Assembly: GCA_023539445.1 (NCBI GenBank)
Contig: JAKCEW010000003.1
Coordinates: forward strand, 2,250 to 66,249
DNA: 64,000 nucleotides
From: Candidatus Terraquivivens yellowstonensis
GTDB taxonomy: Archaea; Thermoproteota; Nitrososphaeria_A; Caldarchaeales; Wolframiiraptoraceae
Direction of reading: 5' to 3'
The position numbers were made by a program, and so were the translations under genes. Each line of letters starts with the position of its first letter. The first letter of the stretch is position 1. The notes under the pieces are model-generated. The model saw only the letters and a program-made list of their open reading frames with translations. It had not been told where the DNA came from and ran no database searches. Shown here one piece after another: positions 1-64,000 of this stretch.

Positions 1-476
1 TTACGATAGATTCACTTATTACAGGAAACTTCTCGACGTTCGTGGACGCCTTATCTCATCTTATTCTACCATCTTTCGCCTTGGCGCTTGGGCCGATTGC
101 CCAAGAGGCTAGGATAACCCGTGCTAGTGTTGTTGAGAATCTGAATAAGGACTACATACTCGCAAGCATTTCGCACGGCATACCCGAAAGGTTGATAGTT
201 TTAAAATATTTGATGAGACCTTCGCTGATACCGACAGTATCCATATTGGGCTTAGACATTGCATCGCTTATGGGTTGGGCATTCCTTGTAGAGTCGATAT
301 TTAATTGGCCCGGAATGTCGAGATACGGCATAATAGCGATGCTTAGGAAAGATCTGAATGCTATAGTAGGCGTGGTCATGGTTACAGGACTAGTATTTGC
401 TATAGCAAATATAGTAGTGGACGTAATAGTGTCCCTACTAGACCCAAGGATAAGAATGGTAGAGAGGGCGAAGTAG
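1..476 (+). CDS. ABC transporter permease, OppB/DppB family, C-terminal part. The gene continues upstream of the window; reading frame starts at nt 3.
   Basis: Translation ITGNFSTFVDALSHLILPSFALALGP...LLDPRIRM is typical of the C-terminal TM region of OppB/DppB permeases. The frame is open from the window edge. Confidence 0.6.
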   Translation, partial: TIDSLITGNFSTFVDALSHLILPSFALALGPIAQEARITRASVVENLNKDYILASISHGIPERLIVLKYLMRPSLIPTVSILGLDIASLMGWAFLVESIFNWPGMSRYGIIAMLRKDLNAIVGVVMVTGLVFAIANIVVDVIVSLLDPRIRMVERAK

Positions 477-479
477 CCA

Positions 480-1388
480 ATGTGTATCATGTTTTTGCTG
501 GAAAAATTGAAAGACTTAGGCATATTATCACCAAGGAAAGCGGAGGACTACAAAAAAGCATGGTATAAATTTTCTAGAAACCCGTTATCTGTTGCCGGTC
601 TCGTGATCGTCATCGTGGTGGTTGCGCTTGCCATTTTAGCGCCATACGTAACACCATACCCTCACCATGCTGAGTATTATGTGGATTTTGCAAATGCAAA
701 CCAACCTCCCAGCCTAGCTCATCCATTTGGTACAGACCAGTTTGGAAGGGACGTGCTCACAAGGATAATTTTCGGTTTTAGATATTCCCTCATGATGGCG
801 GCCACAGTTCTAGCCATAGTCACACCGCCCGGCGTGATACTTGGTCTGATAGCCGGCTATTATAGAGATCGGTGGATAGACACGGTTATAATGAGAATAG
901 CAGACATATTTGTCGCAGTCCCTCCGCTTGTCTTAGCCCTATCTATATGTGCAGTTTTAGAGCCCAACATCTTTAATGCTATGATGGCGGTATCGCTCAT
1001 GTGGTGGCCATGGTACACTAGGCTTGTGTACAGCATGGCGTCTTCATTACGTATGGAACCGTTTGTTCAGGCTGCCGAGATAATCGGTGCGAGTAAGATT
1101 CACATAATGTTTAAAGAGATTCTGCCTAATTGTCTTGGAGCCATATTGACCAAGGTTACGCTTGATGCCGCTTGGGTAATCATCCTTGGTTCAGCCCTAA
1201 GCTTCGTAGGACTTGGAGCACAACCCCCGACGCCTGATCTTGGAACGATGCTATCAGATGGTGCCAAGTATATGCCGACCATATGGTGGATTACCGTATT
1301 CCCTGCAATCGCGATAGCGGTGATAGTGCTTGGATTTAACCTGCTGGGGGATGGAATTAGGGACATATACGCAGCTGAGGCTCGTTAA
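480..1388 (+). CDS. ABC transporter permease, OppC/DppC family
   Basis: 302 aa with an N-terminal TM region and an EAA-like permease loop. It sits immediately downstream of the OppB-like gene and upstream of two ABC ATPases. Confidence 0.75.
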   Translation: MCIMFLLEKLKDLGILSPRKAEDYKKAWYKFSRNPLSVAGLVIVIVVVALAILAPYVTPYPHHAEYYVDFANANQPPSLAHPFGTDQFGRDVLTRIIFGFRYSLMMAATVLAIVTPPGVILGLIAGYYRDRWIDTVIMRIADIFVAVPPLVLALSICAVLEPNIFNAMMAVSLMWWPWYTRLVYSMASSLRMEPFVQAAEIIGASKIHIMFKEILPNCLGAILTKVTLDAAWVIILGSALSFVGLGAQPPTPDLGTMLSDGAKYMPTIWWITVFPAIAIAVIVLGFNLLGDGIRDIYAAEAR

Positions 1389-1409
1389 ATAAATGCGGAG
1401 GTTAAAAAC

Positions 1410-2390
1410 ATGAGTAGCACTCTACTGAACGTTGAAGAACTTCAAGTACATTTCAAGGTTTATGGCGGCATATTGAAAGTTTTAAACGATGTCGCTCTAA
1501 CGGTGAATGAGAAAGAAAAGGTAGGACTGATAGGAGAGTCGGGTTGTGGCAAGACCACGACGATGAAAGCAATAATGAGAATTCTCCCTTGGAACGCTAT
1601 AGTACCGAAAGCCAAGATATACTTTAAAGGAAAAGACATCATGAAAATGAGCGACAGCGAACTAAAAAGACTCAGGAGAAGGAGCATATCTATGATATTT
1701 CAAGATCCCACTGCGGCATTGAATCCTGTATTCAAAATAAGGGACCAACTTTTCGATATAGTCAAGTACGCCAACCTTGAGATGGGGAAAAACTTGTCAA
1801 AAAAGGAGATAGAAGAGGAGGCGATTAGGCTTTTGAGAGAGGCTGCACTCCCAGAGCCCGAAAGAATACTCGACAGCTATCCATTCCAGCTCAGCGGGGG
1901 CATGAGACAGAGAGTATGTATAGCCATGGCGCTTGCATCGGCACATGAATTACTAATAGCGGACGAGCCTGGCACGTCACTCGACGTAACGATAGAAGAT
2001 CAAATCCTAAGGCTATTAAAACAGATAGTTGAGGAGAAGCGTACTTCAATAATACTCATCAGCCATGCGCTTGGTGCCGTCAAAGGTTTCGTGGACAGAG
2101 TTTATGTTATGTATGCCGGATGTATCGTTGAATCTGCAAGAACGCCCGACTTATTCCGTGAACCACTACATCCATACACGAAGGGTCTTCTCGCTGCCGT
2201 ACCTAAGCTGACAGGCGGGGGAATTCCTTCAGGAATTAAGGGCAGGGTTCCAGATTACATGAATCCACCCTTGGGTTGTAGGTTCGTTACACGGTGCGAA
2301 TACGCGATGCCGATATGCGAAAAGAAGCAACCAAGAATGATAAAAGCAGGAAACGATCACGAAGTGGCATGTTTCCTCTATGGTGAATGA
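1410..2390 (+). CDS. Oligopeptide/dipeptide ABC transporter ATP-binding protein (OppD-like)
   Basis: Walker A GESGCGKTT, ABC signature LSGGMRQR, Walker B LLIADEP. The C-terminal oligopeptide-transporter extension carries Cys residues. Confidence 0.8.
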   Translation: MSSTLLNVEELQVHFKVYGGILKVLNDVALTVNEKEKVGLIGESGCGKTTTMKAIMRILPWNAIVPKAKIYFKGKDIMKMSDSELKRLRRRSISMIFQDPTAALNPVFKIRDQLFDIVKYANLEMGKNLSKKEIEEEAIRLLREAALPEPERILDSYPFQLSGGMRQRVCIAMALASAHELLIADEPGTSLDVTIEDQILRLLKQIVEEKRTSIILISHALGAVKGFVDRVYVMYAGCIVESARTPDLFREPLHPYTKGLLAAVPKLTGGGIPSGIKGRVPDYMNPPLGCRFVTRCEYAMPICEKKQPRMIKAGNDHEVACFLYGE

Positions 2391-3361
2391 AAGTGTCAAG
2401 CGAAAACATACTGGAAGTTATAAATCTCAAGAAGTATTTTAAGGTCAGCAAGGGCATCATTAAAGCCGTTGACGACATCAGTTTCAATGTCAAGTATGGG
2501 GAGACGTTCGGTCTCGTAGGCGAGTCAGGTTCAGGAAAGAGCACGACGGGACACATTATAGTCGGACTTTACGCACCAACTTCCGGTAAAATTCTATTTG
2601 AGGGGAGAGACATCTCGATGGGGGTCGAAAGGAGGCCTCTTGCCCTAAAAAAGAAAATTCAGATGGTATTCCAAGACCCTGCCACCTCGCTCAATCCTAA
2701 GAGAACCGTTAGGCAGATCATAGAGCTACCCTTAAAAGTCCACGGCATATGCCATGGGGACACCACTCAGAAAGTAGCTGAACTATTGCAAATGGTTGAG
2801 CTCCCGGTTGAGTACATGGAAAGGTATCCTACGGAGCTGGGTGGTGGCGAGAAGCAAATGGTGGCAATCGCCAGGGCTTTAGCCGTGAACCCCTCATTCA
2901 TAGTCCTAGACGAGCCGACGTCAGCCCTCGATGTATCAATCCAAGCAAAAATAATAAACATGCTTATGAGAGTTCAGAAGGAGTTCAATCTATCTTACTT
3001 GTTCATAACGCACAATCTAAGCCTGATGAGGAACGTCGCATCACGTGTAGCCATAATGTACTTGGGTAAAATCGTGGAACTTGCATCAACCGAGGAATTC
3101 TTCTACAATCCACTCCACCCATACACGAAGATGCTTCTCTCATCCATACCTGTAATAACGGATGAGGAGGAAGCTATGAAACCAAAGAAGATAATCTCAA
3201 CCGGCGAGATTCCTGGAGCTCTTAACGTACCTCCGGGTTGTAGCTTCCATCCAAGATGCCCTGAAAGGTTAGAGGTTTGCGATAAAATAGAGCCATGCAT
3301 GTTGGAAATCGCTCCCGGCCATTTTGTTAAGTGTCATCTATACAATTCTGCAAGGGCATAA
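2387..3361 (+). CDS. Oligopeptide/dipeptide ABC transporter ATP-binding protein (OppF-like)
   Basis: Walker A GESGSGKST, signature LGGGEKQ, Walker B VLDEPTSALD. It overlaps the upstream ATPase by 4 nt. Confidence 0.8.
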   Translation: MKVSSENILEVINLKKYFKVSKGIIKAVDDISFNVKYGETFGLVGESGSGKSTTGHIIVGLYAPTSGKILFEGRDISMGVERRPLALKKKIQMVFQDPATSLNPKRTVRQIIELPLKVHGICHGDTTQKVAELLQMVELPVEYMERYPTELGGGEKQMVAIARALAVNPSFIVLDEPTSALDVSIQAKIINMLMRVQKEFNLSYLFITHNLSLMRNVASRVAIMYLGKIVELASTEEFFYNPLHPYTKMLLSSIPVITDEEEAMKPKKIISTGEIPGALNVPPGCSFHPRCPERLEVCDKIEPCMLEIAPGHFVKCHLYNSARA

Positions 3362-3376
3362 ACAACTAACAATTTT

Positions 3377-3453
3377 TGGTGGACCGGCGGGGATTTGAAC
3401 CCCGGACCTCTCGGGTGCAAACCGAGTGCTCTTCCAGACTGAGCTACCGGCCC
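3377..3453 (-). tRNA. tRNA-Ala (anticodon TGC) with encoded CCA
   Basis: The reverse complement folds as acceptor GGGCCGG/CCGGTCC with a G3:U70 pair (the alanine identity element). D arm GCTC/GAGC, anticodon stem CTCGG/CCGAG with loop TTTGCAC, T arm CGGGG-TTCAAAT-CCCCG, discriminator A plus CCA. Total 77 nt. Confidence 0.85.
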
Positions 3454-3593
3454 CGTGTAAATCTCCAAGTACATCTTATTTATATGCCTGTTCCTCTCTT
3501 TTCCATATTCGACTGCCTTTTAGCCCTCCTTAAGGTTTACTACAATCCTCAAAGCAATAATAAGTCTGGTGATATATCACGATTGACTTACCT

Positions 3594-4283
3594 ATGTACA
3601 AAAAGATAATGACAATAAAAGTTGGCAACCTTGCAATCAAGCTTTATGAGGATAAAAGAGTTTACCGGCCGCTATCTGTCTCAAAGTTAATGGCGAATTG
3701 CATTACATTAAGAGGTGGTGAACACGTTTTAGACTTAGGCACTGGTAGCGGCTTTTTGGCGATAGTGGCATCCAAGCTTGGCGCTGGAAGTTGTGTGGCT
3801 ACGGACATATCACCAGACGCCGTAGCGATTGCAAGAGCTAACGCAGAATTGAATGCCGTGTACAATATTGATGTTAGACAGGGGAACCTTTACGAGCCAG
3901 TAGAAAACGAGCGATTCGACTTAATAATCTCAAACCCACCCATGACACCATCGCCAAGGCACTTAAAACCAGAAACCTACGGAGGGCCAGACGGCAGGAT
4001 TGTTTTGGATGCCGTTTTAAAAGGTGCGAAGGATCACCTAAAACCGGGCGGCAGACTCTTAATCCCGACGATATCGATAATCGGCATAGACGTGACGGCT
4101 AGGATGTTAACCCAGCTGGGCATGAGCTATAGGTGCGTGGGATATGCCGTCGTCCCCTTCAGCAGACTTTTGAAAAATTTAGAGGACTACATAAAAAAGT
4201 TGCCGAATGCCAGCATAATATATGATAGACAAATCAGGCCTTGCTGGACGGCCGTAGTATTCGAGGCCAGGCTACTACCTTAG
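3594..4283 (+). CDS. SAM-dependent methyltransferase, HemK/Mtq2-like (N5-glutamine or amino-methyltransferase family)
   Basis: Motif I VLDLGTGSGFLAI and catalytic motif ISNPPM (NPPY-type). Confidence 0.5.
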   Translation: MYKKIMTIKVGNLAIKLYEDKRVYRPLSVSKLMANCITLRGGEHVLDLGTGSGFLAIVASKLGAGSCVATDISPDAVAIARANAELNAVYNIDVRQGNLYEPVENERFDLIISNPPMTPSPRHLKPETYGGPDGRIVLDAVLKGAKDHLKPGGRLLIPTISIIGIDVTARMLTQLGMSYRCVGYAVVPFSRLLKNLEDYIKKLPNASIIYDRQIRPCWTAVVFEARLLP

Positions 4284-5513
4284 CATATCGCTAAACGCTC
4301 TTCCAAGTCTAGATATACCTTCAACCAAATTCTCTATAGAGTTAGCGAAGCTAATCCTGATGAAGCCCTCACCGTATGCACCCATGGACGAACCATGAAG
4401 AACGGCTACACCATAGTTCTCGATTAGTCTAGTGACCAGCTGTTCAGAATTCATACCAATACGTGATAAAATCTTTTGGACGTTAACGAATGCATAGAAT
4501 GCTCCCTGTGGTCTCAAGTATGTAATGCCCTCTACCTCTTTGAGTTTTTCCATCACCACATCCCTTCGTTCCTCGTATGCTTTCACCATCTTCTTCACAG
4601 AATCTTGCGGTCCCCTAAGTGCCTCTATGCCGGCATACTGGACAAACTGGTTTGGACACGACGTCATGTTATTCAACAGCTTGGTCATAGGTTCGACAAG
4701 GTCCGGGGGGACAACTGCATACCCAAGTCTCCAACCAGTCATAGCATACCTCTTTGAAAAACCATCCACCAATATCACGTTGTCCTTTTTTGTAAACGAT
4801 AGCGGCGAGTAGTGCTTCAGTCCGTCAAACAATATAGGATAGTATATTTCGTCAGATATCACGAATGCGTTTCTATCTTCCGCGATCTCCACTATACCCT
4901 TTACATCCTCCTTTCTCAAGACGGAGCCGCATGGGTTATGGGGTGAATTAATGATTATTGCCTTCGTTCTGCTGGTAGTTAGTTCGTTAACTTCTTCAGG
5001 CGTCATTCTAAAACCGTTATTCTCACTCAACCTTAACGGCACAGGCTTTCCGCCCACATACGCTGTGATGGATTCGTATGCAGGATATCCTGGGTTTGGA
5101 TATATCACTTCATCACCATCATCCACGATGGATGCAATAGACGCAAATATTGCTTCTTTGCATCCAAGCGTCACAAGTACATTCTTCCAATCAACGCTAA
5201 CACCTAATTCAGCGGAGACCTTCTCTGCGATGGCCTTTCTGAGTTCCGGTATTCCAGGTGTCGGCGTGTAGTGCGTTGCACCCCTCGCCAAGGCCTCTAT
5301 CGCCGCCCTCTTTATGTTTTCTGGCGTATCAAAATCTGGCTCACCAATCTCCATATGTATCACGTTCTTTCCCTTTGCTTCAACTTCTCTTGCCTTAGAA
5401 AGAACTGCAAAGGCACCCTCTTGGGTTATCTTATGAACCTTGCTAGACGTTCTCTTCATATACGTTTCAGAAATTTCTGATGTTTTGTTCTTATAAAAAC
5501 TTTTGGAATGCAT
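4275..5513 (-). CDS. PLP-dependent aminotransferase class I/II (aspartate aminotransferase-like)
   Basis: 412 aa. The fold-type I layout shows a lysine-containing segment SKRYAMTGWRLGY and NPxNPxG-like IINSPHNPCG. Confidence 0.8.
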   Translation of the reverse strand: MHSKSFYKNKTSEISETYMKRTSSKVHKITQEGAFAVLSKAREVEAKGKNVIHMEIGEPDFDTPENIKRAAIEALARGATHYTPTPGIPELRKAIAEKVSAELGVSVDWKNVLVTLGCKEAIFASIASIVDDGDEVIYPNPGYPAYESITAYVGGKPVPLRLSENNGFRMTPEEVNELTTSRTKAIIINSPHNPCGSVLRKEDVKGIVEIAEDRNAFVISDEIYYPILFDGLKHYSPLSFTKKDNVILVDGFSKRYAMTGWRLGYAVVPPDLVEPMTKLLNNMTSCPNQFVQYAGIEALRGPQDSVKKMVKAYEERRDVVMEKLKEVEGITYLRPQGAFYAFVNVQKILSRIGMNSEQLVTRLIENYGVAVLHGSSMGAYGEGFIRISFANSIENLVEGISRLGRAFSDMLR

Positions 5514-6896
5514 AAGTTAATAAAAATGTCGTGTAAACAAAAGCGTGAGTTGGACAAAATGGACATGCTGGAGTTGCAAGGATACTCAGGCAGGGTTAGG
5601 GAGCTTCTAGAACGGGAAAACATAAACATTGGAGATGAGATCGAGATAATCTCAAACGGTAGGAGATATAGGGGCATCCTGATGGCTAGATACGAGCTTG
5701 CAGACCCGAACTATATCACACTAAAACTGCCTAACGGTTACAACATAGGCATAAGGGTGACGGAGAATACAACTGTATCTAAAATCTCCGTTGGAGTGAG
5801 GCCGACGTTCGTGCGACCTCCCAAACCCCAAACCCTCAGCGATCTCCCAAATGTTGTCATAATCAGTACAGGAGGGACAATAGCTAGCAGAGTAGAGTAT
5901 AGGACTGGAGCGGTTAGGCCTGCTTTAGATGCAGAAGACCTTTTGGCAATAGTTCCCGAACTTGCAGAGATCGCAAAGATAGACACTGAGGTATTATACA
6001 ACGTGTGGAGCGAGAATATCCAAGTTCAACATTGGATAGGAATGGCTGAGGCTATAGACAGGTCTATTCGTAAAGGCGTGGATGGCGTGGTTTTAACTCA
6101 CGGCACAGACACTATGGGATATACGGCCGCAGCACTCAGCTTCGCTCTTCAGAAACCGCCAATTCCGATAGTTCTAGTTGGCGCACAAAGATCTTCAGAT
6201 AGACCTTCAAGCGATGCCACAACTAACCTAATTGCCGCCGTCGCAACCGCCGCTAAAGCGCCTTTCGGCGAAGTTGTCGTCGCCATGCATAAATGGCATT
6301 CCGATGATGTCATAGCTCTGCATAAGGGAACTAGGGTTGTCAAGTTGCATACAAGCAGCAGAGATGCATTTCGCTCAGTGAATTCAAGACCAATCGCTTA
6401 CTATCAGCATGGCGAGCTCAAGGTGGTGGTAAATAATTTGAACCCAAGAGGTTCTAACGAATACGTTTTTAAACCAAAGTTTGATACAAGAGCATTTCTC
6501 ATAAAGTTCTTCCCATCCATGAAGCCAGATATACTGAACATTCTAGCCGATGCCGGCATAAAGGGTTTCATAATAGAAGGGACGGGGCTAGGGCATGTTT
6601 CCTCAGATTGGGTGCCAGTTATAAGGGGATTAACAAAAAGGGGCATATTCGTTGGTATGACGTCCCAGTGTAAGTTCGGAAAAGTTAACATGAATGTTTA
6701 CGATAGCGGCAGGGATTTACTAAAGGCAGGAGTCATTCCACTAGATGACATGCTCTCTGAGGTCGCACTCGTTAAGCTTATGTGGACTTTAGGCAACCTT
6801 GGCGAGGGGGCCGAGCTGGAAGAGATTAAAAACCTTATGCTAAAGAATATTGCTGGGGAGATTTACTCAAGAAGTTTGCCTAACGTGGGCTTGTGA
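5508..6896 (+). CDS. gatD: Glutamyl-tRNA(Gln) amidotransferase subunit D (asparaginase-like domain). The true start may be an internal Met near nt 5562.
   Basis: N-terminal GatD-specific domain followed by an L-asparaginase-type domain (VVIISTGGTIAS..., HGTDTMGYTAAALS). It is followed directly by gatE with a 4-nt overlap. Confidence 0.85.
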   Translation: MHKLIKMSCKQKRELDKMDMLELQGYSGRVRELLERENINIGDEIEIISNGRRYRGILMARYELADPNYITLKLPNGYNIGIRVTENTTVSKISVGVRPTFVRPPKPQTLSDLPNVVIISTGGTIASRVEYRTGAVRPALDAEDLLAIVPELAEIAKIDTEVLYNVWSENIQVQHWIGMAEAIDRSIRKGVDGVVLTHGTDTMGYTAAALSFALQKPPIPIVLVGAQRSSDRPSSDATTNLIAAVATAAKAPFGEVVVAMHKWHSDDVIALHKGTRVVKLHTSSRDAFRSVNSRPIAYYQHGELKVVVNNLNPRGSNEYVFKPKFDTRAFLIKFFPSMKPDILNILADAGIKGFIIEGTGLGHVSSDWVPVIRGLTKRGIFVGMTSQCKFGKVNMNVYDSGRDLLKAGVIPLDDMLSEVALVKLMWTLGNLGEGAELEEIKNLMLKNIAGEIYSRSLPNVGL

Positions 6897-8809
6897 TAGT
6901 TATGGAGGATTATTCCAACATAAAATTGAAAGTCGGTCTGGAGATACATAGGCAACTGGACACAAAGAGGAAATTGTTCTGTGATTGTCCGACGGAAGAG
7001 GCCGAAGATGGTGAAACCATAACTTTTGTCAGAAAATTAAGAGAAGTTCAGAGTGAGCTTGGTACAGTAGACGCGGCGGCAATGTTCGAATCAAAAAAGC
7101 GAAAAACGATAGTCTACCATGCAAACCTCAAGAATGTTTGCCTAGTCGAGATGGATGAGGAGCCTCCGCATAACTTGAATCCTGAGGCTCTTGAAATCGC
7201 TCTTACTGTTGCTCTTTTACTCGACTCCAAACCAGTTGATGAAGTTCACGTAATGCGCAAGATAGTCATAGACGGTTCTAACACGACAGGATTCCAGCGC
7301 ACGTGTATAATCGGGATAGGAGGGCAAATAAAGATAAAGAATAAAACCATACCCATACAGACGATAACCCTCGAGGAAGATGCTGCTAGGATAATAGAGG
7401 TTGGAAAAGACGAGGTTCATTACGACCTATCAAGGCTTGGCATACCATTAATAGAAATTTCGACGGAACCAGTCATCGAATCGCCTGAAGAAGCAATGGA
7501 AGTAGCTTACGCCATAGGAAGAATATTAAGGGCAACGGGCAAGGTTAAGCGGGGCATAGGGACTATCAGACAAGACTTGAATATATCAATTAAGGATGGA
7601 GCACCTGTCGAGATAAAAGGTGTCCAAGAGCTCGAGCTTATCCAAAAGGTTGTGGAAAACGAGGTTAAGCGGCAACTGCATCTTTTGTGGATAAAAGAGG
7701 AATTGCTAAAACGCGGTGTTAGGAAGGAAGATATTTGGAACGCAAAACCCGTTGATGTTACCCACATATTCTCCAAAACTTCCAGCAAGATAATCAGAAG
7801 ACAGCTTGAAGCGGGCGGGGTCGTGTACGCAATAACATTGAAGGGATTTGCCGGATTGCTGAGTCTACAACCATCGCCCGGCATAAGGCTTGGTGCAGAG
7901 ATTGCAGGAAGGGTAAGGGCATGGAGCGACGTGGAAGGAATATTCCATACGGATGAGCTCCCCAATTACGGAATAACGATTGAAGAGGTTAAAGCTCTGA
8001 AAGATGCAATGGGTGCTGGAGAATACGACGCCGTGGTCATTGTGGCAGCGGAAAGGGACAAGGCATTGGATGCGATAGAGGTTATTAAGGAAAGAGCGGC
8101 GGAGGCCTTAGATGGGGTACCCGAAGAAACTAGAGCGGCAAGGCCTGACGGAACAACCGTCTACATGAGACCGAGACCGGGCTCGGCAAGGATGTATCCA
8201 GAGACGGACATCCCACCAATCATAATTTTACAAGAATATATTGAATACCTGAGAGCGAGGCTTCCAAAGACTTTGGACGTTGTGAGTCAACAACTTGTTG
8301 AGAAGTATGGACTCAGCAAGCAACTTGCAAATGATCTTATAGACAGTGAGGTGGTTGAAGATTTTGAAGAGATTGTTTCGAAAACTGGAGTATCTCCTAC
8401 CGTCGTAGCATCCACGTTGACGGAAGTTCTCAGAAGTTTAAGGAGGGAGGGGGCTAACGTTGAAAAGATAACCAAAGCGCACATAATGAGGTTCTTTGAA
8501 CTCGTGTCATGCAACAAGGTGGCGAAGGAGGCCGTTAGGGATGTCTTAGCGGCCGTAGCACAGAAAGGACGGAGCGTAGATCAAGTCATAGACGAACTTG
8601 GTCTTTGGTCTCCTCCAGCTTCAGAGGTGGAGGGCAGAATTAAGGCGCTTGTTGAAGAGCACAAGCAAGAGATCTTTGCTGATGAAAGGAAAGCCGTAGC
8701 TAAGTTGATGGGTGAGCTAATGAAATATTACAGGGGCAGGGTTGATGGGGCGCTCATAAACAGCATGCTAATAAAGGCGATTCGAACGCTCAAATCTGGG
8801 GAGCAATAA
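6893..8809 (+). CDS. gatE: Glutamyl-tRNA(Gln) amidotransferase subunit E
   Basis: 638 aa with a GatB/GatE catalytic domain and a GatE-specific insertion. It forms an operon with gatD. Confidence 0.85.
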   Translation: MIVMEDYSNIKLKVGLEIHRQLDTKRKLFCDCPTEEAEDGETITFVRKLREVQSELGTVDAAAMFESKKRKTIVYHANLKNVCLVEMDEEPPHNLNPEALEIALTVALLLDSKPVDEVHVMRKIVIDGSNTTGFQRTCIIGIGGQIKIKNKTIPIQTITLEEDAARIIEVGKDEVHYDLSRLGIPLIEISTEPVIESPEEAMEVAYAIGRILRATGKVKRGIGTIRQDLNISIKDGAPVEIKGVQELELIQKVVENEVKRQLHLLWIKEELLKRGVRKEDIWNAKPVDVTHIFSKTSSKIIRRQLEAGGVVYAITLKGFAGLLSLQPSPGIRLGAEIAGRVRAWSDVEGIFHTDELPNYGITIEEVKALKDAMGAGEYDAVVIVAAERDKALDAIEVIKERAAEALDGVPEETRAARPDGTTVYMRPRPGSARMYPETDIPPIIILQEYIEYLRARLPKTLDVVSQQLVEKYGLSKQLANDLIDSEVVEDFEEIVSKTGVSPTVVASTLTEVLRSLRREGANVEKITKAHIMRFFELVSCNKVAKEAVRDVLAAVAQKGRSVDQVIDELGLWSPPASEVEGRIKALVEEHKQEIFADERKAVAKLMGELMKYYRGRVDGALINSMLIKAIRTLKSGEQ

Positions 8810-8880
8810 GAGTCCTAATGGAAGACGTGGCGATAAATTTTAATGTATGCAATTCTTGACATTTATGTTGGTTAAAGACT

Positions 8881-9351
8881 TTGCAAGATGTGAAGAGTCT
8901 TAAGATAAGGATACAGCATGACGACGTCTCCGTCGAGTTTGATGGAAATTATGAAGAGGTATGGATGAGCGTTAACAAATACCTTTCGGAGCTTTACCCA
9001 TCTCTCTCAATAGTAAAGAAGTTTCTTGGCGCTGTCGATGTCTCTCACATTATGTCCCTACTCTCGGGAAAAGCCCAGATAGTAAACGGCAGGATAATTG
9101 TTTCAGCTCAGGTGGATGCTAAGAAAAAGATAATCATATGCCTCGCGGCTGCATACGTGGGTAAGGTACTTGGGCTTTTGGAGAATGATGCGCTCTCTCC
9201 CAAAGAGGTTTCGTTAATCACAGGTTTAGAAGAAAGCGTTACCAGAGCTAGGCTAAGCGAGATGAGAAAGGCGGGTCTCGTCATAAAGGTTGACGGCGGA
9301 AGGTATGTTTTTAATACATCTGCCATCAACGTGCTGGCAGAGGAGGTCTGA
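8881..9351 (+). CDS. Uncharacterised small protein, paralog A: N-terminal beta-rich domain plus C-terminal winged-helix
   Basis: 156 aa. The C-terminal ARLSEMRKAGLVIKVDGGRYVFN is a typical wHTH wing. It is homologous along its whole length to the next ORF. Confidence 0.5.
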   Translation: MQDVKSLKIRIQHDDVSVEFDGNYEEVWMSVNKYLSELYPSLSIVKKFLGAVDVSHIMSLLSGKAQIVNGRIIVSAQVDAKKKIIICLAAAYVGKVLGLLENDALSPKEVSLITGLEESVTRARLSEMRKAGLVIKVDGGRYVFNTSAINVLAEEV

Positions 9352-9353
9352 TT

Positions 9354-9845
9354 ATGGGCGAGGAGATTATGAAAGTTTCAATACAGTATAAAGATGTCCG
9401 GGCAGATTTTGAAGGTAGGCCTGATGACGTTTACAGAAGTATCGTATCATTTATGGAGAAAGTGATACCTTCGTACTCACTTGCGAGCAAGATAAGCTAT
9501 TCTGTGGACCTTCAAAGCTTGATTGAAAAATTGAGGGATTACCTAGCATATAACCAAGCTGAGGGGGTCTTTTTGCTTAAACCTCTAAATGCGCTATCAG
9601 TTTCCGAGGCAATAATGCTTTTGTGTATAAAGAGGTACCTTGAGCATGGATTGGGTCTAGCAGAGTCCCCCTCCATAAATGCTTCGGAACTCGCGAAAAA
9701 CATAGCCAAGTCCGAGAAGACAATATCGGGAAAACTAAGCCTGCTTTTGCGGAAGGGCTATATAAGACGTCTGGATAGGGGAGATTACGTTATAACGATG
9801 TTAGGCATTAAAGAATTTGTGGAAGGCAAGGTCGAGAAAAAATAG
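9354..9845 (+). CDS. Uncharacterised small protein, paralog B (same architecture as 8881-9351)
   Basis: The N-terminus MKVSIQYKDVRADFEGRPDDVY aligns with LKIRIQHDDVSVEFDGNYEEVW of paralog A. The C-terminal wHTH reads LSLLLRKGYIRRLDRGDYVIT. Confidence 0.5.
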   Translation: MGEEIMKVSIQYKDVRADFEGRPDDVYRSIVSFMEKVIPSYSLASKISYSVDLQSLIEKLRDYLAYNQAEGVFLLKPLNALSVSEAIMLLCIKRYLEHGLGLAESPSINASELAKNIAKSEKTISGKLSLLLRKGYIRRLDRGDYVITMLGIKEFVEGKVEKK

Positions 9846-10301
9846 CTACTCGTTATTGGATTCGCTCTCTTCGGTTTCCACTTTCGCCGTTGATGCAGGT
9901 TGTGCTGAGTACAAGTATCTTCTGGGTCGGCCTATCCTAACTAAGACACCCTCTCTTACCATATCCAGTAAAACGTGGGCCACGGCGGTCGGATCATAAT
10001 GATGACCCCTTCTGGCCAATTCTGCCACAACTTCAGACAATGGCCTTGGTGTGGAAAACCACCCTTCCTTAAGCATGTTCTCCACCAAACCCCTACACGT
10101 AGACGTCTCAGCGGACCTCGTACGTTTTTGGGGTTCTGATTCGGGTTCTAATGTCTCTGAAACGCCGAGCGCTGCCATAACGTCCTTTATAGACTTCTCT
10201 AGCAGATCAGGAGGTGCCTCTATCTCCACGTTCGCCTTTCCTACCGTTATCTTGACCCTTATTCTTTCTTGAGACATGAGCAAATTACCCAAATTGCGCA
10301 A
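9846..10301 (-). CDS. Uncharacterised small protein, paralog C (third member, convergent orientation)
   Basis: N-terminal IRVKITVGKANVEIEAPPDLLEKSIKDV and C-terminal wHTH LARRGHHYDPTAVAHVLLDMVREGVLVRIGRPRRYLYS, ending in an acidic tail. Its stop codon abuts the stop of paralog B. Confidence 0.45.
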   Translation of the reverse strand: MRNLGNLLMSQERIRVKITVGKANVEIEAPPDLLEKSIKDVMAALGVSETLEPESEPQKRTRSAETSTCRGLVENMLKEGWFSTPRPLSEVVAELARRGHHYDPTAVAHVLLDMVREGVLVRIGRPRRYLYSAQPASTAKVETEESESNNE

Positions 10302-10316
10302 TATTTATAAGCACAT

Positions 10317-11387
10317 GTGTCCCTAAAGTTATTAGTGATGAAGCGGATGGGCGCACTCATAAGCACCGAGACCCCTTTTATTGAGAACTTCTTAGGGGTA
10401 TTTAAAGCATTTTCTAAGATGGGGCTGGGCTCGATGGAAAACCTAAGGAAAGCCTTGCCCGTCGTCAGTATTAATGGACTTGGACATCATATTGGCCATG
10501 ATGTTATGCTGGAGTTGGACAAGATGACCTCCGTCAGAGCCTACAAATTGAGGCCTTCAGGCAAGGCGTGCGATGTGATTGCATGCGATACCTCAGTCAT
10601 AAAGCTGGCTGAGGGACCTTTTGGCTACCTCGCCGCTCTGAGGGGGTCTGTGGTAAGGAGAAAAAAGTCTGGCGGTATCGAATCATGGATAATTGGCCCT
10701 CTCATCTTTTTCGTATCTTTCGACGATAACCTACCTTTACTCTCCTTTATGTCTGAGCTCGTGGATGGTCAGCCGCTTAGCGAAGACTTTGAGACGATAC
10801 ATAGAAGCATCAGCAGCTTACTCGAAAAATGGCTTCAACGTTCGTTAGCATCAACTTTTTCTGACTCGATACTACTGTTCGATGGTTCACTGACGGCAGG
10901 GCCAGCGGACAATTCCTTACAGCTGATTCGTGAGACGCTCAATGAGGCTGAACGAAACGGCAACGTTGTGCTTGCCTTTTCGAAATCAACACACTTATCC
11001 TATCTTGGAACTAGGATAACATCATTGGTACCAGACATGGACCCCCCGTGCGTAATTGATGTGAGCGATGCTGTATGCTCGTCCCCTAAAATCCACAAGC
11101 TCGGCAGGATACTCGTATCTCATCTATCCAGAACTTTCTTTCCATACAGGCTTGATGTGAGCGGGAAGGAAATAGGAGACGTCTTGCAAATAATTGGTAA
11201 CCTCTTAAGCAGCGATGCCTTGATATACGGCTACCCAGAAACCCTGCTATTAGCCCACAATTATTGCACCTTCAACAAGTTAGACGTGTTGGCGTTGCAG
11301 AAGTTGCTGAAGCAAGAATTTAACATAGATGCTTTCAACATAGGAGATGTGAGGAGTAGCCTTTTCAATCCTTTGGATGGTCATTAG
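10317..11387 (+). CDS. nurA: NurA-like 5'-3' nuclease
   Basis: 356 aa with D-x-S motifs (ACDTS, LLFDGSL) characteristic of the NurA RNase H-like fold. It lies immediately upstream of herA with a 2-nt gap. Confidence 0.55.
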   Translation: MSLKLLVMKRMGALISTETPFIENFLGVFKAFSKMGLGSMENLRKALPVVSINGLGHHIGHDVMLELDKMTSVRAYKLRPSGKACDVIACDTSVIKLAEGPFGYLAALRGSVVRRKKSGGIESWIIGPLIFFVSFDDNLPLLSFMSELVDGQPLSEDFETIHRSISSLLEKWLQRSLASTFSDSILLFDGSLTAGPADNSLQLIRETLNEAERNGNVVLAFSKSTHLSYLGTRITSLVPDMDPPCVIDVSDAVCSSPKIHKLGRILVSHLSRTFFPYRLDVSGKEIGDVLQIIGNLLSSDALIYGYPETLLLAHNYCTFNKLDVLALQKLLKQEFNIDAFNIGDVRSSLFNPLDGH

Positions 11388-11389
11388 AC

Positions 11390-12877
11390 ATGAAGATCTT
11401 TTCTAAGCAAAAGGATACGCTGGATATATTGGCATTTCCCTCAGAGATTGTGGTCGAGAAAGGGCAATATCTCGTGGTAAGTGAGGGGGACAAGTTCATG
11501 CTTGCTCAGGTGGTAGACGTAAGCTATGCTGACATTCCCGGTATACTAGAAGACATGTTACGAGAAGTTTCGTTAGAAATCGTGAATCATGAAAACATCT
11601 TCGACCCATTTGATATGGGATCACTAACCGTGATGATAAAGGAGGCAAGAATTGTAAGATGTAAGATAAGGTGTATCGTGGAAGGGGATAGAATTGTGCA
11701 TAATAGCTCATGGCTTCCTTCGAGGTTTAGGTCAAACATATCCGCTGCGGGAGCGGACTTGTTGAGGAGCGTGATGAAGCTAGCAGGTAAGCGAAAAATA
11801 CACATCGGAACAGTAGGAGGAGAAGATTTCTGGGTTGATGCAGAATCTTTCGATGGCAGACTGACTATAATAACTGGGAAGAAAGAGACTGGAAAGTCTC
11901 ACATAATGAAGTTGATATCGACCGCGTTGGTTGAGTATGGAGCCTTGGTTATAGTGTTTGACATTAATGGAGAATATGTAAACCTAAATAGAAGAGTTGA
12001 CGGAGGCCAGAGCAGCATAGCACTTCGGCACGAAGTACTTGAGCCTGGTAAGAACTTTAAAGTTAGAACAGAAGACGTCGGTCTCAGAACTTTTATGGAT
12101 ATATTGATACATGTTTACGACACGCCGTCAAGCAGTAGCCGAGAATTTTTTAGAATATGGAATGCTGTAAAGAGGAATAGAGGCAAAGTTACCCTCAAGG
12201 ATTTGATAGAGATTATTCAAAAGACGCAGTTACACGAGTCCGTTAAGGAAGCGTTAATGAGTAGGCTTATGGCAATAGAAGCTACTGGCATAATTACAGA
12301 TGATGAATGCGTAACATCCTTCGAGGACGTTGTCAAATGTATTGGTGGTAAAATGCTCGTAATCAACCTTAGAGATCTGTTGCCCTCTACAAGGAGGATG
12401 GTTGTCGAATATTTGCTCAGCAAACTCACCGAGTTACTGCAAGCAAGGAGGTTACCACCGATATTCCTCGTGGCTGAGGAGGCACACCTCTACCTAAGGG
12501 ATACCTATTGGGATGATATTGTGACAAGAATGAGACACTTAGGCTTATCGCCAATCTTCGTGACGAACCAACCCGATTCCATACCCGAGACGATATACAG
12601 ACAGGCAGACAACGTAATTCTTTTTAACTTCACCAACGAAGCTGATTTGGAGGCAATAGCAAAAACTTCGCGCATAGATTCTGAAAGCGTGAAGACCATA
12701 GCGGCTTCTTTACCCCCGCGTTATTGCCTACTCATAGGCTACTTGGTCAAGGACATACCCGTCGTGGTCAAAGTTAGAGAGATCGATGTGGAGACTATGG
12801 GAAAAACTAGGTTATTTTTTGAACTTTCCGATAGGCAACTACATATACCGAAAGTGGTGAGAGAACAAGTAGCATGA
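11390..12877 (+). CDS. herA: HerA-type FtsK/HerA-superfamily DNA helicase/translocase
   Basis: N-terminal HAS-barrel-like segment. Walker A TGKKETGKSH and Walker B FLVAEEAH. Its ~495 aa length is typical of archaeal HerA. Confidence 0.75.
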   Translation: MKIFSKQKDTLDILAFPSEIVVEKGQYLVVSEGDKFMLAQVVDVSYADIPGILEDMLREVSLEIVNHENIFDPFDMGSLTVMIKEARIVRCKIRCIVEGDRIVHNSSWLPSRFRSNISAAGADLLRSVMKLAGKRKIHIGTVGGEDFWVDAESFDGRLTIITGKKETGKSHIMKLISTALVEYGALVIVFDINGEYVNLNRRVDGGQSSIALRHEVLEPGKNFKVRTEDVGLRTFMDILIHVYDTPSSSSREFFRIWNAVKRNRGKVTLKDLIEIIQKTQLHESVKEALMSRLMAIEATGIITDDECVTSFEDVVKCIGGKMLVINLRDLLPSTRRMVVEYLLSKLTELLQARRLPPIFLVAEEAHLYLRDTYWDDIVTRMRHLGLSPIFVTNQPDSIPETIYRQADNVILFNFTNEADLEAIAKTSRIDSESVKTIAASLPPRYCLLIGYLVKDIPVVVKVREIDVETMGKTRLFFELSDRQLHIPKVVREQVA

Positions 12878-13497
12878 ATGATACCGTCAGCAAGTATCTG
12901 AAGATTTACGAAGAGAGACGCGAAGAGATAGAAGCTAGGCTTAGGGAATTTAAGGAAGTCCTACGAAAAAGCGATGAGGAGGTATTCGCGGAGCTTTGCT
13001 TTTGCATATGCACTCCTCAAACTAGAGCAAGGGCTGCGGACGCGGCAATATCGATTATGAAGGAAGAATCAACGTTACTCAACGGTGACGAGAAGTATAT
13101 AGCAGATATTTTAAGGAAAAACGGCGTTCGCTTCCCCGAGTCAAAGGCTAGATACATAGTCGCTGCGAGGGCGTATTTGAGGGCGTTAAAGAGCTTACCG
13201 TCGGATGCTTACAGGGCAAGAGAATGGCTTGTTAAAAACATAAAGGGCCTAGGTTACAAAGAGGCAAGCCATTTTCTGAGAAACATCGGTTATGAAGGGT
13301 TAGCGATTTTGGACAGGCATATACTGAGGGGTATGAAGGAGGTTGGGGTTATAAAAGAGGTGCCAAAAAATTTAACAAAAAGAACGTACCTAGAACTTGA
13401 AAAGAAGTTTATACAACTTGCTAATGATTTAGGTATGAGACCTGAAGCCCTTGACCTCGTCATGTGGGCTGATAAAACGGGGGAAGTGTTCAAGTAG
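12874..13497 (+). CDS. ogg: N-glycosylase/DNA lyase, Ogg2 family (8-oxoguanine DNA glycosylase)
   Basis: 207 aa. Contains ELCFCICTPQTRA (Ogg2 signature region), the HhH-GPD lysine in IKGLGYKEASHFLRNIG and the catalytic Asp in AILDRHI. It overlaps the herA stop codon by 4 nt. Confidence 0.65.
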   Translation: MNDTVSKYLKIYEERREEIEARLREFKEVLRKSDEEVFAELCFCICTPQTRARAADAAISIMKEESTLLNGDEKYIADILRKNGVRFPESKARYIVAARAYLRALKSLPSDAYRAREWLVKNIKGLGYKEASHFLRNIGYEGLAILDRHILRGMKEVGVIKEVPKNLTKRTYLELEKKFIQLANDLGMRPEALDLVMWADKTGEVFK

Positions 13498-13517
13498 GCT
13501 TAAGAGTCAGGTGATGA

Positions 13518-14465
13518 ATGTTGAACAGCATTAAGATGAGTGAGGACCTCAAAAATCTTCTGTATAGCATACCAGAAATTGACGTTGAAAGTTTGCTAGG
13601 AAGCTATCAAAAACCTATGCGAGAATCCATCAGAATCAACACCCTAAAGGCTCGAGAAGAGGATGTATTATACATGTTAAAGGAGAAGGGTGTAGAACTT
13701 GAGAAGATACCTTGGGCGAGGTACGGTTATTGGGTCTTGAACGATGTCAATATCTCAAATACAATCGAACACATGCTCGGCCTTGTATACATTCAGGGTG
13801 CAGTCTCTATGGCACCAGTTGAAGTGTTATCACCTAAACCTGGCGAGCTCGTTCTGGACCTTTGTGCCGCTCCAGGTAGTAAAACTACACAAATAGCACA
13901 ATTTATGCAAGGAGAAGGTGTAATAGTCGCCAACGACGTGAATCTCAAAAGGATAAGGGCTCTCTCTTCTAATGTTCAGAGGTGCGGTATTATAAACTGC
14001 ATTATCACGCAGGCCGATGGGAGGAGGTTCCCATTGTGGGCTAAGGGATTTTTTGACAAAGTTCTCGTAGACGCACCATGCACATCGCTCGGCATAGTAA
14101 GTAAAGATTGGGGTGCTGCGAAAAAATGGAGCTTTCGGGCTTCCGAGCGGTTATCTAAGCTTCAGCTCAGCCTAGCCATATCCGGCTTCGAATGTCTGAA
14201 GGTTGGCGGCACGATGGTCTATGCCACATGCACACTCAGTCCACAAGAAAACGAATGGGTCATAGACCGCCTCATTGCAAGCAAACCAAACGCACGTCTG
14301 GAGAGCATAAATTTGGAGGGGTTAAAGATGAAAAAGGGACTTCTGGAATGGCAGCATGAGAAGTTTAATCCTGAGATTGAACGGTGCGTGAGAGTTTATC
14401 CGTATGAACATGAGGCTGAAGGATTCTTTATGGCGAAGATAGTGAAGGAAAGTGATGGCCCGTGA
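13518..14465 (+). CDS. NOL1/NOP2/Sun family RNA cytosine-C5 methyltransferase
   Basis: Motifs LDLCAAPGSKT, DAPCTSLG (PC motif IV) and TC motif YATCTLSPQENE. Confidence 0.75.
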   Translation: MLNSIKMSEDLKNLLYSIPEIDVESLLGSYQKPMRESIRINTLKAREEDVLYMLKEKGVELEKIPWARYGYWVLNDVNISNTIEHMLGLVYIQGAVSMAPVEVLSPKPGELVLDLCAAPGSKTTQIAQFMQGEGVIVANDVNLKRIRALSSNVQRCGIINCIITQADGRRFPLWAKGFFDKVLVDAPCTSLGIVSKDWGAAKKWSFRASERLSKLQLSLAISGFECLKVGGTMVYATCTLSPQENEWVIDRLIASKPNARLESINLEGLKMKKGLLEWQHEKFNPEIERCVRVYPYEHEAEGFFMAKIVKESDGP

Positions 14466-14920
14466 AAAAAATAGTTTTGTTAAATTCCTCAAAAAAGTCA
14501 GCGTTCCAGACGCTACTTGAGAGACAGTATGGTGCTGAAGATTTTTCCGATAAAGTTTTGATACAGGCTGGTGAAGGTAAAATTAGACTGACTACAAGCG
14601 ATACAATAAAGGTTGCAGAAAAAATGCGAGGTGTACAATCTTTGGGCTTATACATAGCAAAGATTGAAGGGCAGGAGGTTGTACTTTCTATCGAAGGGTC
14701 TCAAATCCTCTGTAACAGAATTACGAGAAACCGTATAGAATTAACCGAAGAACAGGCTAAGCTCTGGATGGAAGGGGCACCAATACAACTTGATAAGTTT
14801 ACTGCAGTAAAGTATGTCGTTGCATTCTATAAACACCTATGCCTAGGATGTGGACGGGTTTCAGCAGACGGAAAAGTCTACCCCCAAGTGCCTAAATGGA
14901 GGCGGTTACAACAAGAGTAA
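14462..14920 (+). CDS. Small RNA-binding-like protein (possible PUA/Nip7-like partner of the upstream methyltransferase)
   Basis: 152 aa, translationally coupled to the Sun methyltransferase by a 4-nt overlap. The domain assignment is tentative. Confidence 0.3.
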   Translation: MKKIVLLNSSKKSAFQTLLERQYGAEDFSDKVLIQAGEGKIRLTTSDTIKVAEKMRGVQSLGLYIAKIEGQEVVLSIEGSQILCNRITRNRIELTEEQAKLWMEGAPIQLDKFTAVKYVVAFYKHLCLGCGRVSADGKVYPQVPKWRRLQQE

Positions 14921-14933
14921 CTTCGGATGGGTT

Positions 14934-17204
14934 TCACTTAACTAGGAGCGTTATTTTATACGGCAGATATTTGTTTGTGTGGTATATCACATATCCACTC
15001 ATTGCATCGAATTGTGAGAGCGTATCTATATCCTCTTGAAGAACTATCGCCGGAGTCATCCAGCCCTCTGCAATGTCCATAGCATCAATGCTAAAGAGTG
15101 TCTTACGCTTTATATCATATGGCAGGGAGCGCAACAATTCAGGCAGATAGTTTCTATAATCATTGAATGTAGCATTGTTGAGGTTGTTTTGATAAAACAT
15201 GCTTAACCATGAGGATGTTTTAATCACTAAATAGTCAACATTCTTAGCAAGAATTTCCACATGTTGCGGTTCTGTCCTGACGTCCAGATCTCCTAACATT
15301 ATCTGTTTTGAACATGCCTTAATGGTAGGCGCAAGCTTGTCCAGAAGATATGAAACGCTTTCTATGTGCGCTTCATCATTGTATCTAAACTTGTCCAATA
15401 AAAATACGCCGTCAAAGTTAAAGTCTTTAATGATCCTCAATATTTTCGACGAGAAGTACTCCGCATATGGTTGCTCGAATAAAACATACACACCATCCGG
15501 CTTTAATTTTCTCTGGAATTCTATGATTCCAAACTCGTTTAGTACTTCTCTATGAAGCTCCTTTAACCAAATGGACCTATAACCCTGTATACCATAACGT
15601 ATGCTAAACTTTTCTGGTTCAAGATATACGCCTAACATAACGGAGACACCTCTTCTCTTCAACTCTTCCACTACACGTTTTAGGTCTTGAGCGGGCCAGC
15701 TGAAAGAAGACACTCTGAACTTGGAGTACTCTGATAGATGCGCATGCTCCTCGTATCCTTTATAAGTGTTAACGAAGTCTATACTAAAGGGTATAACAAT
15801 ATGTGTTATATTGTATTTACTCAAGAACTCATCTATACCATAACCTTCTTTCAAAACAAAAGCTGATTCCAGACTTTCGATTACACCAACCCTTACCGGC
15901 AGGTTTGGAACACTAATACCAGCAGGTGTCGGGAACGTCGTTATGGTCACTAAGAAAAGTATGAGGATGGCTATGACCGTCCATTTTGAGGCTATGCTTA
16001 GATTAATCTTTTGAAGTTTTGAGAGATCAAAAAGGAGGGCAACTATCCTGCTAGAACCGAATATTCCCGCTGCCAGCACGATAGCACCATACACGTTGAT
16101 TTCTTTGAAGTCTAAATTTGTAAGATTTCCAATGTAGGCTAAGTCGTACCCGTTACATAGTCCTATACTCCCGATAAGAAAGGCATAAGCACTGATATTC
16201 AACATAAGTAAGTTTAACCTGTAGTCTTTCGCATCAGAATACAATGCGTAAATTAGCAAAAATGGCAGGACCCATATTACGTATTGAACGTTTACTTTTG
16301 TCGATGTGGCGAGAAACGCCAACAGGGTCAACGTTGAACCTTTGATTAGTATCTCTTTTGGACATGTTTCACGCGTCAAAATTTTAGCGAAGATCAGAGC
16401 CAGAACTAAAACAAAAATCATTGTACTTATGTACCCTAAACTTGTGTAACCTATAAATCCAGAAAGCGCGACCCAGTATGTAAACTGGCCTACGTTACTG
16501 AAGTGGAAAAGAAGTTTATTAAAATAAGAAAATGGATCATAAAGGAAAGGAATTGAGGATGCGATGGGAATTATAAATGTATACATGATGTATTCTAATG
16601 CTTTTCTCTTGAAACCAATATCTTGAGTCCTCTTAATATAGAGCAATATTGGTAATATGAGCAAACCTGGGAAAATTTTTACGCTTATGCCAATACCTAG
16701 CAGTAGCGCGCTCAACCTGTACCTTCCCTTGAACATGTGATATACTGACGCGAAACCGAAAAGGGCCGCAATCGAATCGAACATTCCCCATATTGAAGAA
16801 ATAAAAATCGGAAGCGGGTTTAGAAACCATAAAGCTGAAATTTTTGTGGCTAAACTCTTGTCATTCTTAAGCAGTATGACAAATTTGTAAAGGATGAGCC
16901 CGATGATTATGTCGGAGAGTATTATGGGCAACTTCACAAAAAACGCAAAAACGTTCAGATTCTGCGCAAGCCCATATAACAGCGAGGGTAGTGAAGTCCA
17001 GTACAACCAGATTGGAGGGTAGGCATAAAAGCCCCAAGGATAGTTCGGTATCTCTTCAACTTGATAGACGTTTGTACCATAGTATGCTGTCATCTCTCCC
17101 GCTTTCAGCCAAGTAAACATGTCTATAGGGTGGCCGAAAAAGGGCGCAACAGCCAACCGTACTATCAAGCTAACTGCGACTATTGTTAGAAGTCTCTTGT
17201 CCAT
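14934..17204 (-). CDS. Large polytopic membrane protein: GT-C-like glycosyltransferase membrane domain fused to a C-terminal glycoside-hydrolase-like soluble domain
   Basis: 756 aa. Roughly 12 predicted TM helices fill the first ~430 aa. The C-terminal ~300 aa are hydrophilic with TIM-barrel-like beta-alpha periodicity (VMLGVYLEP..., DGVFLLDKF). Confidence 0.4.
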   Translation of the reverse strand: MDKRLLTIVAVSLIVRLAVAPFFGHPIDMFTWLKAGEMTAYYGTNVYQVEEIPNYPWGFYAYPPIWLYWTSLPSLLYGLAQNLNVFAFFVKLPIILSDIIIGLILYKFVILLKNDKSLATKISALWFLNPLPIFISSIWGMFDSIAALFGFASVYHMFKGRYRLSALLLGIGISVKIFPGLLILPILLYIKRTQDIGFKRKALEYIMYTFIIPIASSIPFLYDPFSYFNKLLFHFSNVGQFTYWVALSGFIGYTSLGYISTMIFVLVLALIFAKILTRETCPKEILIKGSTLTLLAFLATSTKVNVQYVIWVLPFLLIYALYSDAKDYRLNLLMLNISAYAFLIGSIGLCNGYDLAYIGNLTNLDFKEINVYGAIVLAAGIFGSSRIVALLFDLSKLQKINLSIASKWTVIAILILFLVTITTFPTPAGISVPNLPVRVGVIESLESAFVLKEGYGIDEFLSKYNITHIVIPFSIDFVNTYKGYEEHAHLSEYSKFRVSSFSWPAQDLKRVVEELKRRGVSVMLGVYLEPEKFSIRYGIQGYRSIWLKELHREVLNEFGIIEFQRKLKPDGVYVLFEQPYAEYFSSKILRIIKDFNFDGVFLLDKFRYNDEAHIESVSYLLDKLAPTIKACSKQIMLGDLDVRTEPQHVEILAKNVDYLVIKTSSWLSMFYQNNLNNATFNDYRNYLPELLRSLPYDIKRKTLFSIDAMDIAEGWMTPAIVLQEDIDTLSQFDAMSGYVIYHTNKYLPYKITLLVK

Positions 17205-17254
17205 CTCGTCACCCTTTGTTGGACGGTTTATCCTTATGCGTAAAAAAAGTTTCG

Positions 17255-18133
17255 TTAGGTTGCATAATAAAGTATCTCGAATATAGCTCTCGCTGCTAAA
17301 AATTCCGTCACTTCGTTATCCGGAATCTTGCGGAGGCAAACCACGTCGCAACCGACTATTCTTCCCTTTATGCTTTTGATTAGTTTTGTAAACTCCCTAA
17401 AGCTTATGCCAAGGGGCTCCGGATGATCAACAGCTGGTGCGATTGATGGGTCGAATACGTCAATATCCAAAGACAGATACACTTTCCTGCCTTTTGTCAA
17501 ATTTGAAAGAATCTTCGCGGCAGCATTCAATCCATTTCGCGATAACAATTTTTCAGATGTGATGAGGAGTATACCATTCTTCTTTGCATAAACTAATTGT
17601 TCCTCATCGCCCGACCTTACGCCTATAACCGCGGCCTTTTTAAACATCTTTTCCTCTGATGCCCATCTAAGCCATGTCGCATCGTTCAACTTTTTATCGA
17701 TCATTGTGCTCTCGTTAATGTAGTCAAGCTCGACGATCTTCTCGTCCATGTAACTTTCTCGTAAGTCACAGTGTGCATCGAAAACCAGTAAGATCACATC
17801 CTTCGGCATAGCCTTAAGTGCATGATATGTTGCAAGGTGACCGCCGCCAAGCATCAAAGGAAGTTTGCCTTCCGACAATATTGAAGACGTCGTTTTCGTG
17901 ACGTTCTCTAAGTCATCGTAGGATGTTAACTTTATGTCACCGATGTCATAAACCCTTGCCCTTTCGAGGAGGTTCCTCTTAGATGCTATATCAAACACTT
18001 CAATAAACCAGCTGGCCTCCCTTATCGCATTAACAGATTCTGCTGCCTTTCTTCCTAAAATTACACCAAAAGCGATAACGTTCGATTCCTCCCTACTATA
18101 TATGTTGGTTATGAGTGGTCTACCCATAGACAC
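17255..18133 (-). CDS. Arginase/agmatinase/formiminoglutamase family ureohydrolase (likely agmatinase)
   Basis: Mn-binding motifs GGGHLATY, DAHCDL and SLDIDVFDPSIAPAV. Confidence 0.75.
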   Translation of the reverse strand: MSMGRPLITNIYSREESNVIAFGVILGRKAAESVNAIREASWFIEVFDIASKRNLLERARVYDIGDIKLTSYDDLENVTKTTSSILSEGKLPLMLGGGHLATYHALKAMPKDVILLVFDAHCDLRESYMDEKIVELDYINESTMIDKKLNDATWLRWASEEKMFKKAAVIGVRSGDEEQLVYAKKNGILLITSEKLLSRNGLNAAAKILSNLTKGRKVYLSLDIDVFDPSIAPAVDHPEPLGISFREFTKLIKSIKGRIVGCDVVCLRKIPDNEVTEFLAARAIFEILYYAT

Positions 18134-18272
18134 TTTTCACCCTATCACATTAACCGATTTGTCGGACAAGGGCATTATAAACCATGCGTAATTTAGAGAC
18201 AAACTCTCAGATGCTAACTTCCCATTCCTTAGTAGTTAAATTTAAATTCGCCATAGGAAAGCATGGTCATAG

Positions 18273-18626
18273 ATGTGTAGCATTAAGAGGTTGATGGGAA
18301 CAGATACTGTTAGGATAAAGATAAGAAGGGAGCATGGTGAGTATGTTTGGCCAGATATAACTCAGCCGATTGTTAACCTTTTCCCGAGGCTCATACAAAC
18401 GTTCAAGGAGGCTGATTATTTCTTTCAAGAAAAAACTTCGATGTATCCATTAGAGTATTATGAGTTATTCGTCCGTCCTGCCGTAGCAATTCTTTCATCG
18501 GAAGAGGCTGAGAAGTTGATAACGATCTTGGAGGAAAAGACTTCGGCTAAGGTTGACGAAGCACCGTTTAGGGCATCATTTGACGGGAAACCGTATACAA
18601 TATCTATAGAGTATCCGTGTGGATAG
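18273..18626 (+). CDS. Hypothetical protein
   Basis: 117-aa ORF with a coding-like composition and no recognisable motif. Confidence 0.3.
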   Translation: MCSIKRLMGTDTVRIKIRREHGEYVWPDITQPIVNLFPRLIQTFKEADYFFQEKTSMYPLEYYELFVRPAVAILSSEEAEKLITILEEKTSAKVDEAPFRASFDGKPYTISIEYPCG

Positions 18627-18628
18627 AG

Positions 18629-20020
18629 TTAACTTACTTTTCTGAGTAATGCCACAAAGAAACCGTTGCACATATCGCGATGTGGATAAAACCTTCTGCA
18701 CTTATCTAAACCTAAAAGTCCCGGCGATCCTGATTTTATAGGAATTTCCTCAAGCTGAAAATTAGGATTGGATGTTAAGAATTCCTTGATTAAATTCTCG
18801 TTTTCTTCGAGTGTGACGCTACAAGTACAGTATAAGAGCAGACCGTGGTTCTTTACGTATTTTGCGGCGTTCTTTAACATTTTCTTCTGTATAGTTGAAA
18901 ATTTCTTTATTGTGGTAGGTCTTACAACCCATCTATAAGAGGGTTCGCGCCAAAACAGGCCAGTGGAACTACATGGAGGGTCAAGCATTACAACATCAGC
19001 GCTTATATGTGTCGGTAAATCCTGAGTAGCGTCGCAAAGAACGACGTCAGCATTCTCAACCCCTAAACGTCGCGTATACGAAATGTAGGTTTTTATCCTA
19101 TGCGATGATATATCGATGGAAAGGATCCTAGCTTTGTTTTGTGTGTAGATCGCAAACAAAGATGTTTTTATGCCAGGAGCGGCACAGATGTCTAAGATCT
19201 TCATGCCGCTTTTTGGTTGAGCAGAAATGACGGAGAATACGCTCGAAAAGTCCTGAATCGCTATAAGTCCACGTTTGTATGCCGCTAAATCCTTTACCGA
19301 TTTGGACGAAATTATTTTATAAAGTAAGGGCGCCCTCTTGTCTCTCTCAAATTCCACCCCGTCCTTTTCTAGAACCCTCAGTATTTCGTCTTCGGTTGCC
19401 TTCAACCTGTTGAGAATGAAATAAGTCGGCGGCTTTTCGTTGCTGATACGCATTAGCTCAATAGCTTCGGCTTTGCCCAATATGTTAAAAAGATATTCAA
19501 CAAACCACTTGGGATGCCCATACATAAGGCTTACGTATTCTAGATCATTCCCGCATTCTATTACCCTATCTTCAAACTTCAACGCATATAACCTACCGAG
19601 TAACGGTTCTAATGGTGCCATCCAGTCTTTTCCGAAGGCAATTCTCGCCGCTTGGGCGAATTTTGCAGCCTCAAGTCTATTGCAACCTTTTATGATTACT
19701 TGATTGGTAAAAAGTTCAAGAAGAATCCTCCGATCGGGCAAAAATGCCTCATCTTTTAACACTTTACTGAGTATTTTGGATAAAAGGTTCCTCCTCGTCC
19801 CATGCTCCCAGATCAGTCTTCTTGCTATTTCCACAGATTTTGCAGGATACTTTTTTTCTCGCACAACCTCGTAAAGGCATGATTTAAGGGAGTGCCTTGT
19901 TTCCCTATGTCTAGCGTAAGCCTGCACCACCGCTTTTAGAGCTGCACCTAAAATCTCCGGAGGAGTCACAACCAACCATCGGCTTGAGTTTTCGGCGCTC
20001 ATGCTTAACGTCACTAACAT
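18629..20020 (-). CDS. rRNA cytosine-C5 methyltransferase, RsmB/Nop2-like, with NusB-like N-terminal domain
   Basis: 463 aa. N-terminal antitermination-like helices, then motifs LDICAAPGIKT, DPPCSSTG and YCTCS. Confidence 0.7.
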   Translation of the reverse strand: MLVTLSMSAENSSRWLVVTPPEILGAALKAVVQAYARHRETRHSLKSCLYEVVREKKYPAKSVEIARRLIWEHGTRRNLLSKILSKVLKDEAFLPDRRILLELFTNQVIIKGCNRLEAAKFAQAARIAFGKDWMAPLEPLLGRLYALKFEDRVIECGNDLEYVSLMYGHPKWFVEYLFNILGKAEAIELMRISNEKPPTYFILNRLKATEDEILRVLEKDGVEFERDKRAPLLYKIISSKSVKDLAAYKRGLIAIQDFSSVFSVISAQPKSGMKILDICAAPGIKTSLFAIYTQNKARILSIDISSHRIKTYISYTRRLGVENADVVLCDATQDLPTHISADVVMLDPPCSSTGLFWREPSYRWVVRPTTIKKFSTIQKKMLKNAAKYVKNHGLLLYCTCSVTLEENENLIKEFLTSNPNFQLEEIPIKSGSPGLLGLDKCRRFYPHRDMCNGFFVALLRKVS

Positions 20021-20144
20021 AGGTTCCTAGATAGGACCGGTATACTACCATCGTGTAGGGGTGACCCAAAATATTAATATGTTAATATTTTTGAGTAAAA
20101 TTTGAGAATCGTTGTCGGCTGTGCCGACGGGCAGGGGGTAAAGG

Positions 20145-20444
20145 TTGAGTCAAAGTTTTAGTAGAGAGCCAACTCCAGTGTGCAACCCTCTTTGTAGGTT
20201 TTTTAGATGTGTCAAAAAAGCGCTGAACTATAAACAAAACCCTCCATTATGCGATTGGGTAGGCGGAGTGTGCACGGGTCATCGTTGTCCATACGCAAGC
20301 TGCATACAAGTAAAGCTGCTCCCAGACGGAAGATGTGGTCTGTTCGTCAAAAGGAAGACCGTTGAAACAGGCGAGCCGGAGATAAAGCTCGGGGCTGACG
20401 TTGCAATCAGGGCCAAGAAAAGGCTAGATAAGTTCGGCGCATAA
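20145..20444 (+). CDS. Small cysteine-rich protein (10 Cys in 99 aa), putative metal-binding
   Basis: CNPLCRFFRC ... CDWVGGVCTGHRCPYASC ... DGRCG. Function unknown. Confidence 0.3.
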   Translation: MSQSFSREPTPVCNPLCRFFRCVKKALNYKQNPPLCDWVGGVCTGHRCPYASCIQVKLLPDGRCGLFVKRKTVETGEPEIKLGADVAIRAKKRLDKFGA

Positions 20445-20483
20445 TGCATCACTCAATTTATATCCTACCGACCAAACACTTAG

Positions 20484-21248
20484 ATGACGTTGAGCGGTAG
20501 CATAGAAATCATAGGTATAAGGGGCTTACCGATCATCAGACCCGGTGACGACCTAGCTAGCATGATAGTTGAAGGCGCAAAAAAGATGGGCGTTGGTATA
20601 AAGGATGGCGACATTATAGTTGTCACACATGTTGCCGTGGCTAGAGCCGAGGGGAAAATAATACGACTTGAGGATGTCAAACCTTCCGAGTTGGCGGAAC
20701 GCATCGCTGAAGAGGTTGGAAAGGACCCTAGGCATGTTGAGGTCATACTAAGGGAGTCAAAGAGCATACTAAGAATGCATAACGGGATAATAATATCTAG
20801 GACAAAGCACGGAATTATCTGTGCTAACGCTGGTGTGGACGCTTCCAACGCATCTGAGGATGGCGGTGTCGTCACGCTACCAGACGACCCAGACTTATCG
20901 GCTAAGAGGATAAGGGAAGGGATAGAAAGACTCACAGGCTCGCGGGTTGCCGTTATTATATCAGATACACAAGGCAGACCTTTCCGTAGAGGTTTGATTA
21001 ACGTGGCCATAGGTTGTAGCGGCATACAACCGCTTTGGGATAGAAGGGGCGAGGTGGACCTTTTTGGGAGGACTTTACGTTCAAAGATTACATGTGTGGC
21101 AGACGAGTTATGTAGCGCAGCCGAGCTCGTGATAGGACAGGCTGCTGAAGGCATACCTGTAGCCATAATCAGAGGGTACAAATATGTGAGAGACGAGGTG
21201 CCTGCTTCCGTCATACTAAGGGAGAGGCATGAGGAACTCTTTATCTGA
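20484..21248 (+). CDS. cofE: Coenzyme F420-0:L-glutamate ligase
   Basis: 254 aa with the CofE signature segments GDIIVVTHVAVARAEG, TKHGIICANAGVD and AVIISDTQGRPFRRG. Confidence 0.75.
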   Translation: MTLSGSIEIIGIRGLPIIRPGDDLASMIVEGAKKMGVGIKDGDIIVVTHVAVARAEGKIIRLEDVKPSELAERIAEEVGKDPRHVEVILRESKSILRMHNGIIISRTKHGIICANAGVDASNASEDGGVVTLPDDPDLSAKRIREGIERLTGSRVAVIISDTQGRPFRRGLINVAIGCSGIQPLWDRRGEVDLFGRTLRSKITCVADELCSAAELVIGQAAEGIPVAIIRGYKYVRDEVPASVILRERHEELFI

Positions 21249-22002
21249 CCTTAACATTAAACCCGAAATAGTTACCAAGGTAGCTGAGAATCTACTTAAG
21301 CTCACTTTACAAGGCAACAGAACCACGATAGATACCTTAGCAGCATACAGCATGGTTTCAAGAGGTGTCGCGTATGAGGTTGTCGCAAGGTTGCTTGACA
21401 AAGATTTTGATGCAAACAATGTCGAGGTTGCAGACGATGTTAAGCTGACCGTAGTCCTAAAGTGTATTAGAAACGGTGCTCCTGCTGAAATTCTTGCCAG
21501 ATATTTGTCTTGGAAGAATTTTGAGGCACTCTCAGCAAAAGTTCTGAGGGAATATGGTTTTGATGTGTTAACGAACTTGAGGTTACAGTTTTTAAGAAAA
21601 AGATGTGAGATAGATGTTTTGGCTGCAAGAGATACCAACGTCTTACTTCTTGACTGCAAAAGATGGAATGCCATTCTAAGTGGAAAGAGATTATCGCTTG
21701 TATCAGAGAGCCAAATGAAAAGGGCACGGATGTTTTCGGAGTACCTCTTGAGTACGCTCGGGGAGGGAGGAATAGTTATTGAAATAATTCCAGCAATCCT
21801 GACACTTTATGGTTCGAGCAAATGGGTCGAGAGCGGCGTGGCGGTCGTTCCTATTGAGTTTCTGGGAAGTTTTGTCGAAAAGTTACCAGAGATAAAATAT
21901 AACCTTAAACGTATAAAAGTAAGGGTTAGTTCTACGTTGGATATTTGGTTTAGACAGCAAAGGGAAGGTAACGCCCCTCAGCGACCCTATGGTTCTTCAT
22001 AA
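21229..22002 (+). CDS. Hypothetical protein with PD-(D/E)xK nuclease-like core
   Basis: EIDVLAARDTNVLLLDCKRW matches the E/D...D-x-K restriction-endonuclease-fold motif. Its start overlaps the cofE end by 20 nt. Confidence 0.4.
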   Translation: MRNSLSDLNIKPEIVTKVAENLLKLTLQGNRTTIDTLAAYSMVSRGVAYEVVARLLDKDFDANNVEVADDVKLTVVLKCIRNGAPAEILARYLSWKNFEALSAKVLREYGFDVLTNLRLQFLRKRCEIDVLAARDTNVLLLDCKRWNAILSGKRLSLVSESQMKRARMFSEYLLSTLGEGGIVIEIIPAILTLYGSSKWVESGVAVVPIEFLGSFVEKLPEIKYNLKRIKVRVSSTLDIWFRQQREGNAPQRPYGSS

Positions 22003-22101
22003 GCTCCGTGTGAGCTTTGGGCTCTTCATTGGGGCAAAATTTAGATATAAAGTCCTACCGTATAAACATTCGGATATAAATGGGTACATTTTTGTGCCAA
22101 A

Positions 22102-22572
22102 TTAATACCCACATTCTTTTTCGATCATCTCAACGCATTTTGGTACAGCAACCTTTACCTCCTCACTCAGTCCCTCTTGGTAGCAACGCGGTTCTTGGAT
22201 TGTTATCCCAAAAATAACCACTTCATCCGGAAAAGACTCTCTATCGATAGCTTTAATGAGTTCAACGGAGGTTACGAAGTCTATATCGTGAAAACCGATA
22301 AATCGCTTGGGTGTTGTTTTGATGTCCTCAAGCGTTAACCTCAGTATTTTTCCGGGTTCGGTACCTTCCTCAACCAAGGCATCTACGATTATTGCCTTCT
22401 CGTAACCGAGCATCGCCTCCGCCACGGCTAAACCTCCGGCGCATAGCTCGATGACATCAACGAGTCCAGCCAAGCGCCTCTTTAACTCGGATGCTACAAC
22501 TAGACCTACCATATCGTCGCCAAGTATCGGATTACCAAGCCCTATCACGACCGTCCCGCGCTTTCTATTCAA
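22102..22572 (-). CDS. Hydrogenase maturation endoprotease (HycI/HybD family)
   Basis: 156 aa with VIGLGNPILGDDMVG and a conserved His/Asp metal site, characteristic of [NiFe]-hydrogenase C-terminal processing proteases. Confidence 0.75.
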   Translation of the reverse strand: MNRKRGTVVIGLGNPILGDDMVGLVVASELKRRLAGLVDVIELCAGGLAVAEAMLGYEKAIIVDALVEEGTEPGKILRLTLEDIKTTPKRFIGFHDIDFVTSVELIKAIDRESFPDEVVIFGITIQEPRCYQEGLSEEVKVAVPKCVEMIEKECGY

Positions 22573-22750
22573 GGGGTCTTATCCCGGCCACGAGTTTTTC
22601 GTTAGCATCATATATACGTATTATAAACAACGTCTTGGTAGCATAATTATGGCCTGAGTGCTTTTTTAATGCTAAATAAATACCTTTAATTATCGGCATT
22701 GATTTCGGCAAAGTACAATATATGTTATAGTTTGTGGAGATTTTGTATAG

Positions 22751-25045
22751 TTGATGGAAAAAGTTAGGGCCGAGATCAGGGTTTCGGGCATAGTCCAAGG
22801 AGTGGGTTTCAGGCCGTTCATCTACAGAATCGCCGTTAATATGGGACTTAAAGGGATGGTTCAGAATCTAAAAGATGCGACCGTTAGGATAGTCGTAGAA
22901 GGGCCCGAGTCCAGCATAAAGTCCTTTTTGGATGCCATGATTAAGGAGAAGCCGCCTTTAGCCCGTATAACCAAAGTTGATGTGAGTTACTCAGAACCGA
23001 AGAACGATTTTAATGATTTCAAGATAATGATGAGTTCGGAGCAAGGCTCGGTTGCGGGTTCTGTGATACCGGCGGATGTTGCAATATGCGATGACTGTAT
23101 CAGAGAACTCTTGGACCCTAATGACAGAAGGTTCGGCTACTTTTTTATAACATGCACGAATTGCGGGCCGAGGTTCACCGCTATATTGGATACGCCATAC
23201 GATAGACACAATACATCAATGAGAGATTTCCCGATGTGTAAATCATGTAGTTCCGAATATGAGGACCCTCTGAATAGGCGATTTCATGCTCAAACTATCG
23301 CATGTCCCGAGTGCGGTCCGATTGTTTATCTAACAACTAATGATGGAGAATTGATTGAATGTAAAGACCCCATAAAGGAAGCCGCCAGGCTTATCGATGA
23401 GGGATACATAGTGGCGGTAAAAGGCAACGGAGGCTTTCATGTGGCAACGGCAACGACGATCTCGGAGCCCATAATAAGGCTTAGGAAGGTTAAGCATAGA
23501 CGACAAAAACCTTTTGCAATAATGGCTAAAGATTTGGAGAGCATAAAAACTTTCGCTGTAGTTAGCGACCAAGAAGAAGAGCTGCTCAAATCCCCAGCGC
23601 ACCCCATCGTTTTATTACGTAAAAGCGAGGATTACTACCTATCTGAGGAAATCGCGCCGGGTCTTCACAACATAGGCGTAATGCTACCTTATACTGGCCT
23701 TCATTTTCTCCTACTGCTTAACAGTAAGGAGCCAGCCTATGTGATGACGAGTGCAAACCCTTCAGGTGAGCCGATAGTTATACAAAATCAAGAGGCCTAC
23801 ATAAGGATCGGAAAGGATGTTGACTACATGCTCCTCCACAACCGAGAAATCGTTAATAGATGTGACGATTCTGTGGTAAGAATAGTTGACGGCTCTACTA
23901 GCTTTATACGTCGTTCGAGGGGCTATGCGCCGGAGCCGATTGTTTTACCGCATGAATATGGTAAAAACGTCTTTGCTTTAGGTGGTGAGCTTAACGTTGC
24001 CGCTTGCATCCTCATGGGCGATAGGGCTTTCTTAACGCAACATATTGGAGACGTAGAATGCGTGGAAACCTATGAATTTTTGAAATCGGCAATCCATCAC
24101 CTAGCTAGGCTTATTAGGGCACAACCAGAGTTGATAGTCCACGATCTACACCCAGGGTTCCAGACAACTAGGCTTGCGAAGGAGCTGGCTGAAAAGATTG
24201 GCGTGCCGACGTTGGCCGTCCAGCACCATCATGCGCACGTTGTCTCGGTAATGGCAGAATATGGTTTAGAGGAGGCCATAGGAATAGCATGTGACGGGTT
24301 CGGTTATGGTAGCGATGGCTTGGCGTGGGGTGGTGAGATTCTTTTATGTGATGGTAACGGTTACCACCGTTTGGGACATCTGGAGAACCATCCAATGCCG
24401 GGTGGCGACCTAGCTGCAAAATATCCAGCAAGGATGGCCGCAGGAATACTGTTTGGGTCAAATATATGCGAGGAGTGGTTATTTTCGAATACCGATAAGC
24501 TTCCGAGGGGAAGGGAAGAGGCAGAGATATTATTGAAACAACTTAAGAGCGGAAGGAACATAAAGACTTCGAGTGCTGGTAGAGTTTTGGACAGTGTCGC
24601 GACCATATTAGGTGTATGCCATGAAAGGACTTACGAGGGCGAGCCTGCTATGAAGCTCGAATCCAAGGCGATAGGTGGTTCAGACATCCTAGGTCTGAAG
24701 CCAGAAATAAAAGGTAGGGTCTTGAATACGAAGCACATGGTAGAATCAATTGCTGAGATTACAATGAAAGGGCTGGATCCAAAGAAAGTGAGAGACCTTG
24801 CCTTCTCGGCCCAAAATTATTTGGCGTTAGGCTTAGCTGAGTTTGCCTCGGAAATTGCAATCAGTGAAGGGGTGAGAAATGTTGTTTTCACTGGCGGCGT
24901 GGCTTACAACGAGCAAATAACGGCGACTATAAGACGAATTGTTGAGAACAATGGATTAAGATTCTACACGAACACGAAAGTCCCACCCGGCGATGGTGGA
25001 CTCTCGCTTGGTCAAGCAGTAATCGCTGCTAAACTAAGCGGCTAG
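22751..25045 (+). CDS. hypF: [NiFe]-hydrogenase maturation carbamoyltransferase HypF
   Basis: 764 aa with an acylphosphatase domain, two Zn-finger CxxC pairs (CDDC, CTNCGPR, CKSC, CPECGP), a YrdC-like domain and a Kae1-like domain. Confidence 0.9.
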   Translation: MMEKVRAEIRVSGIVQGVGFRPFIYRIAVNMGLKGMVQNLKDATVRIVVEGPESSIKSFLDAMIKEKPPLARITKVDVSYSEPKNDFNDFKIMMSSEQGSVAGSVIPADVAICDDCIRELLDPNDRRFGYFFITCTNCGPRFTAILDTPYDRHNTSMRDFPMCKSCSSEYEDPLNRRFHAQTIACPECGPIVYLTTNDGELIECKDPIKEAARLIDEGYIVAVKGNGGFHVATATTISEPIIRLRKVKHRRQKPFAIMAKDLESIKTFAVVSDQEEELLKSPAHPIVLLRKSEDYYLSEEIAPGLHNIGVMLPYTGLHFLLLLNSKEPAYVMTSANPSGEPIVIQNQEAYIRIGKDVDYMLLHNREIVNRCDDSVVRIVDGSTSFIRRSRGYAPEPIVLPHEYGKNVFALGGELNVAACILMGDRAFLTQHIGDVECVETYEFLKSAIHHLARLIRAQPELIVHDLHPGFQTTRLAKELAEKIGVPTLAVQHHHAHVVSVMAEYGLEEAIGIACDGFGYGSDGLAWGGEILLCDGNGYHRLGHLENHPMPGGDLAAKYPARMAAGILFGSNICEEWLFSNTDKLPRGREEAEILLKQLKSGRNIKTSSAGRVLDSVATILGVCHERTYEGEPAMKLESKAIGGSDILGLKPEIKGRVLNTKHMVESIAEITMKGLDPKKVRDLAFSAQNYLALGLAEFASEIAISEGVRNVVFTGGVAYNEQITATIRRIVENNGLRFYTNTKVPPGDGGLSLGQAVIAAKLSG

Positions 25046-25121
25046 CACTATAAAAAACTTGAAAACCATCAAATAACTGAGAAGCAGATATAAGGTGGCA
25101 ATCCTTTAAATTTATGATCAT

Positions 25122-25934
25122 ATGGGCTGGTCTGAAAAGACAAATGGTAACCTAACAATTAGCGAGAGAGTTAAAAAGGCGATGCAAAATCTGGGTCTTA
25201 CAGATTATGAGGTTAGGGCATACCTTCCGCTTATCCAAATGGGACCGCTGACCGCTAGTGAGTTGAGTAACATAGCCGAGATACCCTACTCGAAGATTTA
25301 CGAAGTGCTGGGAAGCTTGGAAGAAAAGGGATGGGTCAAGGTTGGAGGTGGAAGGCCTGCGAAATATTATGCAAAATCTCCCGTTACGGCTGTTGAAACC
25401 ATGAAATTGAAGCTTGAAGAAAAACTCCAACAAAATGGTGAGATAATAATCTCTGAGCTCATGCCAATCTTCGAGAATAGGTGGGCTAAGGAAAAGCCCG
25501 ATATCTGGATATTGAGGGGGGAACAGAATATCTTAGCTAAGCTGAAGGAACTCATCGCTAATTGCGAGCGGGAGCTTCTATTAGCGACCCCATCCCTTCC
25601 TAAGGAAGTTTTACATGCACTGTTACCGTTTTTCATAACGATCAAGGGTAAGAACGGCAGGATACAAATAATGCTCACACCGGACACTGACCAACAAACC
25701 TTGAAAAAGTTAGCTGAGGTTGCAGAGGTCAGAATTAGGGAACATATGTTTGGCTGCGGTGCAATCCGTGATTCGAAGGAGGTTATGATAATATTTTCGG
25801 CCGAGAATGGAAAGAGGCCGGCCATAGCCATATGGTCGGAGCACATAAGTTTGGCAAAGTTTGCTAGGGATTACTTTGATTATCTTTGGAATAGCGCATA
25901 CGTCGTAAAAAAGTTTAAAGCCAACAATGAATAG
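25122..25934 (+). CDS. TrmB-family transcriptional regulator
   Basis: N-terminal wHTH LTDYEVRAYLPLIQMGPLTASELSNIAEIPYSKIYEVLGSLEEKGWV, with a TrmB-like C-terminal domain. Confidence 0.7.
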   Translation: MGWSEKTNGNLTISERVKKAMQNLGLTDYEVRAYLPLIQMGPLTASELSNIAEIPYSKIYEVLGSLEEKGWVKVGGGRPAKYYAKSPVTAVETMKLKLEEKLQQNGEIIISELMPIFENRWAKEKPDIWILRGEQNILAKLKELIANCERELLLATPSLPKEVLHALLPFFITIKGKNGRIQIMLTPDTDQQTLKKLAEVAEVRIREHMFGCGAIRDSKEVMIIFSAENGKRPAIAIWSEHISLAKFARDYFDYLWNSAYVVKKFKANNE

Positions 25935-25945
25935 GCTCGAACAGT

Positions 25946-28753
25946 ATGCGGGTTTCAAATCACCCAAACAGCAGCTCGTCATCAAGAAAATGGGCAATTA
26001 GGATAGTAGCGGTAATAATAATCTTATTGATATTTTTTGCAACAGGTAGTCAGACAGTTAACCTAATCCTAAACTTCGTGGAGTTCGGCGAACTTTTCAT
26101 AAGGCCCTTTTACTATGCTTTGGTTGGCGGCCTAGTGCTTTCAGCGATAGCCTTCTTTAGGGTTGACTTTAAGAACAGAAGGTCGCTTCTTTTTTGGTTC
26201 TTCAAGTTACTTGTAAACATTGTCAGAAGCCCCGGCATAATCCATCTCGATCTGATAGATTTCTCAAACTTCAAGATGAGCGTGCGTAACTTTGTAATCT
26301 GGCAGATAACTAAAACAATAGTGGGCACACTATTCTTCACGAATACGCTCTTCGGTATGTCAGTGCTGGCAATGCTGAACGGATGGGACTCGAAGCTAGG
26401 CGAGGTTTGGAGGATATTTTCTTTACCGTTCATCACACCATCTCCGAATGAAGCGTTCGCCCAAAGCACAGTAATACCAGCGCTTCCAGCACTATTGCTT
26501 ATTATACCTCCACTACTCAGCGCATTGGGGGTCAGACTTATCGTTCTGGTAGGCATAACACAACTTGTCAAAAGCATTAGTATATCGATCGTAAAGTATT
26601 TTGAGGAAGGTAGAGTCATAATACCGATTGCCACGATAGAAGCGCTAATATCGGTCGGGCTCTTCTGGACTGCTCTTAATTCGTTCTTCACAACATACAT
26701 TGATTATAATACGAAGGTGACTTTGATAGCAACAATAACTATTGCGACATTATTTGCAATTTATGCATTTATTGATCACCGTAAGTTGGGCAGGTTGGGA
26801 AACATTTACGTAAGAATTGGAACCATAGTGCTCGTTGCCCTGTTAGCAGGTTCTGTCATCGCTATACAGAACAGCATAGCGGATGCGAGAAAAGTGGAGT
26901 GGTTAGGTCCTTATGTCGTTCAAGAAATATCAGTAAACCGCTATCTGGCAGAGCTTGATAAGATCAAGGAATTAACTTACAATTTTTCCATAAAGGAGAT
27001 ACGTCAAGATATGATTTCTCTATACGTTGAAAGGAACAAGAACATATTATCGAAAATTAGGCTGTGGGATTGGGATGCCGCATTCACGAAGCTTAAACCA
27101 GAAATAGGCCTTATACCGTATGTTGACTTCGAAGATTCTGACATAATAAGGTTCAACGATACACTTTACTGGAGCGCATCCATGAAACCGATACTACCAG
27201 CATTCGTGAGACCTGAAGATCGTTGGTTCAACGAGCACATGGTTTATACGCATGTGCCAAATGGCTTCCTTATGCTGAATGCGCATAATGGGACGATTGA
27301 AGATTCTAGCAAATTCTTCAAACAACGTAGAATCTACTACGGAGAGGGGGGTTTGCTTTCAACAACATGGTCGGCTTACATAGTTGGCGAGGGGACGAGT
27401 AAGGAGGTTACCGGGCATTTTTACTCAGGAAAAGGTGGCGTGGATGCTCAGCCGCCATTGAGCTGGCTGTTTGACGTAACTTTCATGCTATCATATCCCG
27501 ACAAAACCGTTCACATAATGAGGTATAAGGATGTGTACGATAGGATGAAACTTCTATTCCCTTATTTCTCGTATGAATGGGGAAACTCACCGATCGATAT
27601 GTTTCCTGTGACGGATGGTGAAAGGACCTACTGGTTGATGCCGCTTATCTTCAAGGTACCTGCTGAGAATGTGCCATGGAGCAGGGGAGAGCTCTTCGCG
27701 CGCTTCGTCGGATACTCGCTGATAGACATCTACGATGGTACGATACAACTTATAATAATAGGCGACGATTTCTTCAGCGAACTATTCAAAAATCTTTATG
27801 CCGAGTATGTTAGCACTGAAATTCCTGCCTGGTTGTATAAACAAACAAGATATCCTGTCGAATTGTTTGAGTGGAGGATTAATATGTACAATAAGTATCA
27901 TGTCAGAGATCCCGCTACATTTATAGGTGCAAGGGAGTTCTACGAAATTCCTGAAGGGCTTGAAACATACTTCATATACGCACAGCCGCCTGGTTTCGAT
28001 GGTGTCGAGTTCGTCGGCATACTTTCTTTACAACTTAAAGGCGCTTTAGGAAAGAATCTTGCGGGTTATGCCGTGGTAAGAAACGATTACCCCCACCTTG
28101 GCGAAGTGCTCGTCTATAAAGTTCCCCTAGAGTCTACGGTTAAGCTTTTAGGCCCGACGGCGGCAATTGAGACCCTAAAAAGGGACCCGGTCTTTAAACA
28201 AATGGAAACGTTGCTCAGAAACCCAAGGATAGGCGACAATATACTATACCAAATTGGTGATTACCCAGTTTACTTTATACCAGTATACACCGCACCAGCG
28301 GAGGGCGTCATAACAACGATCGGTACTGTAGCCGCCGTGGGAGCTGCATTTACTGGAGAATACTATGTGGGTCTTGGTTCTACGCCCGAAGAGGCATTTA
28401 GAGCATTCTTGTCAAAGTTGGCAGGGCTGGAAACACCTCCTCCCAGAATTATGGAGGAAGGACAAAAGATTTCCGACGTTAAGGAGTTTGTTAGGACATT
28501 ATTAGAGCGTGCAAACGTCACAATAGCGAGACCTGAAAAGATAAACGCCCACTTAGTTTTCTCTGAAGGTAAAGTAAGCGTGAAGTCAACTGAGGACTAC
28601 AAGAAGGTGGAAGGCCTGGTTCAGGCGTTTATAAAAGAATGGGCAGGGAATAGGGTTCTAGAGTGGGTAGAGGGTAATGTTATTAACTACGGCGTCATTA
28701 TAGTAGAAAATGGGATAGTAGAGTTGCATTACATATCCATCATTTTGGAATAG
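25946..28753 (+). CDS. Large integral membrane protein, UPF0182/COG1615-like
   Basis: 935 aa. Several N-terminal TM helices are followed by a long soluble region. Size and topology match the UPF0182 family found in archaea. Confidence 0.45.
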   Translation: MRVSNHPNSSSSSRKWAIRIVAVIIILLIFFATGSQTVNLILNFVEFGELFIRPFYYALVGGLVLSAIAFFRVDFKNRRSLLFWFFKLLVNIVRSPGIIHLDLIDFSNFKMSVRNFVIWQITKTIVGTLFFTNTLFGMSVLAMLNGWDSKLGEVWRIFSLPFITPSPNEAFAQSTVIPALPALLLIIPPLLSALGVRLIVLVGITQLVKSISISIVKYFEEGRVIIPIATIEALISVGLFWTALNSFFTTYIDYNTKVTLIATITIATLFAIYAFIDHRKLGRLGNIYVRIGTIVLVALLAGSVIAIQNSIADARKVEWLGPYVVQEISVNRYLAELDKIKELTYNFSIKEIRQDMISLYVERNKNILSKIRLWDWDAAFTKLKPEIGLIPYVDFEDSDIIRFNDTLYWSASMKPILPAFVRPEDRWFNEHMVYTHVPNGFLMLNAHNGTIEDSSKFFKQRRIYYGEGGLLSTTWSAYIVGEGTSKEVTGHFYSGKGGVDAQPPLSWLFDVTFMLSYPDKTVHIMRYKDVYDRMKLLFPYFSYEWGNSPIDMFPVTDGERTYWLMPLIFKVPAENVPWSRGELFARFVGYSLIDIYDGTIQLIIIGDDFFSELFKNLYAEYVSTEIPAWLYKQTRYPVELFEWRINMYNKYHVRDPATFIGAREFYEIPEGLETYFIYAQPPGFDGVEFVGILSLQLKGALGKNLAGYAVVRNDYPHLGEVLVYKVPLESTVKLLGPTAAIETLKRDPVFKQMETLLRNPRIGDNILYQIGDYPVYFIPVYTAPAEGVITTIGTVAAVGAAFTGEYYVGLGSTPEEAFRAFLSKLAGLETPPPRIMEEGQKISDVKEFVRTLLERANVTIARPEKINAHLVFSEGKVSVKSTEDYKKVEGLVQAFIKEWAGNRVLEWVEGNVINYGVIIVENGIVELHYISIILE

Positions 28754-28756
28754 CCG

Positions 28757-29188
28757 GTGCGAATAATGCAGACCAGCAAAGACCGTAGGGTTCAGGAGCT
28801 CAGGCCCTTGGCAATGGCACTTTTAGCGGCACTCATCATAGTCATCATTGTCTTTACCCTCAGGGTACAGAGAGGTTTTGTAGGAATCTTGCTGGCATTG
28901 CTCACGGCATTCGTTCTATTCTACTGGATAAAAGAGGTACGTAAGATGCTCAAAAAGCCAGGGCTAAGGGACTTCATATATGAAGTGCTGGATGAAGGAA
29001 ATTATGTGAGCATAATCGCGCAAGTTCCAGGCCCTGAAGAATACGTAAAAGTTTTGACGTCAGGCAAACGCATAATTATAAAAGGCGGCGGCGGTTTTAG
29101 AAAGACCGTGGTTTTGCCATGTAAAGTGGAGTTAGTACAGCAATCGTATAAAAATGGGGTTTTAACAATAAAAATGCAAAAATTGTAG
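28757..29188 (+). CDS. Small membrane-anchored protein with Hsp20/alpha-crystallin-like C-terminal beta domain
   Basis: 143 aa. One TM helix, then YEVLDEGNYVSIIAQVPGPEEYVKV...GVLTIKM, which resembles an ACD fold. Confidence 0.3.
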   Translation: MRIMQTSKDRRVQELRPLAMALLAALIIVIIVFTLRVQRGFVGILLALLTAFVLFYWIKEVRKMLKKPGLRDFIYEVLDEGNYVSIIAQVPGPEEYVKVLTSGKRIIIKGGGGFRKTVVLPCKVELVQQSYKNGVLTIKMQKL

Positions 29189-29208
29189 ATTTTTAGGGTG
29201 TTTAAATC

Positions 29209-30846
29209 TTACTCAGATTCGCTCTTCTTTTCCTCTTCACTCTTCTTTTCTGTGAACTTCTTTCTCGAAGCTGCGACGACGTCGTCGATACGCAATATCA
29301 TCGCGGCCGCCTCTAGAGACGACTTCAGCGCATTCTCTTTGACCCTCAGCGGCTCTAGGACGCCCAGCTTTAGCATATCATCGACCTTGCCAGTGAATAG
29401 GTTAATGCCATAGCTTCTGCCGTCATTCTCGTGTGCATGTCTTAATGCAGTCATTATTTCAACGGGCTCGAGGCCTGCATTCTCTGCGAGCGTCCTCGGT
29501 ATAACTTCTACGGCGTCTGCAAAAGCGAGGAATGCCAGCTGTTCCTTACCCGTTAGCTTGCCCATCTCTTTTCGTATAGCTTTGGCTATCTCTACTTCCG
29601 TAGCACCGCCACCCGGTACTATCTTGTTATTCTCCACGAGGTTGATGACGTTCATTATGGCATCGTTTAAAGCCCTCTCAGCTTCATCCATCTGCCTCTC
29701 CAGACCAGCACGAATCAGTATGGAAACCGCACCCGGGTTCTCGCATTGCTCAACGAAAACTAGCCTATCCTCACCTATCTTCCTCTCCTCTACCAGCCCG
29801 GCTTTCCCTAGGTCTTTCTCAGTGAGGCTTTCGATGTTTGTAACTATTCTTCCTCCTGTAGCCTTTGCCAGCTTTTCCATGTCAGACCTCTTAACACGTC
29901 TTACGGCAAGTATGCCGGCCTTCGCTAGGAAGAACTGAGCGGCATCATCTATACCCTTCTGACACACCACGACGTTCGCGCCAACAGAAACTATCTTGTC
30001 AACCATCTCTTTGAGAATGTTAGTCTCTTCGTCTAAGAATGCCTTTATCTTGGATGGGTCTCTAATTCTGATCTCAGCGCTGAATTCTGTCTTTTCTATC
30101 TCTAACGGCGTATCAAGCAAGGCTATCCTGGCATTCTCTACCCTCTTCGGCATTGCAGGATGGACGACCTCTTTGTCAATCACGATACCCCTTATAAGCT
30201 CTGACTCCATAAGACTCTTGCCGACCTTCTTTACGATCTGTATGTCGTCCTTGTCAGCCACTAGCTTGCCATCTCTTTCCTTTATGACCGAAAGGACTGC
30301 CTCTATTGCTAGGTCTGCTATGTGGTCGAGTGCATACCCTAGTGATTTGCTACTGAGCGCCGTCTTTACGACCTTCTTGAGAGTTTCTTTGTCCTTCAGG
30401 TCTACGGTTAGCGTTATATCTTGAAGGGCTCTATAAGCGACGTCCAATGCTTTCCTGTAACCGCTGATTATCGTACTCGGGTGGATTTTCTGCTCCATGA
30501 GTTCCTCAGCCTTTTTCAGGAGCTCACCCGCAAGGATGACCGCAGTGGTCGTGCCGTCGCCAACTGTTTCGTCCTGCGCCTTCGCAACCTCCACTATCAT
30601 CTTAGCGGCAGGATGTTCAACATCTACCTTCTTGAGTATGGTTGCACCGTCATTCGTGACAACGACGTCACCTAGGCTATCTACCAGCATCTTATCCATT
30701 CCCTTCGGTCCAAGCGTACTCTTGACCATTTCAGCGATTATCTTAGCAGCTAGAATGTTATTGTGCTGAGCTGGCCTACCCCTCGTCCTCTGAGTTCCTT
30801 CCTTTAATATCAATATAGGTTGCCTTGTCATAGACATGAAGATCAC
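29209..30846 (-). CDS. Thermosome (group II chaperonin) subunit
   Basis: 545 aa. ATP-binding GDGTTT, VPGGGA, the equatorial/apical layout and a charged EEKKSE tail are all typical of thermosome. Confidence 0.9.
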
Positions 30847-30990
30847 CTCTCAACAGTTTCTGAGAGATTTACCGAAGCAAGTAAAATATTAAGGTTTAGT
30901 CGTGATTGCGTCCTATTCTGGCGATTTCACGGTTTTTAACGGTTTAATGACGAAATGCTTAATTTGTAGGCGCCTATAAACTATTCTGCT

Positions 30991-31065
30991 GCTCCGGTAG
31001 TATAGTCCGGTCAAGTATACGGGCCTCTCGAGCCCGGGACCCGGGTTCAAATCCCGGCCGGAGCA
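30991..31065 (+). tRNA. tRNA-Glu (anticodon CTC), no encoded CCA
   Basis: Acceptor GCTCCGG/CCGGAGC, anticodon stem CGGGC/GCCCG with loop CTCTCGA, T arm CCGGG-TTCAAAT-CCCGG, discriminator A. Total 75 nt. Confidence 0.8.
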
Positions 31066-31259
31066 CTATGCAACATGATTTTGCCAAAGCATACTCTCAC
31101 TTGAGATTATAAAATTTTTGGAAAACGGTAAGAGAATTTGTTGAGGTCCATTTCTTCACATTAAGATAAATTCGCATGGAACGCTCGTATTTTTATTTAG
31201 ACATCTCATTGAAGTAAAATAGCAGCAACTGGGATGCAAATACAGGGAGCTGACGTCCT

Positions 31260-32306
31260 TTGGACAGAATAACGATTGCCCATGGCGCGGGAGGCGTCGT
31301 GATGCAATCTCTAATCAAGGACTTTATACTTAAGAACCTTAGCTGGGGAAACGCCGAAGTCCCTCTGGAGGCGCTGGACGATGCTGCTGTAGTGGATGGC
31401 ATCGTGATAAAGTCGGATTCCTATACAGTTAAACCACTGTTCTTTCCGGGCGGTGATATAGGAAGGTTAGCGGTTTCAGGAACCGTGAATGACATATCCA
31501 TGCTGGGAGCTGAGCCTGTTGCGCTCGCGATGGGATTTGTTTTGGAAGAAGGGTTTCCGTTGTCGGATTTTGAGAGGATAATTTTGAGCATAAGACAAAC
31601 GTGCATAGAGGCTGACGTGTTCGTAGCAACAGGTGACACGAAGGTTGTGGAAAGGGGTGCTTTGGATAAGTTCATCATAAACTCGTCTGGTATCGGTAGA
31701 AGGCATGCTGCGTTAGATTACAACCTTAGCGTCGTTAGACGCTACAGGAATCTCGAGACAAGGTGGCTTCTTGACTCCAACATCAGGCCGGGCGATAAGA
31801 TAATAGTTTCTGGAACTATCGGCGACCATGGTATAGCCATACTTTCCTCAAGAGAAGGCTATGGGTTCGATACTGTCATAAAGTCTGACGTTGCACCTCT
31901 TAACAAAATGGTAAAGAAAGCTTTGGAAGTTGGCGGAGTCGTTGCCATGAAGGATCCAACAAGGGGTGGTCTATCAAATGCCCTCAACGAATGGTCCCAA
32001 AAGTCGGGGGTCGGACTTTACATAAAGGAGGAGAAAATACCGATAAGAGAGGGAGTTAGGGCTGCCTGTGAAATGTTGGGTATAGACCCGCTCGAGGTGG
32101 GAAACGAAGGAAAGGCGATAATCGCCGTAGTGCCTCATATGGCTGAGGCAGTGCTGGAGGCTATACGTGAGACACCAGAAGGTAGGGATGCAGAGATAAT
32201 AGGCGAGGCCACCGATAAGTATGAGCACGTTGTGCTCGAGACAATAGTGGGTGGCAGGAGGCTTCTACCTCCGCCAATAGGCGATCCTGTTCCAAGGATT
32301 TGTTGA
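31260..32306 (+). CDS. hypE: Hydrogenase maturation factor HypE
   Basis: 348 aa with a PurM-like fold and the invariant C-terminal PRIC motif. Confidence 0.9.
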   Translation: MDRITIAHGAGGVVMQSLIKDFILKNLSWGNAEVPLEALDDAAVVDGIVIKSDSYTVKPLFFPGGDIGRLAVSGTVNDISMLGAEPVALAMGFVLEEGFPLSDFERIILSIRQTCIEADVFVATGDTKVVERGALDKFIINSSGIGRRHAALDYNLSVVRRYRNLETRWLLDSNIRPGDKIIVSGTIGDHGIAILSSREGYGFDTVIKSDVAPLNKMVKKALEVGGVVAMKDPTRGGLSNALNEWSQKSGVGLYIKEEKIPIREGVRAACEMLGIDPLEVGNEGKAIIAVVPHMAEAVLEAIRETPEGRDAEIIGEATDKYEHVVLETIVGGRRLLPPPIGDPVPRIC

Positions 32307-32357
32307 ACTGTGCTCCAAATATGTTGATGTGGGTCTCTCATAATTTGAGTTTAATCT

Positions 32358-33443
32358 TTATAAGTGCACCATGTGAGTTGCCCAGATTCTGCATGTGCCC
32401 TCGATGGATACCATGCATGGCCCGACGGGTTTATTTGGTTTGCATACCTTCATGTATAGCGGGCACTGTGTTGGCTTGATCCTCCCAAGCATAATCTCGG
32501 CGCACCTACATCCCGGATGCATCTCGCTGACGTAATCTACATTCTTCAAACCGTACTTGTATCTCGCGTCGTAATCCTTAAACTCTTCCTTCAATGCGAA
32601 GCCTGTACGTTCTATCATACCTATGCCCCTCCAATGAGCGTCGGTTAGATCGAATACTTGATTAATTGTTTGCATCGCCCTAACATTACCTTCCCATGTA
32701 ACGGACCTCGAATACTGGTTCAGCACTTCCGCCCTGCCCTCCGATATCTGTTTAATCAACATGAAAATAGACATTAAAACATCCACGGGCTCGAAACCGG
32801 AGGCGACGACTGGTATTCCGTATTCCTTGGCCAAGGGCTCGTAAGCCTTCAAGCCGCTTATCGTCGTGGCATGACCTGGTGCTATTACGCCATCCATTTC
32901 CAGCTTGCCCCGTGAGTAAAGGTTGATGACCGCGGGTGGTACATACCTATGTGAGTTGAGTATAGAGAAGTTTTTAGGTGGCGTCCGGAGTATGTGTAGT
33001 GCGGTAATTGGTGCTGTAGTCTCGAACCCTACTGCGAAGAAAACGACTTCCTTGCTTTGATCTGATTCCGCTAGCTTAAGCGCGTCGAGTATGCTATAAA
33101 CGATTTTCACACTACCGCCTTCCGATCGCACACCCTCTAGGGAATATTTGGTACCGATAGACCTTGATACGTCTCCAAAGACCGCAACAGTCTTGCCTTC
33201 GAGTGCGAGCTCTGCCGCTTGGTCAATATCCAAAGCGGGGGTTATGCATACAGGACAGCCAGGTCCTGCGATAAGCTCTATGTTATCTGGGAGGAGCGAG
33301 CGCAAACCATAATGAATGATTGTCCATTCATGCGTACCGCATACATGGCATATCCTGACCGGTTTCTTAATGGGAATATCCTTGATTTTGCGCACAAGCG
33401 CCTCTGCTAACTCTTTATTCCTGAATTCCTTCAAAAAGCTCAA
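32358..33443 (-). CDS. hypD: Hydrogenase maturation factor HypD
   Basis: 361 aa with the conserved CGxH, GPGCPVC and C-terminal FeS cysteines. Confidence 0.9.
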   Translation of the reverse strand: MSFLKEFRNKELAEALVRKIKDIPIKKPVRICHVCGTHEWTIIHYGLRSLLPDNIELIAGPGCPVCITPALDIDQAAELALEGKTVAVFGDVSRSIGTKYSLEGVRSEGGSVKIVYSILDALKLAESDQSKEVVFFAVGFETTAPITALHILRTPPKNFSILNSHRYVPPAVINLYSRGKLEMDGVIAPGHATTISGLKAYEPLAKEYGIPVVASGFEPVDVLMSIFMLIKQISEGRAEVLNQYSRSVTWEGNVRAMQTINQVFDLTDAHWRGIGMIERTGFALKEEFKDYDARYKYGLKNVDYVSEMHPGCRCAEIMLGRIKPTQCPLYMKVCKPNKPVGPCMVSIEGTCRIWATHMVHL

Positions 33444-33463
33444 GCAAATTCACCAATGGCCGT

Positions 33464-33682
33464 CTACCCTTTGCTGAGCATCTCGGACAACAGCTCTATT
33501 GTCTTGAGAGCTTCATCTTCGTTAAGTACCTGTATAGCGTAGCCGGCATGGACGAGTACGTACTGTCCTACGGAAACGTCTACGAGCGAAACGTCTACAT
33601 CCCTGAGCGTATTATCGCCAAAATCTACTTTAGCTATATTGCCGACTTTTTCGACAACCTTCGCAGGTATGGCTAAGCACAT
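33464..33682 (-). CDS. hypC: Hydrogenase maturation factor HypC
   Basis: 72 aa starting MCLAIP, the hallmark N-terminal Cys2 motif. Confidence 0.85.
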   Translation of the reverse strand: MCLAIPAKVVEKVGNIAKVDFGDNTLRDVDVSLVDVSVGQYVLVHAGYAIQVLNEDEALKTIELLSEMLSKG

Positions 33683-33727
33683 CTTTTAGAAAATTGCGAG
33701 AACCCAACTAATAAACTCTCACAATAT

Positions 33728-34096
33728 TTAAAGCTCGAGCCTTACCCTTTTTATGATGCAACCCTTTCCCTCCAAAACTTCTACAGGGCTTCCACAGATG
33801 GGACACAAGAATAGGGGGGCCGAGATATGATAAGAGGCATCATCAGCGTAGTCCGGCTTACCGTCAAATCCACAGACTTTACACCTAACGTGAGCCTCTA
33901 TCGTATTGATGGTAAGACGAGAATTTTCTAGAATTGTGCCCTTAGAAAGCACCTCATACGCAAAGCGCATCTGCTCTGGATTGAGAAATGAGAGCTGGCC
34001 AACGTCTAACTCGACCTCTATAACTCTTTTCGCATCTCTTTTTCTGGCTTCCTCCACCACTCTCTCTACGAGTTGCGATACTACGGAGAACTCGTG
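33728..34096 (-). CDS. hypA: Hydrogenase nickel-incorporation protein HypA. The start is reassigned to the internal Met of the listed ORF.
   Basis: Begins MHEFSV and has Zn-finger CKVCG...CPICG. The listed 142-aa ORF would overlap the hypB stop; starting at MHEFSV leaves a 5-nt gap. Confidence 0.8.
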   Translation of the reverse strand, partial: HEFSVVSQLVERVVEEARKRDAKRVIEVELDVGQLSFLNPEQMRFAYEVLSKGTILENSRLTINTIEAHVRCKVCGFDGKPDYADDASYHISAPLFLCPICGSPVEVLEGKGCIIKRVRLEL

Positions 34097-34101
34097 CATT
34101 T

Positions 34102-34803
34102 CTACAACAGACCCAGTACCTTGGCTACCTTTTCTACACCTTCGCCAGTCTTGCAACTCGCCCTAACGACCACGACATCCGGAGAAACTTTTTTTATCTT
34201 GGCTTCCAACTCATCAACATCTACGCCCATGGCTTCTGCTAAGTCTATCTTGTTGATAACGGCTACATCTGCTTCCATGAATATGTAAGGATGCTTCAAA
34301 GGTGTGTAGGGACCCTCGGTCACGCTTATTACAACAACTCTAGTGTCAGTTCCTAGCGGAAACTCGGCTGGACATATCAGATTTCCAACATTCTCGATGA
34401 AAAGCAAATCGATATCATTCAAGTCTATTTTACTTAGGGCCTTTCTCACGAGGTTGGCGTCGAGGTGACATTCTTTGCCGGTGTTTATCTGCAGCGTCTT
34501 AGCACCGGATCTCCTCAACCTTTCGGCATCTATCGTCGTCGTAACATCACCACCAAATACAGCAATCCTGTACTTGTCCTTTAACAGCCCTATTAGCTTC
34601 TCGATCAGCGTTGTCTTTCCAGAGCCCACTGAGCCCATTACGTCAATAGCCCTTATGCGATGCTTTTCCAAGAGTTGTTTGTTTTCCTCGGCTATCCTCC
34701 TATTCGCCTCGAGCAAGTCTTCTTCGAGTTCTATGTCGAAAACTTCACCCTTATCAGGCATTATTATCTCTATTTCATCTGGCAAAGTTAGACGCTCCTT
34801 CAA
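34102..34803 (-). CDS. hypB: Hydrogenase nickel-incorporation GTPase HypB
   Basis: GTPase P-loop GSVGSGKTTL and the G-domain layout of HypB/UreG. Confidence 0.85.
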   Translation of the reverse strand: MKERLTLPDEIEIIMPDKGEVFDIELEEDLLEANRRIAEENKQLLEKHRIRAIDVMGSVGSGKTTLIEKLIGLLKDKYRIAVFGGDVTTTIDAERLRRSGAKTLQINTGKECHLDANLVRKALSKIDLNDIDLLFIENVGNLICPAEFPLGTDTRVVVISVTEGPYTPLKHPYIFMEADVAVINKIDLAEAMGVDVDELEAKIKKVSPDVVVVRASCKTGEGVEKVAKVLGLL

Positions 34804-34964
34804 CTACAGTGATTTGTTCTAAAATTTAAAGATGAGGTGAGCGGTCCTATAAAAGGGTCTTTGCTCAACTATTAGCAGGAGATTAACACCACTCATCCAT
34901 GTATTTGGTTAGAAATCTTTAAAAATCACAAAAGGCTTTTTTGTAACAAATTCGGTGTCATCCC

Positions 34965-36545
34965 TTGACCCAGACTGCTAAATCTTTAAAGGAAGATGCG
35001 AAGATCATTGCTACTACCCAGAGCATCTGTCCTACATGTAATGCGATAATACCGGCACAGCTTGTCGAAGTTGATGGAAAGGTTCTGATGATGAAGTCCT
35101 GTCCAGAGCACGGTTACGTTGAGGAACTTTATTTTGGCGATGTGAACATGTACAGAAGGTTTAGCAAGTGGGCACATGACGGTAAGGGGATAGAAAATCC
35201 GAACGTTCAAGTTAAGGAGCCAACCTGTCCGATGGACTGCGGTTTATGCAACATGCATTTGAGCCATACTGCTCTTGCAAACATTGTTGTGACAAACAGG
35301 TGCGATCTCAGATGCTGGTACTGCTTCTTCTACAGTGAAAAAGTAGGATACGTTTACGAGCCTACGTTGGAACAAATAGAAGAGATGGTAAAAATCCTCA
35401 GAGCGGAGAGGCCGGTTCCAGGAAACTCCGTCCAGTTGACCGGCGGGGAGCCGTGCCTGAGAGATGACCTTCCGGAGATAGTTCGCATAATAAAAAAGTA
35501 CGGTGTTGACCATGTTCAGCTTAACACGAATGGTATAAGACTTGCCAACGATTTTGAGTTCTTTAGAAAGGTTAAGGAGGCTGGTTTGAGCACACTTTAC
35601 CTAAGCTTTGATGGTGTAACACCGGAGACAAATATAAAGAACCATTGGGAAATACCAGCGATTTTGGATAACGCAAGGAAACTTAACGTCGGCGTCGTTC
35701 TTGTGCCAACCATAATAAAATCCGTTAATGATCACGAGTTGGGAGATATCATCAGATTCGGTTTTAAGAACGTTGACATCGTTAGATCTGTGAACTTTCA
35801 GCCAGTATCCTTGACGGGTTTGATGCCAAAGAAGGACAGGGATAGGTACAGGATAACGATACCCGATTGCATTCACCTCATAGAGGAACAAACTGATGGG
35901 CAGATACCAGCGGACGCATGGTTCACAGTACCAACATGCACGCCGGTGACACACTTCGTAGAGGCCCTAACACTCAAGCCACAATATGAATTAACAACAC
36001 ACTTCGTCTGCGGTGCGGGAACTTATGTTTTTAAAGATGGTGACAGACTCGTGCCGATAACGGAGTTCGTAGATATTGAAGGGCTGCTTAATTACATCTC
36101 CGAGAAGGCGGAGGAGATAAGGCAAGGGAAGAGCAAGTATATAGTCGGGCTCAAGCTACTTATGAAGATAAAGAGTTTCATAAACGAAAGTAAAAAGCCG
36201 GCTGGGATGAACATATCCAGGATACTCTTCCAAATACTTGTAAATCATGACTACAGTAGCCTCGGTGAATGGCATAAAAGAAGCCTTTTCCTTGGTATGA
36301 TGCATTTCCAAGACAAGTACAACTACGACATAGAGAGAGTTAAAAGGTGCAGCATCCACTATCTCGTGCCAGATGGCCGCATCATTCCATTCTGTGCGTT
36401 TAACGTGTTACCGGAGATTTACAGGGACGTCATACAAGCGAAGTACGGCATACCTATTCCTGAGTGGGAGAGGCGCACAGGCAGAAAGCTGAGCCAAGAT
36501 TTCTACGTTAGAAAGCAAGCAACTGTTGTTGGGGGTCCACCATAG
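34965..36545 (+). CDS. Radical SAM enzyme with N-terminal Cys4 Zn-ribbon-like motif, function unknown
   Basis: CPTCN...CPEHG at the N-terminus, then radical SAM CxxxCxxC (NRCDLRCWYC) and glycine-rich SAM motif LTGGEP. 526 aa. Confidence 0.6.
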   Translation: MTQTAKSLKEDAKIIATTQSICPTCNAIIPAQLVEVDGKVLMMKSCPEHGYVEELYFGDVNMYRRFSKWAHDGKGIENPNVQVKEPTCPMDCGLCNMHLSHTALANIVVTNRCDLRCWYCFFYSEKVGYVYEPTLEQIEEMVKILRAERPVPGNSVQLTGGEPCLRDDLPEIVRIIKKYGVDHVQLNTNGIRLANDFEFFRKVKEAGLSTLYLSFDGVTPETNIKNHWEIPAILDNARKLNVGVVLVPTIIKSVNDHELGDIIRFGFKNVDIVRSVNFQPVSLTGLMPKKDRDRYRITIPDCIHLIEEQTDGQIPADAWFTVPTCTPVTHFVEALTLKPQYELTTHFVCGAGTYVFKDGDRLVPITEFVDIEGLLNYISEKAEEIRQGKSKYIVGLKLLMKIKSFINESKKPAGMNISRILFQILVNHDYSSLGEWHKRSLFLGMMHFQDKYNYDIERVKRCSIHYLVPDGRIIPFCAFNVLPEIYRDVIQAKYGIPIPEWERRTGRKLSQDFYVRKQATVVGGPP

Positions 36546-36547
36546 GC

Positions 36548-37378
36548 TTAATTTTTCGTTTTAACCTCTTGGCGCCTACTTTTATACCATTCACAGTAAG
36601 CTGTTATGGGACACATTTCGCATCTCGGTCTCGGTTTTCTGCAGATTTCCCTTCCAAACTTAACCAGTATACTGTTTACGATTCTTCTCATATGCAACGG
36701 TGTGATCTTCTCTATGCTCTTTCTCGTATCCTCGTACTTTGCATTCCACTTGGCTATCCCAAGCCTTTTGGAGACGGCGTCAACATGCGTATCTACTGCC
36801 ACAACCGGCTCGCCATAGGCGACCGACAGCACGATGTCAGCTGTCTTGTAACCTACGCCCGGTAGCTCTATGAGGACCTCCCTACTTCTTGGAACTTGGC
36901 CATTGTAATGCTTGAGTATTAACTTTGCCACCTCCTTTATCCTCTTAGCCTTCTGCCTGTAAAACCCTACGGGCTTTATCAAACGTATTATGTCGTTTAG
37001 CGGCGCCCTTGCAATTTCCTCAGCGTTTTTATACTTTGAAAAGAGCCTGCTGAATGCTAAATCTGTCATCTCATCACGAGTTCTATGCGAAAGTATAGTG
37101 CCCACGAGTACCCTGAATGGGTCTGGATTATCTAAATGTATAGGAGCTTGCACACCGTAGCGCTCAGCTAGTAAGTTTATTATCCTTACGAAGGTTTCCT
37201 CGTCCAACCCTACATCCTTAAACTTTACCTGTAAGCTATGTACTCTTTGCCAAGCAATTCCCTTGCCACTATTATCTTCATTATCTCTGTGGCACCCTCG
37301 GCCCACATGTACGACCTTACACCTCTTAATGCTATCTGGAGCGGGCAATCGGCCATGTAACCATATGCTCCGTACCAT
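36548..37378 (-). CDS. nth: Endonuclease III (HhH-GPD with [4Fe-4S] cluster loop). The true start is probably internal, because the listed ORF overlaps the upstream gene by ~150 nt.
   Basis: HhH motif LIELPGVGYKTADIV, catalytic-Asp context VDTHV, and C-terminal C-x6-C-x2-C-x5-C (CRKPRPRCEMCPITAYC). Confidence 0.7.
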   Translation of the reverse strand: MVRSIWLHGRLPAPDSIKRCKVVHVGRGCHRDNEDNSGKGIAWQRVHSLQVKFKDVGLDEETFVRIINLLAERYGVQAPIHLDNPDPFRVLVGTILSHRTRDEMTDLAFSRLFSKYKNAEEIARAPLNDIIRLIKPVGFYRQKAKRIKEVAKLILKHYNGQVPRSREVLIELPGVGYKTADIVLSVAYGEPVVAVDTHVDAVSKRLGIAKWNAKYEDTRKSIEKITPLHMRRIVNSILVKFGREICRKPRPRCEMCPITAYCEWYKSRRQEVKTKN

Positions 37379-38436
37379 TGCATGGCGTCGTTTATCGCAT
37401 CAAATGCAACCCATGGCGCTAGCATCTTAGCCTCTGCCGCTACCTTCGTCACCTCAAACCTTGTGAACTTGCCCTCTCTCTGCTCTTTATCAAACATCCA
37501 TAGTGCTTTGTATCCCAGAAGCCTAACAGCATCCAGCTTTGCGTAGTTTTCCGCCAGCTTAAACTGTACACCCTCATATTTGGCCAACGGGTTACCGAAG
37601 ACCTTTCTTTGCTTTATGTAATCCATCACCATCTCGAGAGCCGACATTGCCGCACCACAGCAGACAACCGATATTATTGACCTAGCAAAATCGAAGCCCT
37701 CCATGCAAATGTAGAACCCTCTGTTCTCTGGTCCGACCATATTCTCCTCGGGAACCTCCACATCCTTTAACGAAAAGCCTCCGGTCGATATGCCCCTTCT
37801 TCCAAATTCTTTGAGGTACGTAATGCTAACTTCTCCAGAAACTTCTTTTATCGGTACGTAGAACAGCGACATGCCCCTTGTTCCCTTTGATGGGTCGGTT
37901 TTTGCCAAGGTGAGAAAACCGCCACCTTCAGGGAGAAGTTCCATCACCTCCCTCACACCAGATGTGTAGAGTTTCTCACCGTTAAGGATGTATGAACTAC
38001 CCTTCTTTACGGCAGTCATGCCTATGTTTGCAAGGTCTGAGCCGGCTGCTGGTTCAGTAGTCGCTATTCCAAGGAATGCTCTACCCTTTGCGACTTTTGA
38101 AAGAACCTTCTTTGAAAGTTCAGGGTCCCCATACTTGTCGAATATGTAGCCCCATGCTGCGGGGACGAGGTAGAAGACTGCTGTAGCACATGATATGTCC
38201 GCCCTACCTATCTCCTCACCCGCTATGCCCGCAGTCACGGCATCCGCGCCAGCCCCACCCTTTTCTGGCGACGCTGTCACAGCAAGGACTCCTATGTTCG
38301 CCAAACCCTCAATCACATCGTGAGGTATCCTACCGCCTTCCTCTATCTCAAAGAGTCTCGGGGCCAAGTTCTTTTGACAGTATTCCCTAAGGGATTTTCT
38401 AAAAAGCTCCTGCTCCTCGGTAAAATCGAAATCCAT
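37225..38436 (-). CDS. Acyl-CoA dehydrogenase
   Basis: 403 aa with ACAD N-terminal, middle beta and C-terminal helical domains. The C-terminal catalytic-Glu region reads ...YMWAEGATEIM. Confidence 0.8.
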   Translation of the reverse strand: MDFDFTEEQELFRKSLREYCQKNLAPRLFEIEEGGRIPHDVIEGLANIGVLAVTASPEKGGAGADAVTAGIAGEEIGRADISCATAVFYLVPAAWGYIFDKYGDPELSKKVLSKVAKGRAFLGIATTEPAAGSDLANIGMTAVKKGSSYILNGEKLYTSGVREVMELLPEGGGFLTLAKTDPSKGTRGMSLFYVPIKEVSGEVSITYLKEFGRRGISTGGFSLKDVEVPEENMVGPENRGFYICMEGFDFARSIISVVCCGAAMSALEMVMDYIKQRKVFGNPLAKYEGVQFKLAENYAKLDAVRLLGYKALWMFDKEQREGKFTRFEVTKVAAEAKMLAPWVAFDAINDAMQWYGAYGYMADCPLQIALRGVRSYMWAEGATEIMKIIVARELLGKEYIAYR

Positions 38437-38514
38437 ACTTATGCACCTCTTCGAATCAGGACGTAAGTAGACTGCTAAGCGTTATAAGTCTTTTTTGCGT
38501 CTAAAAACTTATTC

Positions 38515-39612
38515 TCAGATATCGGTTGGTGATATGTTCATCATAGCTACCTCTACACTTCCCGTCTTTCCCCTTTGTACGAACATTTTGTCCGGAAATC
38601 TGATTGCTAAGTTGTTGAACACATCATGAACCATGCTTGGTGTTGAGAATAGTTTTCTTTCTAGCAAAAGGAAAACACAAAGCCTTTCCAGCATGTTAAG
38701 GTTTACCGCGTTCCCTTTACTCGTAAACCTACCATATGCTTCAATTAGCATGCTTGCTACATCGAGCCTACTAGCTTTCGTCAGACCCGGAACCATGAGC
38801 GGTGCTAGATCTTTTATGACTTCTTCCTCGATTCTTTTCAAGGAAACCTTAAGGTAACCTTCGAATAGCTCTTTACACTTAACAAAGCTCTCCTCTGCGG
38901 AATACTTACCCCTACCAGATCTTTTGAGAATGCCCAAATCTACGAGCCACTCTAATCTAGGCGGAGCTATATGCCTGTATTTGGCATACTGGCTGCTCTT
39001 TATCCATTCGCTTTTATTCTCTAAACTGAGTCTTTTCATCTTGAATTTTTCTGCCTCGGCTATCTCCTTCTCCACCATGCTCCTCTTCTTCGCATCAACC
39101 TTTGTTACAATACTCTTCAAAGCAGATGGGTAAAGCTCCTCCATCATGTAATTCATCGCTTCCATCCTAGTAAACTCCTCACGTTCTAAAGCCCAAATTA
39201 TAGTATTCAGCAAAAATGGAAAGTCCGCGGAGATTAAAGTGGTGAAGAACAGCATTTTTTCAACGGGATTTAGCGTCAATAACTCTTCGTGTGTAATTTG
39301 TTTGCTTTCGTGGAGGAATTTTGTTGCGGAGTTGAGTCTTACGTAAATCCTGCCGATGTCTCCCAAAGTCTGCGTCTTTCTATCGAGTATGTTCATCTCT
39401 GCCGCAACGGAGACGTAATTTCTTGCGTTTACCGGTCTAGTGATTATCCCTATGGGTTTTATCGGAAGCTGCGGCGGCCCGATGTTGCGTATGAAGTCGT
39501 AAAGATTGGATGCCAAGAAGTCGAAGCTTTTCGGTGTGTCCTCCTCTGCGAGGCAAGCTATAAGTCTCATGTAACCCAGTCTGCAAACATCTCCATGTGT
39601 TTCCAGAATCAT
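38515..39612 (-). CDS. Hypothetical protein, candidate restriction-endonuclease partner of the upstream DNA methyltransferase
   Basis: 365 aa with no recognisable motif. It is translationally coupled to the methyltransferase by a 4-nt overlap. Confidence 0.3.
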   Translation of the reverse strand: MILETHGDVCRLGYMRLIACLAEEDTPKSFDFLASNLYDFIRNIGPPQLPIKPIGIITRPVNARNYVSVAAEMNILDRKTQTLGDIGRIYVRLNSATKFLHESKQITHEELLTLNPVEKMLFFTTLISADFPFLLNTIIWALEREEFTRMEAMNYMMEELYPSALKSIVTKVDAKKRSMVEKEIAEAEKFKMKRLSLENKSEWIKSSQYAKYRHIAPPRLEWLVDLGILKRSGRGKYSAEESFVKCKELFEGYLKVSLKRIEEEVIKDLAPLMVPGLTKASRLDVASMLIEAYGRFTSKGNAVNLNMLERLCVFLLLERKLFSTPSMVHDVFNNLAIRFPDKMFVQRGKTGSVEVAMMNISPTDI

Positions 39613-40808
39613 GCAAAAACCTCCATCGGCACCTTAGCCCAAGCGACAGGCTCGTCGTTGGGTATGGGATTACCTTTGTGGAGTTCTAGTATCCTCTCTC
39701 GGCTCACACCTTCCTCTTCTTTTATATACATAAGGTGCTTGTTGGACTTTGGTATAGAGTCCGAAATCAATCTAGCGACGGTAAAGCCTACGGTTTCAGC
39801 TATCGGTGCTATCATCTCCGCCATGTTGATGTAGTAGCCGTTCAGCCTCACGTCACCAACAACCACAAAACAGGCTGAGTCGTCCTTTAAGACCCTAAAC
39901 ATCTCTTTCAGGGATTCGTACATGAAAATTTTAAATTTCTGCTTCGATTCTGATTGAAATAGCTTACTCTTCACCTCTAGGTAATCATATCCTAAAAACC
40001 ATAATCTCAGCCAGTTGTCCCAAGCATAGGTCTGCATGTTGAAATAGGGCGGAGACGTAACTATCAAGTTAACGCTTTCATCCTCTAGTGGTAGATTCCT
40101 AGCGTCTTCCATCGTCGCTATGCCTCTAATCTTCGGCAGACCGTCTTCTAAAACCCTTTCGGCCTTCATGAGTAGGCACTTCAATACGTCCCTCTTGGGT
40201 TTTCTTAAGCCGTTCTTCTTGATAAAACGCCGTATATACTTTGGAGACATCGAGAAGGCGTGAGAACACGGTACGCTCAAGTGCATTTTGGTAGGGCCGT
40301 GGAGTATTCCGCACATGAGTGCTTTTATGAAATTTGCAAGGTCTGAATCGTCGTCCATCAATATATCCCTTATCGCCAATATCTGCTTAAGCGTAGATTT
40401 GCTAAAGAACACGCGGACGTCGTCGCTTATTTCGTCAACGTCATAGCTTTCCGGGTCCCACTTTGCCCTTGTCTTGCATATCCATTCTTTTACGCAATCC
40501 AAAGTAACTGGGTTCACTTTAGCTCTCGTTATAACATATGCCTCTGGTGCCAAATCGTTGCCTATTCCGATTCTTCCATTCAGACAGGCCTCAAGGGGCA
40601 AGGTTCCCTTTCCAGAGAAAGGGTCAAGAACAACATCACCACGCCTAGAGTACCTTTTTACGAAGTAATGAGCAAGAGCGGGAGGGAACGAGCCAGTTCT
40701 GGAACATATCCTATGAAGGCTCGAGCCCCAGCCATCGCCTGCATACTTCCAAGAATCATGTATCTCTGTGCTTAAAACCGTGAGGTAGTTTTTCATCGAA
40801 GGGCGCAC
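39609..40808 (-). CDS. DNA methyltransferase, N4-cytosine/N6-adenine type (PF01555-like)
   Basis: Motif X/I HRICSRTGSFPPAL...VVLDPFSGKGT, then a ~170-aa variable region, then catalytic motif IV TSPPYFN. SPPY is typical of m4C methyltransferases. Confidence 0.75.
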   Translation of the reverse strand: MRPSMKNYLTVLSTEIHDSWKYAGDGWGSSLHRICSRTGSFPPALAHYFVKRYSRRGDVVLDPFSGKGTLPLEACLNGRIGIGNDLAPEAYVITRAKVNPVTLDCVKEWICKTRAKWDPESYDVDEISDDVRVFFSKSTLKQILAIRDILMDDDSDLANFIKALMCGILHGPTKMHLSVPCSHAFSMSPKYIRRFIKKNGLRKPKRDVLKCLLMKAERVLEDGLPKIRGIATMEDARNLPLEDESVNLIVTSPPYFNMQTYAWDNWLRLWFLGYDYLEVKSKLFQSESKQKFKIFMYESLKEMFRVLKDDSACFVVVGDVRLNGYYINMAEMIAPIAETVGFTVARLISDSIPKSNKHLMYIKEEEGVSRERILELHKGNPIPNDEPVAWAKVPMEVFA

Positions 40809-40928
40809 AGCTTTGGCCCAAAGCTATAACTGTTGGGTTTACGCGGATGTTCGAATAATTCTTACATTAAGTCGACGTACTAATAGGAGAATCTGCCTAC
40901 CCATTTCGTACGCAATCATAGAAATCAT

Positions 40929-41561
40929 GTGCGGCAGGGCTTCCTTGAAAAACTTATACATCCATATATCATCCAAAAACAGTTGGTGGACGGGTTGGCG
41001 TATGTATTGAAATATGAAGGTCAAGAATACTATGAACTGGAGATAAAAGGTTTCAAGAGAAAACTGCCTCTCATTCAAGTATCTCCAGACACTTGGATTG
41101 CATACTTTGACAGCTTAGGCGATAGGGAATTCATAAGCCATTGCGCAAAAGAGCTCTACAAGCATTTACTTACATGCGATGTTCTCATGACGGCCGAGAG
41201 CAAAGGCATACCGCTCGTTCATGAGCTTGCGAGCATGCTAAATCATAGATATTACGTAGTATGTAGGAAAGAAATTAAACCGTTCATGCGCGATCCGATA
41301 TGCGCGTTCTACAAGCCTATAACCTCCAACAAGGAGCTAACGCTTTGTATAGACGGAAGGTATAAGGAGAAGATCGCCGGGAAGAGGGTAGGGATAATAG
41401 ACGACATAGTTAGCACTGGTGAGACTTTAAACGCCATGGAGGAAATCGTCACAAAGGCCGGCGGAATAGTCGAAAAGAAGATAGCGATACTCTTGGAAGG
41501 TAATAAGCGGGACGATGTCATTTACCTGGGCATATTGCCGATATTCAAGAAGGCGGTTTAG
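40929..41561 (+). CDS. Type I phosphoribosyltransferase (purine/pyrimidine PRTase family)
   Basis: PRPP-binding motif RVGIIDDIVSTGETL and PRT fold segment DVLMTAESKGIPLV. Confidence 0.6.
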   Translation: MRQGFLEKLIHPYIIQKQLVDGLAYVLKYEGQEYYELEIKGFKRKLPLIQVSPDTWIAYFDSLGDREFISHCAKELYKHLLTCDVLMTAESKGIPLVHELASMLNHRYYVVCRKEIKPFMRDPICAFYKPITSNKELTLCIDGRYKEKIAGKRVGIIDDIVSTGETLNAMEEIVTKAGGIVEKKIAILLEGNKRDDVIYLGILPIFKKAV

Positions 41562-41602
41562 CGGAAAGCTGAAATAGGACGATAAAAAATCCTTTAGTTG
41601 AT

Positions 41603-41715
41603 AGCCCGGTCGTCTAGCGGCCAAACATTCGGTCAGATGGGCCAAGGATCGCGGGCTCTGGATCTTGTGATGGAGGAGAACCCCGCGGACGCCGGTTCGA
41701 ATCCGGCCCGGGCTA
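41603..41715 (+). tRNA. tRNA-Gln (anticodon CTG) precursor with two introns
   Basis: Acceptor AGCCCGG/CCGGGCT (A1:U72) and an archaeal Gln-like D arm GTCTAGCGGCCAA. The anticodon stem GCGGG/CCCGC has loop CUCUG followed by a ~19-nt insert. T arm GCCGG-TTCGAAT-CCGGC, discriminator A. The gene is 113 nt against ~75 expected. About 21 extra nt in the D-arm/position-26 region and ~19 nt after position 37 imply two introns. Confidence 0.65.
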
Positions 41716-42516
41716 TCAATTCTTTGCTATCAAGCGTTGGACGGCTTTTGGGTATCCGTATTTCGATAAGATGGCCCTAGCGGCAGGGCTCTTCGTTAAA
41801 GATTCATAACCAACTTTAGCCGTCTTATCGTTCTCCTTGATTATTCTTGCCAGTGGGTCGCCTGGTTCGACATCTTTCGTGAGCAATGCTAAACCTGTAA
41901 ATACAAGCCCACTTGGTTTTATGCCATCAACATGTAACACGTCCATCGCTACCCACTCCACGCTTGCACCGCTTATCTCACCCGATTCTATCATTCGATT
42001 CACGTTCAGGTCCGATATCCAGACGAGTGCTTCGACCGCGCCGTTCTCGTAATCGGCAACGATTACAAAATTTTCCGGAAACGGTAGCACCTTCGAATGA
42101 TTTATACTCACCGGTCTCATGGCGAGGCTCCTAGCCGCCAGCCTTAATTCTTCTTCAGTAAAAAGGGTGTTATTCAGAGTCTTTCCGACGTGTAAAGCTT
42201 TGACCTTCCAAACCTTGGCACCCTTTGACTCAGCCAAATTCTTGTAGAGCTGGAATGTATCTGAGGCCCATTTGAAAGACTCAGTACCAGAGGCATGCTT
42301 CTCAAACCACTCTTTGGCTTTCTCGAGCGTCCAACCCTTAGCCTTTGAGAAGAGGTAGCTCTGAATCTCCATTCCTTGCTTTCCCTTCGGCTTGGCGACT
42401 ATGGCCTTTATCCCTTTCTCTGGATCTATATCTATGGTTCTGAACGTGCCTTCCTCAAAATCGTTAGGATCTCTATGACCGCTTCTTATATACTCCTCAG
42501 TTTCTTCCCACGGCAT
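41716..42516 (-). CDS. HK97-family prohead protease-like protein (tentative) with an N-terminal extension
   Basis: 266 aa. A His in VSINHS and a Ser in ISGASVEW lie ~45 residues apart, the same spacing as the catalytic His/Ser of U35/S78 prohead proteases. It sits directly downstream of a portal-sized gene. Confidence 0.35.
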   Translation of the reverse strand: MPWEETEEYIRSGHRDPNDFEEGTFRTIDIDPEKGIKAIVAKPKGKQGMEIQSYLFSKAKGWTLEKAKEWFEKHASGTESFKWASDTFQLYKNLAESKGAKVWKVKALHVGKTLNNTLFTEEELRLAARSLAMRPVSINHSKVLPFPENFVIVADYENGAVEALVWISDLNVNRMIESGEISGASVEWVAMDVLHVDGIKPSGLVFTGLALLTKDVEPGDPLARIIKENDKTAKVGYESLTKSPAARAILSKYGYPKAVQRLIAKN

Positions 42517-42519
42517 GGT

Positions 42520-43788
42520 TTACTCTTTCACCTCTGTCCCCTCGGTTAGCATGAAACCAAGCCTCTTCAGCATCTCCCGTAGTTCATCAAGTCTTACGAC
42601 CGGCACCCCTCGTGCCAGCAGTTCGGCGAACTTTATAAGATGATCTACCTCTATTCTTGGTTCTTCTTTCAGACCCCAATTCCATCTTACGTTTGCCTGC
42701 CTAGGGTCTATACCGTGCGTCCTGAGAAATTCGTCGAATATTTCGCGCTCCGTCACACGCTTGATGAACCTTCTAATTGCCATGAGCTTCCTCTCCATCG
42801 TCGCATCCGCTACCCTCGCGGACGCCTCAGTGAACCCAGGAGTCGTGAAGAGCCTTACATGGTGTGTCTGCGTCCCTATCACAAATTGGTCGAATATGTG
42901 CTTCCAGAAGAACTCTAAGACTGCCCTAGAGGAAACACCTACCTCCCTTACGTCGAACTCTTTACTGTTTGTCAGGAAGTCCTGCTCTGGTTCAAGCTTT
43001 TCTAATTGTGATTGTGCCTCTTTCAGAACATCAAGGGGCATTGTGGGAAATACGTAAACGTGTCTTGGTATCGCCTTTATAGCAAGCCTCATTGACGCAT
43101 CGTCTAGTTTCTCCTTCAACCTGACGAACGGCTCACGCTTTCTGAGTTTGCCCCTTATCATAAACCCCACACCTTCCGTCAGCATCGATGTAAGCCAACC
43201 CGTTCCAAAGGCACGTTCATCAACGACGTTCCATCTGTAGTGAATGACGAGCTTGGATGATAGCTTGGTCTGTTGGCCCTTATAAAGGCGGTTATACCAT
43301 AAAACCGTTCCATCTGGTGCTCGCACGGCCGATACTATAGAGCTAAGCGGCAAAGGCTTTATGTCTACCAACGTCGCACCCTTTGCTGGAACTATGATTT
43401 CCACTTTCGCTGATGTCCAAGGATCTTTGAGCACATCGATATCGTAAACGTCGTAAATCCTCTCCAAGAAGAAGTTGCCACATAACGTCGTCCACTTCGC
43501 TATTTTTAAATGAAGCTCGTCAAGGTTTATTTTTGCATTGAACTCATCGATGCTGTCCTTCGCAACGTCAACGTCGGCTGTCGTGTAACCTCCCATACCT
43601 GCGATTGCCTGCTCTATATAATCGGCCGCGCTCATGATAAGCGGGTCGCTCAGATAATAATCCACGTATTGCTGGAACGGAATGATTGGATATTCGATAG
43701 TCCCGGATGTCATGTAAGTGGTTGAATGCTGCACGGATTCGGCTATTGCTCTGATGGACACTTTTTCCATCAATCTTCTCAGGAACAT
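42520..43788 (-). CDS. Portal-like protein (tentative; size and gene order only)
   Basis: 422 aa, acidic, no Walker motif (so not a terminase). It lies immediately upstream of the protease-like gene, as in HK97-type head modules. Confidence 0.3.
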   Translation of the reverse strand: MFLRRLMEKVSIRAIAESVQHSTTYMTSGTIEYPIIPFQQYVDYYLSDPLIMSAADYIEQAIAGMGGYTTADVDVAKDSIDEFNAKINLDELHLKIAKWTTLCGNFFLERIYDVYDIDVLKDPWTSAKVEIIVPAKGATLVDIKPLPLSSIVSAVRAPDGTVLWYNRLYKGQQTKLSSKLVIHYRWNVVDERAFGTGWLTSMLTEGVGFMIRGKLRKREPFVRLKEKLDDASMRLAIKAIPRHVYVFPTMPLDVLKEAQSQLEKLEPEQDFLTNSKEFDVREVGVSSRAVLEFFWKHIFDQFVIGTQTHHVRLFTTPGFTEASARVADATMERKLMAIRRFIKRVTEREIFDEFLRTHGIDPRQANVRWNWGLKEEPRIEVDHLIKFAELLARGVPVVRLDELREMLKRLGFMLTEGTEVKE

Positions 43789-43904
43789 TTCAACGTAATG
43801 TTAAAACAACGTAAATAAAAATAGCATAACACAAAATGTGGTGAAACTGAAGCGAAAATACATGTAAAAAATTTATGACCAAGTTTTTGTGAAAATTATT
43901 TGGG

Positions 43905-44159
43905 ATGAGAGAGCTGGAGCAGTTCGTAAAGATATTAGAATTGGCGAATGCCGGTGGTGTTACGCCCTACAGGATTGGGCGCGTACTGGGAATCAACTAT
44001 CAAAAACTTAAGCGTATTTTGGAGTATGCGGTAAACGAAGGGATAATGACGTATAAACAGGCAAGGGCTGGCTCGAAAGTTTATGAACTTACCGAGAAGG
44101 GGGAGAGGTTGCTGAATGTTTGGGTTAGCTTTAACTATGAAGATGCAACGAATATATGA
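43905..44159 (+). CDS. Small winged-helix DNA-binding protein
   Basis: 84 aa. TPYRIGRVLGINYQKLKRILEYAVNEGIM is an HTH recognition helix, followed by the wing KVYELTEKG. Confidence 0.5.
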   Translation: MRELEQFVKILELANAGGVTPYRIGRVLGINYQKLKRILEYAVNEGIMTYKQARAGSKVYELTEKGERLLNVWVSFNYEDATNI

Positions 44160-44223
44160 CGTCCCGTAATTTATGAAGTCTGCGTCATAGTTTTTAGGAA
44201 AGTATTTGTACAAAATTTTTTGA

Positions 44224-44658
44224 GTGGAAATGGATGCGTGGCCTGATTCAAACGTTGGGGATTTGGTTTCCCCGAGAGATGAGAGCGTCGTATTAAGTTT
44301 CAAAGCCGGTGCAACGATATCAAAAGGAGACCCCGTGTATCTAATGGATCGAGATACCGTAGCACCAGCAACTGCACCGACGAATTGTATAGGAATAGCC
44401 TTGGAGAATGCCTCAGAAGGTGACTATGTGCCAGTATGCGTGTTGGGTGTCGTGAAAGTCGTGGCGGGCGCGGCAATAACCATGGGTCAGGCTGTGTATG
44501 GTGCGGATTCATCAAAACGCATACTTCCGCTGACCGACCAAGATGTAAATGAAAGTGGGGTCAATACGTATACAATATACTATGCTAGGAGGCTCGGCAT
44601 CGCTCTCGATAACTTCACGGCCCCTGGCGATACTGGTAGAATCCTCGTGGTGAAGTGA
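44224..44658 (+). CDS. Head-decoration-like beta protein (tentative)
   Basis: 144 aa, Gly/Val/Ala-rich core GIALENASEGDYVPVCVLGVVKVVAGAAITMGQAVY. It sits immediately upstream of, and is translationally coupled to, the capsid-like gene. Confidence 0.35.
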   Translation: MEMDAWPDSNVGDLVSPRDESVVLSFKAGATISKGDPVYLMDRDTVAPATAPTNCIGIALENASEGDYVPVCVLGVVKVVAGAAITMGQAVYGADSSKRILPLTDQDVNESGVNTYTIYYARRLGIALDNFTAPGDTGRILVVK

Positions 44659-44659
44659 T

Positions 44660-45622
44660 ATGAGTTGGCAGGACATAATGCCCAAAAAGTTTGAGACACT
44701 ATACAGCGATCCAAAGATTAGAGATGAGATCAACGAGCTGTTGCCAAAATTCTCGGCAAATCCCATATTTACCCGCATCTCAGAGCTGTTTCCATCCGGC
44801 TACGAGTCCATAACAAGCAGCATGCTTGGTGCAATAGCCAGAATGCATGACGTGGTGGTCGAGGCAGCCCAGCCCAACTTGATAGCAAGGCAACTGGTTC
44901 AGGTCATAAGGACTTCAGACCCTATTGTGAGATTCCCCAAAGCGAAGAGGGCGAAGGCATATAGGAGTGCAGAGTTGGCTCAAGTGTGGATTACGGGCGA
45001 GAAATACGAGGTGCAGGATGTAAAAGCCGACTTAGAGATAAGGGCGGCTGCTGAATGGACGAGGAAGTTCCTCGAGGATGCCCCATGGAGCGTGTTAGAA
45101 AGACAGGCTGCGGAGCTGGGTAGGGCCGTCGGCCTACTTGAGACGGAGGAGGTTATAGGAATGTTCATGCGGATACCCGAAGACGAGCTCGCTGGAGGTT
45201 CTGAGGTCATCGCCGTCAACGATGGAAAGCTTAGTTACGAGGATGTTGTAAACGCTAGGAGGGCCGTTCTGAAGGAGATGTTCCATCCAGACTGCCTGCT
45301 TGTCAGTGTATCTAGAGAGGCCGACCTTTGGAAGGATGATAAGTTCATACATAGCTTTTACTTCGGCGAGACTGTCGATAAACAGAGGGGTGTGCTGGGC
45401 AACTTTCTAGGCCTAGAGCTAATAGTTGACAACAGCGGCTCGGTCCCGGATAATAAAGCATTTGTTATCGATAGAAAGGCGGCCGGTGTGCTACTTGTCA
45501 GACGGGACTTAACGATAAGTAGCTATGAGACGATGAAGGACGAGGTCTATGGCATAATGGCAAGCGAACGAATAGGCATGGAAATATTGCGTTCAAAAGC
45601 CGTAGCAAGGATAAGCATCTGA
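44660..45622 (+). CDS. HK97-fold major capsid/encapsulin-like protein (tentative)
   Basis: 320 aa. The C-terminal DLTISSYETMKDEVYGIM resembles the conserved DL[ST]IGYE..EKD..V ending of encapsulin/HK97 A-domains. Position after a decoration-like gene supports the call. Confidence 0.4.
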   Translation: MSWQDIMPKKFETLYSDPKIRDEINELLPKFSANPIFTRISELFPSGYESITSSMLGAIARMHDVVVEAAQPNLIARQLVQVIRTSDPIVRFPKAKRAKAYRSAELAQVWITGEKYEVQDVKADLEIRAAAEWTRKFLEDAPWSVLERQAAELGRAVGLLETEEVIGMFMRIPEDELAGGSEVIAVNDGKLSYEDVVNARRAVLKEMFHPDCLLVSVSREADLWKDDKFIHSFYFGETVDKQRGVLGNFLGLELIVDNSGSVPDNKAFVIDRKAAGVLLVRRDLTISSYETMKDEVYGIMASERIGMEILRSKAVARISI

Positions 45623-45627
45623 AGGAT

Positions 45628-45813
45628 ATGCCTCCGGCTAAGGTTAAGATGACAATAACAGTTGACATGCAGGTTGCCGAGTACCTCGAAGGATTGCACC
45701 GAAAGCTCGTCCAAAAGATGCTCGAAGAGCGTAGAAGACCCCCAAGCTTCAGCCAATTCATGAACGAGTGGTTGTCGAGGCACATTTCAGAAGAGATCGA
45801 AAGGACGGGCTAA
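45628..45813 (+). CDS. Ribbon-helix-helix (CopG/Arc-like) DNA-binding protein
   Basis: 61 aa. N-terminal beta strand KMTITVDMQVAEYLEGL followed by two helices. Confidence 0.45.
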   Translation: MPPAKVKMTITVDMQVAEYLEGLHRKLVQKMLEERRRPPSFSQFMNEWLSRHISEEIERTG

Positions 45814-45901
45814 ACCACCTACCTCCCCAATTTTTTACTTTCGAAAATCGGTGTAGGAGAATGTTTATTACGCTCGCTTGGAATGAGAAAACTTCGCGAG
45901 A

Positions 45902-46570
45902 ATGTCGGAGCAAGAACTTAGAAGGAAGATAGTGGCCGTAGGAAAAAAGGCTTTCGATTACAAACTTCTATCAGGGACTTGGGGCAACATAAGCGCAAGG
46001 TTTGGTAAAGGTAGAATGCTCATAACGCCAAGTGGTTTCGAGAAGGCGGCGCTAAAGCCGAGCGATATCATCCTAATGGACTTAGAAGGGAACATTCTGA
46101 AGGGAAAGTGGAAACCTTCCTCGGAGATGCCAATGCATAGCTTGATTTACAAAACCAGAGAAGACGTAAATGCAATAATACATACGCATTCATACTACGC
46201 AATCGCCTTGGCCGTTGCTGGACAAGAAATACCAGTTTTGACGTCCGAGTTCGCGTCCGCTGTAGGCCACAACGTTCCTGTTACACGCTATGTTACGTCC
46301 GGTACGCGAGAGTTTGCAGAAGAAGTTGTTAGGACATTAGGTGAGGGGAAGGCAGTCTTGTTACGGAATCACGGCGTCGTTGCGGTCGGCGACTCTTTGG
46401 AAGACGCATTCCAAACAGCTTTGTTGGTAGAGGACGAGGCGAGGACTTTCATTCTTGCAAGCTCCTTAGGTTATGCAAAGCCCCTCGATCTAAACGAGGT
46501 GAAGAAGCTTAGAGAGGCGTATCTAAAAAGTTATGGTCAGGAAAAAAGAAGGCTGAATCTGAGGCTCTAA
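45902..46570 (+). CDS. Class II aldolase/adducin family protein (fuculose-phosphate aldolase-like)
   Basis: 222 aa with Zn-binding HTHS and the class II aldolase fold segments GNISAR and NHGVVAVG. Confidence 0.75.
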   Translation: MSEQELRRKIVAVGKKAFDYKLLSGTWGNISARFGKGRMLITPSGFEKAALKPSDIILMDLEGNILKGKWKPSSEMPMHSLIYKTREDVNAIIHTHSYYAIALAVAGQEIPVLTSEFASAVGHNVPVTRYVTSGTREFAEEVVRTLGEGKAVLLRNHGVVAVGDSLEDAFQTALLVEDEARTFILASSLGYAKPLDLNEVKKLREAYLKSYGQEKRRLNLRL

Positions 46571-46618
46571 AGTAGTTTTTGGTAAAAGTTTATAGGGCGT
46601 TATCTTCAAACGCGCCTC

Positions 46619-46828
46619 ATGCGGAAAAGGCTGCTACTCCTTTACGTGTTCGCGATAATCATCGGCGCCATAGGCTTCCCGAGCTTACTCGCGCTCTTAC
46701 AACAACTTCAGTGGTATGAGGTAGTTATCCTTTCTGTAGTATATTCTTCGCTCCTCGTAGCCGGTGGCTTAGGTCTAGCTCTTGCTCTACGCAAAGAACG
46801 ACGTGAGAAAAAGGAGCTAAAAGTTTAG
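46619..46828 (+). CDS. Small membrane protein (2 TM)
   Basis: 69 aa with two hydrophobic helices and a basic C-terminus. Confidence 0.3.
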   Translation: MRKRLLLLYVFAIIIGAIGFPSLLALLQQLQWYEVVILSVVYSSLLVAGGLGLALALRKERREKKELKV

Positions 46829-47007
46829 GTGAAGTTAAAAGGGCTTTACACTTCTTTTAGAACGACGTATACAAGGTAGACGTGGTGATTGCTGGGTTTA
46901 CGGGAAAGGTCAAAAGCTGAGTAAGGAAACATGGCGATTCCCGTCCTCGTAGCATGGCGTAACTTTTTTAAGTTTAAACCTCAGAATAAGTTTGGGGTTG
47001 GTATACC

Positions 47008-47664
47008 GTGCCAATAGAGTTTGGGGGAATTAAGATAAGCTGGCTTGGTCATGATGCATTCAGGTTGAAGAACGATAAAACGATATACATAGATCCTTAC
47101 AAGATAAAAGGGAAAGAGGTTGCTGACATAATATTGATAACGCACGAACATTTTGACCATCTTAGCGTTGATGATATCAACAAGATATCCTCTGAGAATT
47201 CTGTGATAGTGGCCGCAAGACCATGTGCAAACCAATTGGGAAGGGTAAAGGCTAAGGAAATAAAGTACGTGAAACCCGGCGACGAACTCGAGATTGACGG
47301 TGTGAAAATAAGGGCCGTGCCTGCGTACAATATCACAAAATTCAGGGAGCCGGGAAGACCTTTCCATCCGAAAGATGCGGGCGGTGTCGGCTACATAGTA
47401 AACATGAAGGGCATAAGTATATACCATGTGGGCGATTCGGACTTCATCCCAGAGATGAAAGAGCTGAAGGTGGATGTCCTCCTGGTTCCGGTCAGCGGAA
47501 CATACGTCATGACGGCAGAAGAGGCGGCTTCTGTCGCAAACGCCATAATGCCAAAGCTCGCTATACCCATGCACTATGGCGCGATAGTCGGCTCAGAGAG
47601 GGACGCTGAACTGTTCAAAAAGCTGGCCAAATGCGAGGTAAAAATATTAAGCAAAGAGGATTAA
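47008..47664 (+). CDS. Metallo-beta-lactamase-fold hydrolase
   Basis: ITHEHFDH (HxHxDH) metal-binding motif with downstream His/Asp ligands. Confidence 0.75.
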   Translation: MPIEFGGIKISWLGHDAFRLKNDKTIYIDPYKIKGKEVADIILITHEHFDHLSVDDINKISSENSVIVAARPCANQLGRVKAKEIKYVKPGDELEIDGVKIRAVPAYNITKFREPGRPFHPKDAGGVGYIVNMKGISIYHVGDSDFIPEMKELKVDVLLVPVSGTYVMTAEEAASVANAIMPKLAIPMHYGAIVGSERDAELFKKLAKCEVKILSKED

Positions 47665-47787
47665 AGTTGACGCCTTTGATATAACATAGCATGCCGGCTT
47701 GTAAACGGGAACTTTTAATAGTAGGAGGTTATGTTTAATTAATGCTAAAATATATCCAATTTTTGGAGGTAGGGGGATAGATATAAG

Positions 47788-48537
47788 ATGACCGCGTTAG
47801 GTATAGCAGGGGCTTACGACAGGGCGATTACTGTCTTCTCGCCGCAGGGGAGACTGTATCAAGTAGAGTATGCCCTGGAGACCGTAAGGTCCGGATCCAC
47901 AGTCGTCGCCATAGCATCAAAAGAGGGCGTTGTCTTAGCAGTCGAGGAGAGGATGCATACAAAGCTCCAGAATCCAGAATATTCGTGGAAGCTTTTCCAG
48001 ATTGATGAACACATAGGAGCGGCGGCCGCGGGCCTAAACTCCGATGCGAGGGTCTTGGTGGATAATGCAAGAATATACGCCCAGATAGTAAGACTTTCAT
48101 ACGACGATGCGGCAACAGTAGAGGCCATCGGGAAGAGAATTGGGGACATAATGCAGATGTATACACAGCATGCAGGCGTGAGGCCATTCGGTGCCGCCCT
48201 GTTAATCGGCGGCGTTGATAAGACAGGCCCACACGTATTTTACACAGAACCGAGTGGCCTAGTTTTGGAATACTTTTCATGGTCCATAGGAAGGGGGGCT
48301 GATAAAGTAAAGGAATTCTTGGAGGCGAATTACAGAAACGACATAAGTCTGGAGGAGGCGATAAGGTTAGCCGTCGCTTCCTTGATAATCCAGGCAGAGA
48401 AGATAGACGAGGGATGGACTATTAGGCTCGTCACGATACCCACGTCCACGAAGAAGTACACGCCCATGCCGTTATCAGAGCTTGAGAAGTACATCAAAGA
48501 GATGATGGAAAAGTATAAGCCCCATGGCTTGAAGTAG
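47788..48537 (+). CDS. psmA: Proteasome alpha subunit
   Basis: N-terminal YDRAITVFSPQGRLYQVEYALE alpha-subunit signature. 249 aa. Confidence 0.9.
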   Translation: MTALGIAGAYDRAITVFSPQGRLYQVEYALETVRSGSTVVAIASKEGVVLAVEERMHTKLQNPEYSWKLFQIDEHIGAAAAGLNSDARVLVDNARIYAQIVRLSYDDAATVEAIGKRIGDIMQMYTQHAGVRPFGAALLIGGVDKTGPHVFYTEPSGLVLEYFSWSIGRGADKVKEFLEANYRNDISLEEAIRLAVASLIIQAEKIDEGWTIRLVTIPTSTKKYTPMPLSELEKYIKEMMEKYKPHGLK

Positions 48538-48550
48538 TCGGGTTTTTAGA

Positions 48551-49246
48551 ATGACGAAACAAAAAGAGTCTTATACAATCGCAAGGTTAGTGCGTGGTGA
48601 TACATTCGAGATACTCGTAGATCCGGATAACGCGCTCAAATACAAAATGGGTGAAAAGATACCTATTTCGAAGGTCCTCATATATGAAGAGATATACACC
48701 GATGCGAAGAAGGGCATAAGGGCATCGGAAGAGCAATTGCTGAAGGCTTTTAAGACGAAGGACAAATTGGCTATAGCTACCAAGATACTTACTGAGGGAA
48801 CCCTACAGATAACTTCCGAGCAGAGGCATAGGTTGATAGAGGAAAAGAAGAGGCAAATAATAGAGTTCATATCCAAGAGTGCAGTCGACCCGAGGACAAA
48901 ACTACCCCATCCGCCGCAAAGAGTTGAGTTGGCTATGGAGCAGGCAGGCATATCGATAGACCCGTTCATCGATGCGAAAGAGCAAGCGATGAAGGTTATA
49001 GAAAAGCTAAGCCCCATACTACCGATGAAGGTAGGCATGACGAGGATGTATGTTAGGGTGCCCGGCGAATATGTCGGCAAAGCGTACGGCCTTTTGAAGA
49101 ACATCGGAAAGATCTTAAAGGAAGAGTATAAAGGCGACGGTAGCTGGGTTGGTGAGGTTGAGATACTGGTTGGCCTTCAGGCCGACCTGATAGAGAAACT
49201 CAACAAGCTCTGCTCGGGAAGGGTAGAGGCAAGACCCATGGAGTAG
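48551..49246 (+). CDS. sdo1: SBDS/Sdo1 ribosome maturation protein
   Basis: 231 aa with the FYSH domain YTIARLVRGDTFEILVDPD...KVLIYEEIY. It occupies the conserved position between psmA and rrp4. Confidence 0.8.
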   Translation: MTKQKESYTIARLVRGDTFEILVDPDNALKYKMGEKIPISKVLIYEEIYTDAKKGIRASEEQLLKAFKTKDKLAIATKILTEGTLQITSEQRHRLIEEKKRQIIEFISKSAVDPRTKLPHPPQRVELAMEQAGISIDPFIDAKEQAMKVIEKLSPILPMKVGMTRMYVRVPGEYVGKAYGLLKNIGKILKEEYKGDGSWVGEVEILVGLQADLIEKLNKLCSGRVEARPME

Positions 49247-49945
49247 GTGGTCTGCATGCCTATTTACTTTAACGATAGGGAAATCGTTCTTCCGGGACAG
49301 CTTCTGTCCGATGACAGCAGGAGGGCAGGGGAGGGAACGTACGTCATGGATGGGAAAGTTTACGCGGCCACAGTCGGTGCGGCAACGATAAGGGATGGAA
49401 AAGTAGAGGTCATAACATTTAGGGGACCGTATAAGCCGGCGGCTGGTGATATGATCATCGGCGTGGTATCGGACATAAAACCGATAGGTGTGGAAGTAGA
49501 CCTTGGAGGCCATGTAACGGCTTTGCTTAAAGTTAAGAACGTAAAGGAGCTCGCGTCGCTTGACCTAAAAGTCGGGGACGTAGTTTATGCTAGGGTGAGC
49601 AGTAGCGGGCTTAAAGGAGTTTTATTGGAGTTGAACGAGCAATTTAAGAAGATAAACGAGGGAGTGCTGTTGAGGATGACCCCGACGAAGATACCGAGAT
49701 TGATAGGGAAGAGGGGATCCATGATAAACATGCTCAAGAAGATTACTGGATGTAATATAATGGTCGGTACGAATGGTTTTGTGATCGTGAATGGGCCATC
49801 GCCCGCAAAGGAGTTTGCCGCAATATCTGCAATAAGGCTCATAGAAAGGGAGGCCCATTCTCAGGGACTTACCGATAAGGTTATGGCATATTTAAGTAAA
49901 TTGGTTGGTGGTGAGGTTTCGCATGACACAGGTGATAAAGCCTAA
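49247..49945 (+). CDS. rrp4: Exosome RNA-binding subunit Rrp4 (S1 + KH)
   Basis: S1 domain followed by a KH GxxG motif [23 protein letters not shown]. Confidence 0.85.
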
Positions 49946-50657
49946 GCTTATCGATGAGAATGGTATAAGGTTGGATGGAAGGGGTCCAACGGATTTAAGA
50001 CCCCTGAGGATAGAGGTTAGTGTTCTCGAGAAGAGCGACGGTTCTGCATACGTGGAGCTGGGCAAGACAAAAGTGTACGCAGCAGTGTATGGACCGAAAG
50101 AGGCACATCCGAAGCACCTCGCAATACCGGACAGGGCAATACTCAACTGCAGATACCATATGACGTCCTTTAGCACGGATGAACGGAAAATTCTCGGCAT
50201 GACAAGGAGAGAGATAGAGCTCTCTAAGGTTATAAGGGAGGCTCTCGAATCTGTCGTGTTCCTTGAGGAATTTCCAAGGTCAGCAATAGACGTGTTCGTA
50301 GAAGTGGTACAGGCTGATGGTGGCACAAGGACTGCTGGGCTTACGGCGGCTTCACTCGCCTTGGCAGATGCGGGCATACCGATGAGGGAGTTGATAGCCG
50401 CGGTGGCTGTCGGCAAGGTGGATGGTACGATTATCTTAGACCCCTCGGATATAGAGGATAAGTATGGAGAGGCTGACATGCCAATCGGTGTTGCACCTGA
50501 GTCGAACACAATCGTATTGCTGCAACTAAACGGAAAGATGACAAAGGATGAGTTTAGGCGTGGACTTGAGTTAGCCCGTGTGGGCATTCAAAAGATTTAC
50601 CAAGCACAGCGCGAGGCTCTTAGAAGAAAGTATGGAGCCAGCACGACGGAGGTTTAG
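49905..50657 (+). CDS. rrp41: Exosome catalytic subunit Rrp41 (RNase PH domain)
   Basis: 250 aa, RNase PH fold with [14 protein letters not shown] and phosphate-binding residues. Confidence 0.85.
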
Positions 50658-50660
50658 ATT

Positions 50661-51482
50661 ATGTCATTCCTTCCACTCAAGGAGAGGTCTTTTACCATAA
50701 AGATAATGAGCGAAAAGATATACAAACTGCTCCAGCAAGGAAAGAGGATAGACGAAAGGTCACCATACGAGTTTAGGAAGATAACGATGCAGACAAATGT
50801 TGTGGAGAAGGCAAACGGCTCAGCCTTGGTTTCTGTGGGGAGCACGAGGATACTCACGGGGATAAAGGTGGAGTTGGGTACACCTTACAGCGATAGACCC
50901 AATGAGGGCGTATTCTCTGTTAATGCCGAGCTACTACCGCTTGCGTCAAAAAGCTTCGAGCCGGGCCCACCTGATGAGAGGGGCATAGAGCTGGCGAGGG
51001 TAGTAGATAGATGCATACGTGAAGGGAAAGCGATAGATCTCGAAAAGCTCTGTATAATTCCGGGAAAGATGGTTTATGTTCTCTACATAGACATCTACGT
51101 GCTGGATTATGATGGTAACTACTTTGATCCGTCTGTTATGTCAGCGATGGCCGCTTTAGCAACCTGTACAATACCAAAGTATTCGGCCACGGGCGAAAGG
51201 GTTGAAGGCGAAAACATAAAGGTACCTATCAGGGACGTGCCCCTTTCGGCAACTTTAGGCATAATCAGGGACAGGCTTCTAGTAGACCCTTGTCTGGTCG
51301 AGGAAGAATCATTGGATACCTCAATAGTTGTGTGCCTAGATAGTGCGTCTAACGTCGTTGCGATACAGAAGAACTCTCCGGGGCATATACCGTTCTCTTT
51401 GATGGAAAGTATAATAAATGTCGCAGAAGAGCAGATAAGCAAGATTAGGGCGCAATTCAAGGAGGTTGTGGGGATTGGGTAA
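50661..51482 (+). CDS. rrp42: Exosome subunit Rrp42 (RNase PH-like, inactive)
   Basis: 273 aa, second RNase PH-like gene directly after rrp41. Confidence 0.85.
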   Translation: MSFLPLKERSFTIKIMSEKIYKLLQQGKRIDERSPYEFRKITMQTNVVEKANGSALVSVGSTRILTGIKVELGTPYSDRPNEGVFSVNAELLPLASKSFEPGPPDERGIELARVVDRCIREGKAIDLEKLCIIPGKMVYVLYIDIYVLDYDGNYFDPSVMSAMAALATCTIPKYSATGERVEGENIKVPIRDVPLSATLGIIRDRLLVDPCLVEEESLDTSIVVCLDSASNVVAIQKNSPGHIPFSLMESIINVAEEQISKIRAQFKEVVGIG

Positions 51483-51699
51483 GAAGGTCGGGAATACCGT
51501 CAAGCGGTTCGGCGCAAGATATGGTGCGACTTTGAGGAAGAGGTTGCTGGAGATAGAGCAGCAGCAAAAAGCGACCTACGAGTGTCCGAAGTGTGGCTTG
51601 GTGGCTGTTAAGCGGAAGTTCATTGGTGTGTGGAGCTGCAGTAAGTGCGGTTACACTTTCGCAGGCGGTGCTTATACTCCATATGTTTCGAAGAAGTAG
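51466..51699 (+). CDS. rpl37ae: Ribosomal protein L37Ae (eL43)
   Basis: KRFGARYGATLRKR and the Zn ribbon CPKCG...CSKCG. Confidence 0.85.
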   Translation: MWGLGKKVGNTVKRFGARYGATLRKRLLEIEQQQKATYECPKCGLVAVKRKFIGVWSCSKCGYTFAGGAYTPYVSKK

Positions 51700-51705
51700 T
51701 GGAAC

Positions 51706-51963
51706 ATGGAAAAGCATGTAAAGGTCAGCATCTCTATACCAATGAAAGGAAGGGCATCGGAAGTTATCGCACGAGCGCTAAAAATCGAGGCAGAGAGCGT
51801 TTCTTCGAAGAGAGTAAAGGTGGATATAAAAGCTTCCGATGGTTTCCTCAATTTGGAAGTGAGGGCGAGCGACCTAACGGCCATGAGGGCCGGGATCAAC
51901 TCCTTTTTACGTTGGATAGATGCCGCTTTGCAGGTTTATGAGCTAGCATCCGGCAAAACCTAA
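51706..51963 (+). CDS. pcc1: KEOPS complex subunit Pcc1
   Basis: 85 aa. MRAGINSFLRWIDAALQV matches the conserved Pcc1 C-terminal helix. Its position between L37ae and prefoldin beta is conserved in archaea. Confidence 0.7.
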   Translation: MEKHVKVSISIPMKGRASEVIARALKIEAESVSSKRVKVDIKASDGFLNLEVRASDLTAMRAGINSFLRWIDAALQVYELASGKT

Positions 51964-52033
51964 CAGAACACGTTTATAGGGAAGCTTTAAAAAAGAAACT
52001 CCAGAATCATTAGAAGTTATTAGGGGTGGTAAG

Positions 52034-52393
52034 TTGTCAAAAGAGATACCGCCAAGTGTTCAGCAGCAATTGCTTAGGTTGCAGCAGCTTCAGCAGACGC
52101 TGAGCGCCTTATTGGCAGAAAAGCAGAGGCTCGAGGCCGAGCTGGCTGAAATAAACAACGCACTAGAGGAGCTTGAGAAGGTCGATGAGAATGCTGTCAT
52201 ATACAAGGCCGTAGGTCCTATACTCGTCAGGGTGAACAAAGATAGGCTCACGGTTGAACTGAAGGACAAAAAGGAACTGACGGAGACGAGGCTTAAAGTT
52301 TTAGAGAAGCAGGACGCTAAGATGAGAACGCAGATAGAGTCCGTCCAGAAAGATATACAGAGAATAATGTCCGGCCAACAGACTTCGTCATGA
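52034..52393 (+). CDS. pfdB: Prefoldin beta subunit
   Basis: 119 aa, coiled coil - beta hairpin - coiled coil (QQLQQ...ELEKVDENAVIYKAVGPILVRV...). Confidence 0.8.
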   Translation: MSKEIPPSVQQQLLRLQQLQQTLSALLAEKQRLEAELAEINNALEELEKVDENAVIYKAVGPILVRVNKDRLTVELKDKKELTETRLKVLEKQDAKMRTQIESVQKDIQRIMSGQQTSS

Positions 52394-53403
52394 AGGATGA
52401 AAAACTCGCCGAGGAGGTTGCTAACCTCCTTAAATCTATGAGTGGCAAGACAGTAGCCATAGTAACGCATGTTGGTGGAGACGCTGATGCAGTCGGTGCC
52501 GCCTACGTTCTTAAGAGAGTCCTCGAGGAGAATTTAGGCTGCACCACGGCGCATGTACACATACCGGATGAAATGTCAGCGCAAGTAAGAGCCATGGTAA
52601 ATTATCTCAAGCTCGAAGTTAAGAGCGGGGCCATAGGCGATGTTGATGCCGTTATATTAGTAGACATTGGTTCGCTCGAGCAGGTTGCTGAGCACCTTGA
52701 AGACGTTATGAAGATGCAAGGCAAGGTATACATCATAGACCACCACGCACCTCCTCATGGCGGGTATCCACAAGGTTTTTTTGTATTCTTTTCTGAAAGT
52801 TATCGCGCACTCTGCGAGCTCGTTATGGATGTTGTAAAACTTATGGGCATAAAGCTGGATACATTGGAGGCGGAGGCCCTATTTCTCGGGATATATTACG
52901 ATACCGCAAGATTGTCGCTCGCTGATTCGGAGACCATGGCTAACATTTGTGAGCTCGTAAAGCTAGGTATCAACCCTTCAAAGAGCATACAATCGGTAGA
53001 GGTTCCAATCGACATTTCGGAAAGGATAGCGCGTTTGAAGGGAGCCATGAGAATGAACCTATACAGGGCTGGCGAGTGGCTGATCGCAACATCCCAGGTA
53101 AGCTCCTTCCAGACGTCCGTCGCTAGGGCTATCTTATCGCTCGGTTGTCATGTATCAATAGTAGCTGGCGAGTATAAGAATGGTGTTGCTGTATCGATGA
53201 GGTCGCAACAAGATTTTTTTGCTAAAACCAACATAAACCTAGGAAAGGATGTTGCGCAGACCGTTGGTGCAAGGCTGGGAGGTTATGGTGGAGGGCATGC
53301 CACGGCGGCGAGGGCATATTGCAACTCAACGCCGGATGAAGTTATCAAGTTGTGCTTGAACTTATTAGAAGGCTTACTCGGTGAGAGATTGAACCGAGTG
53401 TAA
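52390..53403 (+). CDS. DHH/DHHA1 family phosphoesterase (NrnA/RecJ-like nanoRNase)
   Basis: Motifs HVGGDADAVGAA and DHHAPPHG with a DHHA1-like C-terminal region. Confidence 0.7.
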   Translation: MKDEKLAEEVANLLKSMSGKTVAIVTHVGGDADAVGAAYVLKRVLEENLGCTTAHVHIPDEMSAQVRAMVNYLKLEVKSGAIGDVDAVILVDIGSLEQVAEHLEDVMKMQGKVYIIDHHAPPHGGYPQGFFVFFSESYRALCELVMDVVKLMGIKLDTLEAEALFLGIYYDTARLSLADSETMANICELVKLGINPSKSIQSVEVPIDISERIARLKGAMRMNLYRAGEWLIATSQVSSFQTSVARAILSLGCHVSIVAGEYKNGVAVSMRSQQDFFAKTNINLGKDVAQTVGARLGGYGGGHATAARAYCNSTPDEVIKLCLNLLEGLLGERLNRV

Positions 53404-53409
53404 CCGAAG

Positions 53410-54264
53410 ATGGAAATAGTAAGGGTCGAGGGGCTGACATTTACCTACAGTGGCTTTGATACGCCTGCTATCAGTGACATAAATCTCAGTATCGAAGAAG
53501 GGGAATTTGTCCTTCTCCTTGGACCCAGCGGTTGCGGGAAGTCAACACTCTGCAGATGTCTGAATGGTCTCATACCGCACTTCTATGCTGGCAAGATGGA
53601 GGGGAGGGTATTGGTTGCTGGCATGGATGTTTCCAAAACGCCAACCTACGTACTCTCCCAATACGTGGGCATGGTATTCCAGAATCCAGAGAATCAGCTA
53701 TTCTCGTTGACCGTTGAGAACGACGTCGCCTTCGCGCTCGAGAATTTGGGCATGCCAAGGGATGAAATCAGACGTAGGGTGGATTTTGCTCTCAAAGCGG
53801 TCGGTATAGAGGATTTGAGAAAGAGGTCGCCTTTTGAACTGTCAGGGGGCCAGCAACAGAAGGTTGCTATAGCATCGATTCTCGCGTTGATGCCTAAAAT
53901 CATGGTATTCGATGAGCCGACATCCTCCCTAGATCCGGTATCCGCAAAGTCGATAATTGAGACGATATTTAAGGTAAAGAAGGAGCTCGGAACGAGTGTC
54001 GTGGTGGCTGAGCACAGGGTCGAGTTGCTGGCCGATAAGGTGGACAGAGTGATCGTGATGCAAAAGGGAAGGATCGTGAAAGATGGAAGGCCAAGGGAAG
54101 TTTTCGTCTCAGAGGAAATGATACCTTACGGTGTGCCCGTTCCTAAAGTTGTCAGCATGGCTAAGGGTGTGAACAGGCACTTTAAAGTGTTTAATGAAAT
54201 ACCACTAAGTTCTGAAGAATTCGAGCAAGGCATAAGGAGGTTCATCCATGATAAAGTTCGATAA
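53410..54264 (+). CDS. ecfA1: ECF transporter ATPase component A1
   Basis: Walker A GPSGCGKST, signature LSGGQQQ, Walker B VFDEPTSSLD. Confidence 0.75.
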   Translation: MEIVRVEGLTFTYSGFDTPAISDINLSIEEGEFVLLLGPSGCGKSTLCRCLNGLIPHFYAGKMEGRVLVAGMDVSKTPTYVLSQYVGMVFQNPENQLFSLTVENDVAFALENLGMPRDEIRRRVDFALKAVGIEDLRKRSPFELSGGQQQKVAIASILALMPKIMVFDEPTSSLDPVSAKSIIETIFKVKKELGTSVVVAEHRVELLADKVDRVIVMQKGRIVKDGRPREVFVSEEMIPYGVPVPKVVSMAKGVNRHFKVFNEIPLSSEEFEQGIRRFIHDKVR

Positions 54265-55084
54265 CGTAACTTATGTTTATCCGACGGGTGTGAAGGCGTT
54301 AAACAGTGTCAGCGTTGAGATCGGAAGGGGCGAGCTAGTGGCACTGATGGGTGAGAATGGTGCAGGAAAGACCACTTTCATAAAGCACCTGAACGGTCTT
54401 CTAAAACCCACGAGCGGAAACGTCTATGTGGACGGAAAGGATACCAAGACGCTCAGCGTGGCACAGCTGTCTAGGATTGTTGGGGTAGTGTTTCAAAATG
54501 CTGACGATATGTTTTTTCTCCCGACAGTTGAAGAGGAAGTTGCTTTCTCCTTAAGGAACTTGGGCTTCAGTGAGGATGTTGTGCAGAGAAGGGTAGATTG
54601 GTCCCTTAAATTTATGGAGCTTGAGGAATACAGGAATAGGTCTCCTTTTCTGCTGAGCGGTGGTGAAAAGAAGAGGCTTGCCCTTGCGATAATCCTAGCT
54701 TGGAACCCCCAAGTCATAGCGATGGACGAGCCTACAGTCGGCCAAGATAGTATGCAGAAGGAGAAACTAAAGGAAATGATAAAGCAGCTGAACTTACAGG
54801 GAAGGACTGTCATAATTTCGACGCACGATGTCGAATTCGTCGCGGAACTTAAGCCGAGAGTTATTTTGATGTCAAAGGGAAGAATAATCGCTGACGGCAA
54901 GGCTGAGTTTATCCTGACGGATGGCGAGTTACTAAGTAGCTGCTCGATACTCATGCCGCAGGTGGCCGCAACGATGTCTAGATTAGCAGACTTAGGCTTT
55001 AATGCCAAAGTTATCTCAGTCGAAGAGGCTGTAAGGAATATAGTGGAGGGGCTGAGAGGGCTTGAGCATACTAGAAGGGCTTAA
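54248..55084 (+). CDS. ecfA2: ECF transporter ATPase component A2
   Basis: Walker A GENGAGKTT, signature LSGGEKKR, Walker B AMDEPTVGQD. Confidence 0.75.
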   Translation: MIKFDNVTYVYPTGVKALNSVSVEIGRGELVALMGENGAGKTTFIKHLNGLLKPTSGNVYVDGKDTKTLSVAQLSRIVGVVFQNADDMFFLPTVEEEVAFSLRNLGFSEDVVQRRVDWSLKFMELEEYRNRSPFLLSGGEKKRLALAIILAWNPQVIAMDEPTVGQDSMQKEKLKEMIKQLNLQGRTVIISTHDVEFVAELKPRVILMSKGRIIADGKAEFILTDGELLSSCSILMPQVAATMSRLADLGFNAKVISVEEAVRNIVEGLRGLEHTRRA

Positions 55085-55820
55085 GTTCTATGCTGGCGAT
55101 ACGGCAATACACAAGCTTGACCCAAGGGTGAAATTTCTCGTTTCCATGCTAATGCTCATCATAGTTGTGATGTATGCAGAGGTATGGATGCTGACGATTC
55201 TCATAGCGGTGCAGGCTGCGATTGTTTATGTCGCCAAAGTCATGCGGCGCTGGCTCAAGACGATAAAGGGTTCGATGCCCCTAGCCGCCCTTGTCTTCGG
55301 CCTTAATGCTATATTCTTCATCTCAACTGGCACCTATACGACTTTGCAAGAGGTGTTTTACCACTCACTCGCGCTGGCGTACAGACTCGTGCTATTCCTT
55401 TCGTCGTTCTCCATATTCTTCTTGACAACGACGCCGGAGGAGATAGGGCTGACACTCACGAGCTGGCACGTTCCATACCAATACACGTTCGCCTTCATAT
55501 CAGCGATAAGGTTCACGCCAATAATAGCCCAAGAACTTAGGGACATCATGGATGCGCAAAGAGCGCGCGGTGTCGAGCTGGATAGGGGTGGACCCTTGCA
55601 GAGAGCTAGGAAATTCATACCGATACTTGTACCGCTCCTCGCGAACGCTCTCAAGAGGGCATACGAGTTGGCAGAGGCTATGGAGGTGAAATGTTTCGGT
55701 GCCGCAAAAAAGAGGACATCATTGATGGAGCTCAAAGCTAGACCTAAGGATTATGCAGTTTTGTTGACAGCGCTAGTCTTTTTTGGTCTGGCCGTGTACT
55801 ACAGGCTCTTCCCGTTCTGA
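55062..55820 (+). CDS. ecfT: ECF transporter transmembrane component T (CbiQ family)
   Basis: 252 aa with 5-6 TM helices and the conserved arginine-containing coupling helices AQRARGVEL. Confidence 0.7.
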   Translation: MSILEGLKFYAGDTAIHKLDPRVKFLVSMLMLIIVVMYAEVWMLTILIAVQAAIVYVAKVMRRWLKTIKGSMPLAALVFGLNAIFFISTGTYTTLQEVFYHSLALAYRLVLFLSSFSIFFLTTTPEEIGLTLTSWHVPYQYTFAFISAIRFTPIIAQELRDIMDAQRARGVELDRGGPLQRARKFIPILVPLLANALKRAYELAEAMEVKCFGAAKKRTSLMELKARPKDYAVLLTALVFFGLAVYYRLFPF

Positions 55821-55828
55821 GCCCACGA

Positions 55829-56818
55829 CTATATTTGGGCTAGCTTCCTGATTATCTCGCCCACCTTCTCTATCGGATGGTTCCTTATCTCCTCCATCTT
55901 CTTTTCGAGTATTAGCCTACTCCTCGGGTCCTCGCTCCAGAGCCTTGCGAAGGAGCCGTCTTGAATCCTCCTGAGGGCCTCCCTCATGTTCTCCTTCACG
56001 TGCTCGTCAACTATCTGCGGACCTACAAGCAGACCGCCGAACTTCGCGGTATCGGATACAGCATTCAGCATGCCAACCAAGCCACCCCTATATATCAGGT
56101 CGACTATCAGCTTCATCTCGTTGCATGCCTCGAAATAGGCGAGCTCCGGCTGATATCCTGCCTCGACTAGCACCTCATACCCTTTCTTTATGAGCTCCAT
56201 GACACCACCGACTAGGACCGCCTGCTCTCCCAACAGGTCGGTCTCCGTCTCCTCCTTGAATGTCGTTTCGAGGACGCCAGCCCTAGCACAACCCAATGCC
56301 TTGGCCATAGCTAGGGCGATAGCCCTCGCATTCCCAGAGTAGTCCTGCCCTACAGCGAAGAGTGCAGGGACGCCTTTTCCTTCAAGGTAGAGCTCGCGCA
56401 TCCTCGGACCCGGCGCCTTAGGTGCGACGAGTATGACATCCACATAGCTAGGTGGCACTATCTGCCTGAAGTGTATGTTATACCCGTGAGAGAATCCCAA
56501 GACCTTTCCTGGCTTCATATTAGGCTCTATGAGCTTTTTGTAAACCTCAGGTTGCACCACGTCCGGTATTAGCATGTGGATTATGTCACCTTCCTTCGCG
56601 GCCTCTTCTATAGGAAGAGGCTCTAGGCCGTCTTCTTTTACCATTCTCCAAGATTTTCCTCCTTCCCTAACGCCAACGACGACGTCTACGCCGGAGTCCT
56701 TCATGTTGAGCGCTTGGGCCCTTCCTTGACTCCCATAACCTATTACGGCTACCTTCTTGCTGAGCAAGGGCTCGAGGCTTATATCACTATCGTAGTATAT
56801 TTTTGCCATACATCCCAC
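55829..56818 (-). CDS. ilvC: Ketol-acid reductoisomerase (class I)
   Basis: NADPH-binding [12 protein letters not shown] and Mg-binding residues in the C-terminal knotted domain. 329 aa. Confidence 0.9.
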
Positions 56819-56821
56819 CTC

Positions 56822-57100
56822 CTACACATTTGAAACTTTATTCAGACCCGCACCCAATGTTGTACAATCTACCTCCAGCACCACGGGCAAGCTAAATAGC
56901 TTTCTCTTTAGCCACTCGGCCTTTTCAGGTTTTAACGATACGGACATCGTAAGGAGCTTAACGTTATCCATTCCTGATTCGCATACCTCGGCGCTTATTA
57001 GCTTTGCCTGAGCTTGCCTCGTGGTCAGAAGCACCTTGATGACGGCTTCCAGAGAGTCCTCAACCAGTACGCTAAACACGTATGCGCGCATGTACATCAA
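56822..57100 (-). CDS. ilvN: Acetolactate synthase small (regulatory, ACT-domain) subunit, copy 1
   Basis: ACT-domain start YVFSVLVEDSLEAVIKV. It is downstream of and overlapping ilvB. Its last ~23 codons lie outside the duplicated segment. Confidence 0.75.
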   Translation of the reverse strand: MMYMRAYVFSVLVEDSLEAVIKVLLTTRQAQAKLISAEVCESGMDNVKLLTMSVSLKPEKAEWLKRKLFSLPVVLEVDCTTLGAGLNKVSNV

Positions 57101-58844
57101 ACCCCGTAGGCGTCATCATTTGGTTAAACCACTTGCCAGGAGGTACCATAGGCAATACCCTTTCCTCCTTGTCTATCGGCAGATCTATGACGAATGCTTG
57201 TCCCGACCTAACTGCCCTCCTCACAAGCATCCTTAGATCGTCCAAAGATTCTGCCACTGCGCCCTCAACGCCCATGGATTCTGCGAGCTTCACGTAGTCA
57301 ACGCTTCCCTTAACGTACCTTTTCAGGTATATCTCGAGACATTCGTCTTTGTACCTCTTTTGGTAGAAGAGGTCCTGCCACTGTCTTATCATGCCGAGGA
57401 CCCTGTTATCGAAGATTATGCATATGACAGGGATGTCATACTGGGCCATCGGTATTAGGCTTTGGCACGTCATCGTGAAGCTACCATCACCGTCGATGCA
57501 TGCCACAGTCCTGTCGGGCGCAGCAATCTTCGCACCGACTGCAGCAGGAAGCCCGAAGCCCATCGTACCAAGACCGCAACTTGTTATCAATGTTCTTGGT
57601 TCGAAGATCTTGAAGCAAAGTTGTACCCACATCTGGTGCTGCCCGACACCAGTAGTAACTATTGCATTCCTCGGCAATTCCTCCCTTATCACCTTCAAAG
57701 CACGCCAAGAGGTCATCCTATTGGGTTCACCGTAGTTGTTCATAAACTCCTCGAACCTTTCGCCTATTGCTTTAAGCCTCTGGACGAATGGTCTTGCTTC
57801 CTTTCTCGCGGTTCTAGATATGATGCAGGCGTAAAGCTCCGACAGCACCTTCTTTGCGTCACCAGCTATGCTTACTGTCGGTGTAACGTTCTTGCCGAGT
57901 TCGCTCGCATCTATGTCTACGTGAATCACCTTCCTGCCTTTCTGAAATTCATCGAATCTTCCGACAGATCTATCGGCGAATCTCATACCGACTGCAAGTA
58001 TTGTGTCCGACTCCATCACGGCAAGATTAGCCTCAATTCTACCATGCATTCCGATAACACCCAGCATGAGCGGATGGTCGGAAGGCATTGAGCCCAGACC
58101 CGGGGTCGTGACTACGACAGGGGCCATGAGGTACTCCGCTAACTTGACCAGCTCTTCCGTTGCATTGCTTAATATTACACCTCCACCAGCTATTATTACC
58201 GGCTTATCGGCATTCATCAAAATGTCGGCCGCTCTGGATATGAGTTCTGGGTCCGGCTCCTGAGTCTGCTTCATGACAAGGCCCGATGCGTACTTTATCA
58301 GACTTGGTTCATCCTTCCAGTAAGGCTCTACGTCCGCTTGGAACACGTCCCTAGGAACATCAATAAGAACGGGACCTGGCCTACCAGCGGTCGCGATATG
58401 GTATGCGTCCACGAAGGTCTGGGCTAGTTTTGATGGTTCTTTAACGATTACGGCATACTTTGTGACTGGTAGGAGTATGCCGGTTATGTCCGTTTCTTGG
58501 AAGGCATCAGTTCCGAGAACCTCCCGCGGTACTTGACCGGTTATCGCAACGACCGGCTGGCTGTCCATCATGGCATTAACTATGCCTGTCACTAGGTTCG
58601 TCGCACCGGGACCTGAGGTCGCTACGGCCACTCCAGGCCTACCCCTAACCCTTGCATAACCCTCTGCGGCGTGCGCTGCCTGCTGTTCATGTCTCATCAG
58701 TATGGTCCTTATGTTGCTGTCGTAAAGCGCATCGTAGAACGGCAAGATAGAACCGCCGGGTATGCCAAAGATGACGTCCACACCCTTGGATTCCATAGCC
58801 TTGACTAAAGCATCAGCTGCCCTTACCATATGACTTCACCACTC
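56893..58844. repeat. Tandem direct repeat unit 1 (~1.95 kb: 3' part of ilvN, all of ilvB, and 15 nt upstream of the ilvB start codon)
   Basis: Nucleotide identity with 59081-61029 is essentially 100%, except a patch at 57296-57526. Read directly from the sequence. Confidence 0.9.
57072..58829 (-). CDS. ilvB: Acetolactate synthase large subunit (TPP-dependent), copy 1
   Basis: 585 aa with the three TPP-enzyme domains and Mg/TPP motif GDGSF...N. Confidence 0.9.
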   Translation of the reverse strand: MVRAADALVKAMESKGVDVIFGIPGGSILPFYDALYDSNIRTILMRHEQQAAHAAEGYARVRGRPGVAVATSGPGATNLVTGIVNAMMDSQPVVAITGQVPREVLGTDAFQETDITGILLPVTKYAVIVKEPSKLAQTFVDAYHIATAGRPGPVLIDVPRDVFQADVEPYWKDEPSLIKYASGLVMKQTQEPDPELISRAADILMNADKPVIIAGGGVILSNATEELVKLAEYLMAPVVVTTPGLGSMPSDHPLMLGVIGMHGRIEANLAVMESDTILAVGMRFADRSVGRFDEFQKGRKVIHVDIDASELGKNVTPTVSIAGDAKKVLSELYACIISRTARKEARPFVQRLKAIGERFEEFMNNYGEPNRMTSWRALKVIREELPRNAIVTTGVGQHQMWVQLCFKIFEPRTLITSCGLGTMGFGLPAAVGAKIAAPDRTVACIDGDGSFTMTCQSLIPMAQYDIPVICIIFDNRVLGMIRQWQDLFYQKRYKDECLEIYLKRYVKGSVDYVKLAESMGVEGAVAESLDDLRMLVRRAVRSGQAFVIDLPIDKEERVLPMVPPGKWFNQMMTPTGFDVHARIRV

Positions 58845-58950
58845 TAAAGAGGTTTTCAGAGAAGGGGGAACAACGCGGTACTAGAGAGTATATACTAGGC
58901 GAGGGGTTACCCGCCATTTCTAGAGAATTTGGCGCACCATTTCGCCCTCA

Positions 58951-58996
58951 CACTTCGAGGTGGATAATTGTATAGCAATATTATAAAAAGGTTTCG
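58951..58996 (-). promoter_or_regulatory. ilvB copy-1 promoter: BRE/TATA (rc TTTTTATAAT) plus a 12-bp wobble palindrome CACTTCGAGGTG ~29 bp downstream, overlapping the predicted start site
   Basis: An AT-rich TATA-like box is preceded by a purine-rich BRE on the coding strand. The palindrome is conserved in position with the copy-2 promoter. Confidence 0.5.
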
Positions 58997-59018
58997 TAAA
59001 CGCGCCACGAATGCGTGT

Positions 59019-59288
59019 TCAGGTTTCCTTTAAAACGGCATTCAATCCTACGTAATTTGCTTCAAGCACCGTCGGCAAGTTGGATAGCTTTCTCTTTAGC
59101 CACTCGGCCTTTTCAGGTTTTAACGATACGGACATCGTAAGGAGCTTAACGTTATCCATTCCTGATTCGCATACCTCGGCGCTTATTAGCTTTGCCTGAG
59201 CTTGCCTCGTGGTCAGAAGCACCTTGATGACGGCTTCCAGAGAGTCCTCAACCAGTACGCTAAACACGTATGCGCGCATGTACATCAA
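59019..59288 (-). CDS. ilvN: Acetolactate synthase small subunit, copy 2 (divergent C-terminal tail)
   Basis: Identical to copy 1 over the first ~68 residues. Then a homologous but diverged tail SNLPTVLEANYVGLNAVLKET. Confidence 0.75.
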   Translation of the reverse strand: MMYMRAYVFSVLVEDSLEAVIKVLLTTRQAQAKLISAEVCESGMDNVKLLTMSVSLKPEKAEWLKRKLSNLPTVLEANYVGLNAVLKET

Positions 59289-61029
59289 ACCCCGTAGGCG
59301 TCATCATTTGGTTAAACCACTTGCCAGGAGGTACCATAGGCAATACCCTTTCCTCCTTGTCTATCGGCAGATCTATGACGAATGCTTGTCCCGACCTAAC
59401 TGCCCTCCTCACAAGCATCCTTAGATCGTCCAAAGATTCTGCCACTGCGCCCTCAACGCCCATGGATTCTGCGAGCTTCACGTAATCGATGCCCTTCTCA
59501 ACGTGCTTCACTGACAGACCGAGGTGCTCGTCTTTGTACCTCTTTTGGTAGAAGAAGTCCTGTAACTGTCTTATCATGCCGAGGGATCTATTGTCAAATA
59601 TTATGCATATGACGGGAATGTCGTACTGGACTATCGGCACCAAGCTTTGACAAGTCATTAAGAAGCTACCATCACCGTCGATGCATGCCACAGTCCTATC
59701 TGGAGCCGCCGCCTTCGCACCGACTGCAGCAGGAAGCCCGAAGCCCATCGTACCAAGACCGCAACTTGTTATCAATGTTCTTGGTTCGAAGATCTTGAAG
59801 CAAAGTTGTACCCACATCTGGTGCTGCCCGACACCAGTAGTAACTATTGCATTCCTCGGCAATTCCTCCCTTATCACCTTCAAAGCACGCCAAGAGGTCA
59901 TCCTATTGGGTTCACCGTAGTTGTTCATAAACTCCTCGAACCTTTCGCCTATTGCTTTAAGCCTCTGGACGAATGGTCTTGCTTCCTTTCTCGCGGTTCT
60001 AGATATGATGCAGGCGTAAAGCTCCGACAGCACCTTCTTTGCGTCACCAGCTATGCTTACTGTCGGTGTAACGTTCTTGCCGAGTTCGCTCGCATCTATG
60101 TCTACGTGAATCACCTTCCTGCCTTTCTGAAATTCATCGAATCTTCCGACAGATCTATCGGCGAATCTCATACCGACTGCAAGTATTGTGTCCGACTCCA
60201 TCACGGCAAGATTAGCCTCAATTCTACCATGCATTCCGATAACACCCAGCATGAGCGGATGGTCGGAAGGCATTGAGCCCAGACCCGGGGTCGTGACTAC
60301 GACAGGGGCCATGAGGTACTCCGCTAACTTGACCAGCTCTTCCGTTGCATTGCTTAATATTACACCTCCACCAGCTATTATTACCGGCTTATCGGCATTC
60401 ATCAAAATGTCGGCCGCTCTGGATATGAGTTCTGGGTCCGGCTCCTGAGTCTGCTTCATGACAAGGCCCGATGCGTACTTTATCAGACTTGGTTCATCCT
60501 TCCAGTAAGGCTCTACGTCCGCTTGGAACACGTCCCTAGGAACATCAATAAGAACGGGACCTGGCCTACCAGCGGTCGCGATATGGTATGCGTCCACGAA
60601 GGTCTGGGCTAGTTTTGATGGTTCTTTAACGATTACGGCATACTTTGTGACTGGTAGGAGTATGCCGGTTATGTCCGTTTCTTGGAAGGCATCAGTTCCG
60701 AGAACCTCCCGCGGTACTTGACCGGTTATCGCAACGACCGGCTGGCTGTCCATCATGGCATTAACTATGCCTGTCACTAGGTTCGTCGCACCGGGACCTG
60801 AGGTCGCTACGGCCACTCCAGGCCTACCCCTAACCCTTGCATAACCCTCTGCGGCGTGCGCTGCCTGCTGTTCATGTCTCATCAGTATGGTCCTTATGTT
60901 GCTGTCGTAAAGCGCATCGTAGAACGGCAAGATAGAACCGCCGGGTATGCCAAAGATGACGTCCACACCCTTGGATTCCATAGCCTTGACTAAAGCATCA
61001 GCTGCCCTTACCATATGACTTCACCATAC
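59081..61029. repeat. Tandem direct repeat unit 2
   Basis: Same as above. The units are separated by a 236-bp non-identical spacer carrying a promoter. Confidence 0.9.
59260..61014 (-). CDS. ilvB: Acetolactate synthase large subunit, copy 2
   Basis: 584 aa, identical to copy 1 except for a ~230-nt patch in the C-terminal TPP domain. Confidence 0.9.
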   Translation of the reverse strand: MVRAADALVKAMESKGVDVIFGIPGGSILPFYDALYDSNIRTILMRHEQQAAHAAEGYARVRGRPGVAVATSGPGATNLVTGIVNAMMDSQPVVAITGQVPREVLGTDAFQETDITGILLPVTKYAVIVKEPSKLAQTFVDAYHIATAGRPGPVLIDVPRDVFQADVEPYWKDEPSLIKYASGLVMKQTQEPDPELISRAADILMNADKPVIIAGGGVILSNATEELVKLAEYLMAPVVVTTPGLGSMPSDHPLMLGVIGMHGRIEANLAVMESDTILAVGMRFADRSVGRFDEFQKGRKVIHVDIDASELGKNVTPTVSIAGDAKKVLSELYACIISRTARKEARPFVQRLKAIGERFEEFMNNYGEPNRMTSWRALKVIREELPRNAIVTTGVGQHQMWVQLCFKIFEPRTLITSCGLGTMGFGLPAAVGAKAAAPDRTVACIDGDGSFLMTCQSLVPIVQYDIPVICIIFDNRSLGMIRQLQDFFYQKRYKDEHLGLSVKHVEKGIDYVKLAESMGVEGAVAESLDDLRMLVRRAVRSGQAFVIDLPIDKEERVLPMVPPGKWFNQMMTPTGFDVHARIRV

Positions 61030-61137
61030 CATGGAGAATCTAGGAATTGGGGGGAAGTACTGGTACCGCAGATTACATACTGGACGGGGGCGTGTCCGCC
61101 TTTGCTTAGAGGACTTGGCGCCTCATTATCACCCTCA

Positions 61138-61180
61138 CGCCTCGAGGCGGAAAAATATGCAACTATGTTATAAAAACGTT
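61138..61180 (-). promoter_or_regulatory. ilvB copy-2 promoter: TATA (GTTATAAAAACG) plus perfect palindrome CGCCTCGAGGCG at the same spacing
   Basis: Same architecture as copy 1. It lies in the 178-bp gap between the leuA stop and the ilvB-2 start. Confidence 0.5.
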
Positions 61181-61192
61181 TCGTGAGAGTTT

Positions 61193-62731
61193 TCATACCA
61201 TCCCCTCCCCAGCCGCGTGTAGCATGGCCTTTTCGATTCCCGATATTATGGCGTTCACTACAACAAAAGCAGGATCATGCCCAACTGCCTCGCCAACCAA
61301 CTCTTGCGAGTCGTTGACCGTTAGCACAACCTCTGCCTCACACGTCAAATCAGGTGAGTAAGATGTTGCATCAATTTTAAAGTCGATTAACTTGACGTTC
61401 ATCTTGCTGGATAAGGCATTCAGAAGGGCTGAAAGGGAAGCAGCGACCGGACTTTTGTCGAAAGACTCAGCCATGACGATGTCATCACCTATCTTCAGGG
61501 ATATGCGTGCCATCGCACCATTCATATTGGACGTGATGTCGAGTCCCTTCAGGGATATTAGCCGATCATCCCTCGGCTTCCCTGCAATTTCTTCAGCTAT
61601 AGCCTTGAGTTTGGTGTCTGAAACCCTCATGCCCATATCGCCAAGAGTTTTGACCCTTTCCAGAACTTCCTTAGCCTTCGCCCTGTCCATATCAAGACCG
61701 TACTCTTTCAGCATGAAGTCTATACCATGTATGCCCGAGTGCTTCCCAGCCACTATCTTCCTTTTCCTTCCGACCGTTTCTGGCATTATTGGTTCGTATG
61801 TTTCAGGAGAACCGAGTACACCATGTACGTGTATGCCACTCTCATGCGCAAATGCATTCTCGCCGACGATTGCTTTGTTCTTAGGAATCCAGACTCCAGT
61901 AAGCTTTGCGACAAGTTTTGATGTCTTGTATATCTCTTGAAGGTTTATGTTGGTCTTCACACCGTAGAGCGTATGCAACGCCACGACTATCTCCTCTAGG
62001 CTTGCGTTACCGGCCCTCTCACCTATACCGTTAACCGTTGCATGTATTATCTCTGCGCCCGCCTCAACGGCTGAGAGCGAGTTTGCTACTGCAAGTCCCA
62101 TATCATCATGACAATGGACTGCTATCGGCTTGCCCGTGACGGCCTTTGCGGACGACACAATCTTGCGGATCACCATGGGTATCGCAAAACCAACAGTGTC
62201 GGGTATGTCTATGCTATCAGCTCCAGCATCGGCTGCCACCTTCAACGCTTTCATTAAGAAGTCGTGCTCCGTCCTTGTCGCATCTTCGGCTGAATAGTGA
62301 ACTACTACCCCTCTCGACTTAGCGTACTCCACGGCTTCGGCTATCTTCGTTAGAGCCTGCTCCCTTGTCATCCTAAGCTTATACTTCAAGTGTATGTCGG
62401 AGGTCGCTAAGAATACGTGAACCCAGTCAACGCCAGTATCGACCGCGACGTCTATGTCGTTCTTCTCGCATCTCGCAAGCGCGCATATCTTTGCCGAAAG
62501 GCCGAGCTTGCATATATCCGATACAGCTTTCTGTTCACCCTTCGATGTTATCGGGAAGCCTGCTTCTATGATGTCAACACCAAGCTTGTCGAGCTGTATA
62601 GCTATCTCGACTTTTTCTTCTGGTGTCAGAGCGACGCCGGGTGTCTGCTCGCCATCCCTCAACGTTGTGTCGAATATGCTGACCCTTTCGGGAAGATTAT
62701 ATTCTCCTGAGAGGAGGTTCCTCCAAGCCAT
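61193..62731 (-). CDS. leuA: 2-isopropylmalate synthase / citramalate synthase family (LeuA/CimA)
   Basis: TIM-barrel motifs DTTLRDGEQ and HCHDDMGLAVANSL with a C-terminal regulatory domain. 512 aa. Confidence 0.85.
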   Translation of the reverse strand: MAWRNLLSGEYNLPERVSIFDTTLRDGEQTPGVALTPEEKVEIAIQLDKLGVDIIEAGFPITSKGEQKAVSDICKLGLSAKICALARCEKNDIDVAVDTGVDWVHVFLATSDIHLKYKLRMTREQALTKIAEAVEYAKSRGVVVHYSAEDATRTEHDFLMKALKVAADAGADSIDIPDTVGFAIPMVIRKIVSSAKAVTGKPIAVHCHDDMGLAVANSLSAVEAGAEIIHATVNGIGERAGNASLEEIVVALHTLYGVKTNINLQEIYKTSKLVAKLTGVWIPKNKAIVGENAFAHESGIHVHGVLGSPETYEPIMPETVGRKRKIVAGKHSGIHGIDFMLKEYGLDMDRAKAKEVLERVKTLGDMGMRVSDTKLKAIAEEIAGKPRDDRLISLKGLDITSNMNGAMARISLKIGDDIVMAESFDKSPVAASLSALLNALSSKMNVKLIDFKIDATSYSPDLTCEAEVVLTVNDSQELVGEAVGHDPAFVVVNAIISGIEKAMLHAAGEGMV

Positions 62732-62903
62732 AGCCTAACACCTCAGAGAAGAAGCAGAGCAAGATCGGGAGAGCAGAAGTTTCGGGATGCTTTGCTAGAC
62801 GTCAGCTCGAGATTTTTTATTAAGACTAATCGAGTTGGCTCACTTTGCTCACCGACCGAGCTTGCATTTTTTTCTTAGCAAATCGTATATAAGCATTTCC
62901 ACG

Positions 62904-62953
62904 AATTAGTTCAGCACGGTGGAAAAATTTTTTCCGCGGTGCTGAACTAAATT
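62904..62953. promoter_or_regulatory. Near-perfect inverted repeat (GAATTAGTTCAGCACGGTGGAAAAA / TTTTTCCGCGGTGCTGAACTAAATTC) in the leuA/leuB divergent intergenic region
   Basis: Arms of ~22 bp around an A5T6 centre. It sits between the two predicted TATA boxes, ~62808-62822 for leuA and 63033-63040 for leuB. Confidence 0.5.
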
Positions 62954-63066
62954 CACGGCCATTATCGAAAACTAAGACCTTGGTTCCATGGTACCAGCGT
63001 CCACCCGCTGAGAGAGGCTGCATTAGCCGAAAACTTTTAAATACGCAGGGAAAAAACGGGGCAGAA

Positions 63067-64000
63067 TATGGCGAACGTCATAAGCGTAATACCAGGCGAC
63101 GGCATAGGTCCGGTCATCGTCAAGTCCGCGATAAAGGTATTGGAGGCTACCTCAGAGATTTATGGATTCAAGCTGAGTTTCGTAGAGGCACCAGCCGGCG
63201 ATGCTGCTAAGAGGGATTTTGGCGAGCCTCTACCAAAGAGCTCGTTTGATAAGATAAGGTCCTCCGATGCATGTTTAAAGGGACCTGTCGGTGAAACGGC
63301 AAAGGACGTCATAGTCTTCCTAAGACAGAAGCTAGACCTTTATGCAAACATAAGGCCGTTTAAGACGTTGCCCGGTGTTAGCTCAAAGTGGAAGGACGTG
63401 GACCTCGTAATAGTCAGGGAGAACACTGAGGATTTGTACAAATGCGTCGAGGATGTAGGCGAAGAGCACGCAGTTGCTCTTATGGTACTGACCAAGAAGG
63501 CATGTTTGAGAATATCGAACGTTGCGTTCCAAATGGCGGAGAGTAGAAGGAAGAAGGTGACGCTTATCCATAAGATAAATGTGTTGAGGAGCTTTGAACT
63601 CTTCAGAAAGGCAGCGCTCGAGGTTGCTAGGTCTTATCCATCCGTAATCATAGAGGAAATGCTCGTCGATAATGCGGCGTATCAGCTCGTGACAAACCCG
63701 CAGAGGTTTGATGTGATGCTCACCACGAACATGTTCGGCGACATACTGAGCGATGAGGCGGCGGGCGTAGTCGGTAGCTTAGGCTTAGCGTACTCGGCCA
63801 ATGTGGGGGACGAGTTCGGCCTGTTCGAGCCAGTCCACGGAACAGCACCAGACATTGACCCGCTGTATGCTAACCCCATAGCCCAGATCATGGCTTCAAA
63901 GATTATGCTTGAGTGGCTCGGTAGGAAAAAAGGTAACGCGGCCATGATAGAAGCGGCAAACGGCTTAGAGAATGCTGTGTTCTACTTGCTACAAGACTCG
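63067..64000 (+). CDS. leuB: 3-isopropylmalate dehydrogenase / isocitrate dehydrogenase family, N-terminal part (continues beyond the window)
   Basis: Starts MANVISVIPGDGIGPVIV and carries the substrate-binding signature NLFGDILSDEAAGVVGSLGLAYSANVG. No stop codon before the window end. Confidence 0.8.

Follow-up and report, generated by a model that had tools for sequence, protein, structure and literature searches.

A family of small predicted winged-helix proteins linked to nurA-herA in archaea and a conserved palindrome at the putative shared promoter

Results

Organization of the locus

The window analyzed in this study is a 64,000-nt stretch of DNA from Candidatus Terraquivivens yellowstonensis (GCA_023539445.1, JAKCEW010000003.1:2250-66249), and all positions are counted from its first letter. 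Three small open reading frames (ORFs), designated A, B and C, lie between gatD-gatE (5508–8809, plus strand), which is directly upstream of A in a neighborhood that recurs in Caldarchaeales and Bathyarchaeia, and a nurA-herA gene pair. Gene A (8881–9351, plus strand; 156 aa) has a TTG start codon that matches the annotated start position of its homologues. Gene B (9354–9845, plus strand; 163 aa) starts 2 nt past the end of A, and a Shine-Dalgarno-like run, GAGGAGGT (9339–9346), is located inside the 3' end of A, ahead of the ATG of B. Gene C (9846–10277, minus strand) is convergent with B, the TAG codon of which (9843–9845) abuts the reverse-strand stop codon of C (9846–9848), and divergent from nurA. 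The C ORF is open as far as a TTG at 10301, which gives a product of 151 aa. Because the homologues of C, which are 137–143 aa in length, begin with the residues MSQERIR, the translation start of C is most likely the ATG at 10277 (143 aa) and not the TTG. An earlier reading of this DNA from the sequence alone (hereafter, the sequence-only reading) had described three ORFs of 156, 163 and 151 aa, with a 2-nt gap between the first two and directly abutting stop codons of the second and third. Our analysis confirmed these ORFs, the gap and the abutting stop codons, with 143 aa as the likely length of C.

The nurA-like nuclease gene (10347–11387, plus strand) is 100% identical to a 558-kb JGI contig, and its product scored 30.4 bits against Pfam NurA (cut-off, 21) and had no match among PDB sequences. 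The nurA ORF opens at a GTG at 10317; from the aligned intergenic regions, we infer that translation starts at the ATG at 10347 (MGALIS...), a start that Terraquivivens relatives share. The next gene, herA-like and encoding a 495-aa FtsK/HerA-superfamily ATPase (11390–12877, plus strand), contains a Pfam DUF87/HerA central domain (E = 2.7e-15). By sequence, the closest solved structure to its product was Sulfolobus HerA (4D2I, E = 2.5e-11), and the score against the HerA_Thermprot model was 46 bits (cut-off, 800). The ogg gene (8-oxoguanine glycosylase/lyase; 12874–13497, plus strand) overlaps the herA stop by 4 nt and is followed by an rsmB-like methyltransferase gene. The sequence-only reading had treated nurA-herA-ogg as one module; the nurA-herA core was borne out, but ogg and rsmB were found 3' of herA in Caldarchaeales only, and ogg is a lineage-specific addition to the operon that lies outside the conserved core. 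A search of the region for non-coding RNA returned nothing near the gathering score of any family, and within 8780–10420 there were no repeat arrays beyond the short palindrome described below.

Paralogy and predicted folds of A, B and C

By sequence, A and B are unambiguously full-length paralogs with a similarity far above chance (BLASTP, 24% identity, E = 2e-12; hhalign of the two family profiles over the full length, probability 99.5, E = 3e-22). BLASTP detected no similarity of C to A or to B. Narrow family profiles aligned C in register with A and B over about 35 N-terminal residues (E = 7e-5 and 1e-3). With wider profiles, one of 24 diverse sequences (C and C-like) and one of 44 diverse A/B-type N-terminal domains, the N-terminal module of C matched that of A/B with a probability of 93.9 (E = 1.5e-7), and the full-length wider profiles aligned over 120 columns that included the winged helix (probability 84.7, E = 6.7e-6). 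The AlphaFold2 models fit these profile alignments, indicating that C is a distant paralog of A/B, seen by profiles only, in which the middle helix-hairpin has been lost. The sequence-only reading had spoken of a triplet of paralogs; C is a far more distant member than this term implies, retaining the N-terminal hairpin-helix and the winged helix without the middle part.

The AlphaFold2 model of A (pLDDT 84) consists of an N-terminal hairpin-helix unit (aa ~7–38, nt 8899–8994; beta-hairpin 7–22 and helix 24–38), a disordered loop, a second helix and hairpin (aa 54–74; helix 54–61 and hairpin 65–74) and a winged helix (aa 80–145, nt 9118–9315). The winged helix of B corresponds to aa ~84–150. 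In the model of C (pLDDT 76), a hairpin-helix unit (aa 6–36, nt 10262–10170; hairpin 6–21 and helix 26–36) is joined by a disordered linker (40–57) to a winged helix (aa 61–125, nt 10097–9903), after which comes a disordered acidic tail. The H1-(b1)-H2-H3-wing segments were modeled at a pLDDT of at least 90 in both A and C. The wing peptides quoted in the sequence-only reading coincide with predicted wing hairpins in A and C, and for B the correspondence is by alignment with A only. The N-terminal domain, which had been called beta-rich, is not simply so, as the models predict hairpins together with helices. The signature ending in [FI][DE]G that was ascribed to this domain is present in A and B, but C has VEIEAP at this site.

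Foldseek searches against the PDB returned winged-helix regulators only, with a whole-model TM of about 0.35. The probability was 0.99–1.0 against the winged helices of MarR, FNR, IclR, BlaI and Fur, and the domain TM with the Hop2 winged helix was 0.82. The matches of A were FNR/CRP, MarR, IclR and Csa3 (2wte), and those of C were the Hop2 winged helix, BlaI/MecI, Fur and PadR. At the level of sequence, the A/B profile matched the HTH regions of CooA, Lrp and ArsR/HlyU in the PDB, the C profile had no significant match there, and the profile of the N-terminal module alone had no credible match in PDB sequences or Pfam.

The winged helices of A, B and C touched the MarR, HTH_24, TrmB, ArsR, AbiEi_4, Penicillinase_R and Csa3 models, and every Pfam/NCBIfam score was under the threshold of the family concerned. 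A scored 17.9 against HTH_24 (PF13412; threshold, 21.9) and 16.3 against TrmB (PF01978; threshold, 25.6), and B scored 18.3 against MarR (PF01047; gathering threshold, 24.6); for C, no match to PF01047, PF13412, PF01978 or PF01022 was listed by Pfam. PADLOC and PHROGs likewise gave weak winged-helix matches only, those from PADLOC being to Csa3/CARF and AbiEi models. Nothing recognizable as a ligand- or signal-sensing domain was present in A, B or C. Among C homologues, the predicted recognition helix (DxTAVAHVLLDLVR) is nearly invariant, as is a TC[RK] cysteine located where the winged helix begins, and the disordered acidic tail is conserved. The remark that the family is not recognizable as any characterized regulator therefore stands, since all matches were sub-threshold and placed the winged helix only. 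Taken together, profiles and models show that A, B and C represent an undescribed archaeal family with a novel predicted N-terminal beta-hairpin-helix module and a predicted C-terminal winged helix. As defined here, the family is marked by an N-terminal hairpin of the form h-x-h-x-h...G...h-E-h-E-[GAC], a helix after it, a C-terminal winged helix, and a gene located within a few kb of nurA-herA, a definition into which A, B and C fall.

Distribution of the family and its linkage to nurA-herA

Close homologues of A, B and C were found in Caldarchaeales (Aigarchaeota) MAGs only. The homologues of A (n = 31) all came from Caldarchaeales or 'Nitrososphaerota' MAGs, and C is about 92% identical to its counterpart in Candidatus Terraquivivens tengchongensis. 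A combined A+B profile reached further, with 585 cluster representatives at E <1e-3 and 137 at E <1e-10; most of these were full-length (155–185 aa), and their source names include Wolframiiraptor, 'Thermoproteota archaeon' and Nitrososphaeraceae.

To describe the gene context, we scanned one genome per species for C, which yielded 61 loci in Caldarchaeales and Bathyarchaeia. At every locus with enough flanking sequence (55/55), nurA was divergent from C and herA was next. On the side of C away from nurA, the nearest 7 kb contained at least one A/B-type gene at 39 of 59 loci, and two such genes at 34 of the 59. In a reverse scan centered on NurA, metagenome contigs were searched with a six-sequence NurA alignment as the query (80 loci). 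A family member was directly upstream of nurA at all 65 loci with at least 600 nt of upstream sequence, either a divergent C (60 loci) or a co-directional A/B-type gene (5 loci), and three or more family members were present at 26 of the 34 loci with at least 4 kb upstream. Finally, A/B-type relatives that had been found by sequence alone had nurA-herA within 2 kb in 7 of 8 independent contexts. In one lineage, an A-like gene has no nurA-herA within 8 kb.

The usual layout in Bathyarchaeia is gatE, a gene of C-like architecture (C'), two A/B-type genes, a gap of 1–3 kb, and C divergent from nurA-herA. A further short variant of A/B is also present at some loci, and each locus has a set of 2–4 distinct paralogs. 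The layout of the window was seen again at locus L074, the contig of which bears a protein whose cluster is labeled Nitrososphaeraceae. At loci L075, L076 and L077, which represent three lineages, nurA-herA and the small genes all run in the same direction as a single operon, and in two of these lineages the genes overlap or almost abut. In one genome (L078), the module is followed downstream by mre11-rad50. The family is therefore linked to nurA-herA across Caldarchaeales, Bathyarchaeia, a Nitrososphaeraceae-labeled contig and other Thermoproteota, an association that we did not find described in the literature searched. The sequence-only reading had suggested checking whether the family always accompanies herA/nurA across archaea. 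These results show that it does accompany them in related archaea, and the proposal that its members are dedicated regulators or accessory factors of nurA-herA is supported by the 55/55, 65/65 and 7/8 contexts.

Conserved gene order by itself needs to be considered as an explanation for this linkage. The small proteins might be ordinary transcription factors acting independently of nurA-herA, or else chromatin or partition proteins, and their adjacency to nurA-herA might simply be inherited. The gatDE genes, with no obvious functional link, are also kept beside the A/B genes, which shows that gene order by itself can be maintained in these lineages, and one A-like gene lies away from nurA-herA. 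However, the linkage at 55/55 and 65/65 loci has outlasted rearrangement, with differing flanks and a shift from divergent to co-directional overlapping genes. The lack of any ParA-type partner and the operator-like element at the putative shared promoter also speak against inherited order, and we consider this explanation highly improbable.

The same context bears on a defense-related role. AbiEi-type antitoxins both repress and directly inhibit. By analogy, the small proteins might form an antitoxin-like safety module that represses and directly inhibits the potentially dangerous nuclease-helicase pair, possibly in defense. Weak AbiEi_4/AbiEi matches of the winged helices of B and C point in this direction, as do the PADLOC matches of the herA product to defense-associated HerA models and to mad8. 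Against this, the AbiEi matches are sub-threshold and cover a generic winged helix only, no AbiEii-type toxin gene is present, and in every lineage the locus is single and syntenic amid housekeeping genes (gatDE, ogg, rsmB, mre11-rad50). Searches of plasmid and phage collections with B and C gave no match, which, together with the housekeeping context, led us to reject a mobile-element or defense origin. Only a very slight chance can be given to the antitoxin-like module. The toxin-antitoxin or partition system that the sequence-only reading had offered as an alternative was likewise not upheld, as there is no toxin gene, no ParA-type partner and no plasmid or phage match; we found no support for toxin-antitoxin, partition or chromatin roles.

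A conserved palindrome between C and nurA

The C/nurA intergenic region is 69 bp long (from the C ATG at 10277 to the nurA ATG at 10347) and contains one TATA-like element, the AT-rich AATATTTATAAG (10300–10311), lying about 30 nt from the start codon of C and about 40 nt from that of nurA. Its position is conserved in aligned intergenic regions, and it probably serves as a shared or bidirectional promoter core. Abutting this TATA box, 16 nt from the start codon of C, is an operator-like perfect palindrome, TTGCGCAA (10294–10301). In the intergenic alignment, the block TGCGCAA(C/T)-ATTTATA shows almost no variation across Caldarchaeales, Bathyarchaeia and Nitrososphaeraceae. The palindrome is extended in Bathyarchaeia, where it becomes a 14-bp TTGCGCATGCGCAA or a 26-bp TTGCGCATCTTG-NN-CAAGATGCGCAA and is preceded by further TTGnnCA-like units.

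TG[CA][GA]CAA with a TATA box was found at 56 of 57 species loci and at 64 of 66 metagenome loci with a divergent C, and at none of the nine loci without C proper, which are the co-directional operon loci. TTGCGCAA occurs about once per 14-kb locus, exactly at the C/nurA region. A second copy in the window, at 41141, is at chance level; it is inside an ORF and has no TATA box. TGCGCAA was ruled out as a general BRE, since its matches elsewhere in the window were likewise at chance level. The motif was looked for upstream of the A-B operon and was absent, and we therefore dropped the idea of one simple operator common to both transcription units. These results indicate that the palindromic element at the putative shared promoter is conserved and co-occurs with C. 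The near invariance of the C recognition helix agrees with the invariance of this operator-like element.

Discussion

HerA-NurA is the archaeal DNA-end-resection motor. To our knowledge, its regulation and targeting are poorly understood, above all in ammonia-oxidizing Nitrososphaeria, Bathyarchaeia and Caldarchaeales, which are abundant and barely tractable. In other (hyper)thermophilic archaea, HerA-NurA has been reported as essential (PMC5797428, a genome paper in which the pair is simply listed among homologous-recombination genes). The present analysis defines a conserved module in which nurA and herA are accompanied by two to four small winged-helix genes, together with a new predicted protein domain and a precisely placed operator-like element conserved across classes. 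The family can also serve as an annotation marker for such 'hypothetical proteins' in many MAGs. What is new here is the palindrome in the C/nurA control region, the N-terminal domain and the conserved module; the winged-helix proteins themselves are of a known kind.

The constant nurA-herA neighborhood and the deeply conserved operator-like element indicate that the small proteins are probably dedicated regulators or partners. In the model that we favor, and which we judge about evenly balanced between right and wrong, C acts on nurA-herA as an operator-binding autoregulator, with A and B as heteromeric partners that tune this control. C would bind the palindrome, probably as a dimer. The palindrome would coincide with the BRE site of the nurA promoter and, on the side of C, would separate the putative shared TATA box from the beginning of the C gene. 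Its occupation by C would control the transcription of both C and nurA-herA(-ogg), so that C would autoregulate and would most likely act as a repressor. A and B, as translationally coupled paralogs, would probably form a heteromer that joins C via the common N-terminal module, and this heteromer could act on nearby TTGnnCA-like half-sites or on the HerA-NurA proteins. In favor of this regulator model, the predicted winged helices resemble those of DNA-binding regulators, and A/B weakly match MarR, HTH_24, TrmB and ArsR. We infer each of its components, namely DNA binding, the identity of the operator-binding factor, the direction of regulation and hetero-oligomerization.

Several observations run against the regulator model. 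Two to four paralogous regulators would be unusual for a two-gene operon, and several lineages have a co-directional operon, lacking the operator, in which small genes and nurA overlap; stoichiometric partners fit such operons better than classical regulators do. The absence of the motif upstream of the A-B operon and of any recognizable sensing domain also counts against the model. As for C as the binder, the palindrome could in principle have another binding factor.

The main rival reading accordingly places the small proteins within the HerA-NurA machine, as stoichiometric accessory subunits, which we regard as possible but doubtful. Here, the N-terminal hairpin-helix modules would hold them together as a DNA-binding hetero-oligomer that would recruit, load or gate the helicase-nuclease, possibly bridging it to Mre11-Rad50; effects on transcription, if any, would be secondary. 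The obligate association with nurA-herA across class-level distances and the fixed sets of 2–4 distinct paralogs per locus are consistent with such a role, as are the overlapping, translationally coupled operons of the wH-wH-wH-nurA-herA type (L075, L076, L077, L112, L125 and L141), the conserved disordered acidic tail of C, and the adjacent mre11-rad50 in L078. However, the deep conservation of the promoter palindrome suggests sequence-specific operator binding, the winged helices look like those of classical regulators, and in one lineage an A-like gene has no nurA-herA within 8 kb.

The regulator and cofactor models are not mutually exclusive. A hetero-oligomer of A, B, C and C', joined via the N-terminal modules, might be a component of HerA-NurA (a loader, gatekeeper, or DNA-end or damage sensor) in Nitrososphaeria and Bathyarchaeia that also exerts feedback on its own promoter, a combination that we think rather unlikely. 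The nearly invariant cysteine of C could serve as a redox switch through which oxidative damage leads to the induction of resection; in this genome, ogg is in the same operon.

Comparison with known systems

The arrangement of several small winged-helix proteins in one operon with a DNA motor and a nuclease, which they might direct on DNA, recalls, purely as an analogy, the ScpB/MukE kite proteins and the FtsK gamma domain. Neither sequence nor whole-fold similarity of A, B or C to these was detected, and HerA is not an SMC protein. Partition proteins of the ParB/AspA type were rejected, as there is no ParA gene and the adjacent ATPase is HerA/DUF87. An AbiEi type IV toxin-antitoxin system was also rejected (AbiEi_4, 18.6 for C and 16.3 for B; cut-off, 25); no AbiEii-type nucleotidyltransferase was present among the Pfam-annotated neighboring genes, and the adjoining genes are gatE and nurA. 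Nor was C accepted as a BlaI/MecI protein (Penicillinase_R, PF03965, 16.1; cut-off, 22.6). BlaI/MecI proteins have a C-terminal dimerization helix bundle and a sensor-protease as partner; the region past the predicted wing of C is disordered and acidic, and no BlaR-like gene is nearby.

Csa3 is a CRISPR-associated regulator that combines a CARF domain with a winged HTH. A and B weakly matched its C-terminal winged HTH (Csa3/CARF3 models), and they were rejected as Csa3/CARF regulators because the TIGR01884 score (17.6; cut-off, 60.2) covered the winged HTH only. In contrast to Csa3, A has no CARF domain, its N-terminal ~75 aa being predicted to form a hairpin-helix-helix-hairpin, and a CRISPR-cas context is absent.

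The canonical herA-mre11-rad50-nurA operon of Sulfolobus and Pyrococcus encodes the same helicase-nuclease pair, and one related genome has mre11-rad50 downstream of the module. The constant neighbors of nurA-herA here are, however, winged-helix proteins and not mre11-rad50, and the HerA and NurA found here are very divergent from the characterized ones.

The closest comparison is with the small winged-helix regulators MarR, ArsR/SmtB, TrmB and Lrs14 (and, for C, BlaI/MecI and PadR). A, B and C differ from these in that their matches are sub-threshold, in that their N-terminal module has no match in Pfam or PDB sequences, and in that they occur as two to four distinct paralogs, often translationally coupled to one another and to nurA. 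They are alike in their small size and three-helix winged HTH, as predicted for A, B and C, in the motif L..L...G.V.R...G.Y., and in being encoded beside or divergent from the likely target operon. Furthermore, many archaeal repressors have a palindromic operator that overlaps the BRE/TATA, as the palindrome between C and nurA appears to do.

Probable promoter and 3' ends of the divergent C gene

The winged-helix gene C and the divergently oriented nurA are separated by a 69-bp intergenic region (10278-10346), which contains a palindrome at 10294-10301 and a TATA box at 10300-10311. Only one TATA-like element was found in this region, lying near its middle, about 30 nt from the ATG of C and about 40 nt from the ATG of nurA. 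This single central element suggests that C and nurA are served by one bidirectional promoter in common. The arrangement also suggests that the C transcript is leaderless or near-leaderless, and that the nurA leader is short and carries a Shine-Dalgarno sequence.

At its other end, C is convergent with its paralog B, and the two stop codons abut in the window (B, 9843-9845; C, 9846-9848). In related loci the 3' ends of the two genes overlap by 30-70 nt (L001, 8418-8489; L007, 8384-8414), which leaves no space for terminators and would result in overlapping antisense 3' ends.

Genes downstream of herA and conserved cysteines of C

In the window (12874-14920), the herA stop codon is overlapped by 4 nt by ogg, an rsmB-like methyltransferase gene follows 20 nt after ogg, and the end of rsmB is overlapped by 4 nt by a 152-aa ORF (p152). 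The order nurA-herA-ogg-rsmB-p152 was kept across Caldarchaeales, and was followed by a convergent gene for a PIG-U-like membrane protein.

In alignment A3, all 27 homologues of C carry a T-C-[RK] motif where the winged helix begins; its cysteine in C is Cys61 (10095-10097, minus strand). A second conserved cysteine was present in the hairpin of C in Bathyarchaeia and Nitrososphaeraceae (EIEC or EITC). Because ogg belongs to the operon, the conserved cysteines could form a redox-sensing site.

Other arrangements of the family

In some lineages, the small winged-helix genes, nurA and herA form, in that order, one co-directional operon (L075, 7035-11070; L076, 7535-11365; L077, 6058-10742; also L112, L115, L125, L134, L141 and L155), with genes overlapping or almost abutting in L075 and L076. 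Neither a divergent C proper nor the TGCGCAA operator motif was found at these co-directional loci.

A/B-type genes (or C'-AB-AB sets, C' being a further C-like paralog) lie directly downstream of gatD-gatE in the same direction in Caldarchaeales and Bathyarchaeia. This was seen in the window (5508-8880) and at L011, L032, L056, L057, L066, L067, L072, L073, L078, L084-L090, L098, L110, L120 and L143. It is a second deeply conserved neighbourhood, the functional rationale of which is not obvious. The gaps are frequently below 100 nt, and gatD-gatE may be co-transcribed with the A/B-type genes. Weak C/D-box sRNA-like matches within the gatE 3' end (8651-8722) scored far below threshold (sR2, 19.7 bits vs 42; sR4, 18.1 vs 50) and are probably due to chance.

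In 'Thaumarchaeota archaeon LZ172' (L004/L005, 7525-8462), two small genes follow gatDE, one coding for 159 aa with weak resemblance to C and the other A-like, and nurA-herA is absent within 8 kb; this lineage was the sole context found without nurA-herA linkage.

The family also occurs in fusion proteins. In P0087 (535 aa, 3 members), the C-terminal half of an A/B-type protein is joined to a Ser/Thr protein kinase domain. P0191, encoded on a short contig, combines an A/B-type protein with DUF488, and P0120 and P0142 (about 370 aa each) carry an N-terminal extension of unknown kind.

At L078 (11057-14342), mre11 (Metallophos) and rad50 (SMC_N with a zinc hook) lie shortly 3' of herA, with a NUDIX gene in between, which ties this sequence-divergent HerA-NurA pair to double-strand-break repair.

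Follow-up and report, generated by a model that had tools for sequence, protein, structure and literature searches.

NurA-HerA is essential in model thermophilic archaea. NurA nucleases have Mn2+-dependent 5'-3' exonuclease and endonuclease activity, and the NurA dimer docks on HerA. The archaeal complex is represented by structures from Sulfolobus, Pyrococcus and Thermococcus (4d2i, 2ygk, 3tal and 9x1n), and further relatives of the pair are found in bacteria and in defence systems. A four-gene herA/nurA/mre11/rad50 operon has been described for thermophilic archaea, some archaea have no HerA/NurA, and stand-alone pairs occur in bacteria (PMC7776575); the premise of the first-pass annotation, that most archaea carry this operon, is too broad.

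The locus studied here lies in a window of 64 kb (the whole stretch of DNA that was analysed). It shares with the archaeal complexes the D-x-S, D-G-S and YP...AH motifs of NurA, a DUF87/HerA ATPase with a Walker A and an EEAH Walker B motif, and adjacent, tightly spaced genes in a thermophilic host, with some members of the window's family located beside mre11-rad50. It differs from them in that both sequences are very divergent (for NurA, E is about 1 in the PDB), in the order nurA->herA with mre11-rad50 neither between nor beside the two genes in the region, and in the accompanying divergent winged-helix-turn-helix (wHTH) gene with its conserved putative operator. The bacterial stand-alone pairs (Deinococcus radiodurans 7f6d, Thermus thermophilus) are likewise two-gene units outside an mre11-rad50 operon, with a similar structure (PMC7776575), whereas the window pair is archaeal, belongs to another sequence clade and appears as part of a vertically inherited core set of Nitrososphaeria and Bathyarchaeia. 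Defence systems with HerA- or NurA-like components (TdpAB 8wfd/8wet, Sir2-HerA 8j4u, DUF4297-HerA 9c1m, MADS mad8) have the HerA-type ATPase core in common with the window pair, and TdpB is the top fold match of its NurA; unlike them, the pair lacks an effector or modification partner, an island-like context and any signature of horizontal transfer, and repair HerA is the better sequence match. The product of the next gene matches archaeal Ogg2 (M. jannaschii Ogg 3fhf/3knt, Sulfolobus Ogg 3fhg) over its full length, with the catalytic Lys129 and Asp147 conserved; the protein itself is no different from known Ogg2, and the one lineage-specific feature is that its gene comes after herA.

The explanation that we favour, and hold to be rather probable, is that the pair is the regular DNA-end-processing machine, NurA-HerA, of a Caldarchaeales archaeon (Aigarchaeota-type, near 'Ca. 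Terraquivivens'). Judging from family membership, the HerA hexamer would translocate duplex DNA into the NurA dimer, as in the characterised complexes, and NurA would degrade strands to leave 3' tails for RadA-mediated recombination. This would be a divergent, vertically inherited version of the pair common to Nitrososphaeria and Bathyarchaeia, usually uncoupled from mre11-rad50 in that clade, with the linkage apparently surviving in some Bathyarchaeia.

The nurA-herA pair and its gene cluster

The cluster comprises five co-directional genes, the first three with coordinates as in the ORF list of the window:

10317..11387, + strand: nurA, divergent NurA, predicted nuclease (Pfam NurA, fold match, invariant catalytic-type residues)
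11390..12877, + strand: herA, HerA-family (FtsK-HerA superfamily) ATPase/translocase (DUF87, 4d2i profile match, Walker A/B)
12874..13497, + strand: ogg2, archaeal-type 8-oxoguanine DNA glycosylase/AP lyase (Ogg-HhH, NCBIfam equivalog, MjaOgg alignment)
13518..14465, + strand: RsmB/F-type RNA m5C methyltransferase (Pfam Methyltr_RsmB-F 180 bits, RsmF_N 59 bits)
14462..14920, + strand: separate PUA-domain protein (weak Pfam PUA matches), the last co-directional gene

The tight packing described in the first-pass annotation is confirmed, with a 2-nt spacer between nurA and herA and a 4-nt overlap (ATGA) between herA and ogg2. The methyltransferase gene starts 20 nt past ogg2 on the same strand and overlaps the PUA gene by 4 nt, and the split of these two genes is kept in relatives. 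The nurA-herA-ogg unit drawn in that annotation stands in so far as its order is kept across several Caldarchaeales genera, but the cluster runs on beyond ogg2 to five genes rather than three. From the spacing and overlaps, nurA-herA is probably co-transcribed with the ogg2, methyltransferase and PUA genes. GC content at the locus is unremarkable. For comparison, we used 81 species-level loci from Caldarchaeales, other Nitrososphaeria and Bathyarchaeia, a sample biased to close clades that represents the best 80 of 546 relatives; the order nurA->herA is present in all 81 of them, often with a 4-nt overlap.

The true start of nurA is probably ATG 10347 (346 aa, as in the gene call of locus L091) or ATG 10338, not GTG 10317; gene calls in relatives give 344-350 aa. 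A profile check of 10317-11387, which the first-pass annotation had named as decisive for the NurA fold, returned Pfam NurA (PF09376) over residues 87-316 with 30.4 bits against a cutoff of 21. No NCBIfam model matched the window NurA, a single-sequence search of the PDB with it gave no match, and a profile search of the PDB reached NurA structures only at E about 1; because these sequence-only searches of the PDB yielded so little, structure prediction was needed. The AF2 model (pLDDT 79.7, pTM 0.81) has a predicted RNase H-like NurA fold, and its best Foldseek matches in the PDB are TdpB 8wfd_G, SsoNurA 2ygk, Tko 9x1n_G, Dra 7f6d_G and Pfu 3tal, the NurA-type matches having E values of 9e-8 to 1e-4 and TM scores of about 0.4-0.5, with EndoV and PIWI domains ranking after them. 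D91-x-S93, from which the NurA-like character had been read initially, is invariant across 32 NurA homologues, as are D189-G-S191, Y306-P-E308 and H314; E170 is kept in at least 90% of the 32, and the DGSL and GYPxxLxxAH motifs align with SsoNurA. On this sequence and model evidence, the window protein is a divergent but genuine NurA and a predicted nuclease.

The call of a HerA translocase with Walker A/B motifs is borne out by the Pfam DUF87/HerA central domain (57.5 bits, cutoff 23.2) and by the motifs themselves, GKKETGKS and AEEAH, both invariant in the family (invariant positions G163-K169-S170 and E363-E364-A365-H366). The best PDB match of the HerA family profile is Sulfolobus HerA (SsoHerA) 4d2i, with E 4e-15 over residues 119-474. 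The N-terminal HAS-barrel named in the first-pass annotation is no more than putative: Pfam HAS-barrel gives a weak match for two of 22 family members (best E 0.031), while the window protein has none. Against the NCBIfam repair-HerA equivalogs NF040937 and NF040819, the protein scores 45.7 and 31.7 bits, where the cutoffs are 800 and 970 (46-51 bits for NCBIfam models with cutoffs of 800-970); with these equivalogs so far off, its probable orthology to characterised HerA is argued from context and best-hit logic. Because Mre11 (121 vs 600 bits) and Rad50 (198 vs 700 bits) of Bathyarchaeia likewise miss their NCBIfam equivalog cutoffs, we take the low HerA/NurA scores to reflect divergence of the clade and not paralogy. 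If this is true, standard equivalog models miss the divergent HerA/NurA of a large archaeal clade (Aigarchaeota-type, other Nitrososphaeria, Bathyarchaeia).

Linkage to mre11-rad50 and mode of inheritance

No mre11 or rad50 was detected by a Pfam scan of the large ORFs of the whole 64-kb window, by tblastn of the window with Bathyarchaeia Mre11 and Rad50, or within 10 kb beyond either window end; taken together, these scans cover about 20 kb on the upstream side of nurA and 60 kb on the downstream side. The absence of these neighbours that the first-pass annotation reported therefore stands, also for the extended upstream context in which it had foreseen that they might appear. The tblastn queries, taken from the Bathyarchaeia locus L086, took the place of a regular-expression search of 1458 neighbouring ORFs for motifs of Mre11/Rad50, which found nothing and is blind to the divergent DGSHD and GGLGCGKSS of this clade. 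In the 81 surveyed loci from the best 80 of 546 relatives, no mre11/rad50 was found within 10 kb.

In three Bathyarchaeia loci (L086, L088 and L089), members of the same NurA/HerA family lie about 0.6-3.5 kb from mre11-rad50, with HerA 46-48% and NurA 31-34% identical to those of the window; RmuC adjoins in L088, and in L090 mre11-rad50 occurs alone with no other herA/nurA beside it. The presence of this family near mre11-rad50 in some Bathyarchaeia points to an ordinary role in double-strand-break repair. If the regular-machine explanation is true, the rule of a four-gene operon in thermophiles fails for these thermophiles. A literature search on HerA, NurA, Mre11 and Rad50 in Aigarchaeota, Bathyarchaeota and Terraquivivens returned background and no gene inventory for these lineages.

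Compared with the window HerA, the Terraquivivens proteins are 80-94% identical, those of other Nitrososphaeria 51-56% and those of Bathyarchaeia 43-48%; for the same three groups, GatD/GatE at these loci give 82-95%, 55-64% and 48-56%. HerA thus diverges at about the rate of GatD/GatE, indicating vertical inheritance at a housekeeping locus, the neighbours in the window being gatDE, wHTH genes, ogg2 and rsmF. This bears on the alternative, raised in the first-pass annotation, that the locus holds a second, specialised or defence-type HerA-NurA (TdpAB, Sir2-HerA, DUF4297-HerA or MADS-like) beside a canonical repair operon elsewhere, which we regard as very improbable. The top structural match of the NurA model is indeed a defence protein, TdpB from TdpAB (8wfd_G, E 9e-8), the best PADLOC match of HerA is mad8 (71.6 bits), and the scores against the repair-HerA equivalogs fall short of their cutoffs; however, SsoNurA and other repair NurA structures match nearly as well, and in the HerA profile search the repair HerA of Sulfolobus ranks above Sir2-HerA, DUF4297-HerA and TdpA. 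PADLOC gave matches to the ATPase core only, with none for NurA, and PADLOC and Pfam revealed no defence effector or modification genes near the locus. Rather than the partner genes and variable, island-like context that mark an anti-phage HerA, we find a locus with unremarkable GC that keeps its place among housekeeping genes across 81 species (from the best 80 of 546 relatives), and family members that adjoin mre11-rad50 in Bathyarchaeia. The mre11-rad50 linkage, the GatD/GatE-like divergence and the housekeeping neighbours argue for a regular end-resection pair and not a defence module, and nothing in the 64-kb window or the 10 kb at either end suggests a second specialised copy. The defence reading was rejected on context and best-hit evidence.

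The adjacency of ogg2 to herA

Ogg2 matches Pfam Ogg-HhH with 205.7 bits, which completes the three protein identities given in the first-pass annotation, and it passes the NCBIfam N-glycosylase/DNA lyase equivalog NF002305 (228.4 bits, cutoff 183). MjaOgg 3fhf matches it at E 7e-41, and K129 and D147 align with residues of M. jannaschii Ogg, 3knt being a K->Q mutant at the position aligned to K129. By these alignments the protein is a bona fide Ogg2, with the catalytic Lys/Asp of the HhH-GPD site conserved.

Among the best 80 of 546 relatives, ogg2 follows herA in 10 of the 77 loci with a scorable downstream gene, all of them Caldarchaeales, and is not at this position in the other 67, including the Caldarchaeales Geocrenenecus, Benthortus, SKYB24 and DT_Bin_20. 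All 10 ogg2-bearing loci in this sample carry the same longer block, rsmF-PUA-GT-arginase, the methyltransferase gene being syntenic with ogg2 in 10/10; the order nurA-herA-ogg2 itself occurs in Terraquivivens, Caldarchaeum, Pelearchaeum and HR01. Because the adjacency is limited to 10/77 loci and always comes with the same block, we interpret it as lineage synteny and not as a conserved functional triad.

The first-pass annotation had suggested a dedicated unit for oxidative or clustered lesions, in which Ogg2 would incise 8-oxoG and the coupled NurA-HerA would process nicks, breaks and blocked ends. Such a unit, if real, would explain the translational coupling of the genes, and the 4-nt overlap of herA and ogg2 is consistent with it, as is the survival of the nurA-herA-ogg2 order between genera whose Ogg2 proteins are merely 49-56% identical. 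A Nudix hydrolase gene after herA in 35 Bathyarchaeia loci gives a weak hint of a nucleotide-sanitation theme, but this gene is convergent and outside the operon, and it scores 48.5 bits against a MutT equivalog cutoff of 97.9; as a MutT echoing Ogg2, it was rejected on both counts. Given also that ogg2 is missing from the position in 67/77 loci, that its company of RNA methyltransferase, PUA, glycosyltransferase and arginase genes is indistinguishable from plain synteny, and that the proteins are not connected by any fusion, common domain or co-variation, we consider the suggested unit improbable.

According to the explanation that we favour, ogg2, followed by the RNA methyltransferase and PUA genes, came to lie directly downstream of herA in part of the Caldarchaeales, where they are probably co-transcribed with it. 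The outcome would be two DNA-repair functions that are co-expressed, and not a physically or mechanistically fused machine for oxidative lesions; that ogg2 adjoins only in a few related genera gives no evidence of a new combined repair machine. The adjacency would matter only with functional coupling, and nothing in the comparative data leads us to expect it. A TATA-like CATATA, located 25-32 nt before the ogg2 ATG and conserved in Terraquivivens relatives, could be an internal promoter.

Winged-helix genes and the putative shared promoter

Upstream of nurA, the window contains three small winged-helix genes and a putative regulatory element:

8881..9351, + strand: small winged-helix paralogue A ('wAB' type); weak wHTH Pfam matches, profile matches to PDB transcription-regulator wHTH
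9354..9845, + strand: small winged-helix paralogue B ('wAB' type); from the ORF list, Pfam and family comparison
9846..10277, - strand: divergent small winged-helix protein ('wDiv'); the ATG at 10277 gives 143 aa, and the ORF runs on to 10301
10288..10312, no strand: putative shared divergent promoter/operator; palindrome plus BRE/TATA-like element

The real conserved partner of the pair is a small winged-helix gene upstream of nurA. Among 74 loci from the best 80 of 546 relatives, 71 have some wHTH gene as the direct upstream neighbour of nurA, and in 62 of the 74 it is a divergent wDiv gene. No family in Pfam or NCBIfam matched wDiv, which has a 100% identical 143-aa counterpart in public data (P0121) and whose AF2 model predicts a beta-hairpin (6-21), a helix (23-36), a disordered linker and a wHTH (61-125). 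Its position and fold suggest that wDiv is probably a local regulator or partner of nurA-herA.

The palindrome TTGCGCAA (10294-10301) abuts the BRE/TATA-like CAATATTTATAA (10299-10310). The corresponding motif, CA[AC]HAYTTAWAW, has a single match in the 64-kb window; across 1.35 Mb of related loci it has 81, of which 65 are just upstream of nurA and on its strand. Palindromes flank the promoter motif in all clades, and the element is specific to this position and conserved at the nucleotide level. A regulon search for further copies of the promoter or palindrome in the window found none beyond chance, and no co-variation of operator half-sites with the wHTH recognition helix is evident. We infer that one compact divergent promoter serves both nurA-herA and the winged-helix gene, whose product most likely autoregulates and controls nurA-herA via the palindrome abutting the TATA box. 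We know of no account of NurA-HerA regulation outside Sulfolobales; if true, this arrangement provides a concrete candidate regulator and operator for the control of end resection.

The winged-helix genes may also be viewed as parts of a larger, undescribed machine or regulon, in which three to five paralogous proteins would serve as DNA-binding adaptors of NurA-HerA or as damage-responsive regulators, replacing the Mre11-Rad50 link in most of the clade; we rate this as unlikely. Besides the 71/74 loci cited above, it would account for the extra paralogues (wAB, f12, f14, f34) within a few kb in Nitrososphaeria and Bathyarchaeia and for the operator-like DNA conserved across classes. Paralogue A consists of an N-terminal beta-hairpin/helix, a module common to all paralogues, and a C-terminal wHTH; hhalign identifies Bathyarchaeia family f12 as its homologue (probability 99.2%, with 96.7% for a further paralogue comparison). 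In the loci from the best 80 of 546 relatives, its wAB family recurs beside nurA-herA in 44, and in nine from Bathyarchaeia a wAB-type gene directly precedes nurA in the same orientation; the two genes overlap by 4 nt in L042 and L066. However, simple local transcription factors classically have just this arrangement, a divergent small wHTH gene with a promoter palindrome; the paralogues travel with gatD-gatE as well, so that their clustering may partly be inherited synteny; and recognition helix and operator show no evident co-variation. With considerable doubt, we put forward an undescribed layer of control or adaptors for end resection in Nitrososphaeria and Bathyarchaeia, in which the small winged-helix family, with three to five paralogues per genome, and the conserved promoter-operator would serve the clade-specific NurA-HerA and, in part of the Caldarchaeales, would also drive Ogg2, so that a single damage-responsive switch would govern both end resection and the base-excision repair of 8-oxoG.

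What speaks against the regulator picture favoured above is the number of small wHTH paralogues: three to five of them beside one two-gene operon exceed what a simple repressor would require.

Gene identities in the co-directional cluster

As the first-pass annotation had proposed, three ORFs corresponding to nurA, herA and ogg2 are present on the forward strand between 10317 and 13497, with a gap of 2 nt between nurA and herA and an ATGA overlap between herA and ogg2.

Features of the locus and its flanks (window coordinates)
8881-9351, +, wAB-type paralogue, small winged-helix protein upstream of nurA
9354-9845, +, second wAB-type paralogue, small winged-helix protein upstream of nurA
9846-10277, -, wDiv, small winged-helix protein, divergent from nurA
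10288-10312, between the divergent starts, BRE/TATA-like element with adjoining palindrome, conserved at the nucleotide level
10317-11387, +, nurA (longest ORF), Pfam NurA
11390-12877, +, herA, HerA central domain DUF87
12874-13497, +, ogg2, NCBIfam equivalog
13518-14465, +, RsmB/F-type RNA methyltransferase gene, starting 20 nt after ogg2
14462-14920, +, PUA protein, a separate gene with a 4-nt overlap with the methyltransferase gene

At the sequence level the nurA product is very divergent. It matches Pfam NurA at 30.4 bits (threshold 21); no match was obtained to the NCBIfam models or in a single-sequence search of the PDB, and the family profile recovers Sulfolobus NurA from the PDB at E ~1, with the DGSL and GYPxxLxxAH motifs correctly aligned. 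For a structure predicted from an input of 32 homologues (pLDDT 79.7, pTM 0.81), the closest PDB entries are TdpB, then the NurA proteins of Sulfolobus, Thermococcus, Deinococcus and Pyrococcus, and then EndoV and PIWI domains; this settles the fold as that of NurA, and the reading of 10317-11387 as this nuclease stands. D91-x-S93, D189-G-S191, Y306-P-E308 and H314 do not vary across the 32 homologues, E170 hardly does, and public MAGs already list genes of this kind under the name NurA. Because homologues are 344-350 aa long and a public contig with the same sequence as the window has this gene annotated at 346 aa, the true start is probably ATG 10347 or ATG 10338 rather than GTG 10317.

In the herA product, Pfam recognises the HerA central domain (DUF87) at 57.5 bits, and both Walker motifs, A (GKKETGKS) and B (AEEAH), are invariant in the family. 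The best PDB match of the family profile is Sulfolobus HerA (4d2i, E 4e-15, residues 119-474), with Sir2-HerA, DUF4297-HerA, Thermococcus HerA and TdpA scoring lower; the HAS-barrel that had also been claimed for this protein gives a weak Pfam match in just 2 of 22 family members. The product of the third ORF is clearly Ogg2 (NCBIfam equivalog, 228 bits, cutoff 183; M. jannaschii Ogg, E 7e-41), with the catalytic K129 and D147 in place.

The tight spacing from which a three-gene operon had been proposed is real, but the same spacing criterion extends the cluster to five genes, of which two have no relation to DNA repair. Co-transcription of nurA, herA and ogg2 would be compatible with this packing, and a TATA-like CATATA (12843-12850), which lies 25-32 nt upstream of the ogg2 ATG and is kept in close relatives, may act as an internal promoter for ogg2. 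The RsmF-type methyltransferase and the PUA domain (13518-14920) are encoded by two genes overlapping by 4 nt and not by one fused gene; this split recurs in Caldarchaeum-, Pelearchaeum- and HR01-type relatives and is therefore not a frameshift artefact.

Gene order in related genomes

To compare gene orders, we collected relatives by a pattern scan with one genome per species, which gave 546 stretches, and took the best 80 of these with 10-kb flanks; the window proteins were mapped onto these loci, 1458 neighbouring ORFs were called, crudely, as longest ORFs and clustered, and gene-order maps were drawn. The closest matches are hot-spring Caldarchaeales (Aigarchaeota), with 78-93% identity in 'Ca. 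Terraquivivens' and 38% in Caldiarchaeum. In this set, the best 80 of 546 relatives, herA follows nurA at each of the 81 non-redundant loci, in most cases overlapping it by 4 nt, and ogg2 comes directly after herA in just 10, from Terraquivivens, Caldarchaeum, Pelearchaeum and HR01. Since all 10 also carry the methyltransferase, PUA, glycosyltransferase and arginase genes, so that the whole block is conserved together, the adjacency of ogg2 is lineage-specific synteny, and we reject a conserved nurA-herA-ogg2 triad. A true functional coupling of Ogg2 to NurA-HerA, with which the close packing of the three genes would agree, is quite unlikely given an ogg2 gene that always comes with the same neighbours.

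Other genes occupy the position after herA elsewhere: a convergent glmS-like gene (GATase and SIS domains) in Geocrenenecus, Benthortus and other Caldarchaeales, a convergent Nudix gene in 35 Bathyarchaeia loci (including those we labelled L005/L027, L021, L088 and L089), and unrelated genes in others. The Nudix protein was considered as a MutT that would continue an 8-oxoG theme, and was discarded as it scores below the MutT cutoff.

Linkage to mre11-rad50 and the choice between repair and defence

The absence of mre11 and rad50 from the vicinity of nurA is borne out from roughly 20 kb before the gene to 60 kb after it: Pfam scans found neither among the large ORFs of the window, tblastn with Bathyarchaeia Mre11 and Rad50 gave no match in it, and the 10 kb beyond either window end, taken from public contigs, hold transport, metabolic and replication genes only. 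The accompanying premise that most archaea have these genes in one operon is too broad; the four-gene herA-mre11-rad50-nurA operon has been described for thermophilic archaea, Haloferax is without HerA and NurA altogether, and stand-alone NurA-HerA pairs occur in bacteria (PMC7776575).

That the window pair is a specialised or defence paralogue is very improbable. PADLOC matches HerA in its ATPase core only and does not match NurA, and what decides between repair and defence is genomic context: the same NurA/HerA family (HerA 46-48% and NurA 31-34% identical to the window proteins) lies 0.65-3.5 kb upstream of mre11-rad50 on one Freyarchaeota-labelled contig and two Bathyarchaeia contigs. At locus L088, RmuC is adjacent as well. 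In one further Bathyarchaeia genome mre11-rad50 occur by themselves, and neither a herA nor a nurA of whatever type adjoins them. Bathyarchaeia-type Mre11 and Rad50 also fall far below their NCBIfam equivalog cutoffs, so the low scores of HerA and NurA are explained by how far the clade as a whole has diverged rather than by paralogy. Identity of HerA to the window protein decreases from 80-94% in Terraquivivens through 51-56% in other Nitrososphaeria to 43-48% in Bathyarchaeia, and GatD/GatE from the same loci give 82-95%, 55-64% and 48-56%, respectively, a pattern that marks a core gene inherited vertically in a fixed housekeeping locus.

We thus read the window pair as the ordinary end-resection pair of its clade; on this reading it remains loosely linked to mre11-rad50 in some Bathyarchaeia and has lost that link in Caldarchaeales. 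The locus is a known kind of system with a lineage-specific neighbour; of the first-pass interpretation, the gene identities, their packing and the lack of nearby mre11-rad50 survive, but the dedicated repair unit and the defence pair are not supported.

Two of these loci merit separate description. Within 15 kb, L088 groups RmuC, mre11, a DNA ligase and a rad50 that is unusually short (695 aa), which makes a loose DNA-repair neighbourhood. L086 (GCA_054386335.1, JBQSHP010000227.1) is a 5-kb contig from a MAG labelled Freyarchaeota (Asgard) with the order nurA-herA-Nudix-mre11-rad50, which is typical of Bathyarchaeia; its Mre11 shares 74-76% identity with Bathyarchaeia proteins, and the contig may be mis-binned.

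Winged-helix genes, the putative shared promoter region and other parts of the window

The conserved partner of nurA-herA is a small winged-helix gene rather than ogg2. A divergent gene of this type (wDiv in the window, 143 aa, probably starting at 10277 and not at 10301) precedes nurA in 62 of the 74 loci with upstream sequence, and another 9 Bathyarchaeia loci have related small genes upstream on the nurA strand, two of them with 4-nt overlaps. Neither wDiv nor the small winged-helix family as a whole matches a Pfam or NCBIfam family. In the wDiv model, a beta-hairpin and a helix at the N terminus are connected through a disordered linker to a winged helix at the C terminus, and in profile searches the C-terminal domains of these proteins match winged helices of transcription regulators. 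Further paralogous ORF families (f12, f14, f34) occur close by in other lineages; profile comparison joins wAB to f12 (99.2%) and wDiv to f14 (96.7%), and wDiv to wAB weakly (56%). Loci with genes of these families also include L014, L017-L021, L024, L028, L033 and L088. The proteins are 130-190 aa long and unannotated, combining an N-terminal beta-hairpin/helix module with the winged helix, and across Nitrososphaeria and Bathyarchaeia three to five paralogues cluster beside nurA-herA, often after gatD-gatE.

In the gap of about 60 nt between the divergent start codons, a palindrome, TTGCGCAA (10294-10301), abuts CAATATTTATAA, and the nucleotide sequence of this BRE/TATA-like element and palindrome is conserved from one archaeal class to another. 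A single copy of the degenerate motif CA[AC]HAYTTAWAW is present in the 64-kb window, and 65 of the 81 copies in 1.35 Mb of related loci lie just upstream of nurA on the nurA strand, so that the element is nearly exclusive to that region. The flanking sequence is TGCTCAAnTTGAGCA in other Nitrososphaeria and TTGTGCA-N9-TGCACAA in Bathyarchaeia. The TATA-like element is about 30 nt from both start codons, which fits a divergent, leaderless mode of transcription in which an operator would occupy the BRE side; for nurA, a leaderless transcript is suggested by the position of ATG 10347 or 10338 some 30 nt past the element. Further copies of the promoter and palindrome were sought across the window and none was found, and no clear co-variation was found between the putative operator and the wHTH recognition helix.

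We favour, with some reserve, a mechanism in which a complex of a HerA hexamer and a NurA dimer would resect DNA ends so that recombination can follow, expression would be controlled by the divergent winged-helix protein through the palindrome, and ogg2 would be co-expressed with nurA-herA in part of Caldarchaeales because it came to lie downstream. A larger adaptor or regulon system built on the wHTH paralogues, with which the additional families in other lineages would agree, is unlikely. The more interesting by-product is the conserved winged-helix partner with its putative operator.

Several other regions of the window deserve mention. A 365-aa ORF without a Pfam match overlaps a DNA N6/N4 methyltransferase gene (399 aa) by 4 nt at 38515-40808 (-), and the two may be a restriction-modification pair. 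At 44224-45622 (+), a 320-aa ORF directly preceded by a 144-aa ORF has a weak, below-cutoff match to Pfam Phage_capsid (HK97-like, E 2.4e-4); it may encode an encapsulin or be what is left of a prophage. Hydrogenase maturation genes (hypF, an AIR-synthase-type hypE-like gene and hypD) occupy 22751-25045 and 31260-33443, with a TrmB-type regulator gene (25122-25934) after hypF and a thermosome subunit gene (29209-30846) between hypF and the hypE-like and hypD genes. Tandem paralogous thiamine-pyrophosphate enzymes, acetolactate-synthase-like and of 585 and 584 aa, are encoded at 57072-58829 and 59260-61014 (-), adjoining a 2-isopropylmalate/homocitrate synthase-type gene (61193-62731).

Follow-up and report, generated by a model that had tools for sequence, protein, structure and literature searches.

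A six-gene cassette of the hot-spring archaeon Candidatus Terraquivivens yellowstonensis is, in our judgement, probably a chromosomally fixed, selectively maintained and vertically inherited head-assembly module that has been exapted by its host. All six ORFs are present at positions 41716-45813 of the window, the 64-kb stretch of DNA analysed here (Table 1), and the locus is flanked by genes for an adenine phosphoribosyltransferase (PRTase) on one side and a class II aldolase on the other, the host flanks that the initial annotation had recognised. A type II methyltransferase and a partner ORF also adjoin the cassette. The hallmarks of a Caudoviricetes provirus (integrase, att repeats, terminase and tail module) are missing at the locus. 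Neither a terminase, a tail gene nor any further virus-like gene was found in the 64-kb window, nor an integrase, a second copy of the tRNA-Gln 3' end or an att repeat, and comparison with Pfam and PHROG revealed no integrase or replication genes in the cassette. Most of these absences had been noted before. The earlier reading of the locus as a set of head-morphogenesis genes that has lost its packaging machinery is accurate, and its four structural calls were right. The missing terminase is nevertheless weak evidence that the genome lacks one, because one identifiable terminase type was found within 10 kb of the head genes in 0 of 80 related genome loci.

Table 1. Features of the head-gene cassette and its left edge (window coordinates)
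Feature	Position	Strand	Basis
tRNA-Gln(CUG), two introns	41603..41715	+	left edge of cassette; ARAGORN calls tRNA-Gln(ctg) after manual splicing
Prohead maturation protease, 266 aa	41716..42516	-	assemblin/T4 gp21 fold, His140/Ser185
Predicted portal protein, 422 aa	42520..43788	-	homologs ~33% identical carry Pfam Portal_Mu/Phage_portal
Putative divergent promoter region	43789..43904		conserved non-coding DNA between portal and wHTH genes
Winged-helix (wHTH) DNA-binding protein, 84 aa, presumed regulator	43905..44159	+	Pfam HTH_45
Second presumed promoter, upstream of cement gene	44160..44229		81% mean column identity, five species
Capsid cement/decoration protein	44230..44658	+	Pfam Phage_cement_2 (PF09956)
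HK97-fold major capsid protein, 320 aa	44660..45622	+	family profile, AlphaFold model, Foldseek
Conserved small protein, 61 aa	45628..45813	+	dN/dS 0.04-0.09

Fold comparison confirmed the HK97 fold proposed earlier for the 320-aa protein. Its family profile matched a major capsid protein in the PDB (chain 6wkk_A, E 8e-15), and its AlphaFold model (pLDDT 85.4, pTM 0.81) gave 371 PDB matches in Foldseek at E<=1e-3, all of them phage, archaeal-virus or encapsulin shells and among them HK97, HFTV1 and cyanophage A4. The window protein alone scores 21 bits, below the Pfam cut-off of 24.2 (Phage_capsid/Phage_capsid_4), and most of its homologs carry PF25209/PF05065. The gene directly upstream, a position that it always holds in relatives, encodes the protein previously read as a head decoration; it matches Phage_cement_2 with 51.2 bits (cut-off 24; E 1.7e-13) as well as PHROG 673 and 122, which are head proteins. 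The mechanical ORF of this gene (144 aa) begins at GTG 44224, and the true start is probably ATG 44230, because the orthologs are 142 aa long. The protease showed an assemblin-like fold and a conserved N-terminal domain of 75 aa, and the His/Ser pair from which its function had been guessed (H140 and S185) is invariant across 44 homologs. It matched no Pfam family at E<=0.1, Peptidase_S78 (PF04586) included, and its family profile matched no PDB sequence. The protein is shorter than its viral homologs, those of the Bathyarchaeia elements discussed below (385-450 aa), whose C-terminal extension it lacks, and its stop codon lies immediately past the tRNA-Gln 3' end. The 422-aa protein itself has no Pfam match; 14 of the 38 aligned members of its family match Portal_Mu/Phage_portal (best E 2.8e-11), which supports its assignment as a portal, and in about 150 related loci its gene lies among the head genes or near them.

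The tRNA-Gln at the edge of the cassette was missed by ARAGORN in its unspliced form, and Rfam picked up the T-arm only. Once both introns are removed (41623-41643 in the D-loop and 41663-41681 adjoining the anticodon loop), a cloverleaf with the Gln anticodon forms, in agreement with the intron-containing tRNA-Gln annotated at first; across five species the exons are invariant and the introns variable. Of the two small proteins, the one annotated as a wHTH matches HTH_45 above its cut-off (28.1 versus 25.5 bits) and is weakly Sso10a-like, with an NCBIfam Sso10a_fam score under the cut-off of that model. The 61-aa protein has no significant family or PDB match; judging by its sequence pattern, it may have the ribbon-helix-helix fold called at first. 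The intergenic regions presumably act as promoters and operators. The region between the portal and wHTH genes (87% mean column identity, five species) contains two TATA-like boxes, conserved and A/T-rich, at roughly 25-33 nt from either start codon, and a palindrome, AACATT-N7-AATGTT, overlaps the portal start. In the same distant species pairs four-fold sites are 44-61% identical, far below the 81-87% of the intergenic DNA.

At least three Ca. Terraquivivens lineages carry the cassette at one and the same place in the chromosome, and the order adenine PRTase/tRNA-Gln, cassette, aldolase is shared by the window, L095, L096 (T. tengchongensis, to which L008-L013 also belong) and L098/L004 (T. 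ruidianensis), all genomes compared being metagenome-assembled. Synonymous divergence is equal in the cassette and the housekeeping genes beside it (dS about 0.4-1.5). In each pair of species compared, dS for the cassette's six genes (0.36-1.9) agrees with dS for the flanking p365, methyltransferase, PRTase and aldolase genes (0.48-3.2). All six genes have dN/dS of 0.04-0.16, the same range as the flanks, and these values are approximate because dS above 1 nears saturation; the ratio is 0.043-0.086 for the capsid gene among intact copies and 0.05-0.10 for both the portal and the wHTH genes. Apparently, the head genes are inherited with the chromosome and kept intact under selection, so the cell probably uses them.

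Related head-only cassettes were found in two other Nitrososphaeria lineages, both without the wHTH gene. In their capsid proteins the three head-only lineages fall into a single clade, sister to tail-bearing Bathyarchaeia elements, and their cassettes lie at different chromosomal sites, each site fixed within its own lineage; a second of these lineages is also under purifying selection (dN/dS 0.05-0.13, L006 versus L014). The Bathyarchaeia head-tail elements, known from IMG/VR contigs and in integrated form (e.g. Ca. Bathyarchaeum tardum CP122380), carry the same homologous quartet of protease, cement (Phage_cement_2), HK97 capsid and portal, with the cement gene always directly upstream of the capsid gene and a capsid identity to the window of 33-48%. 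Where the flank permits, most of them add a conserved tail block (a 469-aa protein, an AF_1625_C protein, Phage_tube_2 and a YQBQ-like protein of roughly 535 aa) and some an integrase (L042), whereas the window has neither. The position at a tRNA 3' end, the head-only gene content and the occurrence of three related cassettes at different sites in different Nitrososphaeria lineages would all suit a helper-dependent satellite, which would make its own heads, borrow terminase, tails and integrase from an infecting tailed virus and re-insert at tRNA-Gln. The capsid-forming phage satellites (cf-PICIs) similarly place a set of head genes without tails in the host chromosome. However, cf-PICIs move horizontally and encode integrase, replication and packaging functions, while the cassette lacks an att repeat as well as genes for an integrase, replication or a small terminase, and its inheritance is vertical, with dS tracking that of the flanks in every species pair and one fixed site per lineage. 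In addition, no close relative (>47% capsid identity) was found among 2.9 million viral contigs, and none in GenBank phage records. We consider a satellite unlikely.

Head-tail elements of Aigarchaeota/Thaumarchaeota have been reported as CalSub-Pro, Nvie-Pro1 and NCAV2-Pro1 (Krupovic et al. 2019, PMC6563490). The first of these, from the aigarchaeon Ca. Caldiarchaeum subterraneum, is a complete head-tail element that includes TerL, so HK97-type genes, contrary to what the initial annotation had supposed, are not in themselves notable in this lineage; none of the three has att sites or replication genes, and domestication in a GTA-like role was proposed for them (PMC6563490). They resemble the cassette as virus-derived morphogenesis genes in related archaea without att or replication genes but differ from it in having TerL and a full tail module, and CalSub-Pro has a Pfam S78 protease beside its capsid gene, whereas the cassette protease is not recognised by Pfam S78. 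Gene transfer agents (GTAs; RcGTA and similar) are vertically inherited, non-autonomous, derived from tailed viruses and under purifying selection, and have some genes at separate loci. The cassette shares the vertical inheritance, the purifying selection, the non-autonomy and the probable tailed-virus origin. To our knowledge, every GTA head cluster contains the gene for a large terminase and has tail genes linked to it; the cassette and the 64-kb window contain neither.

Encapsulins (e.g. the Pyrococcus furiosus virus-like particle, 2e0z) are domesticated HK97-fold shell proteins encoded in prokaryotic chromosomes and are structural neighbours of the cassette capsid, no packaging enzyme is encoded in 64 kb, and a cement protein would fit a thermostable shell. 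These observations would accord with an encapsulin-like nanocompartment or a DNA-free structural shell in which the portal served only as an assembly nucleator. However, the encapsulins known to us have no portal, protease or cement protein, all of which are present here, and the capsid groups by sequence with viral capsids, not with encapsulins. Encapsulin genes sit beside cargo genes, while no cargo-type gene was found in or beside the cassette, the neighbours being the adenine PRTase, the tRNA and the aldolase. The encapsulin analogy drawn at first is therefore weak, because selection maintains the portal and the protease and there is no evident cargo gene, and such a compartment is about as improbable as the satellite. 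Somewhat less probable still is an anti-viral interference module, whose resident head proteins would co-assemble with, or titrate, the components of infecting relatives and so poison assembly. Domesticated prophage structural genes can exclude relatives, the neighbouring methyltransferase and partner ORF would suit such a role, and loss in some lineages is typical of defence genes. However, no cassette protein matches PADLOC defence models, four assembly-competent genes with a catalytic protease exceed the needs of a decoy, and no related infecting virus is known from the 2.9 million viral contigs or the GenBank phage records.

Returning to an exapted head-assembly module, we propose that its ancestor was a tailed archaeal virus of the group widespread in Bathyarchaeia, which would have entered at the tRNA-Gln 3' end in an ancestor of Ca. 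Terraquivivens and lost all but the portal, the catalytic part of the protease, the cement protein, the capsid protein and two small DNA-binding proteins. Transcription would start from two archaeal promoters arranged back to back, with the wHTH and/or the 61-aa protein as their probable regulators, and would take in portal and protease one way and cement and capsid the other. The products would form portal-bearing, protease-matured, cement-stabilised icosahedral shells. Since selection constrains the portal as tightly as the capsid protein, we favour shells intended for filling or completion by functions encoded outside the cassette (a terminase, perhaps tails) over a sealed protein compartment. 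These partners might, by conjecture, be encoded elsewhere in the chromosome, in a split, GTA-like arrangement, or come from an infecting relative. Assembly competence is not assured, because the extension lost from the protease may be the scaffold. Three kinds of host-owned derivative of tailed viruses are known, namely whole particles (GTAs), tails alone (tailocins and contractile injection systems) and the capsid protein alone (encapsulins), and a conserved head that comprises portal, protease and cement protein, with neither terminase nor tail, would close a gap in this series. Domesticated viral particles are, as far as we know, barely documented in archaea. More tentatively, and with the balance of probability against it, thermophilic Nitrososphaeria (Ca. 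Terraquivivens and the two other lineages) might share an anciently domesticated portal-bearing head system without linked terminase or tail. Such a system would be a host-owned, virus-derived particle of a new class, different from GTAs, tailocins and encapsulins. It could serve as a container that a motor, unlinked or unconventional, loads via the portal, or as the head half of an archaeal transfer agent whose genes are dispersed over the genome. Should these genomes harbour a terminase/tail locus at another site, the cassette would instead be an early case of a split, GTA-like system in Aigarchaeota. With its six genes in a compact arrangement, it would lend itself to an expression test of whether thermostable portal-bearing shells are made and of their contents.

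The initial annotation had left open a decayed provirus or a domesticated capsid. Co-divergence with host genes and purifying selection on six genes favour domestication here, and by these sequence comparisons the copy in this genome is not a decaying fossil, yet decay is real in two sister lineages (L097 and L007), which have pseudogenised copies between intact host genes. An inert provirus remnant, whose head genes would be the last part still undestroyed and without function in the cell, could draw on these copies, on the protease truncated at the tRNA junction and on the lack of integrase, terminase, tail, lysis and replication genes and of an att repeat, but it is strongly disfavoured: six unselected ORFs would not all remain open in three lineages at dS of at least 1, their dN/dS (0.04-0.155) equals that of housekeeping neighbours, the promoters are conserved above neutral expectation, and the decayed copies display what neutrality looks like at the same locus. 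The cassette was lost in two of the five Terraquivivens lineages and is therefore dispensable; the pseudogenised copies make visible how fast it decays once selection lapses, and the genus, with intact alleles in some sister species and naturally decayed ones in others, offers a testable case. In L097, the portal gene has 7 inserted and 50 deleted bases and two stops, the protease, cement and 61-aa genes are frameshifted and the capsid gene contains a stop, while the host flanks are intact. In L007, a deletion from the tRNA end to mid-cement fuses the tRNA 3' end straight to mid-cement, and the copy also has frameshifts and a stop at capsid codon 3; its 61-aa frame is undisrupted over the aligned part (59 of 61 residues, 86% identity).

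The cassette has kept one position in Ca. Terraquivivens, has diverged together with its host and is under purifying selection, and its regulatory DNA is conserved as well. In the window, which derives from JGI contig Ga0315298_1000479, and in related loci with intact copies (L095, L096 from T. tengchongensis, the species of L008–L013, and L098/L004 from T. ruidianensis), it occupies the same site, between the adenine phosphoribosyltransferase (PRTase) and tRNA-Gln on one side and the class II aldolase on the other. Nei–Gojobori estimates of dN and dS for all species pairs showed that cassette dS, 0.36–0.58 between the window and L095 and about 0.7–1.9 in deeper pairs, equals that of the flanking host genes pair by pair, and that dN/dS is 0.04–0.155 for the six cassette genes and 0.03–0.14 for the flanks. 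The presumed divergent promoter region (116 bp, 43789–43904) and the 64 bp ahead of the cement gene have mean column identities of 87% and 81%, respectively, across five species; at four-fold degenerate sites, the portal and capsid genes reach just 44–61% identity in distant pairs. Conserved A/T-rich boxes lie about 25–33 nt from the portal and winged-helix (wHTH) start codons, and the palindrome AACATT-N7-AATGTT, conserved in five of five Terraquivivens species and overlapping the start of the portal gene, is a candidate operator that may have a regulatory role.

The cassette has decayed independently in two lineages. L097 (CALKCF01) has a broken cassette between undamaged host flanks: the portal gene has gained 7 bases, lost 50 and acquired two stops, the protease, cement and 61-aa genes are frameshifted, and the capsid gene has an in-frame stop. 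At L007, the tRNA 3' end is fused to about codon 85 of the cement gene, the protease, portal and wHTH genes are deleted, and the remnant contains frameshifts and a TGA at capsid codon 3. Capsid dN/dS was 0.064–0.114 in pairs with L097 or L007 versus 0.043–0.086 among intact species pairs; since this ratio is just slightly raised, the losses are recent, indicating that the cassette was functional through most of the history of the genus, is dispensable and decays fast once selection lapses. A short opposite-strand segment of L097 (8667–8765) matches portal residues 125–157, indicating a small inverted duplication within the portal pseudogene.

An ORF check of the window recovered all six genes of the initial annotation with identical coordinates, and GC content shows no break over the cassette region. 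The capsid protein alone falls just under the Pfam thresholds for Phage_capsid and matches several PHROG major-head families. Its family comprises 173 homologs, the majority with PF25209/PF05065, and a profile built from 43 members matched the solved capsid protein 6wkk_A in the PDB (E 8e-15) as well as the HK97-like capsid of Haloferax tailed virus 1. The AlphaFold model (pLDDT 85.4) gave 371 Foldseek matches at E ≤ 1e-3, all to HK97-fold shells, confirming the fold that had been proposed for this protein from a resemblance at its C-terminus. The 144-aa protein, suspected to be a head-decoration protein, indeed matches Phage_cement_2 (51 bits against a Pfam cut-off of 24). The 422-aa window protein itself has no Pfam match, and its family profile found nothing among PDB sequences; it has homologs (about 33% identity) with Portal_Mu/Phage_portal, and 14 of the 38 aligned family members match those models, in agreement with the portal suggested initially by its size. 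For the 266-aa protein, sequence comparison turned up neither a family nor a PDB entry, even in a profile search of its family. The His/Ser pair recognized initially, H140 and S185, is invariant among 44 homologs, and the assignment as a prohead protease comes from fold search only. Bathyarchaeia homologs of the protease are 385–450 aa long, and the window copy lacks their C-terminal extension. Its residues 1–228 show dN/dS of 0.03–0.12, while the C-terminal tail shows 0.2–0.4 and varies in its end point from species to species, which fits a truncation junction. The 75-aa N-terminal domain of the protease is invariant and has a faint Pfam match to YonD_N; a second copy lies inside the C-terminal extension of the Bathyarchaeia proteases (L002, 6020–6232), and the Terraquivivens protease retains the first copy only.

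Features of the cassette and its left flank in the window, with the basis of each assignment
Feature	Position	Basis
Type II N4/N6 DNA methyltransferase (399 aa), 4-nt overlap with an unannotated 365-aa ORF	38515–40808 (−)	
tRNA-Gln(CUG), intron in D-loop, 21 nt	41623–41643	manual splicing
tRNA-Gln(CUG), intron beside anticodon loop, 19 nt	41663–41681	manual splicing
N-terminal domain of protease	41716–41940	
Candidate operator	43789–43815	conserved palindrome
Major capsid protein, 320 aa	44660–45622	family profile + AlphaFold/Foldseek

Among the small proteins, the 84-aa protein matches the HTH_45 winged helix in Pfam, consistent with its earlier description, while the ribbon-helix-helix identity suggested for the 61-aa protein was not confirmed by family searches. 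Both genes are restricted to Terraquivivens among the head-only groups. PADLOC gave no match for the protease, portal, cement, capsid and 61-aa proteins, and weak wHTH-type matches only (E ~1e-3) for the 84-aa protein.

At the left boundary, ARAGORN reported no tRNA in the window at this site and, with intron options, miscalled a tRNA-Pyl, while Rfam recognized only the T-arm, through its tmRNA model, with no tRNA call. Removal of the two introns by manual splicing yields a canonical tRNA-Gln(CUG) that ARAGORN recognizes, bearing out the intron-containing gene proposed earlier. Across five related genomes the exons are invariant and the introns variable. The protease stop codon directly follows the discriminator base of the tRNA. 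A search of the 64-kb window for another copy of the tRNA 3' end found none, as the initial annotation had stated, and a general repeat scan found repeats at chance level only. The sequence TTCGAAAATCGG at about 45842–45853 looks T-loop-like by eye; because it is missing from L007, we judged the likeness to be chance.

The flanks are cellular genes on both sides, as first described. To the left are the adenine PRTase and the type II methyltransferase with its 365-aa partner; the class II aldolase is to the right, together with genes for the proteasome alpha subunit, SBDS and exosome subunits. A weak match to a wHTH-PRTase-associated Pfam family raised the PRTase as a possible partner of the cassette, but this was rejected, as the protein scores 202 bits (cut-off 143) as an ordinary adenine PRTase and its gene is intact where the cassette has decayed. 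The methyltransferase and the 365-aa ORF probably form a restriction-modification pair; every Terraquivivens locus conserves them under purifying selection, even where the cassette has decayed. When 662 ORFs of at least 200 aa from about 85 related loci were compared with the whole 64 kb, the window matched only in the cassette and the methyltransferase, apart from two isolated matches in flanking cellular genes (~35.3 kb; 36.6–37.1 kb). The one terminase identifiable in the relatives (Terminase_6N/6C) has no match in the window, in line with the absence of a terminase noted initially.

Two more groups of hot-spring Nitrososphaeria contigs carry protease, portal, cement and capsid genes between cellular flanks, with no tail genes. 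In the first (L006, L014 and L178–L185), the capsid is about 60% identical to that of the window, the layout is divergent as in the window, and dN/dS between L006 and L014 is 0.05–0.13. In the second (L099 and L186–L188), the capsid is about 51% identical to that of the window and the flanks are ABC-transporter and MFS genes. In a quick neighbour-joining distance tree of the capsid, built without support values, the three head-only groups fall together in a clade whose sister comprises the tailed Bathyarchaeia elements; this points to a single origin of the head-only state without proving it. L006 and the Terraquivivens-type L175 both come from JGI metagenome 3300031749, so that both cassette types occur in one hot-spring metagenome, where their contigs belong to different organisms.

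Members of the capsid family are plentiful in Bathyarchaeia, and the quartet protease-cement-capsid-portal recurs across a set of 80 IMG/VR contigs (L015–L094) and 80 species-representative genomes, with L100–L174 as the Bathyarchaeia genome loci. Where the contig is long enough, the quartet is usually followed by a conserved tail block comprising a 469-aa protein, an AF_1625_C protein, Phage_tube_2 and a YQBQ-like protein. The first of these, 464–469 aa long, starts the block (L001, 13460–14869; L002, 11390–12799; L042, 12833–14227), and the AF_1625_C-domain and Phage_tube_2 proteins come next. A terminase identity was considered for it and rejected: the protein lacks a Walker A motif, and its only matches, glycosidase-, C5-epimerase- and glycoside-hydrolase-like, are weak. 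Six near-identical IMG/VR viral contigs (e.g. L068, 4798–6183) were the only ones with Terminase_6N/6C, and none of the 80 genome loci has a recognizable large terminase 10 kb or less from its head genes, so that in this group the lack of a terminase next to the head genes says little about its absence genome-wide. Either the Bathyarchaeia elements encode their terminase far from the head module, or many of them are without one too. No close relatives of the cassette were found in GenBank phage records. A 2.5-kb contig with Bathyarchaeia-type cement and capsid genes (L107, CAZOUM010000131.1) sits in a MAG labelled as a Pirellulales bacterium, probably through a binning error.

We propose that an ancestral virus integrated at tRNA-Gln and that its other modules were subsequently lost, one of the deletions ending within the protease gene. 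The products would assemble into portal-bearing, matured, cement-stabilised shells, and we conjecture that these work with functions encoded elsewhere, on the chromosome or by an infecting relative. Constraint on the portal equals that on the capsid protein, which favours such outside partners over a sealed compartment; an encapsulin-like compartment is possible, as is a role in anti-viral interference. A mobile satellite is disfavoured, since the cassette contains no mobility gene, co-diverges with its host and has no close relatives among the viral contigs and GenBank phage records searched. The selection data weigh strongly against an inert fossil provirus: the low dN/dS of all six genes speaks, for the window copy, against the decayed-provirus explanation of the initial annotation. 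Measured against the defining tests for provirus, satellite and encapsulin, the cassette falls outside all three, and at the locus level outside the GTAs as well; what it has in common with GTAs and encapsulins is the logic of a viral structural module retained by its host. HK97-type capsid genes were initially considered notable in this lineage, but they are not new, because head-tail elements with a terminase, discussed as possibly GTA-like, have been published from Ca. Caldiarchaeum subterraneum and Thaumarchaeota (PMC6563490). Our literature search found no account of a head-only cassette that is conserved and encodes portal and protease but neither terminase nor tail.

In T. tengchongensis, the protease ORF runs about 16 codons further, into the antisense strand of tRNA-Gln (L096, 7002–7068; L008, 12060–12126). 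Gene calls for the protease are missing from three genomes of this species (L008, L009 and L011), and a within-species loss was rejected, as all six genomes carry an identical, unbroken ORF; the missing calls are an annotation artefact caused by the overlap with the tRNA. In T. ruidianensis, and in no other species, a 454-aa family-2 glycosyltransferase gene lies between the 61-aa gene and the aldolase (L098, 11466–12830; also L004 and L005), an apparent insertion that marks the right edge as an insertion-prone spot.
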